A stretch of 63,628 nt of DNA, counting the filler. It is 6 parts of 6 records of this genome, joined end to end, with 100 filler letters (N's around TTAATTAATTAA, not from the genome) between each part and the next. Parts side by side here need not be neighbours in the genome. Positions count along the whole stretch, not along the records: positions 24,096 to 32,389 come from SRR31156797_12356; 5 more parts are not named here. One strand, 5' to 3'. Numbering within the stretch: the first letter of the stretch is position 1; every line of letters begins with the position of its first letter. The notes beneath the pieces were generated by a model. It was not told the DNA's origin. It saw nothing but the letters and a program-made list of their open reading frames with translations, and ran no database searches. Shown here piece after piece: positions 1 to 63,628 of this stretch. A program made the position numbers and the translations under genes.

Positions 1-166
1 ACTATTCAGCAGCACCCCACGGAGTCTGCGTTTACCTCTCGTACGATCGGGCAGGAAAACCAGCATTACCTTTAGTTATCCAACCTGTTTGTACGCATCT
101 GGAGCACTACTGAACAGTTGCAGATCGAGGTAAGGCGAGGATATTTGTTATTCGATGAATAGTTAC
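1..166 (+). repeat. ~165-bp intergenic repeat (MITE-like), copy 1, left end cut by the window
   Basis: Starts ACTATTCAGCAG, has an internal CTGAACAGTTGC and ends TGAATAGTTAC; alignable by eye to 6502-6665 (reverse strand) and 11255-11420. Confidence 0.85.
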
Positions 167-202
167 AAAAAAAGGAGCCCTGCTTTCCGCAAAAGGCTCC
201 TT
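167..202 (-). terminator. Rho-independent terminator
   Basis: Minus strand AAGGAGCC...GGCTCCTT followed by a T-run, just downstream of the 244..1263 gene. Confidence 0.7.
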
Positions 203-243
203 AACATTGTACAGATGAACAGAAAAATGGTGAGTAGGCTGTA

Positions 244-1263
244 TCACCTGTCTTGACGAAATACTATATTTCTGTCAACAGTTGCAGCTGAAGCACTGCC
301 CGTCAGGACCATGGCCTGCTTTAATTCCATCAGCAGGGTATCCAAATAGGTTTCAACCCCTTCCTGAAGTCCTCCAACAGCGGCAATGGAAAATGGTCGT
401 CCTACCATCACCGCATCAGCACCAAGTGCAAGCAGTTTCAGTACATCAGCACCGGAACGAACCCCACCATCGGCAAAAATGGTGACTTTCCCTTTTACCT
501 TGTCAGCAATGGCCTCAAGTACATCAGCCGATCCAGGCGTATAGTCCAGCACCCTTCCGCCATGATTGGAAACGACAATTGCATCGGCTCCGGCACTGAC
601 AGCCAGCTCAGCCTCATCTGGAGTCATAACACCCTTGAGGATAAATTTCATACCGATGCGACTGATCATGTCAGTCAATTTTCCCAAAGGCTTCGGCGAA
701 ACAGGTCTTCCCATCTTACGCAAAGTTATCAGACCGGCAGCGTCAATATCCATGCCAATGATGTCGGTACCGGTGGCCTTTGCCAATTCAAGCTTTTGGT
801 AAAACTCCTCATCTTCCCACGGTTTAATAAAGGGAATTCCATGCCCTTCTGCCTGCTCGATAGCAGCATACCCTGCCTGATAAATAAATTCAGGAACCCC
901 ATCACCAACGCAGCCAATGGTCCCCTTTGCTTTACAGCCATTGACAATCGCCAAGGCGTAATCCTCCTCCGAGACACCTCCTCCCATATTAAAAGAAACG
1001 CCTCCAATGGGTGCGGCAAAAACCGGCAGGGCGAGTTTTTTACCCAAGACCGACACACTCGTATCTGGCTCGACTACATCATGGATAAGGCGCATGTTAA
1101 AACAAATCTTTTTCAAGGCCTTAACGTTGTTACTAAAAGAAGAACCACTTCCCAGTCCCCCCATTCCAGGCACCTGTCCGACACAGGCCTTGCCATTGCA
1201 GGTAGGACAGACCTTACAGAACGGAGCCATTAATTCTCTAGCTTTGTCACGAATTTCCTTCAT
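244..1263 (-). CDS. FMN-dependent alpha-hydroxy-acid oxidase/dehydrogenase family protein
   Basis: SNHGGR, DGGVRSGADV and GRPF motifs; N-terminal CxxCxxCxxxxC. Confidence 0.92.
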   Translation of the reverse strand: MKEIRDKARELMAPFCKVCPTCNGKACVGQVPGMGGLGSGSSFSNNVKALKKICFNMRLIHDVVEPDTSVSVLGKKLALPVFAAPIGGVSFNMGGGVSEEDYALAIVNGCKAKGTIGCVGDGVPEFIYQAGYAAIEQAEGHGIPFIKPWEDEEFYQKLELAKATGTDIIGMDIDAAGLITLRKMGRPVSPKPLGKLTDMISRIGMKFILKGVMTPDEAELAVSAGADAIVVSNHGGRVLDYTPGSADVLEAIADKVKGKVTIFADGGVRSGADVLKLLALGADAVMVGRPFSIAAVGGLQEGVETYLDTLLMELKQAMVLTGSASAATVDRNIVFRQDR

Positions 1264-1398
1264 TATTTTTCATCTCCCACAAAGTGCTCAATGGTCAGTA
1301 GTACAAAATATTTGCAGAGCCAGAATAAGAATTCCCACCTGAATTTGTCAATCTCTTTCGCATGTGCGACTTTCAGACGCCACTGCACATAACCTGAA

Positions 1399-2016
1399 TT
1401 AATCCAGTAAATAGTCGATAGCTTCCTCGTCAGTAAGCCCGTCTTCACTGGATTGGATACAGTTTCTATCGTCACCAAAATACCACAAACGATGATCTTC
1501 AACATTTTCACCGTCAACAAGGGATGGTTTGTTGGTATAGTTTGCCTTCAGCCCCTGTTCTCTTGCAAGTATTCTGATTCTTGAATTCGCTATTTTAGCT
1601 TTCCGCCTGTACTCTGAAAAAGGTTCGCCAGGATGCAAAATTTCGTCAATCATGCCCAGGTAGAAAAAATTTTTCTGAACGGCTACTATCCGTTCATCCT
1701 GGCTGAAGAAAAATTCCACAGCCTCTTCTCTTAAAATATCAGCTTTCACCCCATCATGGTATGTGGTATCGCAATAAACAGCCATCCACTCTCTGGCGCA
1801 GACTCTGCATTTTTCAAATTCTTTATTTGCAGCATCTTTGGCAGGACCAGGCATTTTACTGGTGACCCTTGCAACATACTCATCAAACTCGATTTTCATT
1901 TTTTTCAACTCTTCAGTATCTTTTGCCAAGATACTCGCGGCCATCTCGTTTATCTTTTCAAAAAGTGCGTTTACCGCTGTTACGTCCATAGAGCTTCCTA
2001 ATACTTGTAGTGACAT
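1399..2016 (-). CDS. hypothetical protein
   Basis: 205-aa ORF co-oriented with its neighbours; no recognisable motif. Confidence 0.65.
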   Translation of the reverse strand: MSLQVLGSSMDVTAVNALFEKINEMAASILAKDTEELKKMKIEFDEYVARVTSKMPGPAKDAANKEFEKCRVCAREWMAVYCDTTYHDGVKADILREEAVEFFFSQDERIVAVQKNFFYLGMIDEILHPGEPFSEYRRKAKIANSRIRILAREQGLKANYTNKPSLVDGENVEDHRLWYFGDDRNCIQSSEDGLTDEEAIDYLLD

Positions 2017-2075
2017 GACGCCATTTTAAGCATAAAAACACCACCATTCTCCTTATGCTTTCATTACAAAAGACT

Positions 2076-2978
2076 TTAGACTCGATTGTCAACATTACCT
2101 CTCAGTGGTCGATAGACAAGAGCCTTGATAGTAAAATCCTGAAGCGGGATATCGCCTTTCCATTGGGGTAACCTGCTGTCAGGCCCCTTGATCTGCACAA
2201 GCGGTTTTTCACGTTCCGCAAGCCCATTAATTATAGCCCAGAGGGTTATGTCTCCCCAGTATTGCGGCGGTGTATCTGCAGCAGCCACAGCTTTAAATAT
2301 CTCACCTGGTTTTTCACGCCCATCGATGATCGCCTCAAGGGCAAGCGTTTCGAGCCGACCAAGGCCGGTGTGGGGATCAGGCTGTTCCTGTAATAACCGG
2401 CCTGCAGCCACGGTAATCCAGGGCAAAGGCAAATCTGCTGAATGCGACAATTCTTTTAACAGCACTTCATCCTGGGTTGCAAAAGCCTTGTCCGCTGCAA
2501 CCCCACACTGAAACTGCAACTCTGTGACTTGACGACGATCACCATACAGAGAAGCCAACTGAGCGGGTTGTAATTGCCCCAGCCCGTGAAAGGGTATGAT
2601 TCCGGGAAACGAATCTACACAGATTAGCTGCACCTGCTGCACATTTCTGGCATGTAGGCACGTGAGTATATGGGAAAGCATCGATTGATCGAACAAACAC
2701 GCATCAAACCACAGGATGATATGATCATACATGCCAGCTTCAGCCAGTTTAACATACTGGTGCCGCAATGTTTCCAGAATGCACTGACGATCCATTCCGC
2801 CGCCGGTGAACTTTTCTAAAAATAACGAACGGGCAATAAGCGTATCATCATCTGGCCACCCTGGATTTCGGGGTCCATCGTAGAGGATATCGTGCCATAC
2901 AAACACCTCTCCGGGAAGTCCCGATTTAGCAAGGATTTCGCCTGCGCTATCGCCACTTGTGATGTGAAGAGTATACAT
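2076..2978 (-). CDS. DUF1835 domain-containing protein
   Basis: N-terminal LHITSGDSAG, WHDILYDGP and IILWFDxCLFDQ pattern. Confidence 0.75.
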   Translation of the reverse strand: MYTLHITSGDSAGEILAKSGLPGEVFVWHDILYDGPRNPGWPDDDTLIARSLFLEKFTGGGMDRQCILETLRHQYVKLAEAGMYDHIILWFDACLFDQSMLSHILTCLHARNVQQVQLICVDSFPGIIPFHGLGQLQPAQLASLYGDRRQVTELQFQCGVAADKAFATQDEVLLKELSHSADLPLPWITVAAGRLLQEQPDPHTGLGRLETLALEAIIDGREKPGEIFKAVAAADTPPQYWGDITLWAIINGLAEREKPLVQIKGPDSRLPQWKGDIPLQDFTIKALVYRPLRGNVDNRV

Positions 2979-3090
2979 AATCTCTGTTAAAAATTAAGTG
3001 AAAGCTACTGCTACCAGATCTAGAAATTGAGCGGTTAAGTGGATGGAAACTTGGAGGTCTTCCCACCAAGATATTTTTTAGAAGAGATTC

Positions 3091-3116
3091 TTACAACGGT
3101 TTCCCGTTGTAAAAAA
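3091..3116. other. intergenic hairpin downstream of ade
   Basis: TTACAACGG-TTTC-CCGTTGTAA perfect stem (GAAA loop on the minus strand). Confidence 0.5.
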
Positions 3117-3162
3117 GAAACCGTATGGGAGTGCATACCATCACAAAAGGTGAAAATGAAAG

Positions 3163-4791
3163 TTAGGCAAAAACACTCGTCAATTGAAACTGATCACCAT
3201 CAAATAATCCCTGGTCGCCAATTTTCAGGCTTGGAATAACCAATAAAGCCATAAACGATAAAGTCATAAATGGAGCTGACAATGTACAGCCCAAGGATTT
3301 TGTCTTTTGGTTAATAGAGTTATACAGCCGCGCAACTTCTTCGCCCTTTATGGCTGTCATCAACCCGGCGTACTCTAAAGGAAGCGTCGTACACATTCCT
3401 TCAACCGTGACGGTCATGCCTCCTCTGGCATAAATAATCTCATTGACGGCAGCAACAATATCCTGGTCATGTACACCCACCGCAATAATATTATGCGAGT
3501 CATGGGCAATGGATGCGGCAATAGCCCCTTTTTTCAGGTTAAATCCTTTTATAAAACCAACAACAGGTTGAGCGTTGTCATCGTATCGATTTAAAACCAC
3601 AATTTTTAAAATATCACGAGCAGCATCAGCCTCGACACAATTCCCTTCTACAGGCAGGTCAGCGGTAAAGGATTTGGTGAGTAACTCGCCATCAACCACC
3701 TCAATTACTTTCACCTTGCGCTCTTTATTTTCCAACCGAACTGACAAAGGAATGATTTTTGCCTTGCGGAAGGTATTAACAGGCACATTCCCGTGTTGGG
3801 AGAAGGTTGCTTTCCCCTTTTCATAAACAACCTGGCCATCAATATATGTTGCCAACACTTTAAATTTTTCAGGGTGGTCAATCACTATGAAATCTGCCTG
3901 ATCCCCAACTCGGAGTAAGCCGACATTTAACGTGTAATGGTCAACAGGATGTTGAGTACAACAGCGGAGCAGGTCGTATATACTGTGCCCTTTAGCCAAC
4001 CCCATTTTTATAATTTTATTGATATTCCCACGTTCCAACAACTCGTCAGGATGTGAGTCATCGGTACACAGCATTATCTTCTCATTATCTGTAGTAATGA
4101 GTGAATGCAAGGAATGAAAATTTCTGGCAGCTGATCCTTCACGAATGAGAATCCTCATTCCCTGGCGAATTTTTTCTTTTGCCTCGGCAAGCGTTACGCA
4201 TTCGTGGTCGGTAGATATACCACTCTGGACATATTTCTCTAAATCATCACCTTGTATACCAGGAATATGACCATCAATCGGCTTGCCATACTTCTTAGCG
4301 ATTGCCAATTTTGCCATAACCTCAAAATCATCATAAATCACTCCCGGAAAATTCATCACCTCGCCAAGGGCAACAACCTGTTCATGGCCGATAACCGGCT
4401 CTAAATCGGATGCCCGTAAACGAGCACCACTGCTTTCAAAGGCTGTTGCCGGTACGCAGGAAGGAGCGGTCCAATAAAATTTAAAAGGAACACGGTTCCC
4501 ATCTTCAATCATGAAATTGATACCGTCGATACCCAGCACATTAGCTATTTCATGTGGGTCTGATACAGTGGCGATACAGCCATGTTTGACTGCTTGACGG
4601 GCAAACTCGGATGGAATGAGCATAGAACTTTCAATATGCACATGGGCATCAATCAACCCAGGACATACATATCGATCATAGATTGTATCATTACGAGTGA
4701 TGCTTGTAATCCTTTGGTCCTCAATAACTATACTGGCACCATAGGTTTCACCCGTATGAATATCTATTAGATTTGCCTCTATTGTTTCCAC
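3163..4791 (-). CDS. ade: adenine deaminase
   Basis: PGLIDAHVHIESS, DPHEIANV, TDHE, REGSAA, CTDD and AHDSHNI motifs. Confidence 0.95.
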   Translation of the reverse strand: METIEANLIDIHTGETYGASIVIEDQRITSITRNDTIYDRYVCPGLIDAHVHIESSMLIPSEFARQAVKHGCIATVSDPHEIANVLGIDGINFMIEDGNRVPFKFYWTAPSCVPATAFESSGARLRASDLEPVIGHEQVVALGEVMNFPGVIYDDFEVMAKLAIAKKYGKPIDGHIPGIQGDDLEKYVQSGISTDHECVTLAEAKEKIRQGMRILIREGSAARNFHSLHSLITTDNEKIMLCTDDSHPDELLERGNINKIIKMGLAKGHSIYDLLRCCTQHPVDHYTLNVGLLRVGDQADFIVIDHPEKFKVLATYIDGQVVYEKGKATFSQHGNVPVNTFRKAKIIPLSVRLENKERKVKVIEVVDGELLTKSFTADLPVEGNCVEADAARDILKIVVLNRYDDNAQPVVGFIKGFNLKKGAIAASIAHDSHNIIAVGVHDQDIVAAVNEIIYARGGMTVTVEGMCTTLPLEYAGLMTAIKGEEVARLYNSINQKTKSLGCTLSAPFMTLSFMALLVIPSLKIGDQGLFDGDQFQLTSVFA

Positions 4792-4842
4792 AGAGAGTTC
4801 TCTACTCCTCTTTATTTGCGTACAAGATACGTGTGCAGCACC

Positions 4843-6459
4843 TTATGCAGCCGCCAAAATTCTTTTCTCAAGCAGACCATCCAGCCAGTCCGGATCCATT
4901 TTGGGAACAGATGAAAGGAGGAGGTCGGTGTACTCGTGATGAGGCGGTTTGAGAATCTCTTTCTTCGGCCCCTGTTCGATAATCCGACCATTGAGCATCA
5001 CCACAATTTCATCGGCAATGGCTTTAACCGTTGTCAAATCATGGGTGATAAACAAATAGGAAACCTGGAGTTCCCGTTGCAGATTGAGCAGTAACTTGAG
5101 GATGCCTTCTGCCACCAGCTGGTCCAGTGCTGAGGTGACTTCATCGCAGATAATCAGATCTGGCTCTGCAGCCAAGGCACGAGCGATGCAAATACGCTGT
5201 TTCTCTCCGCCGGAAAGCTCCGCTGGGTAACGATCAATATAATCAGCAGGCAGTTCAATCTGGTCCAGTAGCTCAAGGATACGTTTTTCCCGCTGCCGAC
5301 CATTCATTTTTAAATAAAACTGTAATGGTCGGCCGATAATTTTACGAATCGTATGGCGTGGATTAAGGGCTGTATCCGGCATCTGGTAAATCATCTGAAG
5401 GCGTTGCAGATCCTCACGATTACGGGGCTTAAGCTTAGGCGCCAACGGCCTGTCTTTAAAAACCACCGACCCTTTTGATTGCGGAAGCAGCCCGGTGATG
5501 ACCCGAGCAAGAGTCGATTTACCACTCCCAGATTCCCCTACCAGGGCTACGGTTTGCCCCTTGCGAATCTGCAGGTTTATATCAGACAATACCTCCTCCG
5601 CTCCCGTATAGCTGGCGCTCACGTCTTTAATATCAAGAATCACTTTGTTGCCGCTCTTGTCTTTATTCCCCTTGGTGCTGAAGGATCGGACACTGAGCAG
5701 TTCTCTGGTGTATTCTTCTTGAGGAGCAGCCAATATTTCCCGGGCAGCGTTTTCCTCTACCAACTGACCATCACGGAGCACCATAATCCTATCTGCCAAC
5801 TGGGCCACGACTGCAAGGTCATGGGTTATGTAAATGGCGGCAGTGTTATACTTGCGGGTAATATCCTTGATTGCTGCAAGCACTTCAATCTGTGTGGTTA
5901 CATCCAGGGCTGTGGTCGGTTCGTCAAAAACGATAATATCTGGTTGGCAACTCATCGCCATTGCCACCATGGCACGCTGCAGCTGCCCCCCTGAAACCTG
6001 ATGGGGAAATCGATAGCCTATATTTTCCGGATCTGGCAGCAGCAGTTGATCATAGATGGTCACTGCTTTTTCCTCTGCAGAGGAAAAATCCATCAGGTTA
6101 TGCTGCACAGGACCTTCGGCAAACTGGTTGATAAGCCTGTGGGCGGGATTAAAAGAAGCAGCTGCACTTTGCGCAACATAGGCAATACGGGCCCCACGGA
6201 TAGAACGCAGCAAATGCGCCGAACCATCAAAAAGCTCCTGACCATCAAAGACAATGGAACCTGAAGCTATGCGGCAACCCGGACGGGTGTAGGCCATGGA
6301 CGCTAAACCCAGCGTAGATTTTCCTGCACCGGATTCACCGATGAGACCAAGAACCTCTCCCTGTTTGAGCGTCAGGTCAATGCCTTTCACAATGGGCACC
6401 CACTGATCGCCAGTTTGTCCCTCAATAACTATATTTTTAATTTCAAGCAATTTCTTCAT
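4843..6459 (-). CDS. Opp/Dpp-type ABC transporter ATP-binding protein, two NBDs
   Basis: Two Walker A motifs (GESGAGKS, GESGSGKS), SGG signatures, DEPTTALD and DEVTSALD. Confidence 0.93.
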   Translation of the reverse strand: MKKLLEIKNIVIEGQTGDQWVPIVKGIDLTLKQGEVLGLIGESGAGKSTLGLASMAYTRPGCRIASGSIVFDGQELFDGSAHLLRSIRGARIAYVAQSAAASFNPAHRLINQFAEGPVQHNLMDFSSAEEKAVTIYDQLLLPDPENIGYRFPHQVSGGQLQRAMVAMAMSCQPDIIVFDEPTTALDVTTQIEVLAAIKDITRKYNTAAIYITHDLAVVAQLADRIMVLRDGQLVEENAAREILAAPQEEYTRELLSVRSFSTKGNKDKSGNKVILDIKDVSASYTGAEEVLSDINLQIRKGQTVALVGESGSGKSTLARVITGLLPQSKGSVVFKDRPLAPKLKPRNREDLQRLQMIYQMPDTALNPRHTIRKIIGRPLQFYLKMNGRQREKRILELLDQIELPADYIDRYPAELSGGEKQRICIARALAAEPDLIICDEVTSALDQLVAEGILKLLLNLQRELQVSYLFITHDLTTVKAIADEIVVMLNGRIIEQGPKKEILKPPHHEYTDLLLSSVPKMDPDWLDGLLEKRILAAA

Positions 6460-6501
6460 ATTGACCTTCAATGTGGCTTGTATGCCAAAATAACATTAGT
6501 C

Positions 6502-6665
6502 GTAACTATTCAGCGAATAACAAACAAATAACCTCGGTCTGTAACTGCTCAGCAGTGCTCCAGATGCCTACAAGCAGGTGGGATAACTGTAGTAATGCTC
6601 TGTTTTCCTGCCTGATCGGGCGCAAAGGTAAGCGCAGACTCCGTGTGGTGCTGTTGAACAGATGC
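6502..6665 (-). repeat. ~165-bp repeat, copy 2 (inverted, intercistronic in the ABC operon)
   Basis: Begins GTAACTATTCAGC with a second GTAACTGCTCAGCAG at 6541; reverse complement matches copy 1. Confidence 0.85.
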
Positions 6666-6667
6666 CA

Positions 6668-7495
6668 TTAATCTTTGAGTCCGCTGGCTAAATGAAGAGC
6701 CCAGTCGACTATCAGGTTAACGCCAACGGTTAAAAAGGCGATGGCTGCTGCAGGCCACAGCGGAGTAAAAATACCAAAGGTAATTGCACCAGCGTTTTCA
6801 CGTACCATTCCTCCCCAGTCTGCAGCGGGCGGCTGAATGCCCAGTCCCAAGAAGCTTAAGGCTGCGATAAACAGGAAGACAAAACAAAAGCGAAGCCCAA
6901 ATTCAGCGACCAGTGGCGGCATGGCATTGGGAAGAATTTCATGACGCATGATCCACCACAATTTTTCTCCCCTTAATCTGGCAGCTTCTACATATTCCAT
7001 CACTTCGATATCCATGGCCACAGCCCGTGACAACCTGAACACTCGTGTAGAGTCAAGCAAAGCGATAACAATTATCAAAGCAGGAATAGATGTCCCCACC
7101 ACAGACAGGACCATCAAAGCAAAAATAAGGGTTGGAAAGGCCATCAAGATGTCGATCATACGGCTGAGAAGCTGGTCTACCCAACCACCTATAGTAGCGG
7201 CAATAAACCCCAATGTAACGCCAAATACAAACGAGAGAAAAGTAATGAGAAAGGCGATGGCAATAGTATTGCGGGCACCATAAACTAGCCGTGAAAACAT
7301 GTCTCGGCCAAGACTGTCTGTTCCAAGGAAATGGGTCGAACTGCTGAAAAGCCAAACATCTCCGGCAATTTCCGTTTCTCCGAAAGGAGCAATCAACGGA
7401 GCAAAAACTGCTGCTATGAGCGTAATCAAGACCATGCCCATACCAATTTTAGCACTCCAGGGGGCTGTTCGCAGGTGAGAGAGTAACGTTATCAT
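6668..7495 (-). CDS. Opp-type ABC permease (OppC/DppC-like)
   Basis: LGTDSLGRD, EYVEAARLRGE and HEILPN; AGGAG RBS upstream of the ATG at 7495. Confidence 0.92.
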   Translation of the reverse strand: MITLLSHLRTAPWSAKIGMGMVLITLIAAVFAPLIAPFGETEIAGDVWLFSSSTHFLGTDSLGRDMFSRLVYGARNTIAIAFLITFLSFVFGVTLGFIAATIGGWVDQLLSRMIDILMAFPTLIFALMVLSVVGTSIPALIIVIALLDSTRVFRLSRAVAMDIEVMEYVEAARLRGEKLWWIMRHEILPNAMPPLVAEFGLRFCFVFLFIAALSFLGLGIQPPAADWGGMVRENAGAITFGIFTPLWPAAAIAFLTVGVNLIVDWALHLASGLKD

Positions 7496-7514
7496 TTGAA
7501 TACTGGTCTCCTGC

Positions 7515-8486
7515 CTATCGTGGATTACGAAGTCTTGGGTTACTGATAATAGAGAGTATATCGGCGAGCAGGTTGAGAAGGATATAGGTAGCGGCAAAGA
7601 TCAGCCCGCTTGCCTGGACCACTGGAATATCTCGCTTGGAAACCGAATCAACTAATAATTGACCAAGACCGGGATAAACGAAAACCACTTCAACGATTAC
7701 AACTCCCACAACCAAATAGGCAAGGTTCAGGGCAATGACATTTATGACAGGCGACAGTGCATTGGGAAAAGCATGGAGGACCACCACTCGCAATCTCTTA
7801 AGACCTTTAAGATTAGCCATCTCAATAAAGGGACTGGACAGTATATTAATGATCGCTGCACGCGTCTGGCGCATCATGTGCGCCACAACCACCAGGGTCA
7901 GGGTCAATGCCGGTAGAACTACGGCATTGAGTTTTGCTGCAAAACTCATTTGCTCATTAATATTGGCAATACTGGGGAACCAAGCCAGCTTAACGGAAAA
8001 AAGAGCAATAAGGATATACGCCATGAAAAATTCAGGAAAACTGATCATGCTCAACGACGTCATTGAGAGTACTTTGTCGAAAAAAGTATTTCTGTAAAGC
8101 GCTGCTGCAATCCCCATTAGCACAGCCACCGGCACTGCTATTAATGCGGCAATCGAGGCCAGAAAGATGGTGTTTTTAAAACGCCATCCCAAAAGATCGG
8201 CAATGGGGCGCCCATTGGCCAGAGAGGTTCCCAGATCTCCTTGAACAAAACCTCCCAGCCACGAAAAGTATCGTTGCACAGGCGGTTGATCCAAGTTCAA
8301 TTCCTGACGAAAAGCTTCCACAGTTTCCGCTGTGGCGCTCTGACCTAGAATAGCTTCAGCAAAATCACCAGGTAATGCCTCCACACCAATAAAAATGAGC
8401 AGAGAGATGATAAAAAGTGTTAGTAGACCAAAGCTGAGACGTTGGGCGACCAGAGCGGCTACTGAGTTTTGTTTCAGAAATTCCAT
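7515..8486 (-). CDS. Opp-type ABC permease (OppB/DppB-like)
   Basis: LPGD, GDLGTS, EVVFVYPGLG and RDIPVVQ motifs. Confidence 0.92.
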   Translation of the reverse strand: MEFLKQNSVAALVAQRLSFGLLTLFIISLLIFIGVEALPGDFAEAILGQSATAETVEAFRQELNLDQPPVQRYFSWLGGFVQGDLGTSLANGRPIADLLGWRFKNTIFLASIAALIAVPVAVLMGIAAALYRNTFFDKVLSMTSLSMISFPEFFMAYILIALFSVKLAWFPSIANINEQMSFAAKLNAVVLPALTLTLVVVAHMMRQTRAAIINILSSPFIEMANLKGLKRLRVVVLHAFPNALSPVINVIALNLAYLVVGVVIVEVVFVYPGLGQLLVDSVSKRDIPVVQASGLIFAATYILLNLLADILSIISNPRLRNPR

Positions 8487-8558
8487 GCGATGTGTTGAAA
8501 TCACCTTTGATAAACATTGAGGGATGAATCAGCCTGTCAAATACAGAGAAGGTACGGT

Positions 8559-8593
8559 TTCCCGCCAACACAAGAAGGGTTGGCGGGAAAAAA
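8559..8593 (-). other. intercistronic stem-loop after the SBP gene (mRNA stabiliser or attenuator)
   Basis: TTCCCGCCAAC...GTTGGCGGGAA inverted repeat. Confidence 0.6.
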
Positions 8594-8600
8594 CCTGCGG

Positions 8601-10193
8601 CTACCCTTTAAACCACCAGCGTTCAGGGGCCTGGCAGCCATCAAGCTCCCAGGAGGTACCCAGCTCATTGTGGCCTATCTTATCGGTTGCTGCTGAAAGA
8701 TCAGCACTGAACATAGGGACGATGACACCGCCGTCATCACTGACTATCTGCTGCATCTCTGCATACATGGTGCCCCGTTTTGTTTCGTCTGTCTCAGCAC
8801 GGGCGATCACCAGCAATTCATTGAACCGCTGGTTATCCCAATGAGAATCATTCCATGGAACCCCTTTGGCATAGGATGTGGAAAACATCATATCCGCTGT
8901 GGGACGGCCTCCCCAATACACTGCGCAAAATGGTTTTTTCAACCATACATTGCTCCAGTACCCATCATTGGGTTCTCTAACCACCTTAATGTTAACACCT
9001 GCCTTGCCAGCCTGTTCCTTGTACAGTACCCCGGCATCCACAGCCCCAACATAGGCAGAATCCGCCACGTGAAGAGGGAACTCGTGTTTTTCCAAACCAG
9101 CTTTTTTCAAGTGAAATCGGGCTTTATCCGGATCATATTGGCGCTGGGCTAAATCTTTAGCAAAATACGGGTTGGACGTACTGATAGGATGGTCATTACC
9201 AACGGTTCCGTAGCCCCTGAGAATGGTTTTCACCAACTGCTCCCTATCAATGCCGTACTTAAGAGCAAGCCTGGCATCGTTATTATTATAAGGTGCTACA
9301 TCGGTATGCATGGCAAAGGTGTAATGCTTATTGCCATTCTGCTGCATGATGTTAATACCGGGCATCCGTTTCATCAGATGAACAGTCTTGAGTTCACAGC
9401 GATTCATGGCATCTATCTGACCGGTCTTGAGCGCGTTGGTCCGTGCATTCACATCACTGATCCCCAACGCCTCGATTTCATCGAACCATCCTCGATCAGA
9501 TTTAAAATAATTGGGATTACGGGTTACAACACAGCGAACACCTGGCTCAAACTCCTTAGCAACATAGGCTCCGGTAAAAACACCATCTTTAAAATCAGTA
9601 TCTTTGGGTCCTATCACCAGATGGTAATCAGACAATACATAAGGAAAATCAGCATTACCGCTTTCAAGCTCAAAAATGATGGTGTGTGGGTCATCTTTTT
9701 TGATGGCAACAATAGAATCTACCAGGACTTTTGCACCAGACTTGGTACCTTCTGCGCGGTGATAATTGAGGGAATAGATAATATCATCGGCATCCATGGT
9801 TTTGCCGTTATGAAACTCCACGCCCTTTCTTAATTTGAAAACCCATTGCTTTGCACCTGGTGTTGCTTCCCAGCTCTCGGCCAGCTCAGGTACGGCTTTA
9901 TTATTGTGATCAATTTCCACCAAGTTATTGCCCAGGGCACCATAGACCATAACTCGCATCATGGTATCGGTTATCTGAGCCGGATCATAAACATCAGTGG
10001 TGGAGCCTCCGGAAAGTCCTAAACGCAGACGACCGCCTCTTTGCGGCTGAGAAGGTGCAGCCAATGACTGTTGAGCAAAAAAAGCCTGCGAACCAGCCAT
10101 GGCAACCCCGAGCATTGCAGCCCGTTCCATGAACTCTCGCCGTGACAGCTTGCCTTCTGAAAATAATTTTTTCAATTGTTCCAGATAGATCAT
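8601..10193 (-). CDS. family-5 ABC substrate-binding protein with Tat signal
   Basis: SRREFM twin-arginine motif; PELAESWE and LRKGVEFHNGK motifs. Confidence 0.92.
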   Translation of the reverse strand: MIYLEQLKKLFSEGKLSRREFMERAAMLGVAMAGSQAFFAQQSLAAPSQPQRGGRLRLGLSGGSTTDVYDPAQITDTMMRVMVYGALGNNLVEIDHNNKAVPELAESWEATPGAKQWVFKLRKGVEFHNGKTMDADDIIYSLNYHRAEGTKSGAKVLVDSIVAIKKDDPHTIIFELESGNADFPYVLSDYHLVIGPKDTDFKDGVFTGAYVAKEFEPGVRCVVTRNPNYFKSDRGWFDEIEALGISDVNARTNALKTGQIDAMNRCELKTVHLMKRMPGINIMQQNGNKHYTFAMHTDVAPYNNNDARLALKYGIDREQLVKTILRGYGTVGNDHPISTSNPYFAKDLAQRQYDPDKARFHLKKAGLEKHEFPLHVADSAYVGAVDAGVLYKEQAGKAGVNIKVVREPNDGYWSNVWLKKPFCAVYWGGRPTADMMFSTSYAKGVPWNDSHWDNQRFNELLVIARAETDETKRGTMYAEMQQIVSDDGGVIVPMFSADLSAATDKIGHNELGTSWELDGCQAPERWWFKG

Positions 10194-10374
10194 CCTTATC
10201 TCCGTTGTTATGAATTAATTACTCTGATCCGTTTTTTACTCTCATATGACGTAACTTGCGCTTTTCCCCTGCCCTTCCGTCTCCACACTCCTTTTACCCT
10301 TCGTTTTCCTCTATATCACTTGGGGACAGAACAACGGGCTTGTCTGGTTACTTTAACCATTGCAAATATTTATT

Positions 10375-10932
10375 TCAGCCCAGCCCATTTCCCTGCTTTT
10401 GAGCACCAGTCTTCTCAACCTTAACTTCCTCGGCTTCGGTTATATCGCCGGTGGAAAGAATCGGTGCTGTGGGGACTCTTTTTTCAACCATCAAAGATTC
10501 CAATAACTGAAGAGAGGACAAAATCATGGTTTGTTTCCATGGCTCCTGCTCATCAAATTTATGCAGGAAAGTTTCTTGCAAAGGTGACGGAGCCGCTTCA
10601 AGCAATTTACGCCCTTCATCTGTCTCTTTTAACAGCACCCTTCTTCGATCCAGGTTATCCCGTTCACGGCAAACAAGATTTTTTCGCTCCAGGCGATTCA
10701 GTATATCAGTGACAGTGGTCTGCTTAAGACTAATCTCCTCGGCCAATTTACTTACCGAGATGCTCCCCTCCGCATTTATCTGTTTCAACACCAATAATTG
10801 TGGCGTTGTAATCCCATGTTGCCGGACCAACTGCCGAGAATGAAGATCAATGGCTTGAATAATACGTCGAAGGCTTATCAATACGCTATCTGAGACCGGC
10901 ATCTCTTTTTTTATTAGTGATCGTTCTATCAA
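10375..10932 (-). CDS. MarR-family regulator, EctR-like
   Basis: LRRIIQAIDLHSRQL, PSPLQE and ILSSLQ...APIL segments typical of the EctR/CosR subfamily; DRR wing. Confidence 0.85.
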   Translation of the reverse strand: MIERSLIKKEMPVSDSVLISLRRIIQAIDLHSRQLVRQHGITTPQLLVLKQINAEGSISVSKLAEEISLKQTTVTDILNRLERKNLVCRERDNLDRRRVLLKETDEGRKLLEAAPSPLQETFLHKFDEQEPWKQTMILSSLQLLESLMVEKRVPTAPILSTGDITEAEEVKVEKTGAQKQGNGLG

Positions 10933-11084
10933 TGCAGCCTCTTAATTTATCGGAAACGATACAAAACACAAATATCAATTTTATCTACAGCCCGAGACAT
11001 TTCGCCGCAACCAACGCTTAACGTGCTGATATCAAGCAAATAACAGCACGCACCTATATATAAAGCGGGTAGCAAAACCCTTCT

Positions 11085-11113
11085 AGTATACATAGGGAAC
11101 GATGTATTGTCAA
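11085..11113 (-). promoter_or_regulatory. sigma70 promoter with an embedded 8-2-8 pseudopalindromic operator (11089-11106)
   Basis: Minus strand TTGACA-17 nt-TATACT, overlapped by TACATCGT-TC-CCTATGTA. Confidence 0.8.
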
Positions 11114-11254
11114 ATTAAGGGCCTTCTTTGAAATACACAGAACAGTCTTTATACTGTGCACTCTGCTCGGATAGGTCCTCTGACGAAAGCCCTGCAACAG
11201 CAATAATAAATGAGCAGTGTCTGTAAAAATTGGTTTTGTAATGCAGTCTGTATT

Positions 11255-11420
11255 ATAACTTACAGCAACAGCCCACGGAATATGCGTTTGCCTCTGCCCA
11301 CGATCAGGCAGGAAATATAGCATTACTATATTACCCAGCCTGCTTGTACGCACCAGAAGCACTGCTGAACAGTTACAGATCGAGGTTAAGGCGAGGATAT
11401 TTGAAGTTCGATGTAGGTAC
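11255..11420 (+). repeat. ~165-bp repeat, copy 3 (ends degenerate)
   Basis: CCCACGGA...CGATCAGGCAGGAAA...GCACTGCTGAACAGTTACAGATCGAGG...GGCGAGGATATTTG shared with copy 1. Confidence 0.85.
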
Positions 11421-11436
11421 TCTGGATAAACATAGA

Positions 11437-12843
11437 TTACCGGAGAGTGGGCTGCTCCCCCATCACCAAGTGCTGCCGGAAAAATGAGCGATACTCATCT
11501 TCCCGGTGGCTCACATAGAGGATGGTACAGAGCTGCTCTACAGCTACCTCCTCCAGTATATCAAGAAGGCCGGTTCTGTTGGCTTGATCAAGCCCCTGGG
11601 TGGGTTCATCAAGGAGGAGCAGCAGCGGCACCTTTATCAATGCTCGGGCAATAAGTAGCAGCCGCTGCTGTGCATAAGTCAACCGTTTAAATGGCTGCCG
11701 TGCTCTACCACCCATCCCAAGCCGATGGAGCCATTTTACAGCAAGCTGCTGCTGTGCCACGCTAGGCTGTTGATACAGGCCAATGGAATCAAACAAACCC
11801 GAGAGTACCACATGTTGGCTTGACCCAGGGATGTAATAGTTGCGGTGAAGATCAGAGCTAACCACCCCGATATTACGCTTGATATCCCAAATAGACTCTC
11901 CGCTTCCCCGCTGGATGCCGAACATTTTTAGATCATTGCTATAGCAAAGCGGATGATCTCCGGTGATGAGCTGTACCAGAGTCGATTTTCCACTACCGTT
12001 TGGTCCGGTGACCAGAGTATGCTCCCCTTTGCTAATAGTGAGATCAAGCCCGCTGAAAACGCTGTGTTCACCATACCCTGCAAATCCATTAAACAGTTGC
12101 ACCAACGGGGCATCCTCATGACAGATGCCTTGGTGAAGGCGTTCACCTTCCATTTCAACAGTAGAGACAGCTATGGTTGGTAACGAAGCGGTGACAAGCT
12201 GCTCTACCTGCTGCAGCACTTCTTCTTTTGGCCCCTGACTAGAAAGGGTTCCATCGGTAAAGGCGGCAACATGGGTACACCACAACGGAATGTCACCGAT
12301 ATTGCTCAAGGTCATAATCAAAAGCACGCCCTTTTCGCGTAATGCAAGAAACATCTTATTCAAGTCGCGACAGCTCTGTGGATCAACCCCTTCATAGGGG
12401 TTCTGCGCCACCAGACAGGATACCCCGCGGGTAATTTCCCGCAACAGGCATAATTTACGAGACTGCCCGGAACTTAACTGGCGGTATCCTTTATGAAGCG
12501 AACCTGTCATATTACAGGCTTCAATCAGGTCCCGATGCTGCTCGATATCCGATAAAAAAGCGGCCGCAGGAGTCCCAGGATCAAGCCGGTCCATGAAATC
12601 AGTCTCATCCTTCCGTAGCTCCTCTTCAAACAGGGCCTGCTGCCTATTGAAAGTAAAAATGCCTGAAGTTTCGGGGATAAGAATTTCTTCCAAATTGCTA
12701 TCAGCTTGGCGATCTCCAACAACATCACAAAACCTATCCACTCCTGAATCATTGGTGCCCAGCAGACACCACCACTGCCCAGCAGACGCTGAAAAATAAG
12801 GGATGGATATTCCGTGGCCGTAAAAATTGCTTATTCTGATCAT
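11437..12843 (-). CDS. ModF-like ABC ATPase (first NBD degenerate); start uncertain
   Basis: GPNGSGKST, ITGDHP, RGSGESIWDIK and LDEPTQGLD; NBD1 Walker A reads GTNDSGVD. Confidence 0.82.
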   Translation of the reverse strand: MIRISNFYGHGISIPYFSASAGQWWCLLGTNDSGVDRFCDVVGDRQADSNLEEILIPETSGIFTFNRQQALFEEELRKDETDFMDRLDPGTPAAAFLSDIEQHRDLIEACNMTGSLHKGYRQLSSGQSRKLCLLREITRGVSCLVAQNPYEGVDPQSCRDLNKMFLALREKGVLLIMTLSNIGDIPLWCTHVAAFTDGTLSSQGPKEEVLQQVEQLVTASLPTIAVSTVEMEGERLHQGICHEDAPLVQLFNGFAGYGEHSVFSGLDLTISKGEHTLVTGPNGSGKSTLVQLITGDHPLCYSNDLKMFGIQRGSGESIWDIKRNIGVVSSDLHRNYYIPGSSQHVVLSGLFDSIGLYQQPSVAQQQLAVKWLHRLGMGGRARQPFKRLTYAQQRLLLIARALIKVPLLLLLDEPTQGLDQANRTGLLDILEEVAVEQLCTILYVSHREDEYRSFFRQHLVMGEQPTLR

Positions 12844-12937
12844 GAGTTGTTGATTTTCATTTGAGTAAACAGTCTTTTTTTGCATCATTATTCGGCAAAG
12901 GCTATAGTTAGGGTAGTACTCGATATCCATATACACC

Positions 12938-13435
12938 ATGGCTCATTCATTGATACGACAATTTTTTCTGCCGCGACTGACCAGAGCAATACTTTTGCGA
13001 CTTTTGGGAGTGGCCCTCCTAAGTTTTATACTCTTTCGCTATATCCTGATTCCGGTTCGCGTCCAGGGTATGAGCATGGAGCCGACCATCAGAGACGGTA
13101 GTTTTCATTTTTGCTGGAGACTCAGTTACCTGTACCAGCCCCCCAAACGCTTTGATATAGTCACCTTCCGTTTTGCAGGCAACAGGGTAGTGCTGCTCAA
13201 ACGAGTGATAGGTCTGCCCGGCGAAACTATCGCCTTTCAACAGGGAACTTTGTATATTAACGGAAAACAGATGGAGGAGCCCCAATACATGTTTCCCTCC
13301 AGCTGGAATCTTGCGCCTCGAAAAGTATCGGCAAACACCTTTTATATAATCGGTGATAATCGAAGCGTTGCTATGAACCAACATCGTTTTGGACAAATTG
13401 CCGCCAAACGTATAATCGGCAAGGTAATCTGGTGA
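12938..13435 (+). CDS. lepB: signal peptidase I
   Basis: GMSMEPT (catalytic Ser), LKRVIGLPGE (catalytic Lys) and GDNR boxes. Confidence 0.92.
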   Translation: MAHSLIRQFFLPRLTRAILLRLLGVALLSFILFRYILIPVRVQGMSMEPTIRDGSFHFCWRLSYLYQPPKRFDIVTFRFAGNRVVLLKRVIGLPGETIAFQQGTLYINGKQMEEPQYMFPSSWNLAPRKVSANTFYIIGDNRSVAMNQHRFGQIAAKRIIGKVIW

Positions 13436-13923
13436 AAAAATCTCAAATTTCCATTGTACTCTTCCTCGCAGCTGCAGCCTTGTCAACCTGGTTATATCTG
13501 ACCCGTGACACCCGACAGATATACAACAAGCTCGACACGCTGACGGAGCTAAGTGAAAAAGCTGGCCCTGAACAGGGAATTGAAGCGCTCAGCAAGGCTG
13601 CCGGGATCGGCAAGCTCTTTAGCGAAAAGTGCAGACTGCAGCTGGAAGAATTTGGACACAGGGGGACATATTTCCGCAAGGATATAACAGACAGTGTGTT
13701 TATGGTCCGCAATCGCAGCCACCAAATAACCCTCAAGATGTACGACATCACCATTACGGTCGAAAGCCCAGCCCGTGCGAATATTGCCTTAACCTTGCAT
13801 CTCTCAGGAGTAGTAGGGAAAGAGACGGCTGATGATGTGAGCGAAATTGTCCTGACCATGAACAAAGAGGAAGGGGACTGGCTCATAGACTCGGTCACTG
13901 TGGTCCAGGTAATGGAGCGTTAG
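13432..13923 (+). CDS. membrane-anchored NTF2/SnoaL-like hypothetical protein
   Basis: N-terminal TM helix; C-terminal KEEGDWLI strand; GTGA overlap with the lepB stop. Confidence 0.6.
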   Translation: MKKSQISIVLFLAAAALSTWLYLTRDTRQIYNKLDTLTELSEKAGPEQGIEALSKAAGIGKLFSEKCRLQLEEFGHRGTYFRKDITDSVFMVRNRSHQITLKMYDITITVESPARANIALTLHLSGVVGKETADDVSEIVLTMNKEEGDWLIDSVTVVQVMER

Positions 13924-13955
13924 CCCCGAATCGCCTCTCGCCCCCCTCTCCTTCT

Positions 13956-14804
13956 TCAAACAAAAACTGCTGTCTCTTTTTCCTCATCACTGGCAGCTGC
14001 CATGGCCTCTATAAAGCTGGCAGTTGTGACATGGTCATAGGGAAAAGCCTGCTCCGGACAATGCTGGACACATTGCATACACAACACGCATGAATCACCT
14101 ATAATCGGCGTTTTATCCATGCTAATTGCCTGGACAGGACAAGACTTCTCGCAGGTACCGCAGGAGGTACATTTATCAGGATTAGCAGCTAATGGCGGAC
14201 GGGATGCCTTAGCAAGTGCAAGGTTTTTATTGGCAGCATCTGTTCGTAGTGCTGGTGACAGATAATCAAGCACATCAAGGGTGAGGGACTCTTTTACTGG
14301 GTGGACAAGCTTGTTCGCCACCTGCTCTACAAGCAAGTTGACCTTATCCAGATCTCCCTTTTCCGGGTACCCCTGTGCAAGCGGCTGGTCCGCTCCCCAC
14401 ATGGAGGAATGCTGGGCAAGTACTTTTGCTGCCCCCAGGAGATGGTAGCCCTGCTGCTGCAAAAACCTTCCCATCTCGGCGAGGGCCAAACCACTGGTGA
14501 CTCCACCCCAGGTAACAAAGGGAACAGCGTACCGCTCTTCGGCTGCAGGAAGCAGGCTAAGACAGGCCTCGACTAGGGGGACAGCATGGTCACAGTAGAC
14601 AGGTGAACCTACCCATAGGCAGCATGGACCGGATTGGGAACAGAAATCAATGACACTGGTGCTCACTTCTTGCACTCCCAGGGAGAGATCAAACACCGTC
14701 ACTGACTGTTCAAGACCTTTTAGCCGTTCTTCGATGGAAATCGCCACCTGCCGGGTAGATCCAGCAGGGGAAAAATATACAACTCCGTGTGCGCAAGAAC
14801 TCAC
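13956..14804 (-). CDS. flavodoxin-like plus 2x[4Fe-4S] ferredoxin (EFR1 family)
   Basis: YFSPAGST, GSPVY, CTSCGTCEKSCP and CVLCMQCVQHCP; GTG start inferred. Confidence 0.85.
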   Translation of the reverse strand: MSSCAHGVVYFSPAGSTRQVAISIEERLKGLEQSVTVFDLSLGVQEVSTSVIDFCSQSGPCCLWVGSPVYCDHAVPLVEACLSLLPAAEERYAVPFVTWGGVTSGLALAEMGRFLQQQGYHLLGAAKVLAQHSSMWGADQPLAQGYPEKGDLDKVNLLVEQVANKLVHPVKESLTLDVLDYLSPALRTDAANKNLALAKASRPPLAANPDKCTSCGTCEKSCPVQAISMDKTPIIGDSCVLCMQCVQHCPEQAFPYDHVTTASFIEAMAAASDEEKETAVFV

Positions 14805-14853
14805 TGTATTTTTTTTATCATGGCCATGCCTTCCTATTCTAAAAAGTTGTCTA

Positions 14854-15648
14854 TCACGTGAGCAGCATCGAGTCCAAAGATAACTCCTCTCCCTGTACAG
14901 TATAAAATCTCTGCAACAGGTCATTCACCGTTAGCCTTCTTTTTTCAGCGCCATCCACATCAAGGATAATCTGCCCCTGGTGGAGCATTATCAAACGATT
15001 GCCAAAAGCAATGGCATGCTTCATATTATGGGTGATCATCATCGTAGTCAGCTTTTGCTGCCCCACAATATCGCTGGTCAAGCCGAGAATCTGGTTGGCG
15101 GTTTTCGGGTCAAGTGCTGCAATATGTTCATCCAGCAAGAGCACTTCGGGTTTTATCATGGTTGCCATGAGCATGGTCAATGCCTGCCGCTGTCCTCCGG
15201 ACAGCAACCCCACCATATCAAGCTGGCGCTCTTCAAGACCAAGGTGCAGGTGGGCAAGTTTTTCACGAAAGAGCTCCCGCTCTCTATTCTTCACCCCCTT
15301 GCCAAGCCCTCTTCTTTTCCCGCGTTTGATGGCAAGGGCAAGGTTCTGCTCAATAGTTGCTGAAGGACAGGTTCCAAGCAACGGATCCTGGAAAACCCGG
15401 GCTATAAATCTAGCCCGTTTGTACTCTGGCCACTTGGTGACATCATGACTATTTATAGTGATGGTACCGCTATCCGGAAAAAAGGAGCCGGCAATGCAGT
15501 TCAACAGGGTGGATTTCCCTGCTCCATTGGAACCGATAACCGTGATAAAGTCTCCCTCCCTGATCTCAAGACAGATATCATTTAAGGCGTACACCTCATT
15601 AACACTGCCTTTATGGAAATATTTATGACAATGGTCCAGGGTGATCAT
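14854..15648 (-). CDS. ABC ATPase, putative Trp/Tyr transport system
   Basis: GSNGAGKST, RVFQDP, LSGGQRQ and LDEHIAALDP. Confidence 0.9.
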   Translation of the reverse strand: MITLDHCHKYFHKGSVNEVYALNDICLEIREGDFITVIGSNGAGKSTLLNCIAGSFFPDSGTITINSHDVTKWPEYKRARFIARVFQDPLLGTCPSATIEQNLALAIKRGKRRGLGKGVKNRERELFREKLAHLHLGLEERQLDMVGLLSGGQRQALTMLMATMIKPEVLLLDEHIAALDPKTANQILGLTSDIVGQQKLTTMMITHNMKHAIAFGNRLIMLHQGQIILDVDGAEKRRLTVNDLLQRFYTVQGEELSLDSMLLT

Positions 15649-16532
15649 CGTTGCATCAACCTCTTTTTGATATTGGGCATGATCAGGGCGCTGACAACAA
15701 GTAAGGCGGTAATCAAGTTAAGATCACTGGGGTTGAAGGAGAAGTTGCCAAATTCAACACCAAGAGCAACGGCAATGGCCAATCGGTACAGTATCGATCC
15801 AAGAAGAGCGGCGAAAAAAGCACGGGCTATGCTGGCCGTACCAAAAACAGTCTCACCGATAATAACCGAGGCAAGCCCAGCAATAATGGTACCAATCCCC
15901 ATCCCCACATCGGCTGCCCCTTGATTCTGGGCCACCAGAGCGCCACTCAAGGCGACCAGAGCATTTGACAAGCCCACTCCGAGAATAATAATGGTATGGG
16001 TGTTGACGCCAAGGCTGGTGATCATCTGTGGATTATCACCGGTGGCGAGGATAGCCTGGCCAAGTTCGGTGCTCAAAAACCAGATAATTACAACCGCCAC
16101 CAGTATCGCAAACAGACCAAAGATAACAAGACCAGCCAGGTAAGGTGGAACCCCGAGAACACTTACCGCATCAAAGACGGTGGGGGTACCCAGCAACGCA
16201 ATGTTGGGGCCGCCCATTATCCGAATATTAATCGAGTAAAGAGCAATCATGGTCAAAATGGAAGCAAGAAGGTGGAGAATTTTAAACTTGGTGTTAAGAA
16301 CCGCTGTAGCGACCCCTGCTAAAAATCCCCCGCCCATAGCAAGTAACAGCGAAAGATACGGGTTTATACCGCTGGTGATTGCCACCGCTGATATGGCCGC
16401 TCCCAATGGTAGGCTTCCATCCACAGTCAGGTCTGGAAAATCAAGGATGCGAAAGGTCAAATATACCCCGATGACCATGATGCCGTACACCAGCCCCTGC
16501 TCCACTGCCCCTAAAGCTGCATAGAGTGTCAT
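15645..16532 (-). CDS. ABC permease, putative Trp/Tyr transport system
   Basis: FRILDFPDLTVDGS and GLASVIIGE motifs. Confidence 0.9.
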   Translation of the reverse strand: MTLYAALGAVEQGLVYGIMVIGVYLTFRILDFPDLTVDGSLPLGAAISAVAITSGINPYLSLLLAMGGGFLAGVATAVLNTKFKILHLLASILTMIALYSINIRIMGGPNIALLGTPTVFDAVSVLGVPPYLAGLVIFGLFAILVAVVIIWFLSTELGQAILATGDNPQMITSLGVNTHTIIILGVGLSNALVALSGALVAQNQGAADVGMGIGTIIAGLASVIIGETVFGTASIARAFFAALLGSILYRLAIAVALGVEFGNFSFNPSDLNLITALLVVSALIMPNIKKRLMQR

Positions 16533-16543
16533 CTGCCCTTCCG

Positions 16544-17506
16544 TTACTTGTATATTTTTGCCGCTTGCTCAAGCAATTCAGCTGGCGGAGGGGTTCCCAT
16601 CTTTTCTGCAAATCCGATATTGATATGCAATTGCAGCTCCTTTTGAAACTCCACAGGAATGGTAGCCGGGTCTGTACCTTTGAGAATGCGTAGGGCCATG
16701 GCACCGGTCTGGTAGCCATGCTTGTAGTAATCAAATCCCATGGCAGCAACCGCCCCACGGGCAACGGAATCCACGTCTGCTGCAAAGACAGGTACTTGCT
16801 GCTGAATACCGATTTTCAAAACCGATTCGAGGGCAGATATAATAGTGTTATCAGTGGGGATGAAAATAGCGTCCACCCTCCCCATAAGACTTTTTGCCGC
16901 CTGGTACACGTCAGCGGTTTTTGCGGCAGTCGCCTTCACCAGTTTAAAGCCCATGGGCTGACTGAGTTTTTCAATAGCGGCCACCGTAGACTTGGAGTTG
17001 GCTTCTCCAGCGTTATAAAGAATCCCCAACCGCTTTATTCCTGGTTTAAAGGTAAGCACCATCTGGATGTGCTCTTTCACCGGCAATAAATCGGAGACAC
17101 CGGTAATGTTCCCCTTGGGGTGCTGCAGATCCTTCACCAGCCCTGCGGCTATAGGATCGGTAACAGCAGTAAAAAGAAAAGGTCGCTGCAGAGATGTAGG
17201 CGCTTTGCTCAAGGCCTGGGCACAGGCCTGGGCAGACGGGGTGGCAATGGCCAGTAGCAAGTCGGCTTTCTCACCCAGCATCTGTTGGGCAACCTGAGTG
17301 GCGGTGGCCATGTTTGCCTGAGCATTGTGCACCTTAAAATCCACGGCAACCTGCTGCTCTTTAAAGTAATCACTTAGCCCTGTAAAAACAGCATCAAGGG
17401 CTGGATGCTCAACAAACTGGTTAACTGAAACAGTATAGGTTTGTGCCAGGACAGAGCAACTCATAAGGCCCAGCAACAGACCGATAATCAAGGTAATCTT
17501 TTTCAT
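16544..17506 (-). CDS. ABC substrate-binding protein (TrpX-like)
   Basis: QFVEHPALD, IATPSAQ, FTAVTDP and PTDN; AGGAG RBS before the ATG at 17506. Confidence 0.9.
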   Translation of the reverse strand: MKKITLIIGLLLGLMSCSVLAQTYTVSVNQFVEHPALDAVFTGLSDYFKEQQVAVDFKVHNAQANMATATQVAQQMLGEKADLLLAIATPSAQACAQALSKAPTSLQRPFLFTAVTDPIAAGLVKDLQHPKGNITGVSDLLPVKEHIQMVLTFKPGIKRLGILYNAGEANSKSTVAAIEKLSQPMGFKLVKATAAKTADVYQAAKSLMGRVDAIFIPTDNTIISALESVLKIGIQQQVPVFAADVDSVARGAVAAMGFDYYKHGYQTGAMALRILKGTDPATIPVEFQKELQLHINIGFAEKMGTPPPAELLEQAAKIYK

Positions 17507-17788
17507 AATGTCTCCTGTTGGATCAGCAACAGCTAAAAATAACGATTCGTCGATTGCAAAAGCACAAAGCAACCGGTAGACACTCACTTCCCCTATAATA
17601 AAATATTCCAAGAAGGTAATGGCTTTTTTACTGCCAGGATAAGCACAGTGAGCCCTCAACAGCTGTTACTTTTGGTAACCCCTGGTTATTCTTTTTTGTT
17701 TTGTGCATTTTTTTTGGCACAATGGTAGATTGCCGCCTGCTAAATTATCGGTGAAAATATACCTATTTTGTCTCTCTCAAAGGACCTT

Positions 17789-18351
17789 ATGCATTACTTA
17801 GTTTGTGTGGATGATACAGATATGCCCGGTACCCGTGGAACCGGCTGGCTTGTCCAGGAAATGTGTGAACACATTGAAAACAACAACATGGGCACCTGTT
17901 ACCCCATCAGTCGGCACCAGCTTTTTGTGCATGAGGATGTGCCTTTTACCTCCCATAACTCATCCATGTGCTTTGAGCTTTTGCTGGAAAACACCAAAGT
18001 CACCCAGGTGATTGACTTTGCAGCTAATTACCTGAAGATAAATTCAATACCTGGGTCTGACCCCGGACTTTGCGTCGCTAAAAAAGATGACAAACTTAGT
18101 TCGAAACAGCTGATTGCCTTTGGCAAAAGTGCCAAGCAACAGGTGCTCAGCAAACAACAGGCATATACTCTTGCCAAGGACTCTGCAATACACCTTTCAG
18201 AGCACGGTGGGACTGGTGATGGCGTTATCGGAGCCCTGGCCGGTGTCGGTTTGCGAGTCTCCGGAGAAGATGGACGGTATCGCGGATGGTATCACCTGGG
18301 ACTCCCGGGAACGACCATAACGGCAGGTGAACTCTGTCAATACCCTTTTGT
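17789..18351 (+). CDS. bacterial homologue of the TiaS N-terminal domain; truncated by contig end
   Basis: DDTD, RHQL...PFTSHNSS, SDPGLCV and GVIGALAG motifs. Confidence 0.7.
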
Positions 18352-18451
18352 NNNNNNNNNNNNNNNNNNNNNNNNNNNNNNNNNNNNNNNNNNNNTTAAT
18401 TAATTAANNNNNNNNNNNNNNNNNNNNNNNNNNNNNNNNNNNNNNNNNNNN
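18352..18451. other. artificial contig linker
   Basis: N44-TTAATTAATTAA-N44 (stops in all six frames). Confidence 0.98.
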
Positions 18452-18476
18452 ATCCGGATAATGCCGGCGTAGGGAA
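18452..18476 (+). promoter_or_regulatory. TPP riboswitch, 3' half (5' part lost at the contig start)
   Basis: ATCCGGATAATGCCGGCGTAGGGAA matches the P5/P4/P1 end of the THI-box consensus. Confidence 0.85.
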
Positions 18477-18536
18477 AGCAAAAAAAGGGATTCGTCCCAC
18501 TCCATTGGTTAGTTTATAACCAAATTAAGTTAAAAA

Positions 18537-20978
18537 ATGAGAAGATTAAGTACATTACTGCTTTTGCAGTTGATGGCAATTGCAACGTTTGCGCAATTGA
18601 ATTTAAAAGGCGTTGTAACCGGAAATGGAGAAACTCTGGCAGGTGCCAGTGTAGTAGTTGAAAATACATTTTATGGTACTTCAACTAAAAACGACGGAAG
18701 TTTTGAATTTAAAAACCTGAAAAAAGGAGATTATTTATTAAAGGTTTCTTTTATTGGTTTTGAAACAAAAGAGGTAAAAATGAACCTTGACTCCAATCAG
18801 GAGATACTTATCGAACTCCAGGCGAATGTAATAATGACCGATGAAATACTAATTTCGGCAACGCGGGCAAAAGTCAATACTCCAATGACTTACACAAATA
18901 TTACACAAGATGAACTGGAAAGTAAAAACCTTGGGCAAGACATCCCCTATTTACTTCAGCTAACCCCATCGTTTGTAACAACTTCTGATGCAGGCGCCGG
19001 TGTTGGTTACACCAATTTCAGAATAAGGGGTACCGATTTAAACCGAATAAATGTAAGTATCGACGGAATCCCAATTTCAGAAGCAGAATCGCATGGAACC
19101 TGGTTTGTTGATATTCCAGATCTGGCTTCTTCACTGGAAAATATACAAATACAGCGCGGGGTTGGAACATCGGCTAACGGAGCAGCAGCATTTGGTGGCA
19201 CAATAGATTTACAAACAAACACAATGCAAAAAAATGCTTATGCTGAATATAAAACTGCTTTTGGCTCATTTAACACGTTAAAAAATACCATCTCGGCAGG
19301 AAGTGGTTTGATAAACGGAAAGTTTACATTCGATGCACGCCTTTCAAAAGTAACTTCCGATGGATTCGTTGACCGTGCTTCTTCCGACCTGAAATCATTT
19401 TTTGTTTCCGGTGGTTACTACACTGAAAACACGGTAGTGAAAATTAATGTTTTCTCCGGATTTGAAGAAACATATCAATCGTGGTGGGGAGTTCCTTCTG
19501 TTCGTTTAAATAACGACATGGAAGGAATGCAACGGTATGCCGATCACTGGTTGTATTCGGCAAAACAAACCGAAGAAATGATAAATTCTGACAGCCGTAC
19601 TTATAATTATTACACCTACGACAATCAGGTTGACCACTATCAGCAAGATTATTATCACCTGCACTTTTCACATCAGTTTACCGATAAATTACACTTAAAT
19701 GCAGGTGTACATTACCGCTACGGGCGTGGATATTACGAGAATTTCAAATCGGATGAAGATTATGCCGATTATCAGCTCGACTATCCTGAAATTGGTACTG
19801 AAACCATAAATTCAACAGATTTGGTAAACCGTAAATGGCTCGATAACGATTTCTACGGTTTTGTTTATGCATTAAATTATAAGGGCAAATTAAGTGATTT
19901 TACATTAGGAGGAGGCTGGAATACATACGATGGCGACCACTATGGAAATGTAATTTGGGCTCAGTATATGGGAAATGGAGTTAAAAATCATGAATGGTAC
20001 CGCAGTAATGGGTTAAAAAAAGATTTTAATATTTACAGTAAATATAATGTCTCAATTGCCGAAAATCTAAATCTCTTCACCGACCTGCAATACCGCAGAA
20101 TTGACTACACTATTGATGGAATTGATGACGATTTGAGGGATATTACACAGATTCACAATTTCAACTTTTTTAATCCAAAACTGGGTGTTACTTTTCAGCC
20201 GGGGCCCAATCAGAAAATATTTTTATCGTTTGCAATTGCCAACCGCGAACCTAACCGTAGTAACTATGTAGATGCTGACCCTGCAGGAAAACAACCGGTG
20301 CACGAAACACTTCGCGACTGGGAGATGGGCTATAATTATCAATCGTCGGCTTTTACAATTGGAGCCAATTTATTTTATATGAATTATAAAAATCAATTGG
20401 TACTTACAGGAGAAATTAACGATGTTGGTGCTCCAATAATGGTGAATGTAGATAAAAGTTACAGAACCGGGCTGGAATTACAAACAGGAATGAAAATTAC
20501 AAAAAAATTAAACTGGAATATTAATACAACTTTCAGCCAGAATAAAATAAATAATTTTGTTGAATATGTCGACAACTGGGATACCTGGGGACAGGATGCA
20601 TTAGATTTGGGAACAACTGATCTGGCATTTTCGCCTAATATTACAGGAAATAGTCAGTTGGTTTTTACACCGGTCAGTAATTTAAGTTTCAGCCTTATTT
20701 CTTCGTATGTTGGTAAACAATTTATTGACAATACTTCGGATAATGACCGAATTCTGGATGCCTACTTTGTTAATAACATTGCATTTGATTATTCTTTTAA
20801 AACCGGTTTGTTCCGCGAAATTGCATTGCACCTGCAAGTCAATAACTTATTGAATGAAGAATATGAATCAAATGCATGGGTTTATTCCTACCTTTTGGGT
20901 GGCGAACGTTATAAAATGGATGGTTACTTTCCGCAAGCAGGAACCCATTTTATGATGGGAATAGACTTTAAATTTTAA
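18537..20978 (+). CDS. TonB-dependent receptor, probably thiamine uptake
   Basis: Signal peptide, N-terminal CarboxypepD_reg-like domain, plug (IQIQRG), C-terminal Phe; TPP riboswitch upstream. Confidence 0.9.
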   Translation: MRRLSTLLLLQLMAIATFAQLNLKGVVTGNGETLAGASVVVENTFYGTSTKNDGSFEFKNLKKGDYLLKVSFIGFETKEVKMNLDSNQEILIELQANVIMTDEILISATRAKVNTPMTYTNITQDELESKNLGQDIPYLLQLTPSFVTTSDAGAGVGYTNFRIRGTDLNRINVSIDGIPISEAESHGTWFVDIPDLASSLENIQIQRGVGTSANGAAAFGGTIDLQTNTMQKNAYAEYKTAFGSFNTLKNTISAGSGLINGKFTFDARLSKVTSDGFVDRASSDLKSFFVSGGYYTENTVVKINVFSGFEETYQSWWGVPSVRLNNDMEGMQRYADHWLYSAKQTEEMINSDSRTYNYYTYDNQVDHYQQDYYHLHFSHQFTDKLHLNAGVHYRYGRGYYENFKSDEDYADYQLDYPEIGTETINSTDLVNRKWLDNDFYGFVYALNYKGKLSDFTLGGGWNTYDGDHYGNVIWAQYMGNGVKNHEWYRSNGLKKDFNIYSKYNVSIAENLNLFTDLQYRRIDYTIDGIDDDLRDITQIHNFNFFNPKLGVTFQPGPNQKIFLSFAIANREPNRSNYVDADPAGKQPVHETLRDWEMGYNYQSSAFTIGANLFYMNYKNQLVLTGEINDVGAPIMVNVDKSYRTGLELQTGMKITKKLNWNINTTFSQNKINNFVEYVDNWDTWGQDALDLGTTDLAFSPNITGNSQLVFTPVSNLSFSLISSYVGKQFIDNTSDNDRILDAYFVNNIAFDYSFKTGLFREIALHLQVNNLLNEEYESNAWVYSYLLGGERYKMDGYFPQAGTHFMMGIDFKF

Positions 20979-20983
20979 CTAAA

Positions 20984-21023
20984 AAAAGGATTCTATCCGT
21001 CGGCCGACGGATGGAATCCTTTT
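20984..21023. terminator. bidirectional terminator with a palindromic core
   Basis: AAAAGGATTC-T-ATCCGTCGGCCGACGGAT-G-GAATCCTTTT between convergent genes. Confidence 0.8.
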
Positions 21024-21046
21024 CATTTTTAAACTGGTATAAAAGA

Positions 21047-22177
21047 TTATTCCAGAATTACTTTTCCTTCGATCTCAACCAGCAGGTTATCGCGACAAAT
21101 ATCAGCAATAATATATACTACTGGCAAATCGCCATAATACTTTCTAAACGTTCGTTTAATAGCCGCAAAGTCGCTGCGATTTTTTATATAAACCCGGGCA
21201 TGCCCGTATTTTGTTTCCGTTTGATTGCCTGAAAATCCATTTAAAACTTTCTCCGAATATAAACGCTGAATATTCTGAATAGTAACTTCTGTTTGTTCTG
21301 TTGGGTCATCAATACCAATGGTTTTCTCACCAACAATAGAAGCAGTTCCTGAAATAAAAATAAGTTTTTTACCAAATAGTTCGAGAAAACGTGCCCGTTC
21401 AAATTTTGGTGTTGTTTTCAAAACACATTCGTCGCCAACCAGAACATTTTCACTGTAATTATGTGCTGCAATTTGTTCCGGATTATCAACCGGTTGAGTT
21501 TTTGCTTCCGCAGATTTTACAGCAACAAATTCAATAATTACTCCCCCACGGTTCATCCCGATTCCTGTTGCAGCCGGAAATCCGGTTTTATCAAAAGCAT
21601 TTCCATAAAAGTTTGAACGAACATTATTAAACTCCTGATAACGCTGTTCTTCTCCATCGAAACCTAAAATATCTTCCAAATAATTCCACTGACGTACTAT
21701 TGAATTTACAGGAAATTGAAACTTATTAAACAGTTTTTCAAGCTCCGAAAAAGCTTTTTCTGAATTTGTTTTACAATCGGCACCCAAATTTGCATGAACA
21801 TTTCCTACTAATATTTCGGTATCTCCTCTGCGAAACAGAATTGCTGAACTATTACCATTCGGAGCAAATTCCGAATTCCACAACGAATAATCATAAAAGA
21901 AAGCTTCTACAATAATTTTACAGGTAAGTGGTGGTTGCGCAAAAAAACTGATAATTATCTTTTCTGAAATTTGTTCCTGAACCTGCTGAGTTACATTTTC
22001 TAATAATTTAGAATATGAATCATTTGATTTAGTGTCAACAAAAAAATTCAGCTTAAAAATTTTTCTACCTGAATTAATTTTTTTAAGCTGCTTCATACAA
22101 CTTGTTATCTGCAAGTCGATGTTGCTGCAACTTTGTTCAGGTTTAATATATAGTCGATCTCCGTTTAAAAAATACAT
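21047..22177 (-). CDS. FkbO/Hyg5-family (chorismatase-like, tandem RidA fold) protein
   Basis: VRQWNY, RYQEFN, PAATGIG, PKFERA, ISGTASIVG and ADICRDNLLVEIEG. Confidence 0.8.
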   Translation of the reverse strand: MYFLNGDRLYIKPEQSCSNIDLQITSCMKQLKKINSGRKIFKLNFFVDTKSNDSYSKLLENVTQQVQEQISEKIIISFFAQPPLTCKIIVEAFFYDYSLWNSEFAPNGNSSAILFRRGDTEILVGNVHANLGADCKTNSEKAFSELEKLFNKFQFPVNSIVRQWNYLEDILGFDGEEQRYQEFNNVRSNFYGNAFDKTGFPAATGIGMNRGGVIIEFVAVKSAEAKTQPVDNPEQIAAHNYSENVLVGDECVLKTTPKFERARFLELFGKKLIFISGTASIVGEKTIGIDDPTEQTEVTIQNIQRLYSEKVLNGFSGNQTETKYGHARVYIKNRSDFAAIKRTFRKYYGDLPVVYIIADICRDNLLVEIEGKVILE

Positions 22178-22340
22178 CCCAGCTCCTTTTCAATAAAGCG
22201 TACAAATATGCTTGTTTTTTTTGTGAAAAAAAAGAACTTATTCAAAAACAGTTAATATTCCCGTTATTCACAAAATACTTGTGTTGAATTTATGAAAAAT
22301 ACTTAAAAAAACAAACCAACTAACAAACATTTGTTCATTA

Positions 22341-23021
22341 TCAATATTTATCCTTCCCTATTTCTCCATGAAGAACCGCTTCTGTTGAACCAATTCCCAA
22401 CCGGTCGGCACCCTGCTCTAAAAAAGCCACGGCAGTATTCCAGTCTCGAATTCCTCCCGAGGGTTTTATCTTCATTTCACCTCCAACGGTTTTTAGCATA
22501 ACATCTATATATTCAGGTTTTGCTCCACCTGGTCCAAAACCGGTTGATGTTTTCACAAAATCGGCACCTGCTTCGTACGAAAGCACACAAGCTTTGGCAA
22601 TTTGATCCAATGTTAAATGCCCGCTTTCCTGAATTACTTTAACAATAATTCCATGCTCATGTGCAACATCAACAACAGCTTTTATGTCGTTTTTCACATA
22701 CTCAAAATCGCCCGAAAGAAATTTCCCGATGTTCATAACCATATCAATTTCATCGGTTCCATCGTCAATTGCCTGTTTTGCCTGAAACGCTTTTACCAAA
22801 GTTGCATCGGCGCCATGCGGGAAACTTAGAACACACGAAACTTTTACATCACTGTTTTTTAACAGCTCAGCTGCCAATTTTATATCGCAGGGTTTTACAC
22901 ACATGCTAAACACTCCGTTTTCAATACACATTTTTGCATTTTCTTCAAGGTCGGAAGTGGTTTGTTCGGGCTTTAAAACCGCATGATCTATTGTTTTTGC
23001 AACCTGTTCTTTTGTATACAT
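22341..23021 (-). CDS. deoC: deoxyribose-phosphate aldolase
   Basis: IDHAVLKP, FPHG, EIDMV, FVKTSTGF and KPSGGIR. Confidence 0.95.
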   Translation of the reverse strand: MYTKEQVAKTIDHAVLKPEQTTSDLEENAKMCIENGVFSMCVKPCDIKLAAELLKNSDVKVSCVLSFPHGADATLVKAFQAKQAIDDGTDEIDMVMNIGKFLSGDFEYVKNDIKAVVDVAHEHGIIVKVIQESGHLTLDQIAKACVLSYEAGADFVKTSTGFGPGGAKPEYIDVMLKTVGGEMKIKPSGGIRDWNTAVAFLEQGADRLGIGSTEAVLHGEIGKDKY

Positions 23022-23032
23022 AATCTACGTTT

Positions 23033-23233
23033 TTAATCTTCCATTTCTTTTAGAATCTGCTCAACCTGCACATTGGTTTTTTGTAGTTTTTCTTTGCAAA
23101 TTTTAAGCAAAACCGAAACTCGTTTTACTTTATCAGCCAATTCATCAACGTCGAGTTCTTCGTTTTCAATTTTTTCTAAAATCTCTTCAATTTCAGAAAT
23201 TGCCTCGTTGTAAGAAACTTTTTTAGTGGCCAT
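23033..23233 (-). CDS. xseB: exodeoxyribonuclease VII small subunit
   Basis: SYNEAISEIEEILEKIEN...LDVD pattern; follows xseA. Confidence 0.92.
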   Translation of the reverse strand: MATKKVSYNEAISEIEEILEKIENEELDVDELADKVKRVSVLLKICKEKLQKTNVQVEQILKEMED

Positions 23234-23995
23234 TATTTCTCCTTTTTTGTAATTATACTTTCTATTTTCCCATCAGTAAAATGAGTTTCAATAGTTTCAT
23301 TTACTGTAACATCATTCACCGATTTAACTATTTTCCCTTTTTTCAAAGTTAATGTATATCCTCGTTTCAAAACATTTTCGGGATTCAATAATCGAACTGT
23401 ATTTTCATTTAAATGAATTCTTTCAGATTCTTTTTGCAAATAGTTTTTTACTGCTTTTTCGGAAGTCTGTTTTAAATAAAAAATAGTAGATTTTTCTTTT
23501 AACAAATTTTCGTTTACAACTCTTTTTAGCATCCTTTTTTTCTGGTTAAAACGATTTTCTTTTTTTAATGTCCATACAGAAACAGTCGATTTTAATTCGT
23601 GTGAAAAGTTATTTAACTCCACATTTCTTTGAAATGAATATTGTTTTATATTTTGTTGAAATTTATTTCCTTTTCGGATTAGGTGAATATTCTTTTCATT
23701 GATATATCCTGAAACCGTGTGATTCAAATTTTCTACAAATCTATCCAATTGTATATGTTCATCATCGAGTTTCTCACGGGTTAATTGAACTACATCATTT
23801 TCAAGTTGAATTAATTTTTCATAAAAACTTTCTACTCCGTAAATTAAAAATTCAGCCACAGCTGTTGGGGTTTTCATACGCGTGTGTGCTACTAAATCGA
23901 TAATTGTATCGTCTTTTTCGTGACCAATTCCGGTAATTACCGGTAAAGGGAATTGTGTAATATTTATAGCCAAATCGTAATTATCGAAACTACTT
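23233..23995 (-). CDS. xseA: exodeoxyribonuclease VII large subunit, C-terminal part
   Basis: PVITGIGHEKD, TPTAVAE and LNPENVLKRGY. Confidence 0.93.
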
Positions 23996-24095
23996 NNNNN
24001 NNNNNNNNNNNNNNNNNNNNNNNNNNNNNNNNNNNNNNNTTAATTAATTAANNNNNNNNNNNNNNNNNNNNNNNNNNNNNNNNNNNNNNNNNNNN
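23996..24095. other. artificial contig linker
   Basis: N44-TTAATTAATTAA-N44. Confidence 0.98.
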
Positions 24096-24168
24096 TTGGG
24101 AAAACTCTTGACATATTTCCCCATCGTTTCATTTTTGCTGCTTTTCTATACTCAAAAGCTCTACCCAT
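24096..24168 (-). CDS. yebC: YebC/PmpR family protein, N-terminal fragment (not in the ORF track)
   Basis: Translates as MGRAFEYRKAAKMKRWGNMSRVFP, the characteristic YebC N-terminus of this clade. Confidence 0.85.
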
Positions 24169-24225
24169 ACTTTACCTCTTTACCTTTAATTTTGTAAAAT
24201 TTTACCATAAGTTCCTAATATTTAC

Positions 24226-24804
24226 TTATATAGACTTCATAAATATAGCCAAAGCAAGCCTATCTTTAAGCTCAAGTTTTGTAAAAATACTACTAATATG
24301 CTTCTTTACAGTAACTACTTGAACCCCTAAATACTCAGCTATCTCTTTATTAGAATACCCTTTTGCAACAAGATATGCCACCTCTTGCTCTTTATATGTT
24401 AAAGTCTCCACTTTGCTTTTATCTTGATTTACATCTTTAGATACATCAATCTTTTCAATGATAAAGTTTAATAGATCTGGATATAACCATACATTTCCAC
24501 TAGCAACTGTTAATAGTGCATGTTTTACTACAGGAGATTCTGTGTCTTTACTAATATAACTTTTACACCCAATCTTTATGAGATACGCCCCATATTCAAG
24601 TCTAGGATCACTTGTAAAAACAACTGTTTTTAAGCTCTTTGGTATCTTTAAAAAGTATTCTTCGACTTTATTGATATTCTCAAATCTATCAATATCTAAA
24701 AGTAAAATATCCTCACTTTTAAATGTATCTTGATAGTTTCCATCAACTATTCTTTCCCCTTCAACTTTCTCAAAATAGCTATCATTAGAATCAATATAAA
24801 TCAT
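24226..24804 (-). CDS. NarL/LuxR-type regulator with a shortened receiver domain
   Basis: LLLDID; LTYKEQEV...GYSNKEIA...TVKKHISSIFTKL HTH. Confidence 0.88.
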   Translation of the reverse strand: MIYIDSNDSYFEKVEGERIVDGNYQDTFKSEDILLLDIDRFENINKVEEYFLKIPKSLKTVVFTSDPRLEYGAYLIKIGCKSYISKDTESPVVKHALLTVASGNVWLYPDLLNFIIEKIDVSKDVNQDKSKVETLTYKEQEVAYLVAKGYSNKEIAEYLGVQVVTVKKHISSIFTKLELKDRLALAIFMKSI

Positions 24805-24807
24805 CTT

Positions 24808-26493
24808 TTACTCTCTTTGGGTTGTTTTTAGGATAGGTTTAAGTAAAAATGACATAATTGTTTTTTTACCAACTAAAACATCTGCACTCACTGTCATACC
24901 AACTTTGATCTTGTATTTTTCATCATCTGAGAGATAATTTTTATCAGTCTTTACATAGATTAAAAAATGATCTTCATTGGTATCTTTATCAGTGATTGTA
25001 TCTGGAGAAATGTTCACAATCTTTCCTTCAAGATCTCCATAGATCGAATAATCAAATGCAGTAACTTTTAATTTTACAGGTTGACCAATATGTAACTTTG
25101 CAATCTCTTCTGGCTTGATTTTCACTTCAGCTAACATCTCTTGAGTATCTGGGACAATAGTCATCAATTCAGCTGAAGACTCTACAGAGGTTCCTATAGT
25201 ATGTACAAACAATTCTTTTACTGTACCTCCAACTGGAGATCTTACAATAGTTCTTTGAATAACATCTTCAAGATTTTTCTTTGTTTCTTTTAACCTTAAT
25301 ATCTCTGATACAACTTCATTATATTGAGTAGAGGCTTTGTTTCTAAAATTTAATCGTACCTCTTCAATACTATTTTTAACCTCTTCTTGTTGTGTTTTGA
25401 TCTGGACGATCATCTCTTTTGCACTATTTTGAGCTACTCTAGCATCATTGAGTTCTCGTTCAAGATTTGTCAACTCATATTTTGTAAAAACCTTTTGCTT
25501 CTCAAGCTGTTTTTTTACTTTAAACTCTGCAGCTAAACTATTATAGTTTTTTCGGGAATTCTTATATTTTGCCTCAGCATCTATAAGTTCACTCTCTTTA
25601 GATTTTAATTGTTCTTGAAGTTTTAATACTTTTTGATTTAACTCCTCTTTATTACTAAAAAAAAGTTTTTTCTCTAGTTCTAAAAGCTCTTTATCACACT
25701 CCCCTTCACATGAAATTCTATCTAATGGAATACCTGAAGATTCTGCTTTTAAACGAGCAAGTTTTGTCTCTAACTCCATAATTCTGATACGATTTTCATC
25801 AAGTTTTGTTTGATGTGATAAGGGACTAAACTTTAATAAAACCTGACCTTTTTTTACCACATCTCCCTCAGATACTAAAATATGGGAGACTATTCCCCCT
25901 TCATAATTTCGTATGCTTTGTACCTTTGAAGTTGGAATAAACTGACCTGATCCACGGGCAAGTTCATCAATTTTAAAACTTACCGAATAGATCAAAAACA
26001 AAAAGATAAAAGCAACAACAAGCTTAACTACCATACTTACTTTATTTGAAACAGTATCAAGGACAGCTGCACTTGTAGTAGATACAAACCCTAAAGCACT
26101 TTTATCGATTTTTTCTCTTGAGAACATTTTTACTTGGAGTTTATGAAGTAGTTTTTCATTGGTGATATCTTTAATGATAAAAACAAAGCCACTATGCATC
26201 CCATCGGTAATCATTGGGTGTATGGTTGAGTGGGTTTGTACCTCTTGGGCGTTGATAGTTGTTAGAGTAAGCTCAGTTCCCCACTCTTGTCCATCATTAT
26301 TTTTAACATACTCGCACCCATTATAAAGTTTTGTCTCTGAACTATGTTCAACTATTGTTGTAAAACTTTTCCCTTTTAATGTCTCATTGGAATACCCTAA
26401 AATATCTGAAAGTGCTTTACTGATCTCAACTACTTCAAGATTTTCATCAACTACACAAAAAGGTAAATATTCATAGGCTAATTGACTTATCAT
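24808..26493 (-). CDS. HlyD-family T1SS membrane fusion protein with an N-terminal PAS domain
   Basis: aa 1-115 PAS (VVDENLEV..ISKALSDILGYS..LKGK...IIKDIT), then TM, IDELARGSG, EGGIV, RSPVGGTV and AFDYSIYG. Confidence 0.9.
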   Translation of the reverse strand: MISQLAYEYLPFCVVDENLEVVEISKALSDILGYSNETLKGKSFTTIVEHSSETKLYNGCEYVKNNDGQEWGTELTLTTINAQEVQTHSTIHPMITDGMHSGFVFIIKDITNEKLLHKLQVKMFSREKIDKSALGFVSTTSAAVLDTVSNKVSMVVKLVVAFIFLFLIYSVSFKIDELARGSGQFIPTSKVQSIRNYEGGIVSHILVSEGDVVKKGQVLLKFSPLSHQTKLDENRIRIMELETKLARLKAESSGIPLDRISCEGECDKELLELEKKLFFSNKEELNQKVLKLQEQLKSKESELIDAEAKYKNSRKNYNSLAAEFKVKKQLEKQKVFTKYELTNLERELNDARVAQNSAKEMIVQIKTQQEEVKNSIEEVRLNFRNKASTQYNEVVSEILRLKETKKNLEDVIQRTIVRSPVGGTVKELFVHTIGTSVESSAELMTIVPDTQEMLAEVKIKPEEIAKLHIGQPVKLKVTAFDYSIYGDLEGKIVNISPDTITDKDTNEDHFLIYVKTDKNYLSDDEKYKIKVGMTVSADVLVGKKTIMSFLLKPILKTTQRE

Positions 26494-28661
26494 GCTCGTT
26501 TCCCATTTAATTTATCTAACACCTCTTGTTTTGGACCATCCATAATGATCTTTCCGCTATCCATAACAATAATACGATCAACCAACGCAAGGTCTGCAGG
26601 CGTATGGGTAATTAAAATAAGTGTCTTTTTTGCTAAAACCTCTTTTAAGTTATTAAGAACTCTTTTACTTGTCCCACTATCAAAAGATTTTGTAGGCTCA
26701 TCTAAAATAAATAAAGCACTATCATCAATAACTGTTCTTGCTAATGATATGGCTTGCGCTTGTCCCCCTGATAGGTTTTCCCCTTTTTCTACAATCGGCA
26801 ATTCAAACCCTTGGGGGTGTTTATTGATAAAATCACTTGCACAACTAATTTGAGCTGCACGTAACAACTCTTCATCACTTGCTTTATGTTTTTTAAGTAA
26901 TATATTACTTCGTGCAGTCCCTGAAAAAAGTGAAATATCTTGTGACATATAAGAGATGTTTGACCTTATCTCTACAGGGTCTATCTGTTTTACATCGATT
27001 CCATCAATTAATACTGAACCCTCATCTTGATGATAAAAGCCTAAAAGAAGCTTTTGAAGTGTACTTTTTCCACTTCCCACTTTTCCTAATATTGCTACCT
27101 TTTCACCCTCTTTTATACGAAGATTAATATCAAGTAATTGTTTAAAATCTGTCCCAGGATAGCCAAATGTAACATGCCTAAATTCAATATTTCCTTTAAA
27201 TGCAGGACGTCTAACAAACTGCTTATCACTTGGATGCTCCGCTTCAAGGTTCATAACATTTTCAATCGAATCATATGCAGACCGTACATGCTGATAGTAT
27301 GCGATCATACCAGCAACTTGTCCCATAGGTCCAAGAGCCCTACCAGATAAGATAACACTTGCAATAAGTGCACCAATAGTAAGCTCTTGAGCATCAATCA
27401 TATATGCACCAAAGATAATAAGAAGTACGGTATTTAACTGTGTAACAAATCCTGACACTGTCCCAATTGCAGCAGAAAGTGTTTTGGTTTTAATCCCTTT
27501 TTCTGCGATCTCACCAGTTGCCTCTTCCCATTTATATTGATAAAAACTTAAAGCATTTAAAGATTTTAAAGCTTCAAGGTTTGAAATTGCTTCAATTAAA
27601 ACACCATTTTTCAAACTCGCTGCCCCTGAAGTTGCTTTAACGCTTTCTAACATCTTATCTTTAATACTATACGTATATACTATTACTATCAACATTGAAA
27701 CAACTGTTACCCATACTAAATGACCTGATACAAAATAGATCGTAAAAAGAAAAATAAAAACAAAAGGGATATCAATAAATAAAGTAATCGTCGTTGAAGA
27801 CATAAAACTTCTTAAAGATTCAAACTCTTTTAATACATTTGCAAAAGATCCAATTGGTTTTGGAATGGCAGAAATTTTGAGATCCATTACCTGCTCAAAA
27901 ATAATTGAAGACATAATAATATCTGATTTTTTCCCTGCAATCTCAAGTAAATAGGTCCTTAAAAAGCGAAGACCTAGATCGATCATATAGACGACCACAA
28001 CTCCAAGAGCAAAGATCCAAAGGGTATTAAATGCACCTGTGGGAATAACCCTATCATATACATTCATGGTAAAAATAGGAGTGGCGATCATAAATAAGTT
28101 GATCACCAAAGAAGCTAAAAGAACATCTTTATAGATATATTTAATAGTATGGATCGTATCCCAAAACCAGTGTTTATCTTTATTGTCTATTAGTTTAAAA
28201 TCTTCCGATTCAAAGCGATACTCTTTTTTAAGAAAAAATGCTAACCCAAAATACTCTTTTTTAAGATCTTCAATAGGAACTTTACTAACAATCTCCCCTG
28301 CTTCAGGAAATATCACATAAGCATTTTCTCTTAGTTCATCATAAGATTCAATAATACAAGCATTTACCTCTGTAGGATCATCAGTTTTTAAAAGTATTAT
28401 ACAAGGAAGGATCAAACTACTGATATCTTCTAGATCAATTTTGCTTATTTTAGTTTTGAAACCTGCTTTATGAGCTGCTCTACTAAAAAGTGCTCTTGAA
28501 GAGTTCGCTTTTACTGAGAAAAGCTTAGGTGCAGTTTGCCCCTCTTCAATAGGAAGACCTTCACTTAAAACCTCCCTACTATATCTTTTTCCATGAAGTT
28601 TGGTAAAAACTACTAATGCATCAAGAATTGATCCTGGAATATATCTTCTATATTGTCCCAA
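26490..28661 (-). CDS. type I secretion ABC permease/ATPase (LapB/LssB-like, C39-like domain)
   Basis: PIFTMNVYDRV, GKVGSGKST, LSGGQ and LDEPT. Confidence 0.93.
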   Translation of the reverse strand: MGQYRRYIPGSILDALVVFTKLHGKRYSREVLSEGLPIEEGQTAPKLFSVKANSSRALFSRAAHKAGFKTKISKIDLEDISSLILPCIILLKTDDPTEVNACIIESYDELRENAYVIFPEAGEIVSKVPIEDLKKEYFGLAFFLKKEYRFESEDFKLIDNKDKHWFWDTIHTIKYIYKDVLLASLVINLFMIATPIFTMNVYDRVIPTGAFNTLWIFALGVVVVYMIDLGLRFLRTYLLEIAGKKSDIIMSSIIFEQVMDLKISAIPKPIGSFANVLKEFESLRSFMSSTTITLFIDIPFVFIFLFTIYFVSGHLVWVTVVSMLIVIVYTYSIKDKMLESVKATSGAASLKNGVLIEAISNLEALKSLNALSFYQYKWEEATGEIAEKGIKTKTLSAAIGTVSGFVTQLNTVLLIIFGAYMIDAQELTIGALIASVILSGRALGPMGQVAGMIAYYQHVRSAYDSIENVMNLEAEHPSDKQFVRRPAFKGNIEFRHVTFGYPGTDFKQLLDINLRIKEGEKVAILGKVGSGKSTLQKLLLGFYHQDEGSVLIDGIDVKQIDPVEIRSNISYMSQDISLFSGTARSNILLKKHKASDEELLRAAQISCASDFINKHPQGFELPIVEKGENLSGGQAQAISLARTVIDDSALFILDEPTKSFDSGTSKRVLNNLKEVLAKKTLILITHTPADLALVDRIIVMDSGKIIMDGPKQEVLDKLNGKRA

Positions 28662-28663
28662 TG

Positions 28664-30460
28664 TTATTCCTTAGTATTTTCTTCTTTTAAAATATGTTTT
28701 TTTAAGACACCTATCTCAGCTAAAATATTATATTTGATAGTTTTAAGACTATAAGTGTTTTCTATTTGTCTTTTTTTTGCATTATACAGATCATCTACTG
28801 CATCTAGTAATGCTTCTGCATCGATTTTTGCAAACTTATAATCATATTTAGCTCCAAGATATGATTCTTCTCTTTTTTCAACAAGCTCTTTAATAAGTGA
28901 TGCTTTTGTATTTTCAAGATCCATTTGATGATACGCAGTTCTTAGTTTAAAATCTAGATCTCTTTTGATCTCCTCTTTTTTCTCTAATTGTTGTTTATAA
29001 TCTGAAAGTTTTTGTCTATATTCTGCACTATCTTTTCCACCTCTGTAAAGATTAAATGATGCTTCTAAGGCCACAGAGCTTTCTTCAAAATTATTTTTAG
29101 ATGGAATATTATTTGTGTACTCTTCATCTGATAATTTTGTCTTTCCTACAAGATCAATAGTTGGGTAAAATCCACTTTTAGATTGTGCTATTTTCTCTTG
29201 ATACATTTGAATATTTGCATCCATCTCTTTAATTGATGGTGATTTTGTAAAGATCTCTTCAAAAGCGATGATCTTATTTGTCAAATACTCACTTTTAGGA
29301 TCAAGTTTTTCAAAATAGTTTGTATCATCACTTTCAAGGTCAATATATTTTTGTAATTGAATGATGCTGTCTTTATAAGCCATTTTCATCTCTTCTAAAT
29401 TGATCTTTTGCTGAGTATATCTACTTTGAACTTTTGCATAATTGTTTAAAGTTACTAAACCACTTTGAAATTTGATATCCTCTTTTTGTACCCAAGTCTT
29501 ATAGTTATCTAGGTTACTATATGCAAGATCAAGTATCTCTTTTTGTTTTTGAATAGAAGTATATGCTTCGATTACAGATTTAATAAGATCTATTTCGACT
29601 TGCTCTGTTAAGTATCTATTTGATTCAATGCTATATTGATCGATATTATTTTGAGTAAGATCTTTGAATCCATTAAAAATGTTATAACGTAGAGTAAGAT
29701 CTACTGATTGTGTGTTATCAAAGTTATCATCTTCAGATTCAAAATATTTTGTATAGTTATAGTTTAAATCCAGTGTTGGATAAAATGAAGATTGATTTTT
29801 TCTTAATTCTTCTTGTAAGGACTGGATTAAAAAATACTTTTCTTTTAAACTTGGATAGTTATTCATAAGCTGTTGAACATATGATGCAAGAGTTATCACC
29901 TTATCGTCTGACTTTTGATAACTTGTTCGTAATTGAATCTCCATCTCAACTCTTCTTGAAAGTCTTTTGATCTCATCACCCTCTTCATCTTGAACCACTT
30001 CTGAAGATGATCGCCCAATGGCAAAAAAATTTGTTTCGATCCAGTTTTGTTCTGGTTTTGAGAAACGTTTTGAAAGCTCTTTTACGTATTCTAATACATT
30101 GTCTGCTCTTTCTTGAGAAATAGAGAGGTTCCTAAGATATTTATCCTCAGTTGTTTTCCCTTTTGAGCTATCAGAAGAGGCATGTCCCATAATAGAAACT
30201 TTTTTTACATAGTCTTTGTACTCAATCAATATCTTTAAGATGTCATGTAAGTTATGTTGTAGATTTGAAGGTATCTTTCTATTTACATCTTGATAATAAT
30301 CCACAATTCTTAAAGAGTGTGTTTCCTCCTCATACTCTGCATTATAATACTGTAACTTTGAAAGCAACTCATTTGTAGTATCAGAATACATACTATCAGA
30401 CTTTGCAAATAGATAACAACTCATCATCACTACTACTGTAAATATCAACTTTAACTTCAT
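28664..30460 (-). CDS. TolC-family outer-membrane protein with an N-terminal OmpA/MotB-like domain
   Basis: Signal peptide; GHASS...NLSISQERADNV...SRRVEM; then OEP repeats FYPTLDL, YNIFNG, FYPTIDL and FNLYRGG. Confidence 0.87.
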   Translation of the reverse strand: MKLKLIFTVVVMMSCYLFAKSDSMYSDTTNELLSKLQYYNAEYEEETHSLRIVDYYQDVNRKIPSNLQHNLHDILKILIEYKDYVKKVSIMGHASSDSSKGKTTEDKYLRNLSISQERADNVLEYVKELSKRFSKPEQNWIETNFFAIGRSSSEVVQDEEGDEIKRLSRRVEMEIQLRTSYQKSDDKVITLASYVQQLMNNYPSLKEKYFLIQSLQEELRKNQSSFYPTLDLNYNYTKYFESEDDNFDNTQSVDLTLRYNIFNGFKDLTQNNIDQYSIESNRYLTEQVEIDLIKSVIEAYTSIQKQKEILDLAYSNLDNYKTWVQKEDIKFQSGLVTLNNYAKVQSRYTQQKINLEEMKMAYKDSIIQLQKYIDLESDDTNYFEKLDPKSEYLTNKIIAFEEIFTKSPSIKEMDANIQMYQEKIAQSKSGFYPTIDLVGKTKLSDEEYTNNIPSKNNFEESSVALEASFNLYRGGKDSAEYRQKLSDYKQQLEKKEEIKRDLDFKLRTAYHQMDLENTKASLIKELVEKREESYLGAKYDYKFAKIDAEALLDAVDDLYNAKKRQIENTYSLKTIKYNILAEIGVLKKHILKEENTKE

Positions 30461-30470
30461 CTTTTTCTCC

Positions 30471-31919
30471 TTATTGGTTTAATTGCTCTAATGATTTATA
30501 ATTTGGAAGATCTTGTGTCATATCAACTAATGCGATAATGATCAATCTCTCACTTACATATTTTGCATATGTTAACTCATTGAATTTTATAATAAAATGG
30601 TGTGGACTTCCATTAATCGACATCACTGTTTTATATAGTCTTTTTGGATTATTGAGTAGATAATCGATCCAAAACTCACCCTCAATATACTGCTCCCAAA
30701 TATAATTTGGAGCATCAAACTTTTCAAATAATTCACTTACACATCTATGTTGTGATTTAAATCCATCAAAATCACCAAATCTATTAAAAAATCCCATAAA
30801 TCGTTTATTTGCACTTGTTATCTCATATCCATTATGCATGATCATAAGGTTTGGCTGCATATTAAAAAGATTTTCAAGTTTCTTTTCATTGTAATCTAAC
30901 TGATCAGATTTTTCTCTTAAATCATCATTTTCAAGATTTAAGATCTTATTATCCCTATCAAGTCTTTTCATTGTATTTTTTACGTATAAAGCATATACAG
31001 CAAAAGCAAAAAATAAACTTACTGCTATAATATATGCAATATACTGAAAAAGGATCTTTTGCTCAAATGGAGTACGAATAGCTATAAACTTTTTAAATAC
31101 AATTATGTTAGCAATAAGTTTATCATCTATACTTACGGGATATTTTATTGTTAAGTATTCTGTAGAAAACCTATTATTATAGGGAGTCTCCCATTCTTTA
31201 AAATAGTTTCCAATACCTTGTTGTCCAATAAGTTTTAAAAGGTAAGGATCACTATTTTTATTGGCTACATAATAATCATCTATAAATTTTTTTGTTCGAG
31301 AATGATCTATATCTATCTTTTTAGAATCTTCTTTATTAAGGATCACCACAGCATCTAATCCATCTTCTCTTAACATATTAACAAGAGTATCGAAATTTGA
31401 TTGAAATACTACGCTACCAATATTTTTGCCATAATGGAGGATTGGGGATATATCATAAAATGAAACCCCTATTTTTGAAGCATTAAAACCTGTTCTAAAA
31501 ACAGTATCATTTTTCAAAACTTCAAGATCCCCATGGTACTGAAAAATCTCTCTATTTCTATCTTTGATCGCAAGATAATCACTTTTTAAATATTGTGAAA
31601 GGTCAAGTTTTTTTAATAAGGAGTTTATATCAAGTTGAGATCTGTCTCGTTCTAAAAGAGCCTCTTTAATATTTTGATTACAAGACAAACTTTTCCCCAT
31701 AAGTCTTAATTGATCAAATTTATTATGTAAATAAGTATCTAGTTTATTATTCGTATCTATAGCAAATTGCATATAGATATGTTCTTTATATTCTTTGATA
31801 TCTTTTTCATAAAAACTCTTGGCAATGTAAATAAAACTAACTATTAAAGCTAATGTAAGTACTTGATACAAGAATTTGTATGGTATAAAATCTTTAAAAC
31901 TGAATTTTTTATTTTGCAT
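30471..31919 (-). CDS. membrane sensor: TM, Cache-like periplasmic domain, TM, coiled coil, PAS; no output domain
   Basis: Two hydrophobic helices; cytoplasmic PAS (LFNMQPNLMIM..ANKRFMGFF..HRCVSELF...VDMT) followed by the stop 12 aa later. Confidence 0.8.
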   Translation of the reverse strand: MQNKKFSFKDFIPYKFLYQVLTLALIVSFIYIAKSFYEKDIKEYKEHIYMQFAIDTNNKLDTYLHNKFDQLRLMGKSLSCNQNIKEALLERDRSQLDINSLLKKLDLSQYLKSDYLAIKDRNREIFQYHGDLEVLKNDTVFRTGFNASKIGVSFYDISPILHYGKNIGSVVFQSNFDTLVNMLREDGLDAVVILNKEDSKKIDIDHSRTKKFIDDYYVANKNSDPYLLKLIGQQGIGNYFKEWETPYNNRFSTEYLTIKYPVSIDDKLIANIIVFKKFIAIRTPFEQKILFQYIAYIIAVSLFFAFAVYALYVKNTMKRLDRDNKILNLENDDLREKSDQLDYNEKKLENLFNMQPNLMIMHNGYEITSANKRFMGFFNRFGDFDGFKSQHRCVSELFEKFDAPNYIWEQYIEGEFWIDYLLNNPKRLYKTVMSINGSPHHFIIKFNELTYAKYVSERLIIIALVDMTQDLPNYKSLEQLNQ

Positions 31920-32023
31920 TAAACTACCGAACACTTCATTTAGAGTATCCGATAGTCTACATCAAAAGTTCTTAAAAGTAACTTTTTTATAACTTTTTTA
32001 TTTATACATTATTCTTACATTAT

Positions 32024-32389
32024 TTACATCACATCCCCACCGTTATTACTATTATCCATCATATCATTTAAAGCATCTGTTACTTGATCAGAACCTCCAC
32101 CTGAGAAATCACCACCTCCTGTTGTTGTATCCGCAGTACTGCTACTATTAGTATCTGGGATAGGAGCATCTAAACTTTCAGGCTCTTCCGCTTCAAAGAA
32201 CTCCATCTCCTCTTCCATTCCAATACTAAGTACATCACCTGCTTCAATCTCGATATTTTCTTCCATGATCATCTCTTCCACTTCTACTGATTCTTCAGCA
32301 ACATCGTCAAAATCAATATCCATTTCCATCTCAATATCCATATTAAGATCTAGTTCAGGCTCTTCAACAACTTCTTCCGCTGCTTCCTC
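32024..32389 (-). CDS. C-terminus of a very acidic protein, probable T1SS substrate (5' truncated)
   Basis: Frame is open to the contig edge (EEAAEEVVEEPELDLNMDIEM...); Glu/Asp-rich with no Lys/Arg; upstream of the T1SS operon. Confidence 0.6.
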   Translation of the reverse strand, partial: EEAAEEVVEEPELDLNMDIEMEMDIDFDDVAEESVEVEEMIMEENIEIEAGDVLSIGMEEEMEFFEAEEPESLDAPIPDTNSSSTADTTTGGGDFSGGGSDQVTDALNDMMDNSNNGGDVM

Positions 32390-32489
32390 NNNNNNNNNNN
32401 NNNNNNNNNNNNNNNNNNNNNNNNNNNNNNNNNTTAATTAATTAANNNNNNNNNNNNNNNNNNNNNNNNNNNNNNNNNNNNNNNNNNNN
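32390..32489. other. artificial contig linker
   Basis: N44-TTAATTAATTAA-N44. Confidence 0.98.
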
Positions 32490-33542
32490 GGCGGCGGTTG
32501 GAACGCCCAAGCCTGCGCCGATATCCGCAGCTTCGTCGAAGCCAACAACCTGCCGGTCGGCGCCGCCTTGCGCTGCCAGGATTATTACGACAACGAATTG
32601 CCCAATTACGCCGGCGACATCGGCATCGGCATCAATCCGAAGCTGGCCGAACGGGTGCGCGCCGCCGATCTGCTGATCGACATCGGTTCGCGGCTCGAGG
32701 AAATGGTTACCTCGCACTACACCCTGATCGACGTTCCGCAACCGGCGCAGACGCTGGTTCACGTCTATCCGGGGGCCGAGGAACTGGGCCGGGTGTATCG
32801 TCCCGACCTGCCGATAAACGCCTCGATGCCGGCCTTCGCGGCCGCCGCCGCGGCCCAAGAACCGGTCGATTCAAGCGCCTGGGCGGGCCGCGTCGCCAAC
32901 GCCCACGCCGACTACCTGGAATGGTCGACCCCGGGACCGATCCCGGGCGAACTGCAGTTGGGCGAGATTTTTCTCTATCTGCGCGACCACCTGGGCGACG
33001 ACGCCTTTATCTGCAACGGTGCCGGCAATTACACGGCCTGGATTCACCGCTATCACCGCTATCGGCGCTATCGTACCCAATTGGCGCCGCGCCAGGGCTC
33101 GATGGGCTATTCGGTGCCGGCGGCGATTTCGGCGAAGCGCCATCATCCCGACCGTACGGTCATATCCTTCGCAGGCGACGGCTGTTTCATGATGACGGCG
33201 CAGGAACTGGCGACCGCGATGCTGCATGAAATTCCGGTGATCTTCGTCGTTATCAACAACAACCAGTACGGCACCATCCGCATGCACCAGGAGCGCGACT
33301 TCCCGGAAAGGGTTTTTGCGACGAAACTGGCCAATCCCGATTTTGCGGCCTACGCCCGGTCCTTCGGCGCCAACGGCGAAACCGTCCGCCGGACCGAAGA
33401 TTTCGCGCCGGCTTTCGAGCGGGCCGAAAAAGCCGATAAGCCGACAGTGATCGAACTGGTTCTGGATCCGGAGGCGATCCTGCCGACACGGACGATTGCC
33501 GACATCCGGGAAGAAGCGCTGAATACGATGGGAAAGGCGTAG
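32490..33542 (+). CDS. thiamine-pyrophosphate-dependent enzyme (acetolactate synthase-like), 5' truncated
   Basis: GSMGY and GDGCFMM...NN TPP-binding motif; frame open from the contig start. Confidence 0.9.
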   Translation, partial: GGGWNAQACADIRSFVEANNLPVGAALRCQDYYDNELPNYAGDIGIGINPKLAERVRAADLLIDIGSRLEEMVTSHYTLIDVPQPAQTLVHVYPGAEELGRVYRPDLPINASMPAFAAAAAAQEPVDSSAWAGRVANAHADYLEWSTPGPIPGELQLGEIFLYLRDHLGDDAFICNGAGNYTAWIHRYHRYRRYRTQLAPRQGSMGYSVPAAISAKRHHPDRTVISFAGDGCFMMTAQELATAMLHEIPVIFVVINNNQYGTIRMHQERDFPERVFATKLANPDFAAYARSFGANGETVRRTEDFAPAFERAEKADKPTVIELVLDPEAILPTRTIADIREEALNTMGKA

Positions 33543-33572
33543 GGGCGGTTCCTTTTACGCCTGTATTCGCCG

Positions 33573-34457
33573 CTAAGACCGTGATCCCCTGATGGCCTTG
33601 ATCCGTTCCAGATAGGTGATGTAGGAGCCGCTGCCGAAGATTAGGGCGGCGCCGATCCAGGTGAATAGGTCGGGAACTTCGTTGAAGGCGAAATAGGCGA
33701 TTGCCGAAACCCAAATCAACTTGAAGAAGTCGAACGGCATAATGACGTGGGTTTCGGCGTCCTTGAGCGACTGCACCATCAGCAGTTGCCCGAGGTTGCC
33801 GAGAATTCCGATGGCGATAAGCCAGACCAACTGACCGGCACTCGGCGTTTGCCAGACGAACAGCGCCGGGACCAGAGCGATCGGGGTGATCAGCACCGAC
33901 ATGTAGGCGGTGATGGTGATGCTGCTTTCGGTGCGGCCGAGCGACTTTACGATCATCAGCACAACCGCCCACCCGGTCGCCGACAGCAGCGTCAGGATGG
34001 CGCCCAGGCTGATTGCCTCGAATCCCGGGCGCAGGATGACCACCGTACCGGCGAAGCCGATGACGATCGCCACCCAACCGAGGATGCTGACTTTTTCGTG
34101 AAGCACAATCGCGGCAAGGGCGGTGGCAATGATCGGGGCAGCGAAGGTCAGGGCCGTCACTTCGCTGAGCGGCGTCATCGACAAAGCCAGAAAAAACATC
34201 AGCATGGCAACGGCGTTGATCAGGGCGCGCAGCAGATGCAGGCGGATGCGTCCGGTGCGTAGCGGCGTCCATCCAAACCTGACGAACCAGGGCACGATCA
34301 CCAGAAGCCCGAACAGGTTGCGGAAAAACGCGATTTCGAACGGATGCATGCCGGTGATCGAAACCATCCGTACCGACGCGTGCATCGATGCGAAGAACAG
34401 GGTGGCGCCCAGCATCAATGCGATGCCGCGTGTCGGATTGGACGGTGCGTTATCCAT
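33573..34457 (-). CDS. DMT/EamA family transporter
   Basis: About ten TM helices; FFRNLFG, LHEKV and ILRPG. Confidence 0.88.
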   Translation of the reverse strand: MDNAPSNPTRGIALMLGATLFFASMHASVRMVSITGMHPFEIAFFRNLFGLLVIVPWFVRFGWTPLRTGRIRLHLLRALINAVAMLMFFLALSMTPLSEVTALTFAAPIIATALAAIVLHEKVSILGWVAIVIGFAGTVVILRPGFEAISLGAILTLLSATGWAVVLMIVKSLGRTESSITITAYMSVLITPIALVPALFVWQTPSAGQLVWLIAIGILGNLGQLLMVQSLKDAETHVIMPFDFFKLIWVSAIAYFAFNEVPDLFTWIGAALIFGSGSYITYLERIKAIRGSRS

Positions 34458-34699
34458 GGATAGCTTGATGGGCGCAATGGCAAGGACTGTCAATCGCCGA
34501 GGTTGCGCGGACGGTTAAGAAAACGGTCGGCGGTTAAAAATCCCGACACCGTTCTGAAACACCCCAACCGAATTGCTGAAACGGTTCTGAAATATCGGAA
34601 AGTTAGAAATAATTGTCGGAAGGCGGTTTTGCGTCCCTTCTGCGGCGATCGAACAAAAAATGGAGACACCTGGTGTGTAGTTCGCTGGTCTGCGAAGAA

Positions 34700-36655
34700 A
34701 TGCCGTGGCAAAGCCAAAATGGGGCGGCCCAGAGCGAAGACCTGAGCGCCTTGTTCGACATCATCCCGATACCGATTCTGGTCGTCGATGGCCGGCGGCG
34801 GGTCGTCAAGGCCAACCAGGCGGCGATGTCGTCGCTGGTCGACCTGGAAGGTGCGGCCGGAACAAGTGGCGGCGACTATTTGGGATGTGTCCACGTGTCG
34901 GACAATCAACGCGGTTGCGGTTTCGGCGAGGCGTGCCAAAGCTGCGGGGTGCGCGAGCAGGTGATCGACACCCTTGAAACGGGGGCTTCGCACCGGAAAA
35001 AGGAACAGATTCTAAGCATCGACAATGATGGTGTCGTAACCGAGTATCCGCTTTTGACATCGACCGCGGCCCTCGAACGGGACGGCGAACGACATTGCAT
35101 CATCGTTATCGAAGAAATCTCCGAGATCAAATCGCTGGAGAAAAAAGCCCAAGAGAGCGAGAGACTGGTGCGCGGTGTTTTCAATGCCGCCGAGGACTGG
35201 ATATCCTTCAAGGATCGGGACTTTCGGTACACTCGTGTCAACGAGGCCCTGGCCGCTGCACTGGATAAAAAACCACAGGATCTGGTCGGTTTCAGCGATT
35301 TCGAACTCATGCCCTACCATATGGCGGAAACCATTCACCGGGCCGACGAGATGGTCCTCGATGGGTATGGGTATCGCGGCGAATTCGATCGCCAGATAAA
35401 CGGCTCGGTTCGCAGAATCGAATCGGTCAAGGCGCCGCTGAAGGATGACGACGACAACGTCATCGGCATTTGCACAATTTCACGCGATGTCACGGAATTG
35501 CGCGATGCCAGCAGGCGTATCGAGAGTTCGGCCCAACGAATGCAGCGGATTTTGGATAGCGCCGCCGACGGCATCTACGGAATTGACGGCGATGGAATCT
35601 GCACCTTTTGCAATCCCACCGCTCTTCGGTTGCTGGGTTATGAAAGCGAATCCGACCTTGTCGGAAAAAACGTTCACGAACTGATCCATCACAGCCAGCC
35701 GGATGGAACTCGATTGCAGGAACGGGACTGTCCAATTCACCGCGTTCTGGAAAAAGGCGAGTCGAGCATCGGCGAAGATCTGTTTTTCTGGCGTGCCGAC
35801 GGCACTTGTTTTCCCGTCGATTATCGGGTCGCATCGCTTCGTGGCGGAGACGGCGAAATGGGAAGCGTCGTCAGTTTTTCCGATATATCCGAACGTATCG
35901 CAATGCAGGAAAAGATCCGTCGGCTGGACAAATATCAGGCGCTCGGTGTGCTGGCCCGCGGTGTTGCCCATAACATCAACAACATGCTGACGCCGGCCCT
36001 TCTGTGCGTGGAATCATTGGACCCGAATCTGTACGGCGATGCGCGGTCGGCCAAAGCGTTGGGAACGATCAGCAAAGCACAAAACAGGATCCGCGAGGTT
36101 GCCCGCCGGCTTCTGATGATAAGCGGCCAATCGCTGATTGCGCCCAGTAAATTCGATGCCTCCGCGCTTGCGCGCCGTGTGATCGCGGAAATTCACCATT
36201 CGCTGCCGAAAGGCGTTTTGTTGAAGGAAAGGATCGACGACGGACTTGGCCTGCTTCGAACCGACCAGGAACAGTTTTACCTTCTGGTATCGAATATCAT
36301 CCGATTTCTTGGAGCGTCGGCCGCCGACGGACGGTGCGAAATTCATATCGACGTGTGCCGGGGCGATGCAATGAAACTCGATCAGGGCAGTCGCGGCGAA
36401 GTCGATACCGTGGAATTGCACTTCCGAGGGACCGGCGTCGAGGGGGCGCTCGCCAATGCCTGCAATCCTATGGATCCGCTCGCGATTGAATTCACCGAAG
36501 GTTCCGAAAATGACCTGGAATTGGCGGCGGTGCATGCCATTCTATTCCAGTTGGACGGTAAAATCCGCATTGGTTCGGAAGACGGAGCACAAACATATAT
36601 CCATGTGCAGTTGCCACTTTTCATGGAGAATCAATCCGGCGATCTGATAGCCTAG
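34700..36655 (+). CDS. three-PAS pseudo-histidine kinase (His retained, HATPase degenerate); start uncertain
   Basis: H-box GVAHNINNML; N, G1, F and G2 boxes replaced (e.g. ENDLELAAVHAI where GTGLGL is expected). Confidence 0.8.
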   Translation: MPWQSQNGAAQSEDLSALFDIIPIPILVVDGRRRVVKANQAAMSSLVDLEGAAGTSGGDYLGCVHVSDNQRGCGFGEACQSCGVREQVIDTLETGASHRKKEQILSIDNDGVVTEYPLLTSTAALERDGERHCIIVIEEISEIKSLEKKAQESERLVRGVFNAAEDWISFKDRDFRYTRVNEALAAALDKKPQDLVGFSDFELMPYHMAETIHRADEMVLDGYGYRGEFDRQINGSVRRIESVKAPLKDDDDNVIGICTISRDVTELRDASRRIESSAQRMQRILDSAADGIYGIDGDGICTFCNPTALRLLGYESESDLVGKNVHELIHHSQPDGTRLQERDCPIHRVLEKGESSIGEDLFFWRADGTCFPVDYRVASLRGGDGEMGSVVSFSDISERIAMQEKIRRLDKYQALGVLARGVAHNINNMLTPALLCVESLDPNLYGDARSAKALGTISKAQNRIREVARRLLMISGQSLIAPSKFDASALARRVIAEIHHSLPKGVLLKERIDDGLGLLRTDQEQFYLLVSNIIRFLGASAADGRCEIHIDVCRGDAMKLDQGSRGEVDTVELHFRGTGVEGALANACNPMDPLAIEFTEGSENDLELAAVHAILFQLDGKIRIGSEDGAQTYIHVQLPLFMENQSGDLIA

Positions 36656-36774
36656 TTCGTTCGTGGACGGAAAACGGCAATGTAGGAAACCTACAACAAG
36701 CTTGAAAACAATCATAAATAGAAGGCTTCCAAATGCGTTGAATTGGTTGACGGGTCGTGGGGGCTAGAGAAAAC

Positions 36775-39700
36775 ATGCCGGCTAAAACCATGTCGAATGA
36801 CAGCCTGGAAAAATTGCGCAGGGCCATCGAAACCGTACTGGTTCCATACCATTCCCTCGATGTGAACGGTGCGATCCTGAACGTGAACCGGGAATGGCTG
36901 AAGGCGCTTGGATACGACCGGCAGGACGTCGTCGGTAAGCCTTTCAAAAGCTTTCTTACGGAAACCAGCCGCGAATTGTTTCCCGAAAGGTTCTCCGCCT
37001 TCAAAACGAAGGGTGAAGTTCAAGACGTGGAATTCGATCTCATCCGGTCGGACGGGACCGTCATCAATGTTCGTTTCTCGGGACGTATCGAATTTGACGA
37101 CGCAAAACGGTTTGTTTGCACCCATTGCACATTCAGGGATATCAGCGCCGAAAAAGCGGCCGCCGAAGAGCTGCGCGCAAGCGAGGTCCGGTATCGCAGC
37201 CTTTTCGACCAATCGCCGGATGGCATTCTTGTCCATCGCAAGTTGATCGTTCTTTTCGCAAATGCGGCGGCGGCGCGGATTCTCGGATTCGAGGGACCCG
37301 ACAAATTGGTCGGCGCGCGGATGGAGGATCTGGTCCATCCGGATTCGTTCGACAGGGTTGCGCGGCGTTCCCGGCGGGTCATGCGGTCGAAACAGGCGCT
37401 CGAACCCGAAGGCCAGACCTACCGGCGGCGGGATGGCACGCCTGTCCCCGTCGAGGCAACCGGCCAGGCGATCAAGGTTGACGGTAAATGGGCCGTTCAG
37501 TCCATCCTTCGCGATGTATCCCGTCGACAGCAGTATGAATCCGCGTTGCGGGAACGGGAATCGAGGCTGTCCAGTATCCTGGCCGTTGCGCCGATCGGCA
37601 TCGGTGTCGTCAAGGATGGCGTTTTACAGCAGGTCAATGTTCGTTTTTGCGAAATGGTCGATCGGCAACCCGAAAACCTGCTTGGGAAAAGCCTCGGATT
37701 CCTCTATCCGGACGAGACGGAATTCGATCGTGTGACCGATGAACAAACCGGTCAAATGGCCGATACGGGGTTCAGCACGGTCGAAACCCGATATCTGACC
37801 CGGGACGGCAGGGCGCTGGACGTTCTGGTTAACTCGACCCCCCTGGATCCAGGCAACTTGCCTGCCGGCGTAACCTTCACGGCGTTGGATATTTCGAACT
37901 GGAAAACATCCGAACGGGAACTGCGGGAAGAACGCGATTTCACCAACGCCGTCTTCGAAATGGCCTCATCCCTTGTCGTCGTTCTGGATTCGGCAGGACG
38001 CATCATTCGCTTCAACAGAACCTGTGAACGGATCACCGGATATCGTCGGGAAGAGGTCATCGGCCGGCCGGTCTGGGAAATCGTCATCCCGGAGAAGGAT
38101 CGCGCCACGGTGCGGGCCGTTTTCGGATCCGGCGGCACTTCCGATCCCATACGCACCTTTGAAAACGAGTGGCAGGCAAAAAACGGCGAACGGCGGTTGA
38201 TCCGCTGGTCCAATTCCTGGTTTCCGAACGCGGATGGAGAAACCTATGGGATCGGTATCGGCCTCGATATAACCGAAAGCAAAAAGGTCGAAATTGCCTT
38301 GGTCGAAAGCGAGAAACGTTTCCGAGGCCTTTTCGAGAACATGCAGGAAGGCATGATCCTGCATGAAATGGTTACCGACGAATACGGTAAAGCGATCGAC
38401 TATCGTATCATCGACGGCAATCCGGCGGTCCAATTGCATACCGGCATCGATGTGCAATCGGCGATCGGCCGACGCGCCACCGAACTGTACGGCGTTGACG
38501 ATCCGCCGTTGCTGGATACCTATGAAAAAGTCGCCAATACGGGACAGCCGATTACTTTCGAGACCGATTTCGAGCCGACGGGCCGGCATTTCCGCGTTTC
38601 GGCCTTTTCCCCGCGGCGCGGTGTTTTCGCCACCGTATTCAACGACATCACAAGCCGCAGTCGGGCCGAGGCCGAGGTCAAGCGGCATCGCGAAAGGCTG
38701 GCCGAGGTTCTGGAGGCGGCGGGCGAGGGCATATACGCCATCGATTCCGAAGGTCTTTGCGTTTTCTGTAACTCGGCCGCCCTTGCATTCCTCGGCTACG
38801 AGACGGCGGATCAGGTCGTCGGCAAAAACATGCATGAACTCATGCATTGCCGGCGCGAAGACGGCTCGCCCTATCCGAAGGAGGAGTGTCCGGCCCATTT
38901 GGTTGCAAAGACCGGACAACCGGCGAAGGTCATCGAAGACTGGTTCATCCGCAGCGACGGCACGACCTTCCCGGTCGAATTCTCGGCCCATCCCATGCGG
39001 GTCGGCGAGGAAACCGTCGGTGCGGTGATCTGTTTTGCCGACATCGCCGACAGGAAACGCACTCAGGAAAGGATGCACCGGCTTTCAACGGCGGTCGAGC
39101 AAAGCCCGATCAGTATCGCGATTACCGATGCCGACGGCCGGTTCGCCTATATCAATCCGTGTTTCGTCCGTGAATCCGGATATCGGCTTTTGGATCTCGA
39201 GACAGAAGATCCACCTCTTCTATTTTCAACCGGGCTCGATTCCAGCGTCCAAGTCGGGCTAAGCGACGCCTTGATCCGCGGGATCGAATGGCGTGGCGAG
39301 GTTCAAATGCGAACCAAAGCCGGCGATGCCATCTGGGGATCGTTGGTGATGTCGCCGATCACAGATCCACAGGGAATGATCGTCAGCCATCTGTGGACTT
39401 TCGAAAACGTTTCCGAGCGGCGAAAGCTGGAACGCACTCTTCTCCAGGCCCAGAAAATGGAATCCCTCGGCCAGTTGACCGGCGGCGTTGCGCATGACTT
39501 CAACAATATCCTGGCGGTCATTCTTACCAACGCCGAAATCCTGGCCGAGGAATACGAACGCGATGCCCATAACGCACCGGTCATCAATTCCATCGTTCGT
39601 GCCGTCTATCGCGGGTCTTCACTGACCGAACGGCTGCTCGCCTTCTCGCGCCGCAGCGAACTGTCCCCCGAACCGGTCGACGTATCCGCAATGATGGTGG

Positions 39701-40608
39701 ATATGAAAGACATGCTTCAGCGAACCCTCGGCGAAACGATTGATGTCAAGGTCGAGGCCGATAGCGGACTTCCTTCCATCGTGCTCGACCAGCATCAGTT
39801 CGAAAACGCCATCCTCAACTTGTCGGTGAATGCCCGCGACGCCATGCCGTCGGGGGGCAGCCTTGGTGTCAGGGTGACATCCGAAATCCCCGGCCCCGCT
39901 TTTCAGACCGAGGATTCCAAGGACGATCAGGGATATGTCTGTGTCAGTGTCGCCGATACCGGCTGCGGCATCCCGGCTGCGTTGTTGGAACGGATATATG
40001 AACCGCTATTCACGACCAAGAAGAAGGGCGAAGGAACCGGATTCGGGCTCAGCATGGTTTACGGATTCGTCAAACAATCCGGGGGCGAGATCGCCGTCGA
40101 AAGCGTCGAGGGAACCGGAACCGTCTTCCGGCTGTTTTTCCCGGTCGCATCGGACAAGGGTTCCAGCCGTGACTCGGGACCCGCCAGGGATCGGAAAACG
40201 GCTGCCGCACAGGACCGTGGGCAGGTCTCGCCGCTGAACATCCTTTTGGTCGAAGACGACGAACATGTCAGGGAATCGACGCGGTTGATGTTGCGCGGGG
40301 ACGGTCACAACGTTGTCGCCGCATCGGACGGCGACGAAGCGGTTGAAATCCTGAAGGACCGCCCCGAACTCAATCTCGTGGTTTCCGATGTCGTCATGCC
40401 CGGCAATATCAGTGGGCGGAGTCTGGCCGCCGCGGTCCGCGGGATACGGCCGGATATCAATTTGTTGTTTACGTCGGGCTATTCCGCCGGTTACCTCTCC
40501 GAGGCCGATTTGCTCATATACAACGCGAAGTTTCTGCCCAAGCCCTACAGCAAGAAAGAACTCGATGACGCCATCGCGGCGTTGGTTGACGGCCAACCGA
40601 ATGAATAG
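36775..40608 (+). CDS. cytoplasmic hybrid histidine kinase with seven PAS domains and a REC domain (CckA-like core)
   Basis: GVAHDFNNIL, NLSVNARDAM, DTGCGI, FTTK, GTGFGL; REC VEDD/SDVVMP/KP. Confidence 0.93.
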   Translation: MPAKTMSNDSLEKLRRAIETVLVPYHSLDVNGAILNVNREWLKALGYDRQDVVGKPFKSFLTETSRELFPERFSAFKTKGEVQDVEFDLIRSDGTVINVRFSGRIEFDDAKRFVCTHCTFRDISAEKAAAEELRASEVRYRSLFDQSPDGILVHRKLIVLFANAAAARILGFEGPDKLVGARMEDLVHPDSFDRVARRSRRVMRSKQALEPEGQTYRRRDGTPVPVEATGQAIKVDGKWAVQSILRDVSRRQQYESALRERESRLSSILAVAPIGIGVVKDGVLQQVNVRFCEMVDRQPENLLGKSLGFLYPDETEFDRVTDEQTGQMADTGFSTVETRYLTRDGRALDVLVNSTPLDPGNLPAGVTFTALDISNWKTSERELREERDFTNAVFEMASSLVVVLDSAGRIIRFNRTCERITGYRREEVIGRPVWEIVIPEKDRATVRAVFGSGGTSDPIRTFENEWQAKNGERRLIRWSNSWFPNADGETYGIGIGLDITESKKVEIALVESEKRFRGLFENMQEGMILHEMVTDEYGKAIDYRIIDGNPAVQLHTGIDVQSAIGRRATELYGVDDPPLLDTYEKVANTGQPITFETDFEPTGRHFRVSAFSPRRGVFATVFNDITSRSRAEAEVKRHRERLAEVLEAAGEGIYAIDSEGLCVFCNSAALAFLGYETADQVVGKNMHELMHCRREDGSPYPKEECPAHLVAKTGQPAKVIEDWFIRSDGTTFPVEFSAHPMRVGEETVGAVICFADIADRKRTQERMHRLSTAVEQSPISIAITDADGRFAYINPCFVRESGYRLLDLETEDPPLLFSTGLDSSVQVGLSDALIRGIEWRGEVQMRTKAGDAIWGSLVMSPITDPQGMIVSHLWTFENVSERRKLERTLLQAQKMESLGQLTGGVAHDFNNILAVILTNAEILAEEYERDAHNAPVINSIVRAVYRGSSLTERLLAFSRRSELSPEPVDVSAMMVDMKDMLQRTLGETIDVKVEADSGLPSIVLDQHQFENAILNLSVNARDAMPSGGSLGVRVTSEIPGPAFQTEDSKDDQGYVCVSVADTGCGIPAALLERIYEPLFTTKKKGEGTGFGLSMVYGFVKQSGGEIAVESVEGTGTVFRLFFPVASDKGSSRDSGPARDRKTAAAQDRGQVSPLNILLVEDDEHVRESTRLMLRGDGHNVVAASDGDEAVEILKDRPELNLVVSDVVMPGNISGRSLAAAVRGIRPDINLLFTSGYSAGYLSEADLLIYNAKFLPKPYSKKELDDAIAALVDGQPNE

Positions 40609-40789
40609 TCGGCCAGGGGAGTTTGAAGGGGGGCGTTTATGCGGCACCGGAAGGCATCGATACAATCGCGGCCGCACCGAAATAAAAAAATCTAAACTTT
40701 TTCCGTGTTTCAATTTAAGCTGGAAAAAGAACGGTTAAATCATCGCAACATGATGATCGCTTAGATCCACGGGGAGGCGAGGCCAGAGA

Positions 40790-41509
40790 ATGCCTGAGCA
40801 TGTGCTCATCGTCGACGACGATCCGGATTTGCTGGAATCCCTCCGGCTGTTTCTATCCCGACAGGATTTTGAGGTCAGCGTGGCCGCCGACGGAAAGGCT
40901 GCGCGGGCACGCCTGTTGATGGACGATATCGACATCGTGCTCCTCGACGTCAATTTCCCGGACGAAAGCGGCTTCGATATCGCCAGGGATCTTCGGTCCC
41001 GTTCGGATATTCCCATTATCATGCTGACCGGGCGGGATTCCGAAGTCGACCGCATCGTCGGGCTGGAAATCGGTGCCGACGACTATATCGCCAAACCTTT
41101 CAGTGCCGGCGAATTGGCGGCCCGGGTCCGTGCCGTTCTAAGACGGTCGACGACGCGGGTGGCGCCGTCGCCTACGGGCGGCGACCAACTGGTCGGGTTC
41201 TTCCGCGGATGGCGAATCGATCTGGCCCGTCGGCGACTCTATTCTCCCGAAAATGAAGACATCCGTCTGACCCCGCGGGAATTCGACCTTCTGGTCGCCC
41301 TTGCCCGCCATCCGTTCCAGGTGCGAACCCGCGATCAACTGCTTTCGGCATTGCGTGACGACGAGGTCTTCGATCGGGCCGTCGACACCCGGGTAACCCG
41401 GCTTCGGATGAAAATCGAACCCGATCCAAAGAATCCTGTCTTCATTATAACGGAACGCGGCGTCGGTTACGTTTTCAACCAGAAGGTCGAATGGCGCCCG
41501 ACCGCGTGA
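40790..41509 (+). CDS. OmpR-family response regulator
   Basis: VDDD, LLD, GADDYIAKPF and winged-helix FDRAVD...ERGVGY. Confidence 0.94.
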   Translation: MPEHVLIVDDDPDLLESLRLFLSRQDFEVSVAADGKAARARLLMDDIDIVLLDVNFPDESGFDIARDLRSRSDIPIIMLTGRDSEVDRIVGLEIGADDYIAKPFSAGELAARVRAVLRRSTTRVAPSPTGGDQLVGFFRGWRIDLARRRLYSPENEDIRLTPREFDLLVALARHPFQVRTRDQLLSALRDDEVFDRAVDTRVTRLRMKIEPDPKNPVFIITERGVGYVFNQKVEWRPTA

Positions 41510-41559
41510 TCTGAAGCCGATTGTTTCATCTTGAAACAGTATTGCCGCCGATCCGAAAC

Positions 41560-41659
41560 NNNNNNNNNNNNNNNNNNNNNNNNNNNNNNNNNNNNNNNNN
41601 NNNTTAATTAATTAANNNNNNNNNNNNNNNNNNNNNNNNNNNNNNNNNNNNNNNNNNNN
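41560..41659. other. artificial contig linker
   Basis: N44-TTAATTAATTAA-N44. Confidence 0.98.
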
Positions 41660-41755
41660 GCCCAGGAGGGGCTGCTCAGAATCATGGCCAACACCTGATA
41701 ATCAGCTAGTAGATTAAATGCATTTTCTGTCTGGTATTCTGCTGGGAAGATACCG

Positions 41756-41792
41756 GTGCCGGAAGTCATATGACTTCCGGCACTCTTTTTTT
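41756..41792 (+). terminator. terminator, perfect 28-bp palindrome plus T-run
   Basis: GTGCCGGAAGTCATATGACTTCCGGCAC then TCTTTTTTT. Confidence 0.75.
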
Positions 41793-43611
41793 ACTTGGGC
41801 AGAATCTCCATAATCTCGGGATGGGCCTGCAAAAATTCCGGCGCCTCGGAAACAAAGCCTGCAATTTCGGGAATCTGAAGCAGCCAGCCGTCTTTGTGCA
41901 GCATATCCACAAACCCGGTGCTGTTGAACAGATAAGCGGTAAACTCCTTGCTGGAAGAAAGCAGGTCCACCACAGGCCCCTTGGCAAAAATATTCACAAA
42001 ATTGCCGGAATCAAACAGCAGTTCCGGATTTGCAATGAGTACTTTGATGAGGCTTGGGTATTCCAAGATCACGTCTATCCTTCCGAAGAGCATATCAGGG
42101 TTCATCTTCATTTGAAAATAATCAAACAAGAGGCCGGGAAGCCATAGGGTGATTTCCGGAAAGGCGACCAGAATCACCAGTCCGATGAATTGCAGGGCCA
42201 GAAATGGCACAATGGACCGGTAGATGTCCCCCAGGGAAATCTCCTTGGGGGCCACGGCCTTCATGTAAAAAAGGTTGAGACCGTATGGAGGGGTGATATA
42301 TGCCATCTGCATATTCACCACATAAAGGATGGCAAACCAGACCGGATCAAACCCCAGGGCTTTGATGATGGGCACATAGATGGGCATGCACAAAAAAAGA
42401 ATGGCAATATCATCCAGGAACATGCCCAGCAGAAAAAAACTCAGCTGCATGAGGATGAGAATGATCCAGGGACTGACATCCAGGCCGGTGATGGTTTCCC
42501 GGATCATGGCCGATGCTCCGAGGCCGCTGTATACCGCCGAGAATGTGATGGCGCCAAAAATGATAAATGCGTTGAAACCGGAAAGGTTCAGGGTGCGGAC
42601 GGCTGAATCCCAGAAGGTCTTTTGGGTCATTTTTCCCTTGGCAGCGGCACAGATCATAGCCCCCACGGCGCCAACGGCAGCCGCCTCCGTGGGAGAGGTA
42701 ACCCCTGTAAATATGCAGCCCAGAACAGAGAAAATCAGCAAGCCGGGTAAAATTAAAAACCGCAGGGCTGCAATCTTTTCCATAGTTGTGGCCCGGTGCT
42801 CAGGGGGCAGGGCCGGTGCCAGTTCCGGCTGAAAATAAGCACGCACGGCAATGTAAAGGATATACATGGACGCCAGCATCATTCCAGGGACCACACCGGC
42901 GGCAAAAAGCCGGCCCGGAGACTCCTGGGCCACAAAGGCATACATGATCATCATCATGGAGGGGGGAATTAAAAATCCCAATGCCCCTCCGGCCTGGACC
43001 ATACCGGTTGCCAGCTGTTTGTCGTAATTTCTGGCCAGCATGGCTGGTACGGCAATGATCCCCATGGACAGGGTGGCGGCCGAACTCACTCCGATCATAG
43101 CCGCCATGATGGCGCAGATAAGAATGGTCCCCATGCCAAGCCCTCCCCGAAGGCCCCCGGCCCAAAGATATACCGCATCAAATAAATTCTTGGCGATAAG
43201 GGAGTTGTGAAGGATAAACCCCATAAAAATGAACAGGGGAATGGCGATCAGGGTCTTACCCGACTCCAGGGTAAATGCCTTAAATTGAAACAAAAGCATA
43301 TTCACCAGGGTGGGCTGCCATATATAAGCCGTTATAATGGCGATGGCCGACAGGGAAAAAGCAATAGGAAGACCGGTTGCCATGAGCAGCAGCATGCTGG
43401 AGAACATAAAAAAGGTGATCACGAACTTGTGATCCGGGGTCAAATATCCCATGGCATAAAAATAGCCCATCAGACCCAGGTACCCAAGAAATACCAGGCC
43501 CAGCACTTTCAAGGAAAAATTACCCGGGGTACCGCCTTCCGAGGCTGGTGCACAGGTGTCGGCCCGGACCGGCAGAGGGGCTTCAAGGCTAGTATCGTTA
43601 GCAGTGTTCAT
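41791..43611 (-). CDS. dctM: TRAP transporter large permease with a C-terminal extension
   Basis: LIAIPLF, LIPPS and ITPPYGLNLF; about 105 extra residues after TLWLP. Confidence 0.92.
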   Translation of the reverse strand: MNTANDTSLEAPLPVRADTCAPASEGGTPGNFSLKVLGLVFLGYLGLMGYFYAMGYLTPDHKFVITFFMFSSMLLLMATGLPIAFSLSAIAIITAYIWQPTLVNMLLFQFKAFTLESGKTLIAIPLFIFMGFILHNSLIAKNLFDAVYLWAGGLRGGLGMGTILICAIMAAMIGVSSAATLSMGIIAVPAMLARNYDKQLATGMVQAGGALGFLIPPSMMMIMYAFVAQESPGRLFAAGVVPGMMLASMYILYIAVRAYFQPELAPALPPEHRATTMEKIAALRFLILPGLLIFSVLGCIFTGVTSPTEAAAVGAVGAMICAAAKGKMTQKTFWDSAVRTLNLSGFNAFIIFGAITFSAVYSGLGASAMIRETITGLDVSPWIILILMQLSFFLLGMFLDDIAILFLCMPIYVPIIKALGFDPVWFAILYVVNMQMAYITPPYGLNLFYMKAVAPKEISLGDIYRSIVPFLALQFIGLVILVAFPEITLWLPGLLFDYFQMKMNPDMLFGRIDVILEYPSLIKVLIANPELLFDSGNFVNIFAKGPVVDLLSSSKEFTAYLFNSTGFVDMLHKDGWLLQIPEIAGFVSEAPEFLQAHPEIMEILPK

Positions 43612-44137
43612 TTAATTCTTCTCCGTAGACGGCAAACCATATGTTGCGGATAAAATGGGCCAGTCCCTGGAAGGCGAGAAGGACGATGCCGATAACCAGG
43701 CTTGCCCGCCAGTGGTAAAGAGGCTGGCTGAGTGTTGAGTTGGATGTTTCTTTAATGGACACGGCAAAGACGGCATCCATACCCACCTTTTGCAGCAGCA
43801 GGGACATAAACAGAATAAAAAAAACAAAGGTGAGACTGTCCATAACCGCCTTTGCCCGGGGCGTCCACCTGTCGTAGAACAGGTCCATGCTGATGTGCTC
43901 TTTGTGAAGCATGGCATGGGCCCCGGCCCATATCATATAGAATCCGAACACCATCTTGGAAATTTCATTTGCCCAGGCCGTGGGGCTCTGGAAAAAATGC
44001 CTCGATACGGCTTCGTAGAGCATGATCCCGGCCATAACCAAAACAAAAGTGGCCAGGACCCGTCCAATGACACCGTTTACACGGTCAATCATCCCCACCG
44101 AAAATGCCAGCCATTGTTTCCCGCTTTTCATCACCAT
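43598..44137 (-). CDS. dctQ: TRAP transporter small permease
   Basis: Four TM helices, PTAWANE and HISMDLFY. Confidence 0.9.
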   Translation of the reverse strand: MVMKSGKQWLAFSVGMIDRVNGVIGRVLATFVLVMAGIMLYEAVSRHFFQSPTAWANEISKMVFGFYMIWAGAHAMLHKEHISMDLFYDRWTPRAKAVMDSLTFVFFILFMSLLLQKVGMDAVFAVSIKETSNSTLSQPLYHWRASLVIGIVLLAFQGLAHFIRNIWFAVYGEELNEHC

Positions 44138-44204
44138 ATTCTCCTTGGCCGCGGCCGGTCCTTTCAGGAACAGTTTTCCCCCGAAAGGACCGGTCTTTTT
44201 AGGG

Positions 44205-45200
44205 TTAAAGGCGTCCGGAATCCTTGGCCGCTTTTTTGATCAACTCAATGGCCGCTTTATTGCGGGGGCTCTTGCCGGCTTCGTCATTCCAGACATCCAG
44301 GGCGGCCCTGGTCATCTCTTTCATATCGGCATCGGAAAAATTCGTTGTCGTATTTTTAAACAATTCGTTAAGGGTGGCCTTGTCCTGGCCTGAAATCCAC
44401 TTGTAGTAGCTCCAGCGGAGAAGGTCGGCAGCCTCCTGAACGATTTTCTGCTGCTCCGGGGAAAAGGCATTCCATACATCCTGATTAATAACCAGGGTAT
44501 CCACAATGGGATCAAGTATGGGGGTATTGTTAAAGAACCGGGCCCCTTCATAGAATTTTGTTTCTTTGTATTCAAAGGCGGAGCCGTAAAGAACCCCGTC
44601 AATCTGTCCGGTTGTCAAGGACAGATAAATATCTTCAACCGGAACGTTGACCGGATTCACCCCGACTTTTTTAAGCATTTTAGCAGAAGCCCCGACAGCC
44701 CGGATTTTCATGGACCTCATGGCGGCCAGGCTGTTGATGGGCCGTTTTCCCAGAAAATGGTAAGGCGCAGCCCAAACCGGTCCGAGGTATTTTACGCCCA
44801 GCTGCCCGTATTCTTCGGCAATAATATCCTTAAGTCCATATTTTTCGTAGATATCCTGGGCCTCGTCTGCAGAGGTCCAGGACATGGGGAGTCCGGATTC
44901 AATGGAGCCTATCTTGCTTTCGGTAAAATGGTGGCCCATGCCCCGGCCCATGTCTATGGTGCCGGTTTTTACGGCATTGAGAATCTGGCTGGAGGGAACC
45001 AGCTCTCCGCCGGAGTAGACTGAAATTTTGATACTGCCCTGACTCTTTTTTTCCACGGCGGCGGCAAACTCTTTTTCAGCATTGAGCATATTGGTGCCGT
45101 AATAGCTCTGGAGTTTGAGGCTGAACACCTTGGAATCGGCCATTGCACTGGAAACTGGGGCAAAAAACATCAGGATTAAGGCTATACATATTTTTTTCAT
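44205..45200 (-). CDS. dctP: TRAP substrate-binding protein
   Basis: Signal peptide, GGELVP, MKIRAVG and LTTGQIDG. Confidence 0.9.
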   Translation of the reverse strand: MKKICIALILMFFAPVSSAMADSKVFSLKLQSYYGTNMLNAEKEFAAAVEKKSQGSIKISVYSGGELVPSSQILNAVKTGTIDMGRGMGHHFTESKIGSIESGLPMSWTSADEAQDIYEKYGLKDIIAEEYGQLGVKYLGPVWAAPYHFLGKRPINSLAAMRSMKIRAVGASAKMLKKVGVNPVNVPVEDIYLSLTTGQIDGVLYGSAFEYKETKFYEGARFFNNTPILDPIVDTLVINQDVWNAFSPEQQKIVQEAADLLRWSYYKWISGQDKATLNELFKNTTTNFSDADMKEMTRAALDVWNDEAGKSPRNKAAIELIKKAAKDSGRL

Positions 45201-45265
45201 GACATCATCTCCATCTTTCATTAGAGTTATGGGGGGGGTACCCGGTTTTACTGGTTTGGTTTTTA

Positions 45266-46240
45266 TCAGGATGCCGGTTTTATATCAGCGGCCGTCTTTT
45301 TATTTGATGCAACCAAAGAAATAAAATCAAACACGATTCCGGCAGCGGCAAAAGAGGTGATTTTGCCCGGAGAATCTCCGGCCGGCAGAACTTCCACAAG
45401 ATCAAACCCCACGAAATCAGCCCCTTTGAGCCCCCCAAGCACCAGCTGTTGGGCCTCGAATGTGGTGAATCCGCAGATTTCAGGGGTGCCGGTGCCCGGG
45501 GCATAGGCCGCATCCAAAAAATCAATGTCAAAGGTTACGAATACGGGCTTGCCCTCTATTTTTTCCCGGATCCTGGCCACGGTCTGCTCCATTCCCATTT
45601 TCCTCACATCCCAATTTGTCAGGATCTCCACCCCGGCCTCTTGTGCATATTTGAACTGGTCGGCATCGTAGAGCGGGCCGCGAAGCCCCACCTGAATTGC
45701 GTGGTCGGGAGCGATGAGATTCTCCTCAATGGCCCGACGGAAAAAGGTGCCGTGGTTGTACAATTTACCAAAATACGTATCCCCGGTATCGCTGTGGGCA
45801 TCAAAATGAACAATGGCCATGGGGCCGTGAACCCGGGCCGCGGCCCGCAGTTCCGCCAGGGTGACCGAGTGATCCCCGCCAAGGCAGACCGGAATAATAT
45901 GGTTCTTGTATACCGGGATCAGCCCCTGCTCCACTTTTTCATAGGTCTCCTCTATGAATCCGGGAACCGTGGGGAAATCACCGTAGTCCACACCCGAGCA
46001 ATGCTCAAATACATTGACATCCAGTACCGGATTATACGGTTTTAATATGCCGGAGACCTCCCGGATGGCCTGGGGACCGAACCGGCTACCGACCCCGTAA
46101 GTGCAGCCCGTATCAAAAGGGATTCCGGCCACTATGAAATCCACATCTTTCAATGTCTCCACATGGGGAAGCCGCATAAAGGTCCGTATGCCGGAAAATC
46201 GCGGGGAGACCAAAGGGTCCACGGGTTCATATTTTATCAC
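45266..46240 (-). CDS. speB: agmatinase-family ureohydrolase
   Basis: GGDHS, DAHSD, HGT and FDIDFLD...APGTGTP; GGAGG RBS before the GTG. Confidence 0.88.
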   Translation of the reverse strand: MIKYEPVDPLVSPRFSGIRTFMRLPHVETLKDVDFIVAGIPFDTGCTYGVGSRFGPQAIREVSGILKPYNPVLDVNVFEHCSGVDYGDFPTVPGFIEETYEKVEQGLIPVYKNHIIPVCLGGDHSVTLAELRAAARVHGPMAIVHFDAHSDTGDTYFGKLYNHGTFFRRAIEENLIAPDHAIQVGLRGPLYDADQFKYAQEAGVEILTNWDVRKMGMEQTVARIREKIEGKPVFVTFDIDFLDAAYAPGTGTPEICGFTTFEAQQLVLGGLKGADFVGFDLVEVLPAGDSPGKITSFAAAGIVFDFISLVASNKKTAADIKPAS

Positions 46241-46318
46241 AGAGTATCCTCCTTTTTTTGTTGCCGACTAAGCCAGCCCCGGCAAATTTCAGGTATTCAA
46301 AGTCTGGCAACAGGGTAT

Positions 46319-46335
46319 AGCAATATGGGTGCCAA
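46319..46335 (-). promoter_or_regulatory. sigma54 -24/-12 promoter of the speB-dctPQM operon
   Basis: TTGGCAC-CCATA-TTGCT on the minus strand. Confidence 0.9.
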
Positions 46336-46457
46336 CGAAGAAGTCCCTTTAATTACGGCATTCCAAGGGGCACACCGCCTGTAAACTATTCATTTCTGGG
46401 TAGGCTTTTGATGAACAGAACCGCTCCATGGGCTTCAGCAAACGGTCTTGACAAATT

Positions 46458-46493
46458 TACCCAATATTGGATATGTCTACCCAATATTGGGTA
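46458..46493. promoter_or_regulatory. tandem palindromic UAS for the adjacent sigma54 activator
   Basis: TACCCAATATTGGATA and TACCCAATATTGGGTA, 20 bp apart; TTGACA at 46448. Confidence 0.8.
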
Positions 46494-46520
46494 ATTCACC
46501 ATGGATATTAGGAGCCCCCT

Positions 46521-47903
46521 GTGACGGAAAAAAAAGAAAATGATCCCGCCGAAGACCGCCAGCTTTATTCCCTCATGGAATCCATCCATGACAACGTGGT
46601 GATTTCAGACGGACAGGGGGTGATCCAGTGGGTCAGCCCCTCCTGTGAGGAGACCTACGGCATACCCAGAGAAGAATTCATCGGCAAAGACACCTTTGAA
46701 ATGGAACGCCGAAAAATCTGGTACCCGGCCGTAGCCCCCATGGTCCTCAGGAGCAAAGAAAAAATCACCATCCTGGAACAGACCCAAAAAGGAGAAAAAC
46801 TGGTGGTCACGGGAATTCCCATCCTCAACAAAAACAATGAGATCAAGCGGGTGGTGAGCTATTCTTTTGATCCCTCCTATCTATTGGAACTCAGTGAGCA
46901 GTACCAGAATATGAAGGCCCTGATCTCCAGGTATTCGGCAGAAATTCGGGAACTGAGGAACAAAGAGATGCACCTGCCCGGTGTCATTGCCCAGAGCGAA
47001 AAAATGAATTCTATCTTCAAACTGCTCATGAAGGTGGCCCAGGTGGAGACCAATCTGCTCATCACCGGGGAATCCGGAGTGGGAAAAAGCCTGATTGCCC
47101 GCAGGATACACCAGAACAGCACCAGGAGCCAAGGCCCCTTCATTGAGATCAATTGCGGGAGCATTCCTGAAAACCTTCTGGAATCAGAACTTTTCGGGTA
47201 TGAACCGGGTGCCTATACCGGTGCCCTTAAAACAGGAAAAATCGGCATGATCCAGCTGGCCCATGAAGGAACCCTCTTCCTCGATGAAATCGGGGAACTC
47301 CCCTTAAACCTCCAGGTCAAACTGCTCAAGGTAATCCAGGACAAGGTTTTAAAAAGGCTCGGCAGCACAAAAGATTCAAACGTGGACTTCCGGCTGGTGG
47401 CCGCCACCAACCAGGATCTGAAAAGATTGGTCAACAAGGGACTGTTCAGGGAGGATCTGTTCTACCGCCTTAACGTCGTCCCCATCCATGTACCCCCTCT
47501 GAGGGACCGGAGTGAAGACATTCTCCCCCTGATCATGCACTTTTTAAAGCAGGCAAACAAAAAATACAAAAAAAACAAAACCATTTCCAACAATGCAGTG
47601 GACACTCTAATGTCCTATGAATGGCCCGGCAATATCCGTCAGTTGAAAAACATCATCGAACGGCTGGTCATCCTTTCGGACAAGGATCATATCAGAAAAC
47701 ACAGCGTCCTCAGCAGAACCACCAATAAGCCAGCCATAAATCCCGATGAAAACATGCCCTTGAAAAAAGCCCTTCAAACTGTGGAAAGACAAATTATTCA
47801 AAACGCCTATGAACAGCACCGGACCACTGTAGGAGTGGCTGCCGCCCTGAAAATAAGCCAGTCTTCGGCAGCCAGGAAAATACAACAATACGTCAAGAAT
47901 TAA
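46521..47903 (+). CDS. PAS-domain sigma54-dependent activator (TyrR/RocR-like)
   Basis: GESGVGKS, ESELFG, GAYTGA, FLDEIGE, WPGNIRQL and HTH. Confidence 0.94.
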   Translation: MTEKKENDPAEDRQLYSLMESIHDNVVISDGQGVIQWVSPSCEETYGIPREEFIGKDTFEMERRKIWYPAVAPMVLRSKEKITILEQTQKGEKLVVTGIPILNKNNEIKRVVSYSFDPSYLLELSEQYQNMKALISRYSAEIRELRNKEMHLPGVIAQSEKMNSIFKLLMKVAQVETNLLITGESGVGKSLIARRIHQNSTRSQGPFIEINCGSIPENLLESELFGYEPGAYTGALKTGKIGMIQLAHEGTLFLDEIGELPLNLQVKLLKVIQDKVLKRLGSTKDSNVDFRLVAATNQDLKRLVNKGLFREDLFYRLNVVPIHVPPLRDRSEDILPLIMHFLKQANKKYKKNKTISNNAVDTLMSYEWPGNIRQLKNIIERLVILSDKDHIRKHSVLSRTTNKPAINPDENMPLKKALQTVERQIIQNAYEQHRTTVGVAAALKISQSSAARKIQQYVKN

Positions 47904-47962
47904 ACGATAAGGGTCAAAGCTGGTAAAATTCACGGATATGATCCTTGTGCAGGTCAAAAGAC

Positions 47963-48062
47963 NNNNNNNNNNNNNNNNNNNNNNNNNNNNNNNNNNNNNN
48001 NNNNNNTTAATTAATTAANNNNNNNNNNNNNNNNNNNNNNNNNNNNNNNNNNNNNNNNNNNN
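47963..48062. other. artificial contig linker
   Basis: N44-TTAATTAATTAA-N44. Confidence 0.98.
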
Positions 48063-48205
48063 CTGAAATCAATATTTCAAAGATACAATCTGCCCCAAAG
48101 GGATGCCTTCGGCAAAAGCAATTCACAACGAATTGATATAACTGTTTGTATTTGCGTTTGCTGAAATCAATATTTCAAAGATTCATTTTTACTGCAACCA
48201 TTAAA
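48063..48205 (-). CRISPR. terminal fragment of a Bacteroidota type II-C-like CRISPR array: extended repeat (48063-48129), 30-nt spacer (48130-48159), degenerate terminal repeat (48160-48205)
   Basis: Minus-strand repeat GTTGTGAATTGCTTT[22-nt insert]CAGATTGTATCTTTGAAATATTGATTTCAG(C); CTGAAATCAATATTTCAAAGAT recurs exactly after a 30-nt spacer; no cas genes in the window. Confidence 0.75.
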
Positions 48206-50093
48206 GCACCTTAATAATCTCCAACGGCTGAGCGCGGCCTTTGAGTTCTACTTTGCCGAGGGATTGGAAGTTGTTGACTTCGGGTTTGGCGTATTTGATC
48301 ACCTCTTCGGAAACCAGGAGCTGGGAGCTGAATTTTTTGTTGAGCTGCTCGATGCGCGCTGCAATGATTACGGTGTTTCCGGTGATGGAATATTGCTTGC
48401 GCAGGTTGGTCCCCACATTGCCGGCCACGACCATACCCGTGTGTAAACCGATCCCGATCCTGGTGGCTGGAATTTCGTTGGCCTCGCTTTTTTGGTTTAC
48501 CTTTTCAATGATCTCGCGTGCAGCATTCATCGCATTCAGGCTATCGTTGCCCCTGGAAACCGGTGCTCCAAAAGTGGCCATAAAGCCATCACCCAAAAAC
48601 TGGTTGATGACGCCATGGTGCCGGTACACCGATTCAATCATAAAGCTAAATACATCATTCTGGAAACTGATGATCTCCTCGGGGTTGCGCTTTTCGGCAA
48701 ATGTGGTAAAACCCCGGATATCCAGAAACATCACACACACCCTTTTGCGCTCGATTTTGGAATCGGGCTGGCCTGAGATGAGTTCGTTGGCAACCTCTGT
48801 TGAAATCTGCTGTTCGAGCAGGGTTTTGATGCGCTTCTCGGCATCGATGAGTTTGGTTTGTGTGGACTTCACCTCTTCGTGTGCCTTATTGATTTTAACC
48901 AGGTTGCGACGTTTATTGGAATACAAAACATACAGGGCGATAGCCAGCGAAACCAACAAAACCAGTCCGATGATCAGACTTTGGCGAAACTTACTTTGCC
49001 GTTCCAGTTCCAGGTTTTTATTTTCCAGTTCCAGATCCTGAATCTCTTTTTCCTGCGTAAGCAACTGGATTTGTTGGAGGTTCCTTTCGATTTCGAAGTT
49101 TTTTTCGCCCAACGCCAGTTCCTGCTGCTTTTCCGATTCGGCTACTTCCTTGTTGAGTTGCGTGTAGAGTTTATAATATTTCAGCGAGGCTTCGTAATCC
49201 TTTTCCTTTGCCGACTGCCGGGCTTTGGCAATCATCATCTTACCTGTATCTACAGCGTCATTATTATTGGAGGTGTCCAATATCGTTTCAATTGCCGACA
49301 TGGTATCAACATCAGCTTCATACGCCTGGATCTCATTTTTAAATGAGGCCAGCATGCCCGAAGTATCTTCCACCAGGTCCTGGTCGGTAACCCCCAAAGC
49401 CATGTGTTCCATAGCCTGGGCCATATCGCCCAACTGGTCGAAGTTGTAGCTGATCTTTTTGTGAAGCTCCGCGATTTTATCTTCCTCCCCTTTGTCCTTG
49501 AATATATTGATGGCTTTTGTGTACTGCTCGATGGCCTTTTGGTAATTGCCGTTTTTTTCGTTCGATTCCGCCGATTTCAGGATCACGGTGAGGTTTACAT
49601 CCTGCGAGCCGTCGTTTATCATTTGTCCAATCCGAAGATCGGTAATGGCATCCTTAAAAATATTTGATTTTACGCCAATCGAGTCGAGCTTTGCAAGGTA
49701 GGCTTGTGTCCGGTTGACCATCTCTGTTTTTCCGGAGTTTTCGGCAAAAAGCAGGGCATCCCTGAATGTTACCTGAGCATCGTAATAATGTTCTTTCAAA
49801 AACCGGGCCTCTCCCAAAAGGAAATAAGCATCCACTTTCAAATAATATTCATCATCAGAGGCATCAGGTACCTCAGCCGGAAAAATATTGTCGGCAAGGG
49901 TAACAGCCTGCTTTGCATATTTGATGGCCTTGCGATCGTGTGTACCCTGGTAACTTTTGGAAATGCTGTTGAGCAGGGAGAGTTTTTCCACACCATACTT
50001 GCCCCCGAGTAGTTTCTCGAGTTCCTCAGGGGTTTGCTGACCCACAACGATAAAAGGAAAAAGAAATACTAAGACCAAAACCAGATGCCTCAA
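48201..50093 (-). CDS. membrane class III nucleotidyl cyclase with a periplasmic TPR region
   Basis: Signal peptide, TPR-like helices, TM, FLDIRGFT, FLGDG, RIGIGLHTG and AARIEQLNK. Confidence 0.88.
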   Translation of the reverse strand: MRHLVLVLVFLFPFIVVGQQTPEELEKLLGGKYGVEKLSLLNSISKSYQGTHDRKAIKYAKQAVTLADNIFPAEVPDASDDEYYLKVDAYFLLGEARFLKEHYYDAQVTFRDALLFAENSGKTEMVNRTQAYLAKLDSIGVKSNIFKDAITDLRIGQMINDGSQDVNLTVILKSAESNEKNGNYQKAIEQYTKAINIFKDKGEEDKIAELHKKISYNFDQLGDMAQAMEHMALGVTDQDLVEDTSGMLASFKNEIQAYEADVDTMSAIETILDTSNNNDAVDTGKMMIAKARQSAKEKDYEASLKYYKLYTQLNKEVAESEKQQELALGEKNFEIERNLQQIQLLTQEKEIQDLELENKNLELERQSKFRQSLIIGLVLLVSLAIALYVLYSNKRRNLVKINKAHEEVKSTQTKLIDAEKRIKTLLEQQISTEVANELISGQPDSKIERKRVCVMFLDIRGFTTFAEKRNPEEIISFQNDVFSFMIESVYRHHGVINQFLGDGFMATFGAPVSRGNDSLNAMNAAREIIEKVNQKSEANEIPATRIGIGLHTGMVVAGNVGTNLRKQYSITGNTVIIAARIEQLNKKFSSQLLVSEEVIKYAKPEVNNFQSLGKVELKGRAQPLEIIKVL

Positions 50094-50137
50094 TATAATT
50101 GGAGTTTAAGTGTTTTATAACCAATTGATAAGTGGCA

Positions 50138-50145
50138 CAAATGTA
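50138..50145 (-). promoter_or_regulatory. Bacteroidota -7 promoter element
   Basis: TACATTTG (TAnnTTTG consensus) about 45 nt upstream of the cyclase start. Confidence 0.55.
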
Positions 50146-50171
50146 ATTGTATTTTTTTTTGAGATACAGAT

Positions 50172-50210
50172 AAAAAAGAGGCCGTCCTAAAAGTCAGGAC
50201 AGCCCCTTTT
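50172..50210 (-). terminator. Rho-independent terminator
   Basis: AAAAGAGGCCGTCCT...AGGACAGCCCCTTTT imperfect stem with A/T tails. Confidence 0.65.
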
Positions 50211-50229
50211 AAAATCAAAACCTTAACGA

Positions 50230-53200
50230 TTATTTAACGATTACCTTCTGGTAATTCCACGTTGAACTGCCGGCAAACTGCAGGGTATAAACGCCGGGTT
50301 GAATGCTTGTAAGATCGATTCGCAGATCAGCTGACAGGGAGCCACTGGCAACGACTACACCAGTCGTATTGAGAAGCTTCCAGGCCGAACCCAGGGCAAT
50401 CCCATTAACATGCAGATAATCAGTTGCCGGGTTGGGAAAGACATGAACACCATTTACCGAAGAGCCTGTTACATGCATTCCCTCAACCACAGAAATACCA
50501 TTCACTTTAAAATCTGCGCCATCGGAACCTGGTTTAAATTCGGGTGTAAAATCCAGGATTTCTCCGGTTGCCTCCCTGAAAACCCTGAAATGCATCTGTT
50601 CACCTTCAGTGAATCCATCCGTACTGTTGGCGGTGACATCGGCTGCAAAAACAGATATGGCCAGCTGATCATTTTCAAAACGTGCCAATCCGGAGCATAC
50701 ACCTCCCGGGGTAAATACACTCACCCAATCACCGGGCATTAAAACATCGAAAGATGCCAAAGCAGGTACGGCGATGATGTGTGAGCCGGGGGTGTATGCC
50801 GGATCTGGCCACGGACTGGTGTTTCCAGGCTTTAAGGGAGAGGGGGTAATTCCTGAGTGCTTGGTGCATTCAGGGAAGGTTAGGGTAGATTCTTCAGATA
50901 ACTTTAGGAAGTAGGCTTTGCCCGGTTCAAGTGTGGTGAGGGTATAAATGTTAAATGCAGGCCAGTACAAACCTGTTCCGGCAATTTCTTTAACAATCTC
51001 AACGGCATTGCCAAGCGGCGAGAATAGATCCTGGGCATTTACCTGGCAATCGCTGAGTACTGGTAAATAATGCCAGCCGGGCCCCAATATCAGGGTTTGA
51101 TCGTAGGTGTGAATCCCTCTGAGATCAAGCGAGGCAGCTTCTTCAAGCTTTATTTGTGCTCCACGCTGTGCTTCCCAGTTGAGGTAAGTATTTACACCAC
51201 CGGCAGGCCAGTACATGTTATCGAAATCATTGACGATTACCAGGTCATCACCCAAATCAGCGAACATGGCGGGCAGTTCTGGATCGTGCAGATCGAGGTA
51301 GGTTGAAAATCCGCTCCACCCCGCAGGAATATTTACCATTTGTTGTTCCAACACCAAAATGGTAACCGGCTCACTTTGTGTAACATCACAATTGTTGGCC
51401 ACCACGCACCAGTATTCACCTGTATCACCGAGGGTTGCACCCGAAATATTATACTGATGGTCTTTAGCTCCATCTATCATTTCGCCATCCTTATACCATT
51501 GTAGTGAAGGAGGCTGTGTACTGGTTACATCTACCCAAAGCATGGTATTATCTCCTACAATCAATTCAGCATCGCCTGATTGTGCAACAACAACAGGTTT
51601 CTGGTCGATGAAGATCATCATCGAATCGGGCATCATTTTTTCGCAACCTGTGATGACATCAACTGCCTTTATCCTGTAATGGCCCTCGAGCGTGGTAACT
51701 GCCCACAATGGGATGGCTTCGCCGGTTCCCGGATAGACCTCACCTCCCGGATTGGGCATTCCGTTAACGGTAAGATGATAATTCACTCCCACCTGCGATC
51801 CCAGCAGCCAGCAAATTATGGTATCCTGTTCATAGCAAAAATGTGCGCTGTCGCAGGCCAGTCCGAAATCTTCAGGTAAGGGATGAACAGTTATCAAAAC
51901 TTCATCAGTTTCCTGGCATCCGTTCTGATCGGTAACGGTGAGCGTGTAGGTGGTATTTATTAATGGCGAGGCCACAGGCGCTGCTATTTCGGGATTGCTG
52001 AGGCCTGTGGCAGGTGTCCACTGGTAGCTATATGCCGCAACTCCGCCTGAAGCGGAACCGTTGAGCACCGTGGATTCTCCGAGGCAGATTACCTTGTCGC
52101 TGCCGGCGGATGCAAAAACCTGCGGATATTGCTGCACCATGATATCCATCTGCCCGGTACAACCGATGGCATCGGTAACGTTCAGGGTATAAAGTGTTGG
52201 TTCGTCAGGATTGGCTTCGGGATTCTGGATATCTGGATCACTGAGGCCTTCGGCAGGCGACCAGCTCCAGGTGTAGGGCGGTTCGCCAAACGTGATTTCC
52301 GGTTCCAGCGTTACGGTTTCATCCTGACAGAACCAGGCTTCGGCATCCAGATCGATTTCTACGGGTGTACAAACACGGATGGTACGTGATGGCCCTTCAC
52401 CCGTTTCACAATGATAATATCCGCGGTCAGCGGTGCCGATCATGGGCAGATTATACTGTCGATCATCTGCACCATCTATCAGCACATCATTTTTATACCA
52501 CTGGAAAGGCCCTGACATGGTCATTGCATCAAATTCACAGGGTGTGTTAATTTCGTTGCTGTTCAGCAGGTAGATATCCTGATCTTCGGTTCCCCGCCAC
52601 CTGGCCTCCTCGCATTCGATTACGCCGTCATGCATCAGGTGGCCAACAACATTGAGGTAAAACTCATAAGACCATGAGGGCCGGTTCAGAATGGAGTTAT
52701 TGTTATGAAATACACCTTCCAGATCGAGGTCTATATCCGAGTAAATATTATCGTTCACCAGGGCTGCATCCAAAATACAATCCTTAAAGATATTGTCCTC
52801 ATGTATCTCAAAATTCCCAAACAGCAGTGCACCATCGATGGTGGAATATTTGATCACCGATTCATTCAGTCCGGTGATCACGGCATTTTCAGCAGCGTTT
52901 ATCACCACATCATCCATCTCAGTATTGTCAAGCTGAAGCAGGCTTGCTGCAGGCAGGTTTAGTTCATGACCATTGAAATTCATTTCGGCATTTTTAACCA
53001 ACAATTCAGATATCACCTCCACCGGGCCGCCGTTGGCCGGATTGAATAATTGTTCGATCTCAAAAACATGTCCCGCCTGAGATTGGATATAATGTGTGCC
53101 ATTCCCGGGAAACTGTATCTTTTCTGCCAAGAATATACCATTGTTCACAATTGTATCCTCAACAAAAAATACAAAATCATGAGAGTCATTATCTGAATCA

Positions 53201-55476
53201 ATATAGCCGTTGTTTTGGAGTGTTCCTTTAACCATGATTTCGATGTCACTATAATAATTCCCACCCCGGGAGAGTGTATCCGCAACGGTAACATTTTCAA
53301 AAGTATTGCTGCCCCGCATGCCCACATTGTTTTTAAGTGTGATATCTTTAAAATAGACATCCAACAAAAAGCCGCCATTTTGCATGGTAAGATCATTTCC
53401 ATTACCATGGATTTTTATATTTCTAATTTGCCCGGCATCAGCATATATACCGGCATCCTGGAAGTATAGTTCTTTATCACCAAAATCCAATATACACTGT
53501 GAAATATTAATGTCACCGGTGGCAAGCACGTGCCCGTCCGGTTTATTGTCACCAATTTCGGCCTCCTTAACCACACCTGTTGCACTTGAAAACTCTTGGA
53601 TGCCGGAACCTGAGAAAAGCAATTGATCTAAGGTGGCTTCACCGTGATTGTAAAAATCCCCCTCCACATGAAGTTTTATGAAATATGAGTTGTGAGAGGT
53701 GATAACTCCATTGTTGATAAATTCTCCGGAAGTGGCAAGCAGAATGCTTGCGGAAACATTTCTGTTGCGCAGGGTATCATCCACGGTAACGTTCTCAAAA
53801 TGATTTTCATCACCCATAATATGACAATCCCCGCCGACATGAGTTTCTGAAATATGCATATTAACCAAATACGCCCCCTGGCTCAGATACAGAAAATTTT
53901 GTTGCGATGACAGGTTTCCATTCTGCAATGAACCGCCCTCCAGAAAGAGGTTTACATTGTTTAGCTGGATGAAGGACCCATCAACATCTGCTGTACAACC
54001 TTTGAGTGTGACGTCGGTGTTGAGAATAATTTGACTGGCCGGATCCAAATCCTGAAGCGTTTCAATGTCCAGTTCGATGCCTTTTTGGTTTGAGTTTACA
54101 TGCTGGTCTTCTGTTCCGGTGAACCGCAGCCTTTCCACCTCGAAAAAACCATTGTTTTCAATGTCCCCTGAGATGTCGATTTGTAAACCATAGTATTTGG
54201 AATAAGGATTTCGCAGTACACACCCATTGTTAAAAAGATCGCCATCTACCGTAACCTGCTGATGCCCAAAGACGTTCCTCCTCATCAGCGAATCAACAAC
54301 AACCACATTTCCTGACAACACAACACCTGTATGCACTTTAAATTTGCCACCAAGCTGTGGATTTACGATGGTGCAGGCATCGATGTGTGCGTTATTCCGT
54401 AAACTGAAAAGGTGATTATTGGCTTCGATTATACAATCGTTTGGGATGATGTATGCACCGCGAATTTCAATATCGCTTTGCAGGATAATCTTGGCAGATG
54501 GTTCAAGATTTTCAATTTCATCACAAAAAATGAATGCCTCAGGAGTGAAAGTAATATTGTGATCCTGGATTCCATCCAGTTTTAAAATACCTCCTGTCCA
54601 TTCACCATTGTTTGTAATATCACCATGAAGAATCAGGTTCATGTGGTTATTGGTTTCCTGTATCAAACCCAGGTTGGTAAAATTACCGAAAACTTCCAGC
54701 GTTCTGGTGCCATTGATCAGGTTTTGCAGGGTATCGGCATTGATGATTTCGCCGCTTGCTGTATTGCCGGAACCAATATTTACTGTGCCCTTAAATGTAA
54801 GGTTTTCAATAACGCAATCCTGCAGATACGAACCATCTCCCATTCTCAAACTACTGTGGTTGCCGATGATATTAGCTTCAACAATCTCTTCCTCATACAA
54901 TGCCACTTCAATTCCCGGGGCAAACTCAACGGTGGTATTATTCATCACAAGTGTAATGTCATTAAAGGTAAGGTTGGTGATAAACTTCAGGGGGCTGGTG
55001 GGATCAATATCTTCAAAATCAATACTGGTACGGGATGCCCCAAAAACCTTTCCGGGCGCAGCCGATACAATTTGTTCATCCTCACCGGCAAACCGCACAC
55101 GCGGGCTATCCCAGACGCCATTTAGATGCAGGTTGCCATAAATTTTCAGCGTGAAATAATTGTTGGTGTAGGTTGCGGTACCATCAATCCAGATATTACC
55201 CAGCACTACAAGTCTTTCCGTTCCGTTTATCCGGTTTTGAATGGTTCCTGATGGGGCAACATAAAGGTGCATACACGAGTCATCATCCATGATATTTACC
55301 AGGTGGTTTACTACCACACTGTCGGCAACGGTGGGAACTACACCGCCCACCCAGGTGTCGGCAATGTTCCACCGGCCATCCTGTGCAGAGGTGATGGTTT
55401 CGGCGTTAAGACTTGATGAAAGCGCAAGGTATATTGCGACTATCAGCATCAAAAAATTTGTAACTAGATTTCTCAT
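50230..55476 (-). CDS. large T9SS-secreted protein (beta-helix-like repeats, Ig/PKD-like domains, type A CTD)
   Basis: Signal peptide; WVGGVVP start; QWYK Ig domains; WSPAEGLS/WTPATGLS repeats; VFPNPA...KVIVK CTD. Confidence 0.88.
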   Translation of the reverse strand: MRNLVTNFLMLIVAIYLALSSSLNAETITSAQDGRWNIADTWVGGVVPTVADSVVVNHLVNIMDDDSCMHLYVAPSGTIQNRINGTERLVVLGNIWIDGTATYTNNYFTLKIYGNLHLNGVWDSPRVRFAGEDEQIVSAAPGKVFGASRTSIDFEDIDPTSPLKFITNLTFNDITLVMNNTTVEFAPGIEVALYEEEIVEANIIGNHSSLRMGDGSYLQDCVIENLTFKGTVNIGSGNTASGEIINADTLQNLINGTRTLEVFGNFTNLGLIQETNNHMNLILHGDITNNGEWTGGILKLDGIQDHNITFTPEAFIFCDEIENLEPSAKIILQSDIEIRGAYIIPNDCIIEANNHLFSLRNNAHIDACTIVNPQLGGKFKVHTGVVLSGNVVVVDSLMRRNVFGHQQVTVDGDLFNNGCVLRNPYSKYYGLQIDISGDIENNGFFEVERLRFTGTEDQHVNSNQKGIELDIETLQDLDPASQIILNTDVTLKGCTADVDGSFIQLNNVNLFLEGGSLQNGNLSSQQNFLYLSQGAYLVNMHISETHVGGDCHIMGDENHFENVTVDDTLRNRNVSASILLATSGEFINNGVITSHNSYFIKLHVEGDFYNHGEATLDQLLFSGSGIQEFSSATGVVKEAEIGDNKPDGHVLATGDINISQCILDFGDKELYFQDAGIYADAGQIRNIKIHGNGNDLTMQNGGFLLDVYFKDITLKNNVGMRGSNTFENVTVADTLSRGGNYYSDIEIMVKGTLQNNGYIDSDNDSHDFVFFVEDTIVNNGIFLAEKIQFPGNGTHYIQSQAGHVFEIEQLFNPANGGPVEVISELLVKNAEMNFNGHELNLPAASLLQLDNTEMDDVVINAAENAVITGLNESVIKYSTIDGALLFGNFEIHEDNIFKDCILDAALVNDNIYSDIDLDLEGVFHNNNSILNRPSWSYEFYLNVVGHLMHDGVIECEEARWRGTEDQDIYLLNSNEINTPCEFDAMTMSGPFQWYKNDVLIDGADDRQYNLPMIGTADRGYYHCETGEGPSRTIRVCTPVEIDLDAEAWFCQDETVTLEPEITFGEPPYTWSWSPAEGLSDPDIQNPEANPDEPTLYTLNVTDAIGCTGQMDIMVQQYPQVFASAGSDKVICLGESTVLNGSASGGVAAYSYQWTPATGLSNPEIAAPVASPLINTTYTLTVTDQNGCQETDEVLITVHPLPEDFGLACDSAHFCYEQDTIICWLLGSQVGVNYHLTVNGMPNPGGEVYPGTGEAIPLWAVTTLEGHYRIKAVDVITGCEKMMPDSMMIFIDQKPVVVAQSGDAELIVGDNTMLWVDVTSTQPPSLQWYKDGEMIDGAKDHQYNISGATLGDTGEYWCVVANNCDVTQSEPVTILVLEQQMVNIPAGWSGFSTYLDLHDPELPAMFADLGDDLVIVNDFDNMYWPAGGVNTYLNWEAQRGAQIKLEEAASLDLRGIHTYDQTLILGPGWHYLPVLSDCQVNAQDLFSPLGNAVEIVKEIAGTGLYWPAFNIYTLTTLEPGKAYFLKLSEESTLTFPECTKHSGITPSPLKPGNTSPWPDPAYTPGSHIIAVPALASFDVLMPGDWVSVFTPGGVCSGLARFENDQLAISVFAADVTANSTDGFTEGEQMHFRVFREATGEILDFTPEFKPGSDGADFKVNGISVVEGMHVTGSSVNGVHVFPNPATDYLHVNGIALGSAWKLLNTTGVVVASGSLSADLRIDLTSIQPGVYTLQFAGSSTWNYQKVIVK

Positions 55477-55502
55477 AATTCTGAATTTGTTAGGTTAAAC
55501 TT

Positions 55503-55658
55503 TCATTTATCGTTTTGTTTCTTGCTGAATTGTTCGATGATTTTTTGGAGGGCTTTCTTTTGCTGTTCCAGGCGTTCACGGGTTTCAGAAATCTGATCGT
55601 GGTCTTTTTCCTGATCCGTGCCTTTTGGCTTTTGCTTATCTTTTTTTGGAGATTTCAT
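55503..55658 (-). CDS. small 51-aa charged, coiled-coil-like protein (not in the ORF track)
   Basis: MKSPKKDKQKPKGTDQEKDHDQISETRERLEQQKKALQKIIEQFSKKQNDK; ends 26 nt before the T9SS gene. Confidence 0.55.
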   Translation of the reverse strand: MKSPKKDKQKPKGTDQEKDHDQISETRERLEQQKKALQKIIEQFSKKQNDK

Positions 55659-56140
55659 AGCTATTGCTGGTGAACCACAAAGCTATTACGGGATGGTGGG
55701 CGAAGTCAAATTCCGGATGTGTTCAAAGGGTAACAGGGCGGGGTTCAAAAAGTGGCAATTTTTTGAACAATCTCAAAAACAGACCATTAAACAGGAAGCA
55801 AAATTATAATCAGCAAACACATGTATGTGGCAAATATCAAACATATTAACCTGCTTAATTCACCAAAATCGTATCCATTGTTTGCGGGAAGCGAGAATCA
55901 GTGTTTTTGTGGTTGCCAATGTTTTCAGGATACTCCGGCGAAGCAGATTGCTTTGACAACCCGGACAAAACAAGCCGTCCGATCACTACGCTTACCTCTG
56001 TAAATGCGTTCCCACAGTCCCCGTCCTGCCGGTAATGTGTGAATGATGTAACTTATTCGTTAAGTTATGTAACAGTTTAAGAGCATGACAGACATACTTT
56101 TACACCCTGGAAATACTTCCAGAAATTAAATTCAGTAATA

Positions 56141-56575
56141 ATGAAAAAATCTATTTTACTTCTATCCTTAGCCATCATACTAATGGGTGGAATGTTAACC
56201 AACTGTGAGACGCAAGCTACAAAGGAAGAAAAAGCCATCGACCAGGTGCAGGATGCTAAAAGCAATTTAAAAGCTGTACAGCAAGACTCGGTTACAGCTT
56301 ACCAAAAATTCATACAGGAATCTGAAGATCAGATTAAGGTTTATGAGAAAAATCTTGCCGAATTGAAGGAAAAAATTGCACAGGAAAAGAAAGGGGCAAA
56401 AGCTACGTACGAAAAGAAACTAACTGAGCTTGAACAAAAAAACGAGAACTTAAAAACCGCAATTGTGGATTATAAGAACGCGCAGGCTGATAACTGGGAT
56501 GAAAAACAACTTGAGTTCAAAAGAGACCTGGATGAACTGGGCAGTGCAATTGCCGGATTTTTTGAAAAGGATTAG
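56141..56575 (+). CDS. coiled-coil lipoprotein
   Basis: Signal peptide with LTNC lipobox; helical heptads. Confidence 0.75.
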   Translation: MKKSILLLSLAIILMGGMLTNCETQATKEEKAIDQVQDAKSNLKAVQQDSVTAYQKFIQESEDQIKVYEKNLAELKEKIAQEKKGAKATYEKKLTELEQKNENLKTAIVDYKNAQADNWDEKQLEFKRDLDELGSAIAGFFEKD

Positions 56576-56699
56576 CAAATAAATGATGAACGATTTGTAT
56601 ATGAGAATTCCAGGAGGCCTCTGTATCGTTCTTATTATTGGAGAGATGTCAGAAATGGTATCATTAGTTAAATTTTTAAACATTTAAAATTAAAAGATC

Positions 56700-56891
56700 A
56701 TGAATAAAGGAACCGTAAAATTTTTCAACAGTACAAAAGGATTTGGCTTTATTAAAGATGCCGAATCAACAAAAGAGTATTATGTGAACACTGAAGGATT
56801 AAAAGAAAATATCAACGAAAAAGATGAAGTTACTTTTGATTTGAAGGAAAGCGAGAAAGGGATGAATGCTATAAACGTGAAGCGAATCTAA
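56700..56891 (+). CDS. cold-shock domain protein
   Basis: GTVKFFN..KGFGFI (RNP1); the usual FVH of RNP2 reads YVN. Confidence 0.92.
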   Translation: MNKGTVKFFNSTKGFGFIKDAESTKEYYVNTEGLKENINEKDEVTFDLKESEKGMNAINVKRI

Positions 56892-57008
56892 TTACAATCA
56901 TGCCATCAGATTCCGGACAGTAAAACATGGAAGACCCTTTTTGATGGGATCGGTTTTTTTTTGTCTGACGCAACTTATAAGTTATTATAAATTTAAAAAA
57001 TAGTCAAA

Positions 57009-58541
57009 ATGAAAACAATAAACAGAAGAAAAAACAAATTTGCTATACTTTGGTGCCTGTTGTTGCTGATGACAACTACCATTGGTTATGCGCAACAATC
57101 AAAAAACTCCATGTTTTTGCAGGCTGATCAGGCCATGCTTAATGCAAAATCAATGCAGGCAGATTTGCTTGTTCCGGATGAATTCAACAAAGGCCTTGAC
57201 AACTACAGGGATGCTCAGGAATATTACGCTGATAATAAAGGTGCCGGGAAAGTAGAATCATCGCTCAAAGAAGCCGAAAATTATTTTAACCGGTCGGCAG
57301 ACTTTAGCATTTCGGCCAAATTGGTTTTTGCCAATACGCTTAATGCACGCGCTGATGCACTATCAGCAGGAGCAGACAGATATGCCAGGGAAATTTGGAT
57401 GGAGGCAGAAGAAGCATTTAACGATGCAGCTACGGAGCTGGAAAAAGGAGACCGGGACGACTCATATAAATATTCAAAAGAAGCCGTTGAACTGTACAGG
57501 AAAGCAGAATTGTCTTCCATTAAAACCGATTTACTTGACGAAACACGTGCTTTGCTTGAAAAAGCAGATGATATGAAGGTTGACCGCAATGCCCCAACAA
57601 CGCTGAAAAAGGCAACATCACTGCTGGCAGAAACAGAAAAAGAACTCGAAACAAACCGGTATGACATGGATTACCCCCGTATATTGGCAAAACAAGCCAA
57701 ATATGAGGCCAGCCATGCAATTTATCTGAACACCGTTATTTCGGACGCAGATGACAATGACCTGAAAATGGAAGACGTAATTTTGCATTATGAACGGCCC
57801 TTAACCAGAATCGCAGAAAGAATTGGTTTTGTGGCACAATTTGACGAAGGTGTTGAGAATCCTGAGAACAGAATAATAGATTATGTGGTTGATTTGCAGG
57901 AAAAAAATAAAAACCTTACCGACGAAAATATGGCGAAGGACAATACAATCCGGCACCTGGAATCAAATATTGCTCTATTGAAAAAGGAGAGTGAGGCACT
58001 TAACAGTGAATTCAGGAACGAATCGATAAAACGCAGCGAGGCCATGAAATCGCAAATGAAGGAATTTGAAAACGAAAAGGCTGTACTTGCTGCTAAAATC
58101 GAAAAACAAAAAATATTGGATAACCAGTTTGAAGAAGTCTATAATATTTTTAACAGCGATGAGGCTTCGGTTTTTCGTTCAGGAGATGATGTGATAATAC
58201 GGATGCATGGTTTTGGTTTTGATGTTGGAAAATCGGAGATCAAACCGGATAATTTTGGTTTGTTGACCAAGGTGCAGAATGCCATCAAAATATTTCCCGG
58301 AAGTGCCGTGATTGTTGAGGGATATACCGATTCATTTGGTGGCGATGCTTTGAATTTAAAACTTTCACAGGAACGTTCAGATGCGGTTACCCAGTATTTA
58401 GTTGCCAATTCTGATGCCCCGGGAAACAGCAACATAAGCTCAGTAGGTTATGGAGAAAACAACCCCGTGGCTAACAACGAAACTATGGAGGGGCGAAAAC
58501 AAAACCGCCGGATTGATATAAAAATTCAACCGGTGTTGTAA
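57009..58541 (+). CDS. OmpA-family protein with N-terminal helical repeats
   Basis: FDVGKS, VEGYTD, NLKLSQERS, GYGE and NRRID. Confidence 0.88.
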   Translation: MKTINRRKNKFAILWCLLLLMTTTIGYAQQSKNSMFLQADQAMLNAKSMQADLLVPDEFNKGLDNYRDAQEYYADNKGAGKVESSLKEAENYFNRSADFSISAKLVFANTLNARADALSAGADRYAREIWMEAEEAFNDAATELEKGDRDDSYKYSKEAVELYRKAELSSIKTDLLDETRALLEKADDMKVDRNAPTTLKKATSLLAETEKELETNRYDMDYPRILAKQAKYEASHAIYLNTVISDADDNDLKMEDVILHYERPLTRIAERIGFVAQFDEGVENPENRIIDYVVDLQEKNKNLTDENMAKDNTIRHLESNIALLKKESEALNSEFRNESIKRSEAMKSQMKEFENEKAVLAAKIEKQKILDNQFEEVYNIFNSDEASVFRSGDDVIIRMHGFGFDVGKSEIKPDNFGLLTKVQNAIKIFPGSAVIVEGYTDSFGGDALNLKLSQERSDAVTQYLVANSDAPGNSNISSVGYGENNPVANNETMEGRKQNRRIDIKIQPVL

Positions 58542-58562
58542 GATTGTTTTGAGAGATTGCTT

Positions 58563-58610
58563 AAGGCCACAGGAACAGTTCAATATAAAAAGCTTTTCCT
58601 GTGGCTTTTT
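58563..58610. terminator. terminator between convergent genes
   Basis: GCCACAGGAA...TTCCTGTGGC followed by a T-run. Confidence 0.65.
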
Positions 58611-58649
58611 GTTTTTACCAATTTAGTTGTCATTATATAGCTGTCATTA

Positions 58650-60443
58650 TTAGAGTCTCATCAAAAACGGGATCAGATTATCTTCACCGGCAAGGTTGAG
58701 TTTTTTGCGCAGGCGGTAGCGTGTGGATTTAATGCCTTCCTCGGATTTATAGGTGATGGCGGCCATTTCTTTGGTGCTCAGATTGAGCCTGAGCAGGGCG
58801 GCAATCTTAATTTCTGATGCTGTGAGTGATGAGCAGGCCTTGAGCAGGTTGTCATAAAATTCGGTATGGATGTTCTTGAAAATCTTATCGAACTCCTTCC
58901 AGGTATTGGTGTTGGTCTGGTTTTCCAGTTCGCTGGCAATCTCTTTAATATGAGCAGCTATCCGGGAATCCCGGGCGTGAATTTTACCCATCGCTTCCAA
59001 CTTGTTGATCACCTCGCCAATGGTTTCGTTGACCCTGAGCATTTCGATTGCCTTGGTTGCCAGTTCACGGTTTTTCGATTCTACATTCTCGTGCAACAGT
59101 TGCATCTCTTTTTCCTTGATTTTTTCGGCCTGCTCCAGAATTGTTTTCTCTTGCTCCAATAATTTTTCCTGGCGTTGATGAGCTCTGGCTTTCAATCTGA
59201 ACATTATCACCATCAACACAAGCAACACTGCGAGTGCCCCAATTGATACACTCAAAAGAATGATGTTTTTCTGCTGAATACTGTTATGATGGTTGAGAAG
59301 ATCGATTTCACTGTTTTTTTGTTCCAGATTGAACCGTGCAGTCATTTCCTGGATGATTTCTTCGCGATTAACTATGTTGAGGCTGTCACGTAGTTTTGCA
59401 ATATCCACGCTCAGTTGATATGCTCTTTCAAAGTCCTTGTTTTCAGCCTCCATTTTCGCCATTGTGGTCAAACATTCCAGAATCATGCTGGTGTTATCAA
59501 ACTGCCGGGCTTTGATCATTGCTTTATTTATAAGTTGACTGGCTTTGGTCTTATTTCCGCTACCGTTGTATGCAAGTGCTAACGCATTTTCAACGATACA
59601 GATTCCTGTTTTCTCGTCAAGTTCCCCGTATATTTCAAGTGCACTACCCAACATTTCAATTGCCGGGCTGTAATTACCCTGGATGATTTCCAGTTCGGCC
59701 ATCGGTACCAGCGAATTGGCAATAGCCCTGCTACTACAATGAGCTTTTCGGATTTCGTAGGCCAGCTCAAAATAATGCATGGCTGAATCGAGGTACCCTA
59801 TGGTTTTGTTTAGGCGACCGAGCAAATTGTATGCATTAGCAATGCCTTTATGATCACTGATCTCCAGCTTGGTTTTAAGCGATGCCCGAATATATTTCGC
59901 TGCTATTGCATATTCATCCCGGTTAAAATGAACAGAACCCAGCGAAAAGGTCCCTGCCGATTGGTACAATTTATTTCCGGCGCGTTCGGCATAAAATACT
60001 ACCTGTTGAAACTCATCAATTGCATTCACATAATCGCACATGATATGGCTGATGGACCCCAGTGTAAAATAATAAAATGTCAAACCAAAGTCATCACCAA
60101 GTTCATCCAACATTTTCTTTGATTTATAAATACTTGTCCGTGCAAGTTTGTATTCATCTTTATAATAGTAAACCCTGCCAAGCCATAAATAACTCCAGGC
60201 AATGCCATGTTTATAGTTCAACTGATTGGAAAGATATAAAGACTCCTGCAGGTAGTAAAGCGCTTTTTGGTTGTCGACGGCACAATATTTTTCACCCAGA
60301 TTGAGAAGTTTGTTCGCCTTCACCGTATCTTCAGGTAGCTGATCAATTTCTTGCTCATAAGTATCCGGAACCTGGCACCAGCCATTGTGCATATTTATAA
60401 ACAACAATGCCAGAATTATACCTGAAAAGATCAGCCTGCTCAT
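58650..60443 (-). CDS. one-component transmembrane regulator: TPR, TM, LuxR-type HTH
   Basis: TPR repeats, TM and LTASEIKIAALLRLNLSTKEMA...RYRLRKKL. Confidence 0.87.
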   Translation of the reverse strand: MSRLIFSGIILALLFINMHNGWCQVPDTYEQEIDQLPEDTVKANKLLNLGEKYCAVDNQKALYYLQESLYLSNQLNYKHGIAWSYLWLGRVYYYKDEYKLARTSIYKSKKMLDELGDDFGLTFYYFTLGSISHIMCDYVNAIDEFQQVVFYAERAGNKLYQSAGTFSLGSVHFNRDEYAIAAKYIRASLKTKLEISDHKGIANAYNLLGRLNKTIGYLDSAMHYFELAYEIRKAHCSSRAIANSLVPMAELEIIQGNYSPAIEMLGSALEIYGELDEKTGICIVENALALAYNGSGNKTKASQLINKAMIKARQFDNTSMILECLTTMAKMEAENKDFERAYQLSVDIAKLRDSLNIVNREEIIQEMTARFNLEQKNSEIDLLNHHNSIQQKNIILLSVSIGALAVLLVLMVIMFRLKARAHQRQEKLLEQEKTILEQAEKIKEKEMQLLHENVESKNRELATKAIEMLRVNETIGEVINKLEAMGKIHARDSRIAAHIKEIASELENQTNTNTWKEFDKIFKNIHTEFYDNLLKACSSLTASEIKIAALLRLNLSTKEMAAITYKSEEGIKSTRYRLRKKLNLAGEDNLIPFLMRL

Positions 60444-60566
60444 TTGATATTCATTTCATTTCACACAAAAATAGCGGAAATAATTCTGTTGTACTGTATT
60501 TGTGATAGATTCATTCGCGACCAGCTCATATATTCTTTACATTTACAGCTCAAAATACATATTCAT

Positions 60567-61931
60567 ATGAGACATAAACTTCTACTCCTGATTTTTTTGA
60601 TAATCACGCTTTCAGGTTCATCCCAGGTTTCGGATGAAGAAATGATTGACAATATATTCGATAACGCCCTAACCACCCGGCAGGCTTACGAAAACCTGCG
60701 GGTATTGTGTGAGGAAACTCCCGGAAGACTAATTGGTTCGGAAGCTTCCATTAAAGCTCAGGAAATCATGCAAATATATTTTGAAAGAATGGGTGCCGAC
60801 AAGGTGTGGAAACAGGAGTTTACTTCTCCTGCATGGCAGTGCGATACGGCTTTTGCCGCTTTGGTTATCAGCGACAGCGAATTTCATGTTTTTCATTGTG
60901 ATGCGTTGGGGCCTTCTCCATCTACGAATGATTATGAAACACTGGCACCGGTAATCGAAGTGCAAAGCCTGGAAGAAGTTAAGGAACTCGGCCGGGGCAA
61001 AATTGAAGGCAAAATCGTTTTTTATAACCGCCCATGGGACAACACTTTTGTTACAACATTTTATGGCTATGGAAATATGGTTGACCAACGTATGCAAGGA
61101 CCTGCAGAAGCTGCCAAAATGGGTGCTGCCGGTGTTTTGGTCAGGTCAGTCACAAACAGCCTCGATTATCATCCGCATACAGGTTCTACCCGTTATGGTG
61201 AGATAAAAATACCGGCAATGGCAATTAGCACCCTGGATGCAAATTACCTGAGCAAAGCATTGAAAAAACATCCTGATGCGCTGGTTCAGCTTTATATCGA
61301 AGCCAGGGAGCTGGACGAAATCACCACCTATAACCTCATTGCCGAAATCACCGGTAGCGAATTTCCTGATGAATACATTGTGGTAGGTGGACATATTGAC
61401 GCATGGCACAACACACCTGGTGCCCACGACGATGGTGCAGGATGTGTGATGTCGGCGGACGTGTTGCGCATCTTTAAAGAACTCGGTATCAAGAATCGGT
61501 ATACAATTCGCGCTGTAATGTACATGGATGAAGAACTCTACCAATCAGGCGGAAAAGCCTATGCCGATTATGTGAAAGAAACCAATGAGAAACATGTTTT
61601 TGCTCTTGAATCCGATGGTGGAGCTTTTACCCCAAGACAGTTTACGGTAAACGCCAACGATAAAATTGTTGAAAAACTGGCTGCGTATCAACCCTTACTT
61701 AAACCATATGGCATTTGCGAAATAAGACAAGGCTGGGGTGGCGTGGATATCGGGCCATTGAAAGATCTGGGCATCCCGTTGTCTGGCTACGGCACCGATT
61801 CGCAACGGTACTTTGATATGCATCACTCCCCCAACGACAGTTTCGATAAAGTCAACCTCCGGGAGCTACAGCTTGGATGTGGAAATATGGCGGCATATAT
61901 TTATCTTGTTGATAAGTACGGATTGGAGTAA
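60567..61931 (+). CDS. M28-family peptidase (carboxypeptidase Q-like)
   Basis: GGHIDAW, GAHDDGAG, DEE, ESD and HHSPND. Confidence 0.9.
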   Translation: MRHKLLLLIFLIITLSGSSQVSDEEMIDNIFDNALTTRQAYENLRVLCEETPGRLIGSEASIKAQEIMQIYFERMGADKVWKQEFTSPAWQCDTAFAALVISDSEFHVFHCDALGPSPSTNDYETLAPVIEVQSLEEVKELGRGKIEGKIVFYNRPWDNTFVTTFYGYGNMVDQRMQGPAEAAKMGAAGVLVRSVTNSLDYHPHTGSTRYGEIKIPAMAISTLDANYLSKALKKHPDALVQLYIEARELDEITTYNLIAEITGSEFPDEYIVVGGHIDAWHNTPGAHDDGAGCVMSADVLRIFKELGIKNRYTIRAVMYMDEELYQSGGKAYADYVKETNEKHVFALESDGGAFTPRQFTVNANDKIVEKLAAYQPLLKPYGICEIRQGWGGVDIGPLKDLGIPLSGYGTDSQRYFDMHHSPNDSFDKVNLRELQLGCGNMAAYIYLVDKYGLE

Positions 61932-62252
61932 TTTACAGAGAAAGATATTTTAAGCTATTGCTGCGCTGATGAATGGGGACTTGTTAACGAGTATGGATTT
62001 GCTTTTTTTTCGAATTCACAGAAAATCCTTATATTTAATTAACTGATAAATTTACCTCATATACTCCTGATTATCAAAATATATTGGATTACCGTTTTTG
62101 TTAAATAAAGGTTAATTAAATAAATCGTGTTATTTATTGCAGTAAATTTACCAGTATTACTATTGCAATTCATTGCTGATTAATCATTTAATGATGTTGA
62201 TCAGGATATAGAATGCTGTATATACATACAAACTTTAAAAACAGGAGATATT

Positions 62253-62615
62253 ATGAAAGTGAACAAAAAAGACATTCCCGTTATCAACGATGGAGGCGGA
62301 AACATTATGCGCGTGCTCAATGGATTTGGAGATATGGTGGTCAGCCACCACGAGTTTAAGAAAGGAACGGATTTTACTCCCGTATTAAAAGGGCTCCCTG
62401 GTGATATGTGTCCCTGCCCACATTATGGATACATTTTCGAAGGGGCTTTTCGATTTATATACACTGACGGAACAGAAGAAACATACAAAACCGGGGATGT
62501 ATATTATGCTCCCGCACCACACACCGCAATTGTTGACGAAGATACAACACTGATAGACTTTAGTCCGCAGCATGAACACGACGAGTTGATGGAGCATCTT
62601 GCCAAGGTGATGTAA
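62253..62615 (+). CDS. cupin-domain protein
   Basis: GLPGDMCPCPHYGY...PAPHTA...FSP; AGGAG RBS. Confidence 0.85.
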   Translation: MKVNKKDIPVINDGGGNIMRVLNGFGDMVVSHHEFKKGTDFTPVLKGLPGDMCPCPHYGYIFEGAFRFIYTDGTEETYKTGDVYYAPAPHTAIVDEDTTLIDFSPQHEHDELMEHLAKVM

Positions 62616-62680
62616 TCCGCTAAAAGTAGGTTACTCGTAACTATTTAGCTGGTTGTAAATAATGAATATTGTTTATAGAG

Positions 62681-62782
62681 AACCCCCTCCAACCTGCCAC
62701 GCTCGCCTCGCTGCGAAGCGGGCCGGCAAGACGGACACCCCCTTATTTGCTCCACTGAAGCTATGCGAAAGCGAGGAAGGGG
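62681..62782. repeat. GC-rich composite of REP-like short palindromes
   Basis: GC-rich patch in an AT-rich spacer: CCTGCC...GGCAAG enclosing CGCT-GCGA-AGCG; CCCCTT...AAGGGG. Confidence 0.4.
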
Positions 62783-62838
62783 AATGATTGGATCGGAAAG
62801 ATGTTGGAAATAAAACCATCACCAAAACTATTACGATT

Positions 62839-63628
62839 TCAAAACGATGATAAACTACATATATCAGAAGTATTATCATCGAATTGCCGCACGAAATCAG
62901 CTATCTCAGGTTTTGACCTGTGGTAACTTACAATTGCCACCTCCAGTGGTGTGGTTTTAAATTTTGTGACAGCCATTTTAATTGCATCCAAAATCCACTG
63001 AAGATCATTACCAAAAACACCCCCACCCACAAGTGTGAGGTAAAGTTTCGGATTACCGGTTTTATGGTCATTTTTTTTTGCTGCAAAAAAGGTGGCTTCC
63101 AAAATTAATCGGGCAAACGGCTCCCAATACCTGATCTCTACATCAGAATATCCAAGCGGAAGTCCTGAACAAAAAACCTGCGTTACATTGTGCCGGTCTT
63201 TACTTTCTACAACCTCGGTGTTCCATTGGACACCAATCTTTAATTTTCTCTTGCATATTTCATATTCTTCAGGATTCAACCGGCCAAGATGTTCCTGAAT
63301 TTGAAGAAGGCTTTGTTGGGATGCAAAGGCATAACCGTTTTTTGTTTCCCAGAGTTCGTGATTTTTGTTTCCCAAGAATTTCCCCAATTCCTCCAGACAA
63401 TCAACCTGAAGGTGCTTTGTTTGCCCAATTTGATGGCCCAATTCCACAAAGTAATTCCTGACAATCGTTCCACCGCCGCAAGCCATAGCGGCTAACGGCC
63501 CCTGTGTTCTGTCATGTTCATAAATCCCGACACCTGCTTCCGGGATAATGGAGGGGTTGGCCATTTCGAGCAAATTAAATTGAGATGCTATCTGGAAAAC
63601 TGACTCGTCCTGATTTTTGTTTACAGTT
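62839..63628 (-). CDS. conserved protein with a macrodomain/PARG-like motif; 5' end outside the window
   Basis: FQIASQFNLLEM, DRTQGP and LTLVGGGVFGN; frame open to the window edge. Confidence 0.65.
   Translation of the reverse strand, partial: TVNKNQDESVFQIASQFNLLEMANPSIIPEAGVGIYEHDRTQGPLAAMACGGGTIVRNYFVELGHQIGQTKHLQVDCLEELGKFLGNKNHELWETKNGYAFASQQSLLQIQEHLGRLNPEEYEICKRKLKIGVQWNTEVVESKDRHNVTQVFCSGLPLGYSDVEIRYWEPFARLILEATFFAAKKNDHKTGNPKLYLTLVGGGVFGNDLQWILDAIKMAVTKFKTTPLEVAIVSYHRSKPEIADFVRQFDDNTSDICSLSSF

What the first reader, a model, noticed from the sequence alone, without database searches (positions are those of the whole stretch)
24226..32389. Candidate signal-gated type I secretion system: output-less Cache-PAS sensor, OmpA-TolC, ABC, PAS-HlyD and orphan LuxR in one operon
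Seen: five minus-strand genes are tightly coupled (gaps of 10 and 2 nt, an ATGA overlap, then 3 nt), downstream of an acidic protein C-terminus. The first gene is a membrane sensor ending in a PAS domain with no catalytic output, and the HlyD adaptor begins with a cytoplasmic PAS domain. Known: Lap-type T1SS loci are usually controlled after secretion by LapD/LapG, and neither is in this operon. The HlyD cytoplasmic N-terminus takes part in substrate engagement and TolC recruitment, and PAS domains often heterodimerise. Inference: the sensor may signal by PAS-PAS contact directly to the secretion channel, with no phosphate or c-di-GMP step. I know of no described T1SS built this way.
Basis: partly seen in the sequence, partly recalled or inferred. 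Interest (0 to 1): 0.85.

Follow-up and report, generated by a model that had tools for sequence, protein, structure and literature searches.

The report
Sensor-equipped adhesin secretion system of Arcobacteraceae
Five tightly packed genes encode a type I secretion machine for giant adhesins with unusual built-in sensor domains, a conserved but undescribed arrangement in Arcobacter relatives whose signalling route is still unproven.

Summary
The five minus-strand genes exist as described, with the stated spacings. They fill a separate 8.3-kb contig; the window is several contigs joined by N spacers. They encode a kinase-less dCache-TM-PAS membrane sensor, an OmpA/MotB-like-TolC fusion, an LssB/LapB-class ABC exporter, a PAS-HlyD adaptor and a NarL/CsgD-like LuxR with a degenerate receiver. 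The order is kept in every related locus that reaches far enough (9 of 9 metagenome or MAG loci, 4 of 4 fetched genome regions).

In one family of 184 genomes, inferred to be Arcobacteraceae, 19 of 21 with this PAS-HlyD also have the sensor. None of 78 PAS-less Lap-like loci has it, yet 55 of them hold the LuxR.

- lapG-lapD are present in a genome with a 99%-identical cassette. In two relatives they sit beside a second, PAS-less T1SS.
- A second PAS-HlyD type has no sensor.
- Longer sensor forms end in CheX/FliM-like domains, which suggests a receiver-type partner.

No test here shows PAS-PAS contact. This is a new variant of the Lap-type T1SS. The direct-gating mechanism is plausible, at about 0.3.

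The parts
32024..32389 (-). 3' end (121 codons) of an acidic ORF, cut by the contig end. It may be the substrate, but this is unproven.
   Evidence: No Pfam or NCBIfam hit and no homologue of 213-2000 aa. Its C-terminus is unlike the conserved adhesin C-termini upstream of the sensor in relatives.
30471..31919 (-). Kinase-less membrane sensor, 482 aa: TM1 about aa 17-39, periplasmic dCache aa 40-285, TM2 about aa 290-312, long helix to aa 354, PAS-fold domain aa 355-470.
   Evidence: dCache_3. AlphaFold model, mean pLDDT 85. Periplasmic part matches LuxQ (Z 14.4) and DctB (Z 11.9). PAS fold shown through a homologue model.
30474..30857 (-). Cytoplasmic PAS-fold domain of the sensor, its best-conserved part.
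   Evidence: 57-94% identical among 47 family members, against 29-65% for the whole protein. Fold matches.
28664..30460 (-). Outer-membrane channel: OmpA/MotB-like peptidoglycan-binding domain (aa ~25-176) fused to a TolC/OEP core (aa ~190-591).
   Evidence: The fusion is kept in relatives (L149).
26490..28661 (-). LssB/LapB-class type I secretion ABC permease/ATPase with a weak C39-like N-terminal domain.
   Evidence: TIGR03375 at 832.6 bits, above the cut-off. Peptidase_C39, E 0.004.
24808..26493 (-). HlyD-family T1SS adaptor with an N-terminal cytoplasmic PAS domain (aa 9-114), a conserved juxtamembrane segment, and a TM at about aa 153-175.
   Evidence: About 90 full-length PAS-HlyD clusters. 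Alignments A1 and A4.
24226..24804 (-). NarL/CsgD-like LuxR regulator: degenerate receiver-like N-domain with invariant Asp37 but no conserved acidic pair, plus a GerE HTH (aa 134-188).
24096..24168 (-). Start of the next gene, cut by the contig end. It is not part of the system. The YebC-like reading is my own, from the first residues only.
   Evidence: Downstream genes are seen in the near-identical contig L151.

Best explanation
This is a lineage-specific variant of the Lap/LssB-class type I secretion system that exports giant calcium-binding adhesins.

Shown:
- The core is TolC-ABC-HlyD.
- Three additions travel together. TolC has a peptidoglycan-binding domain. The adaptor has a cytoplasmic PAS domain ahead of its usual juxtamembrane segment. 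An upstream membrane protein has the layout of a dCache_3-PAS histidine kinase but lacks the kinase module.
- A NarL/CsgD-like regulator follows. This regulator is common to Lap-like loci generally.

Inferred:
- The sensor is dedicated to this secretion system and acts by protein-protein contact, because it has no phosphotransfer or nucleotide-cyclase domain.
- Its most likely target is the cytoplasmic PAS and juxtamembrane region of the adaptor. Substrate engagement or channel assembly would then depend on a periplasmic signal, possibly together with a cytoplasmic one read by the adaptor's own PAS.
- The LuxR sets transcription of the locus.
For: - The cassette order is kept in all 9 related metagenome or MAG loci that reach past the TolC start and in all 4 fetched regions from genomes whose contigs are 1.4-2.8 Mb long. 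HlyD identity falls to 43% across these.
- In 184 genomes of one family, the sensor orthologue is in 19 of 21 with this PAS-HlyD, and on the same contig in 18. In the other 2 the PAS-HlyD match lies within about 2.5-4.7 kb of the start of its contig. Only 1 of the 163 other genomes has the sensor.
- None of 78 PAS-less Lap-like loci has the sensor or an OmpA-like part on TolC, while 55 of them have the LuxR. The sensor therefore tracks the PAS on the adaptor and not the regulator.
- The sensor has no catalytic domain. Its terminal PAS is its best-conserved part (mean pairwise distance 0.29 against 0.57 for the periplasmic part).
- Both PAS domains are tethered about 40-45 residues from a membrane helix.
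- Other adaptors with N-terminal sensory domains exist: three further PAS-HlyD representatives and one GAF-PAS-HlyD. Signal input at the adaptor is thus a recurring design.
Against: - A second PAS-HlyD type, in about 18 genomes, has no sensor orthologue in 5 of 5 genomes examined. The best hits there are 26-34% identical and are ordinary histidine kinases. A PAS on the adaptor can therefore work without this sensor.
- Sensor homologues of about 650-980 aa carry one or two CheX/CheC/FliM-like domains after the PAS (FliM middle domain Z 13.8; CheX in complex with CheY Z 12.1). These suggest a receiver-type partner such as the LuxR N-domain.
- The adaptor PAS evolves faster than the sensor PAS (mean distance 0.47 against 0.29). 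After removing shared phylogeny, their distances are not correlated (partial r -0.34 over 13 loci).
- The co-occurrence comes from one clade, so it may reflect a single gain followed by inheritance.
- lapG-lapD exist in the same genomes.
Confidence: 0.35

Rival explanations
1. The sensor controls transcription. Its cytoplasmic part binds the degenerate receiver of the LuxR, sequestering or activating it. In the longer forms the CheX/FliM-like domains would do the binding. Expression of the adhesin and T1SS genes would then follow a periplasmic signal. The adaptor PAS would be a separate, autonomous input.
For: - The sensor's PAS is related to the PAS domains of dCache_3-PAS-HisKA-HATPase kinases in the same genomes.
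- Long forms carry CheX/CheC/FliM-like domains, whose solved relatives bind CheY-type receivers.
- The LuxR N-domain aligns to VraR, DesR and NarL receivers, and the phospho-acceptor Asp is invariant.
- The LuxR follows the adaptor in 14 of 15 related loci that extend past it.
Against: - The LuxR is in 55 of 78 loci that have no sensor.
- The window's own sensor is the short form without a CheX-like domain.
- The CheC/CheX catalytic motif, which I recall and did not test with a tool, is not evident in the extension.
- Partial correlation between sensor PAS and LuxR receiver distances is 0.10.
- One locus, L096, lacks the LuxR.
Confidence: 0.25
2. The sensor is an inside-out receptor like LapD or DvhD. 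The cytoplasmic PAS reads a cellular state, and the periplasmic dCache domain then holds or releases a periplasmic partner. That partner could be a LapG-like protease, the adhesin's retention region or the OmpA-like domain of TolC. Control would be over retention of the adhesin, not secretion.
For: - DvhD of Desulfovibrio vulgaris is dCache-TM-PAS-HD-GYP and acts as a LapD analogue (PMC13090378, passages read). The sensor here shares that layout up to and including the PAS.
- Its periplasmic domain is closest to LuxQ (Z 14.4). From recall, LuxQ binds a periplasmic protein and not a small ligand.
- LapG is encoded in the carriers.
Against: - The sensor has no c-di-GMP-binding module.
- No protease gene is in the cassette.
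- The lapG genes found sit beside canonical lapD, and in G503 and G501 beside another T1SS.
- The N-terminus of the G501 adhesin gave no retention-module hit.
Confidence: 0.15
3. There is no direct coupling. The adaptor PAS is an autonomous cytoplasmic sensor of a small ligand or redox state, and the dCache protein acts on something outside the cassette. The linkage would be inherited from a single ancestral insertion.
For: - PAS-HlyD and GAF-PAS-HlyD occur without this sensor.
- All type-1 loci belong to one narrow family: only 3 representatives at 50% clustering reach E 1e-30.
- No covariation signal was found.
Against: - Gene order and tight spacing are kept across loci in which HlyD is only 43% identical.
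- The sensor PAS is under strong constraint.
- The sensor has no output domain that could act at a distance.
Confidence: 0.15

Closest known systems
LapA-LapEBC with LapD/LapG (Pseudomonas fluorescens Lap system)
   Same: The ABC is of the LssB/LapB class, with a HlyD-type adaptor and a TolC-type channel. In relatives a giant Ig-like, cadherin-like or RTX adhesin is encoded next to the system. lapG and lapD are present in the same genomes.
   Different: The adaptor carries a PAS domain, TolC carries an OmpA-like domain, and a kinase-less sensor precedes the operon. lapG-lapD are not in the cassette; in G503 and G501 they lie beside another T1SS. The one adhesin N-terminus examined gave no retention-module hit.
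DvhD/DvhG system of Desulfovibrio vulgaris (PMC13090378, passages read)
   Same: A T1SS-linked membrane protein built as periplasmic dCache, transmembrane helices, juxtamembrane helix and cytoplasmic PAS.
   Different: DvhD continues into a c-di-GMP-binding HD-GYP domain and pairs with the protease DvhG. The window's sensor stops after the PAS, and no protease is adjacent.
SPI-4 SiiABCDF/SiiE of Salmonella (bioRxiv 10.1101/641415, passages read)
   Same: A giant-adhesin T1SS with an added MotB/OmpA-like peptidoglycan-binding component.
   Different: There the PG-binding domain belongs to a separate inner-membrane protein, SiiA, partnered with SiiB. Here it is fused to the N-terminus of TolC. 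In the second PAS-HlyD type, a SPOR domain sits at the C-terminal end of TolC instead.
cpsQ-mfpABC of Vibrio parahaemolyticus (PMC5552913, passages read)
   Same: A regulator gene is linked to a membrane-fusion-protein transporter locus needed for biofilm. The paper calls CpsQ a c-di-GMP-binding regulator. That it belongs to the CsgD/VpsT group is my recollection.
   Different: The window's regulator shows W-L-Y-P where I recall the VpsT-type c-di-GMP motif W[FLM][TS]R. The Vibrio locus has no PAS on the adaptor and no sensor gene as described in that paper.
dCache_3-PAS histidine kinases (paralogues in the same genomes)
   Same: Same periplasmic domain family, and a PAS domain 26-34% identical to the sensor's.
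   Different: HisKA and HATPase are absent from the sensor. They are either simply missing (short forms) or replaced by CheX/FliM-like domains (long forms).

Membership tests
Lap/LssB-class type I secretion system | ABC permease/ATPase of the LssB/LapB subfamily | tested here: met
   TIGR03375 at 832.6 bits against a cut-off of 693.1, covering residues 12-721.
Lap/LssB-class type I secretion system | HlyD-family T1SS periplasmic adaptor | tested here: met
   TIGR01843 at 332.2 bits against a cut-off of 208.65.
Lap/LssB-class type I secretion system | TolC-family outer-membrane channel | tested here: met
   Pfam OEP at 161 bits in two stretches. TIGR01844 at 158 bits is below its 225 cut-off.
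Lap/LssB-class type I secretion system | Adjacent giant repeat adhesin as substrate | tested here: inconclusive
   In the window only a 121-residue acidic C-terminus is held, with no family hit. Relatives L090, L097, L150 and L021 have Cadherin/Big/RTX/Ig-like adhesins upstream. L099 and L147-L149 do not.
Lap/LssB-class type I secretion system | LapG protease and LapD receptor controlling retention | tested here: inconclusive
   They are not in the cassette. They are present elsewhere in G509 and in 5 of 5 other carriers. In G503 and G501 they lie next to another T1SS. Which adhesin they serve is unknown.
Two-component histidine kinase | HisKA (DHp) and HATPase catalytic domains | tested here: not met
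   No hit in the sensor at E 0.01 in Pfam or NCBIfam. The protein ends about 12 residues after the PAS fold.
Phosphorylatable response regulator (NarL/FixJ) | Receiver with an acidic pair after strand 1, the phospho-acceptor Asp, and conserved Thr/Ser and Lys | tested here: not met
   The Asp is invariant (D37) and aligns to the VraR acceptor region. The acidic pair and the Thr/Ser are not conserved in 15 family members. Pfam Response_reg gives no hit even at E 5.
PAS domain (sensor C-terminus) | Five-stranded antiparallel sheet with flanking helices, matching solved PAS domains | tested here: met
   Strand and helix order. The homologue model matches PpsR Q-PAS1 (Z 9.8), a LOV kinase (Z 9.7), NifL (Z 8.9) and FixL (Z 7.2). 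Pfam PAS models do not reach threshold.
LapD/DvhD-type inside-out receptor | Cytoplasmic cyclic-di-GMP-binding module (GGDEF-EAL or HD-GYP) | tested here: not met
   No such domain in the window's sensor or in the longer homologues.
VpsT/CsgD-type c-di-GMP-binding regulator | W[FLM][TS]R motif after the receiver-like domain (motif recalled, not taken from a call) | tested here: not met
   The family has an invariant G-N-x-W-[LV]-Y-P at the corresponding place. VpsT is nonetheless a PDB sequence match (E 1.4e-12), and CsgD an NCBIfam match (E 1.7e-12).

The most novel reading that the evidence does not exclude
This is a type I secretion system gated by signal at the translocator itself. A kinase-less dCache-PAS membrane sensor would pass a periplasmic cue by direct contact to the PAS domain on the HlyD adaptor. 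Giant-adhesin export would then be switched without phosphotransfer or a second messenger. This would be one case of a wider, unrecognised class of sensory-domain adaptors (PAS-HlyD, GAF-PAS-HlyD).
Probability: 0.28. Interest if true: 0.8.

Novelty: new variant of a known kind. Interest (0 to 1): 0.6.

Why it matters
From recall, type I secretion is generally described as triggered by the substrate, and adhesin systems of the Lap type as regulated after export by LapD/LapG. An adaptor with its own cytoplasmic sensory domain, kept together with a dedicated output-less membrane sensor, would place regulation at the secretion step.

It would also offer a compact natural example of signalling by domain contact alone. 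The cassette is small, conserved and found in genomes assembled into contigs of 1.4-2.8 Mb, so the idea can be tested directly with deletions and binding assays.

The side findings are also undescribed in the papers I could search. These are peptidoglycan-binding domains fused to TolC, and CheX/FliM-like domains at the end of a membrane sensor.

Tried and rejected
- **Complex prediction.** Sensor residues 325-482 against adaptor residues 1-132 scored 0.00 in both runs, which the tool reports as no answer. The alignments I supplied were not used and the controls were not folded. This is no evidence either way.
- **Profile-profile comparison.** The sensor PAS against the adaptor PAS gave only a 12-column match (E 0.4), located at the usual PAS strand and helix motif. 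The two PAS domains are not close relatives.
- **Mirror-tree test over 13 loci.** After regressing out ABC-core distances there was no positive correlation of the sensor PAS with the adaptor PAS (-0.34) or with the LuxR receiver (0.10). The sample is small and not independent.
- **Promoter and terminator scan.** 47 promoter-like sites against 42.2 expected, and 5 terminator-like sites against 2.5 expected. Uninformative.
- **Tandem repeat search**, 31000-56000: none found.
- **Homologues of the acidic fragment.** None among proteins of 213-2000 aa. Longer proteins were not searched.
- **Own-genome searches.** No genome is held for the window. I used G509 instead, whose contig 7 is 98.8% identical over 7789 bases.
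- **Order-level sample.** 1 of 401 genomes matched, and that one was the centre genome itself. At most 8 candidates per genome were scored.
- **Genome-contig scan with the full-length alignment.** PAS-less HlyD genes filled the list: 2 of 80 loci carried a PAS.
- **Cluster-member look-up.** Switched off, so organism names for the protein hits could not be read.
- **Earlier-findings tool.** Closed.
- **Literature.** I found no paper on a PAS-bearing T1SS adaptor. These searches cover only the held library, and supplements were not seen.

Full report
**What the window is**

The 63.6-kb window is not one piece of DNA. Five spacers, each N44 + TTAATTAATTAA + N44, split it into six stretches with GC from 0.31 to 0.58. 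The finding occupies one whole stretch, 24096-32389 (8294 bp, GC 0.31). No whole genome is held for the window. Only this contig bears on the locus.

A public genome, G509, has a contig (L151) that is 98.8% identical over 7789 bases. I used it as a stand-in for the source genome.

**Observation**

| Gene | Family evidence |
|---|---|
| Sensor | dCache_3 only |
| TolC | OEP, plus an OmpA/MotB-like N-terminus. Pfam OmpA scores 23-26 bits, just under its cut-off; MotB-like ZorB2 matches at E 1e-15 |
| ABC | LssB/LapB class, TIGR03375 at 832.6 bits, above cut-off; weak C39-like N-terminus |
| Adaptor | HlyD, TIGR01843 at 332 bits, above cut-off; PAS_9 at residues 11-111 |
| Regulator | GerE-type LuxR |

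The sensor has no kinase, cyclase or phosphodiesterase domain.

An AlphaFold model of the sensor (mean pLDDT 85) shows this layout:
- TM1;
- a periplasmic double-Cache domain, closest to LuxQ (Z 14.4) and DctB (Z 11.9);
- TM2;
- a helix of about 45 residues;
- a C-terminal alpha/beta domain.

A model of a homologue whose C-terminal domain is 76% identical matches solved PAS domains: PpsR Q-PAS1 (Z 9.8), a LOV kinase (Z 9.7), NifL (Z 8.9) and FixL (Z 7.2). "Ending in a PAS domain" is therefore right by fold, although no Pfam PAS model detects it.

**Conservation and co-occurrence**

The PAS-HlyD architecture is a family. About 90 protein clusters cover the full length, and their named sources are Campylobacterota and Arcobacteraceae MAGs.

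In related DNA, the order sensor, OmpA-TolC, ABC, PAS-HlyD, LuxR is kept in every locus that reaches far enough:
- 9 of 9 metagenome or MAG loci that extend past the TolC start. The other 7 metagenome loci begin inside TolC, ABC or HlyD.
- 4 of 4 fetched regions from genomes whose contigs are 1.4-2.8 Mb long.

I infer that G001's family is Arcobacteraceae, from the record titles and the source names. Across its 184 genomes:
- 21 have this "type 1" PAS-HlyD (E ≤ 1e-45).
- 19 of those have the sensor orthologue, 18 on the same contig.
- In the other 2 (G454, G506) the PAS-HlyD match lies within about 2.5-4.7 kb of the start of its contig.
- 1 of the remaining 163 (G487) has the sensor without a detected PAS-HlyD.

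I also examined 78 PAS-less Lap-like loci from Campylobacterota, Gammaproteobacteria and Desulfobulbaceae, each with up to 10 kb of flank:
- None has the sensor.
- No TolC match covers the OmpA-like part.
- 55 have a homologue of the LuxR.

So the sensor, the adaptor PAS and the OmpA-like domain on TolC form one package. The LuxR is a general companion of this class of T1SS. One type-1 locus, L096, lacks the LuxR.

All of this comes from one narrow clade. At 50% clustering only 3 representatives reach E 1e-30. The association may therefore rest on a single origin.

**The sensor family**

Its PAS domain is far better conserved than the rest of the protein. The PAS is 57-94% identical among 47 members, against 29-65% overall.

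The nearest other PAS domains in these genomes are 26-34% identical. They belong to dCache_3-PAS-HisKA-HATPase kinases. The sensor therefore looks like a kinase that lost its catalytic half.

Members come in several lengths:
- about 480-580 aa, ending shortly after the PAS, like the window's;
- about 650-730 aa;
- about 885-980 aa.

The extra 160-residue modules in the longer forms have the CheX/CheC/FliM-middle fold: FliM Z 13.8, CheX bound to CheY Z 12.1, CheX Z 11.8. I did not see the CheC/CheX catalytic motif, which I recall and did not test, in the alignment.

**Other sensory adaptors**

A second PAS-HlyD type, about 31% identical, occurs in about 18 genomes of the same family. In L021 the adhesin, the ABC and a TolC carrying a C-terminal SPOR domain are transcribed divergently from PAS-HlyD and LuxR. 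No sensor lies in the flanks. No orthologue was found in 5 of 5 genomes of this type.

The library of 1.84 billion representatives also holds further PAS-HlyD clusters and one GAF-PAS-HlyD. The ESM Atlas search points to PAS-bearing adaptor-like clusters in Pseudomonadota and Thermodesulfobacteriota; these are leads only. Sensory domains on T1SS adaptors are therefore a wider design that has not been described, and one that does not always need the dCache protein.

**The LuxR**

A profile of its family matches VraR, DesR and NarL from just before the phospho-acceptor strand to the C-terminus. It also matches VpsT. Asp37 is invariant, but the acidic pair and the Thr/Ser are not conserved. Pfam Response_reg does not detect the N-domain at all. 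It is an atypical, probably non-phosphorylated regulator of the CsgD/VpsT kind.

**lapD and lapG**

They are present as an adjacent pair in G509 (contig 68; best NCBIfam names LapG and LapD, both below the curated cut-offs) and in 5 of 5 other carriers.

These genomes hold 2 to 5 HlyD-type adaptors each. In G503 and G501 the lapG-lapD pair lies beside a different, PAS-less T1SS. A c-di-GMP and LapG step for the cassette's own adhesin is therefore neither shown nor excluded. The roughly 5400-residue adhesin next to the G501 cassette gave Ig-like and Ca-tandemer hits but no retention-module hit at its N-terminus.

**Substrate**

In L090, L091, L095, L097, L098 and L150 a giant adhesin ends just upstream of the sensor, and these adhesins share a conserved C-terminus. 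In L090 and L091 a small protein-kinase-like gene is interposed. The window's acidic fragment does not share that C-terminus and has no detected homologue. In L099 and L147-L149 housekeeping genes lie upstream instead. The cassette is thus a unit in its own right, and the window's substrate is unidentified.

**Mechanism**

It is shown that this is a Lap/LssB-class T1SS with three linked additions, preceded by an output-less sensor. The rest is inference, with these odds:

| Reading | Odds | Main argument |
|---|---|---|
| Sensor contacts the adaptor's cytoplasmic PAS and juxtamembrane region and gates secretion | about 0.35 as stated; about 0.28 for the strict PAS-PAS form | The sensor tracks the adaptor PAS, not the LuxR |
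| Sensor acts on the LuxR's receiver-like domain | 0.25 | Kinase ancestry and CheX/FliM-like domains |
| LapD/DvhD-like inside-out control of a periplasmic partner | 0.15 | Same layout as DvhD up to the PAS (PMC13090378, passages) |
| No direct coupling | 0.15 | Sensory adaptors occur without this sensor; one narrow clade |

The complex prediction returned no answer, and the covariation test returned no signal.

**Literature and novelty**

Four searches of the held library found no paper on a PAS-bearing T1SS adaptor. The closest described systems are:
- the Lap system;
- DvhD/DvhG;
- SPI-4, with its PG-binding SiiA;
- cpsQ-mfpABC.

I rate the finding a new variant of a known kind. The architecture is solid and conserved. 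The proposed signalling route is open but directly testable.

**Limits**

- Paper supplements were not seen.
- Most carriers are fragmented MAGs, so an absence means "not found in the sequence held".

Noticed in passing
window 18352-18451, 23996-24095, 32390-32489, 41560-41659, 47963-48062: The window is a chain of six contigs joined by N44-TTAATTAATTAA-N44 spacers, with GC from 0.31 to 0.58. Adjacent stretches may come from different organisms in a metagenome bin.
   Followed up: partly
L149 5113-6270; L097 5109-5696; protein P0130 residues ~545-722: Longer homologues of the sensor end in one or two domains with the CheX/CheC/FliM-middle fold (Z 12-14). No Pfam model detects them. I have not seen this fold described at the end of a transmembrane Cache-PAS protein.
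   Followed up: partly
L021 7550-9820 (minus strand): In the second PAS-HlyD type the TolC protein (756 aa) carries a C-terminal SPOR domain. This is a different peptidoglycan-binding domain, placed at the opposite end from the OmpA-like domain of the window's TolC.
   Followed up: no
protein P0176 (789 aa): A GAF-PAS-HlyD adaptor exists in the representative library, as do further PAS-HlyD clusters (P0181, P0198, P0219). Their genomic contexts were not available.
   Followed up: no
L090 3663-4346; L091 3714-4400: A small protein-kinase-like gene (about 227 aa; Pfam Pkinase E 1e-11) sits between the adhesin and the sensor in two related loci. It is absent from the window.
   Followed up: no
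L174 (G503:C1:2630000-2645000): lapD and lapG lie beside a second T1SS (TolC, an ABC 36% identical to the window's, a PAS-less HlyD) and a large open frame of more than 1730 aa. These genomes therefore run at least two adhesin secretion systems with different accessories.
   Followed up: partly
L169, L170 (G503:C1:~2128000; G504:C1:~529000): A paralogue of the sensor (PAS 57-58% identical, 653-658 aa, no kinase domains) lies far from any T1SS gene in the 20 kb fetched around it.
   Followed up: partly
window 23233-23973 (minus strand): An exonuclease VII large-subunit gene begins at profile position 97 of 315, and its contig ends 22 bases upstream of the ORF start (23995). It is probably cut by the assembly and not truly truncated.
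   Followed up: no
window 34613-36655 and 36757-40608 (plus strand, GC ~0.57 contig): Two large open frames whose translations look to me like multi-PAS sensor kinases; no family search was run. They lie on a high-GC contig unrelated to the finding.
   Followed up: no
L086 5428-6005: The LuxR homologue in this related contig is split between two frames, from a frameshift or a sequencing error.
   Followed up: no

Follow-up and report, generated by a model that had tools for sequence, protein, structure and literature searches.

A PAS domain at the N-terminus of an HlyD-type type I secretion adaptor

In type I secretion, the cytoplasmic tail of the adaptor HlyD touches the ABC transporter, and without this tail substrate engagement is not relayed to the recruitment of TolC; how HlyD-type tails sense the substrate and trigger this recruitment is an open question. 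The cytosolic domain of HlyD is described as small, and a review states that this small cytoplasmic domain of the adaptor enables direct substrate sensing (PMC13328181). Here we analyze an adaptor of the same family as HlyD of the Escherichia coli HlyB-HlyD-TolC system (PDB 8DCK, 7SGR, 5C21), with which it shares a single N-terminal membrane helix, a cytoplasmic N-terminus, an ABC partner with a C39-like N-terminal domain, and a TolC-family channel. In contrast to the small cytosolic domain described for HlyD, its approximately 150 cytoplasmic residues comprise a PAS domain and a connector helix, and, unlike in the HlyD system, its operon includes the TolC-type gene, whose product carries an OmpA-like domain, and the cassette contains sensor and regulator genes. 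We refer to this protein as PAS-HlyD.

Gene cassette and integrity of the reading frame

The window (i.e., the whole 63,628-nt stretch of DNA analyzed) consists of six contigs joined by N spacers, and the PAS-HlyD locus lies on the contig at positions 24096-32389, which has a GC content of ~30%; all genes described here are on the minus strand. The PAS-HlyD gene (24808..26493) encodes 561 amino acids that, based on the ORF, Pfam/NCBIfam matches and 56 homologous clusters, form from N- to C-terminus a PAS domain, an amphipathic helix, one membrane helix and a complete HlyD adaptor for type I secretion. The sequence motifs on which the initial annotation had built its PAS-HlyD reading (VVDENLEVVEISKALSDILGYS, LKGK, EWGTEL, FIIKDIT, FVSTTSAAVL, and IDELARGSG) were all found in the translation. 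Plus-strand bases 26490-26493 read tcat, so that on the minus strand the PAS-HlyD start codon and the TGA stop codon of the ABC gene (26490..28661) share the 4 nt ATGA. The ORF coordinates of both genes thus confirm the overlap that the initial annotation had cited in support of this start. The packing is also tight at the other end, where a 3-nt gap separates the PAS-HlyD stop codon from a LuxR-type gene.

The ABC gene encodes an LssB-type type I secretion permease/ATPase of 723 aa (TIGR03375, 832.6 bits versus 693.1) with a weak C39-like N-terminal domain (Peptidase_C39, E 0.086), and it is 77-82% identical in five related loci. Next to it on the contig lies a gene (28664..30460) for a 598-aa TolC-family outer-membrane channel (OEP, 3.7e-47) with an N-terminal OmpA-like peptidoglycan-binding domain (OmpA, 9.3e-05, below cut-off); the protein is ZorB2-like over residues 25-176 and TolC-like over residues 190-591. 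The ABC and TolC-family genes are adjacent to and co-oriented with PAS-HlyD, an order that is kept in all six near-clade loci, whereas in three distant-clade loci they are divergent or absent.

Two further genes flank this core. The first (30471..31934) encodes an output-less membrane sensor of 487 aa, with a periplasmic dCache_3 domain (28.5 bits versus 25.7) between two transmembrane segments (residues ~20-40 and 293-320), a 42-residue helix, and a C-terminal domain predicted to be PAS-like (AlphaFold2 pLDDT 84; Foldseek match to the FixL PAS domain at 2.4e-4). Its invariant residues are concentrated in the cytoplasmic part, and long-form relatives (650-890 aa) have C-terminal extensions without any Pfam family. 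This sensor gene precedes the cassette in 6/6 near-clade loci but is missing from 3/3 distant-clade loci, and therefore the sensor cannot be a general input. The second (24226..24804) encodes a 192-aa LuxR/GerE-type DNA-binding regulator (GerE, 8.2e-14) with a degenerate receiver-like N-terminal domain, and it lies directly downstream of PAS-HlyD in all nine loci, including the three distant-clade ones. The Pfam scan of this protein gave no Response_reg match at E ≤ 1, PF00072 is absent from the precomputed families of all 32 of its homologs, and in an alignment of 29 sequences the receiver acidic-pocket and phospho-acceptor columns are not conserved (D, S, E, H). Control by phosphorylation is thus unlikely, and a protein partner or a ligand would be needed.

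The strongly different GC contents of the bin's six contigs would favor an artefact, in which a chimeric contig, frameshift-joined genes or a wrong start had merged a small PAS protein with a normal HlyD. Against this, the ORF runs uninterrupted, and a 1715-nt marine-sediment contig from a different study's run covers positions 25600-26454 with 12 substitutions and no gaps, bridging PAS-HlyD residues 14-298; the misassembly or internal stop that might have undone the annotated fusion is thus not seen at the junction. In addition, a 14,963-nt contig of another assembly record is 99% identical, 6/6 genome loci examined carry this fusion ORF, the 56 clusters are 561-645 aa long with some of them on 1.4-2.8 Mb contigs, and the alignment, distant relatives included, is continuous from the PAS domain through the connector into the membrane helix. 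Sequencing runs X3 and X4 contained short or diverged pieces only. Given the 56 clusters, the 99% identical contig and the gap-free independent contig, we reject the idea of a misassembly or a split gene and regard an artefact as extremely improbable.

Domain structure and distribution of the PAS-bearing adaptor

The PAS domain spans residues 11-111 (26161..26463), where Pfam PAS_9 matches at E 1.5e-10 with 41.7 bits (gathering cut-off 27), alongside the PAS fold PF00989 (29.3 bits versus a cut-off of 22.6) and NCBIfam TIGR00229 sensory_box (40 bits versus 22.9). An AlphaFold2 model of residues 1-150 likewise predicts a five-strand PAS topology, with pLDDT of 88-94 over residues 11-110 (~90 for the domain), strands at 12-16, 20-24, 71-78, 84-96, and 99-111 in a predicted antiparallel sheet, and helices within 26-65. 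Profile scan and model thus both uphold the N-terminal PAS domain of the initial annotation. Foldseek searches with this model returned at least 500 PDB matches at E ≤ 0.001, with PAS domains on top and a probability of 1.00 to many of them, and the best structural neighbors were the cofactor-binding sensor PAS domains of Aer, DosP, NifL, and LOV proteins, at 9-19% identity. A phmmer search with residues 1-150 found no relative among PDB sequences at E ≤ 1.

The invariant PAS residues in the near family are D16, L19, S25, K55, G59, C60, E61, Y62, W71, G72, T73, I91, G102, and F103, and helix F/strand G together with the connector helix are the most conserved cytoplasmic parts. Cys60, in helix F, and the helix-F motif are invariant in the near clade only and are not kept in distant PAS-HlyD proteins, which makes one ligand common to all PAS-HlyD proteins unlikely. 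No cofactor motif was recognized by Foldseek, phmmer or profile comparison, and a flavin, heme or LOV assignment was not adopted because ligating residues could not be mapped. The domain is probably cytoplasmic, judging from the lack of a signal peptide or an earlier hydrophobic segment.

The PAS domain continues in frame into an amphipathic connector helix (residues 113-149; 26047..26157), defined by DSSP, conservation and invariant columns (LLHKLQVKM, STTSAAVLDT). The helix shows heptad periodicity (period-7/3.6 power), and its conservation exceeds that of the PAS core. A single transmembrane anchor follows at residues ~152-175 (25969..26040), where Kyte-Doolittle hydropathy peaks at 2.5 (residues 155-173), while every other segment of the protein stays at or below 1.6; this one hydrophobic segment, presumably oriented with the N-terminus in the cytoplasm, fits the HlyD family. 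The periplasmic HlyD adaptor body (24814..25968) contains invariant C262 and C266. TIGR01843, the type I HlyD family, matches residues 153-560 over profile positions 5-417 of 422 (E 4.6e-99, 332.2 bits versus 208.65), so that the hydropathy and family matches bear out the in-frame order of PAS domain, lone membrane helix and complete HlyD-type adaptor. In profile comparisons, the adaptor matches HlyD chain 8dck_C at 1.5e-40 (profile positions 167-576) and also LipC (5nen), and the PAS part was matched by no solved adaptor chain.

All 56 clusters, which are from Campylobacterota and were retained at E ≤ 0.001 among 293 candidates, combine PF13426 with adaptor families, are 44-99% identical over the PAS region, and have lengths of 561-645 aa. 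PAS-HlyD is rare: among 301 sampled genomes from the same class, 4 carry it, compared with 118 that have HlyD-type adaptors, and in the other 114 of those 118 none of the adaptors has a PAS domain. Open frames are 586-610 aa in the four PAS-bearing HlyD-type matches and mostly 424-503 aa in the others. These lengths support the statement that HlyD tails are normally short, as do the 11 closest PAS-less adaptors of the class, in which 24-77 residues precede the membrane region. A tree of the periplasmic part (27 rows) has one branch (95/94) with the PAS-bearing adaptors together on the same side, which fits one old fusion kept by selection.

More distantly, six proteins keep the PAS and HlyD parts at 23-31% identity over residues 1-150, and one of them, P0060, adds a GAF domain (GAF-PAS-HlyD); seven distant relatives tested are type I protein-secretion adaptors (TIGR01843). 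In many relatives, 20-85 additional helical residues extend the N-terminus. In the public records examined, the fusion is annotated only as an "HlyD family adaptor", relatives are named "adhesin transport system membrane fusion protein" by JGI, and our full-text literature searches found no published description of a PAS-HlyD adaptor fusion. As a separate observation, the ESM Atlas contains PAS-bearing clusters of 588-607 aa in Pseudomonadota and Thermodesulfobacteriota (scores 0.89-0.90), which we treat as a lead only.

Possible roles of the cytoplasmic domain

Overall, we infer that the cytoplasmic end of this adaptor has turned into a sensor or docking module, which gates secretion or couples secretion to transcription. 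Our leading but tentative proposal, to which we give slightly less than an even chance, is that PAS-HlyD serves as periplasmic adaptor in an LssB/LapB-type type I secretion system that exports a giant adhesin-like protein, and that its PAS domain replaces the normally short tail and gates secretion. The PAS domain would sit at the control point where the HlyD tail relays substrate engagement, making secretion conditional. A cytoplasmic cue, either a small ligand or the redox state, may change the state of the PAS domain through a pocket lined by the invariant YNGCEYVKN...WGTE residues; in the near clade, the cue could alternatively be the PAS-like cytoplasmic domain of the neighboring dCache sensor. 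The connector helix would then pass the change to the membrane helix and the ABC/adaptor interface, and adaptor-ABC engagement or TolC recruitment might be switched on or off. The adjacent LuxR-type pseudo-receiver regulator is probably part of the same circuit, setting transcription of the system and possibly docking on the PAS domain.

Other readings of the same features must be weighed against this gating proposal. It is possible, although we would not expect it, that the adaptor is a signal receiver whose PAS domain both gates adhesin export through the rigid connector helix and holds or releases the LuxR-type regulator, so that secretion and transcription are co-switched by one membrane complex; the PAS domain would in that case respond to redox conditions or a metabolite in the cytoplasm, or to the state of its dCache partner. 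It is also conceivable, but doubtful, that the PAS domain mainly docks the LuxR-type regulator, with the idle or busy machine holding or releasing it and transcription following secretion status. Such a transcription switch would have a logic comparable to that of MalK, which holds MalT. It is favored by the invariable position of the LuxR gene next after PAS-HlyD, even where the dCache gene is missing, and by the lack of a recognizable, conserved receiver in the regulator and its homologs. However, many regulator genes neighbor the system they control although the proteins make no contact, and the strong conservation of the pocket-lining helix suggests that the PAS domain is more than a docking surface.

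PAS domains commonly dimerize and can serve purely as oligomerization modules. A structural role without sensing, in which the PAS domain and the coiled-coil-like connector pair or stabilize adaptor protomers, or bind the C39-like or nucleotide-binding domains of the ABC protein constitutively, would agree with the heptad-like periodicity and high conservation of the connector, the additional N-terminal helices of many relatives, and the lack of a recognized cofactor motif. We nevertheless find this improbable: the 114 of 118 genomes whose HlyD-type adaptors all lack the domain indicate that it is not needed for assembly, its closest structural neighbors are cofactor-binding sensors, P0060 adds GAF, which is another small-molecule sensor, and sensor and regulator genes surround the cassette.

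The gating proposal suggests that adhesin secretion, and hence attachment and biofilm formation, could be controlled at the machine, in addition to transcription or LapD/LapG proteolysis, and the PAS variant gives a handle on the signaling path from adaptor tail to TolC. Should the PAS domain prove to be ligand-gated, switchable secretion systems could be built on this design. The joint control of export and transcription, if true, would offer a post-translational alternative to LapD/LapG that does not depend on c-di-GMP, and it would be a first case of ligand-gated type I secretion.

Comparison with adhesin secretion systems and sensor PAS proteins

On the contig of the PAS-HlyD gene, a possible secretion substrate is a very acidic protein truncated at the contig end, of which the C-terminal 121 aa are encoded (32027..32389, by translation); this partial ORF belongs to no family and has no match in three related genomes. 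Beside related cassettes, a LapA-domain adhesin (1.9e-25) is found at locus L011 and an Ig-like/Ca_tandemer protein, with Ca_tandemer below cut-off, at locus L005, whereas no adhesin-type gene was seen within 10 kb of the cassette in L002 or L004. The ABC partner of PAS-HlyD is of the LssB type, as in LssB/LssD-type systems and LapC/LapB/LapE of Pseudomonas fluorescens, and some related cassettes (at L011 and L005) adjoin genes for putative LapA-domain or Ig-like giant adhesins. The LapC/LssD-like label given to the adaptor in the initial annotation is therefore apt.

The Lap system has LapD and LapG, by contrast with the PAS-HlyD cassette, which has neither: the ORF and Pfam scan of the contig at 24096-32389 found no gene for a LapG-type protease or a LapD-type receptor. 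LapG-like proteases (PF06035, Peptidase_C93) are present in 5/5 genomes searched, but in G002, G180, and G271 the PF06035 genes whose neighborhoods were compared adjoin PAS-less adaptor paralogs, not the PAS-HlyD cassette. Since the LapG-like genes compared in these three genomes lie beside other adaptors, we reject a canonical Lap system as an explanation of this cassette. Control appears to have moved onto the PAS domain of the adaptor and the LuxR-type regulator.

DvhD of Desulfovibrio vulgaris is described as a CACHE-PAS-degenerate HD-GYP protein and a proposed LapD analog (bioRxiv 10.1101/2023.11.22.568322). Both DvhD and the dCache sensor combine a periplasmic Cache-type domain with a cytoplasmic PAS or PAS-like domain, and the genes of both neighbor a type I secretion system for adhesins. 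However, DvhD has an HD-GYP domain, whereas the short-form dCache sensor ends after its PAS-like domain, with neither HD-GYP nor another output, and no LapG-like partner is adjacent to it.

The PAS domain of PAS-HlyD itself shares its fold with the sensor PAS domains of Aer (8DIK), DosP/EcDOS (1VB6, 9CLO), NifL (2GJ3), the sensor protein 3EWK, and LOV proteins, with a target-normalized TM-score (TMt) of 0.68-0.80 against single-domain targets such as 3lyx, 1vb6, and 2gj3, and E-values of 2.5e-8 to 1e-4 in profile comparisons with sensor PAS domains. Its C-terminal helix leaves the sheet in the same manner as the signaling helices of LOV and other PAS proteins. Where sensor PAS proteins have a kinase, cyclase or DNA-binding domain as their output, PAS-HlyD has the membrane helix of a secretion adaptor.

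A PAS domain in front of a type I secretion adaptor

The 561-aa protein PAS-HlyD (24808-26493, minus strand) carries both of the domains proposed in the initial annotation, and all motifs quoted there were found in its translation. The N-terminal PAS domain was identified by Pfam as PAS_9 (residues 11-111, E 1.5e-10, 41.7 bits vs. a gathering score of 27), with additional matches to the Pfam PAS fold family (29.3 bits vs. 22.6) and NCBIfam sensory_box (40 vs. 22.9), and the HlyD part matches the type I secretion adaptor family TIGR01843 (residues 153-560, 332 bits vs. 208.65). The sole hydrophobic segment is located at approximately residues 152-175; therefore, the PAS domain lies on the N-terminal side of a single anchor and is predicted to be cytoplasmic, as was claimed. 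The proposed start codon also held, as the plus-strand sequence at 26490-26493 is tcat, i.e., the ATG of PAS-HlyD shares bases with the ABC gene's stop codon TGA (ATGA).

Structure prediction likewise returned a PAS fold. AlphaFold2 modelling of residues 1-150 with 43 aligned sequences predicted five strands together with the helices typical of PAS domains (pLDDT 88-94 over residues 11-110), followed by a connector that forms one long helix (113-149) of lower confidence. A Foldseek search of the PDB with this model gave at least 500 matches at E <= 0.001, and the top matches were all PAS domains, including those of CPS_1291 (TMt 0.78-0.80), Aer, EcDOS/DosP, NifL, LOV, and FixL. A profile of seven PAS regions taken from loci matched the 3EWK sensor protein (2.5e-8), the second PAS of DosP (6e-7), Aer (1.4e-6), and YtvA (8e-5).

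Misassembly was considered and ruled out. An uncultured Campylobacterales MAG record (L001) contains a 99% identical ORF in a contig of 14,963 nt, and a marine-sediment contig from a different study spans 25600-26454 with 12 substitutions and no gaps, corresponding to residues 14-298 across the PAS domain, connector, and membrane helix. Another run has an identical 8294-nt contig; as it is probably the source of the present contig, it does not enter this comparison. Moreover, in a word-seeded search (E <= 0.001), 56 of 293 candidate clusters match residues 1-150; their proteins are 561-645 aa long and 44-99% identical, all contain PF13426 and adaptor families, and some of the contigs that encode them are 1.4-2.8 Mb long. 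Public records give these proteins no name other than "HlyD family type I secretion periplasmic adaptor subunit" or "adhesin transport system membrane fusion protein." The original observation of a PAS-HlyD fusion is correct.

Distribution and conservation of the fusion

Among 301 genomes of the class, evenly sampled and centred on an Arcobacteraceae relative, the adaptor body (residues 121-561) has matches in 118 and the N-terminal 190 residues in four. Open frames at the adaptor-body matches are mostly 424-503 aa, with lengths of 586-610 aa only at the four PAS-HlyD places, and the best 11 PAS-less relatives have 24-77 residues ahead of the membrane region. An exhaustive phmmer search of 1.84 billion representatives with residues 1-190 gave 186 matches at E <= 0.001; among the 150 matches listed, eight cover the PAS domain through the membrane helix, and six of these eight are PAS_9+HlyD_3 proteins in Pfam (P0058, P0060, P0061, P0066, P0089, and P0095). 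These six and the distant-clade protein of locus L011 all score above the TIGR01843 cut-off. P0060 (789 aa), a metagenome representative, is a GAF-PAS-HlyD type I secretion adaptor, in which the stacking of putative sensors on the adaptor tail exceeds a lone PAS domain. According to Pfam, the other two of the eight are P0074 (442 aa), which has PAS families only, and P0125, a PAS histidine kinase. The ESM Atlas also suggests similar PAS-bearing clusters of 588-607 aa in Pseudomonadota and Thermodesulfobacteriota, with scores of 0.89-0.90, which serve as leads only.

For the post-anchor part, a maximum-likelihood tree was computed with 27 rows, 16 PAS-bearing and 11 PAS-less proteins with returned loci; it omits most of the 56 clusters and most PAS-less adaptor-body matches of the 301-genome sample. 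Because one branch (support 95/94) has every PAS-bearing row on the same side, these data are compatible with a single origin of the fusion.

The PAS residues that are invariant across 37 near-clade sequences are D16, L19, S25, K55, G59, C60, E61, Y62, W71, G72, T73, I91, G102, and F103, which concentrate on helix F (YNGCEYVKN) and where strand G begins (WGTE), elements that line the ligand pocket in PAS domains. Distant PAS-HlyD proteins keep S25, W71, G102, and F103 and have lost Cys60 and the helix-F motif. The connector is better conserved than the PAS domain, with L116, L119, Q120, K122, S141, A143, T147, S149, K151, and S153 invariant, and its hydrophobic positions give period-7 and period-3.6 signals. 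A CxxxC motif is also present in the periplasmic helical region (residues 262-266; 25696-25710, minus strand); both cysteines are invariant in the 37 near-clade sequences and were not found in the distant relatives shown in the alignment.

The PAS-HlyD cassette and its candidate substrates

The window represents six contigs and not one DNA piece, joined via N spacers (18352-18451, 23996-24095, 32390-32489, 41560-41659, and 47963-48062) that surround a short TTAATTAATTAA linker. The bin probably mixes organisms, since the GC content of these contigs, per 2 kb, spans ~28% to ~58%. The PAS-HlyD contig (24096-32389, 8.3 kb) has roughly 30% GC and all genes on the minus strand, in the transcription order: a very acidic ORF of which the contig edge leaves only the 3' end (32027-32389), a 487-aa dCache membrane sensor (30471-31934), a 598-aa TolC-family protein (28664-30460), a 723-aa ABC exporter (26490-28661), PAS-HlyD, and a 192-aa LuxR-type protein (24226-24804). 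From the dCache sensor to LuxR, the intergenic distances are 10, 2, -4 (overlap), and 3 nt, a spacing that appears to be the layout of a single operon.

The dCache-PAS/TolC/ABC/PAS-HlyD/LuxR order is kept in all six near-clade loci, and the dCache gene is absent from all three distant-clade loci (L011-L013). The ABC exporter, of the LssB type (TIGR03375, 832.6 vs. 693.1) with a weak C39-like N-domain, is the most conserved protein of the cassette (77-82% identical across five related loci, L002-L006). The TolC-family channel is fused N-terminally to an OmpA/ZorB2-like peptidoglycan-binding domain, in place of which the distant-clade TolC (L011:7869-9677, minus strand) has a C-terminal SPOR domain. 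ABC and TolC genes are divergent in L011 and L012, and none is found within 14 kb in L013, where PAS-HlyD and LuxR (L013:1964-6133) adjoin a DDE transposase gene. In L006 (6981-8106), the PAS-HlyD match is split into residues 9-112 and 324-561, ~100 nt apart; this MAG contig seems to lack the middle of the gene or to have it masked.

In the 487-aa protein, two membrane segments accompany a periplasmic dCache_3 domain, and a cytoplasmic helix of 42 residues leads to a C-terminal PAS-like domain (pLDDT 84; FixL PAS match 2.4e-4), with nothing beyond it and no output domain. Its invariant residues cluster cytoplasmically and include H367, H396, C398, H445, and H446, which may mark a metal or cofactor site. 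Its 61 homologues are mostly annotated as "hypothetical" and largely from Campylobacterota; the longer ones have C-terminal extensions without a recognised family. Homologues of 886-890 aa occur in Arcobacteraceae genomes (L002:3281-5953 and L004:3110-5770, both plus strand), and their ~390-residue extension matched no Pfam or NCBIfam family.

The acidic partial ORF upstream of the cassette encodes the last 121 residues of a protein extremely rich in D/E, which matched no family and had no counterpart in three related genomes. L005 encodes, just upstream, an acidic protein (at least 1191 aa) in which an Ig-like domain and, below threshold, a Ca_tandemer repeat were recognised, and L011 encodes a 1299-aa LapA-domain protein (1.9e-25). 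A 210-aa protein-kinase-like ORF (Pkinase 8.7e-09) lies between the giant adhesin-like and dCache sensor genes of L005 (3609-4241, plus strand). LapG-like proteases are present in all five genomes with PAS-HlyD, and those that could be placed adjoin PAS-less adaptor paralogues, which suggests that adhesin secretion in these genomes involves a second system, the PAS-HlyD cassette, under different control.

Possible control of secretion by the PAS domain

According to two sources, HlyD has a small cytosolic domain at its N-terminus (bioRxiv 10.1101/2025.05.27.656419), and the cytosolic domain of the adaptor allows direct substrate sensing (review PMC13328181); the latter makes no mention of PAS. 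The PAS domain of PAS-HlyD therefore sits at what would be the control point of the adaptor. Tentatively, and with nearly an even chance of being right, we infer each step of a mechanism in which PAS-HlyD is a sensor-gated adaptor. A pocket ligand or a redox change would determine the state of the PAS domain or, alternatively in the near clade, the cytoplasmic PAS-like domain of the dCache sensor would do so; the helix that carries this PAS-like domain is near in length to the PAS-HlyD connector (42 vs. 37 residues). The connector helix would then relay the signal to the membrane helix and ABC interface, and secretion would be permitted or blocked accordingly.

The main rival, which we consider rather unlikely, is that the PAS domain docks the pseudo-receiver of the LuxR protein, coupling transcription to secretion. 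LuxR is the constant neighbour, as its gene directly follows PAS-HlyD in all nine loci, including the three of the distant clade. The N-domain of this LuxR/GerE regulator is receiver-like, with no match to Pfam Response_reg, a family on record in none of 32 LuxR homologues; across 29 aligned sequences, the positions of the acidic pocket and of the acceptor vary, and the conserved phosphorylation residues are lost. Docking of LuxR and sensor gating of the adaptor are compatible, and both can hold. A purely structural role for the PAS domain is improbable, given that PAS-bearing adaptors are missing from 114 of the 118 sampled genomes in which HlyD-type adaptors occur, that the structural neighbours of the domain are sensor-type, and that a GAF-PAS variant exists.

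In the full-text literature covered, no title or abstract concerned a PAS-bearing type I secretion adaptor; an earlier description is possible because subscription journals fall outside this coverage. PAS-HlyD is a known secretion machine joined to a new, conserved control module.
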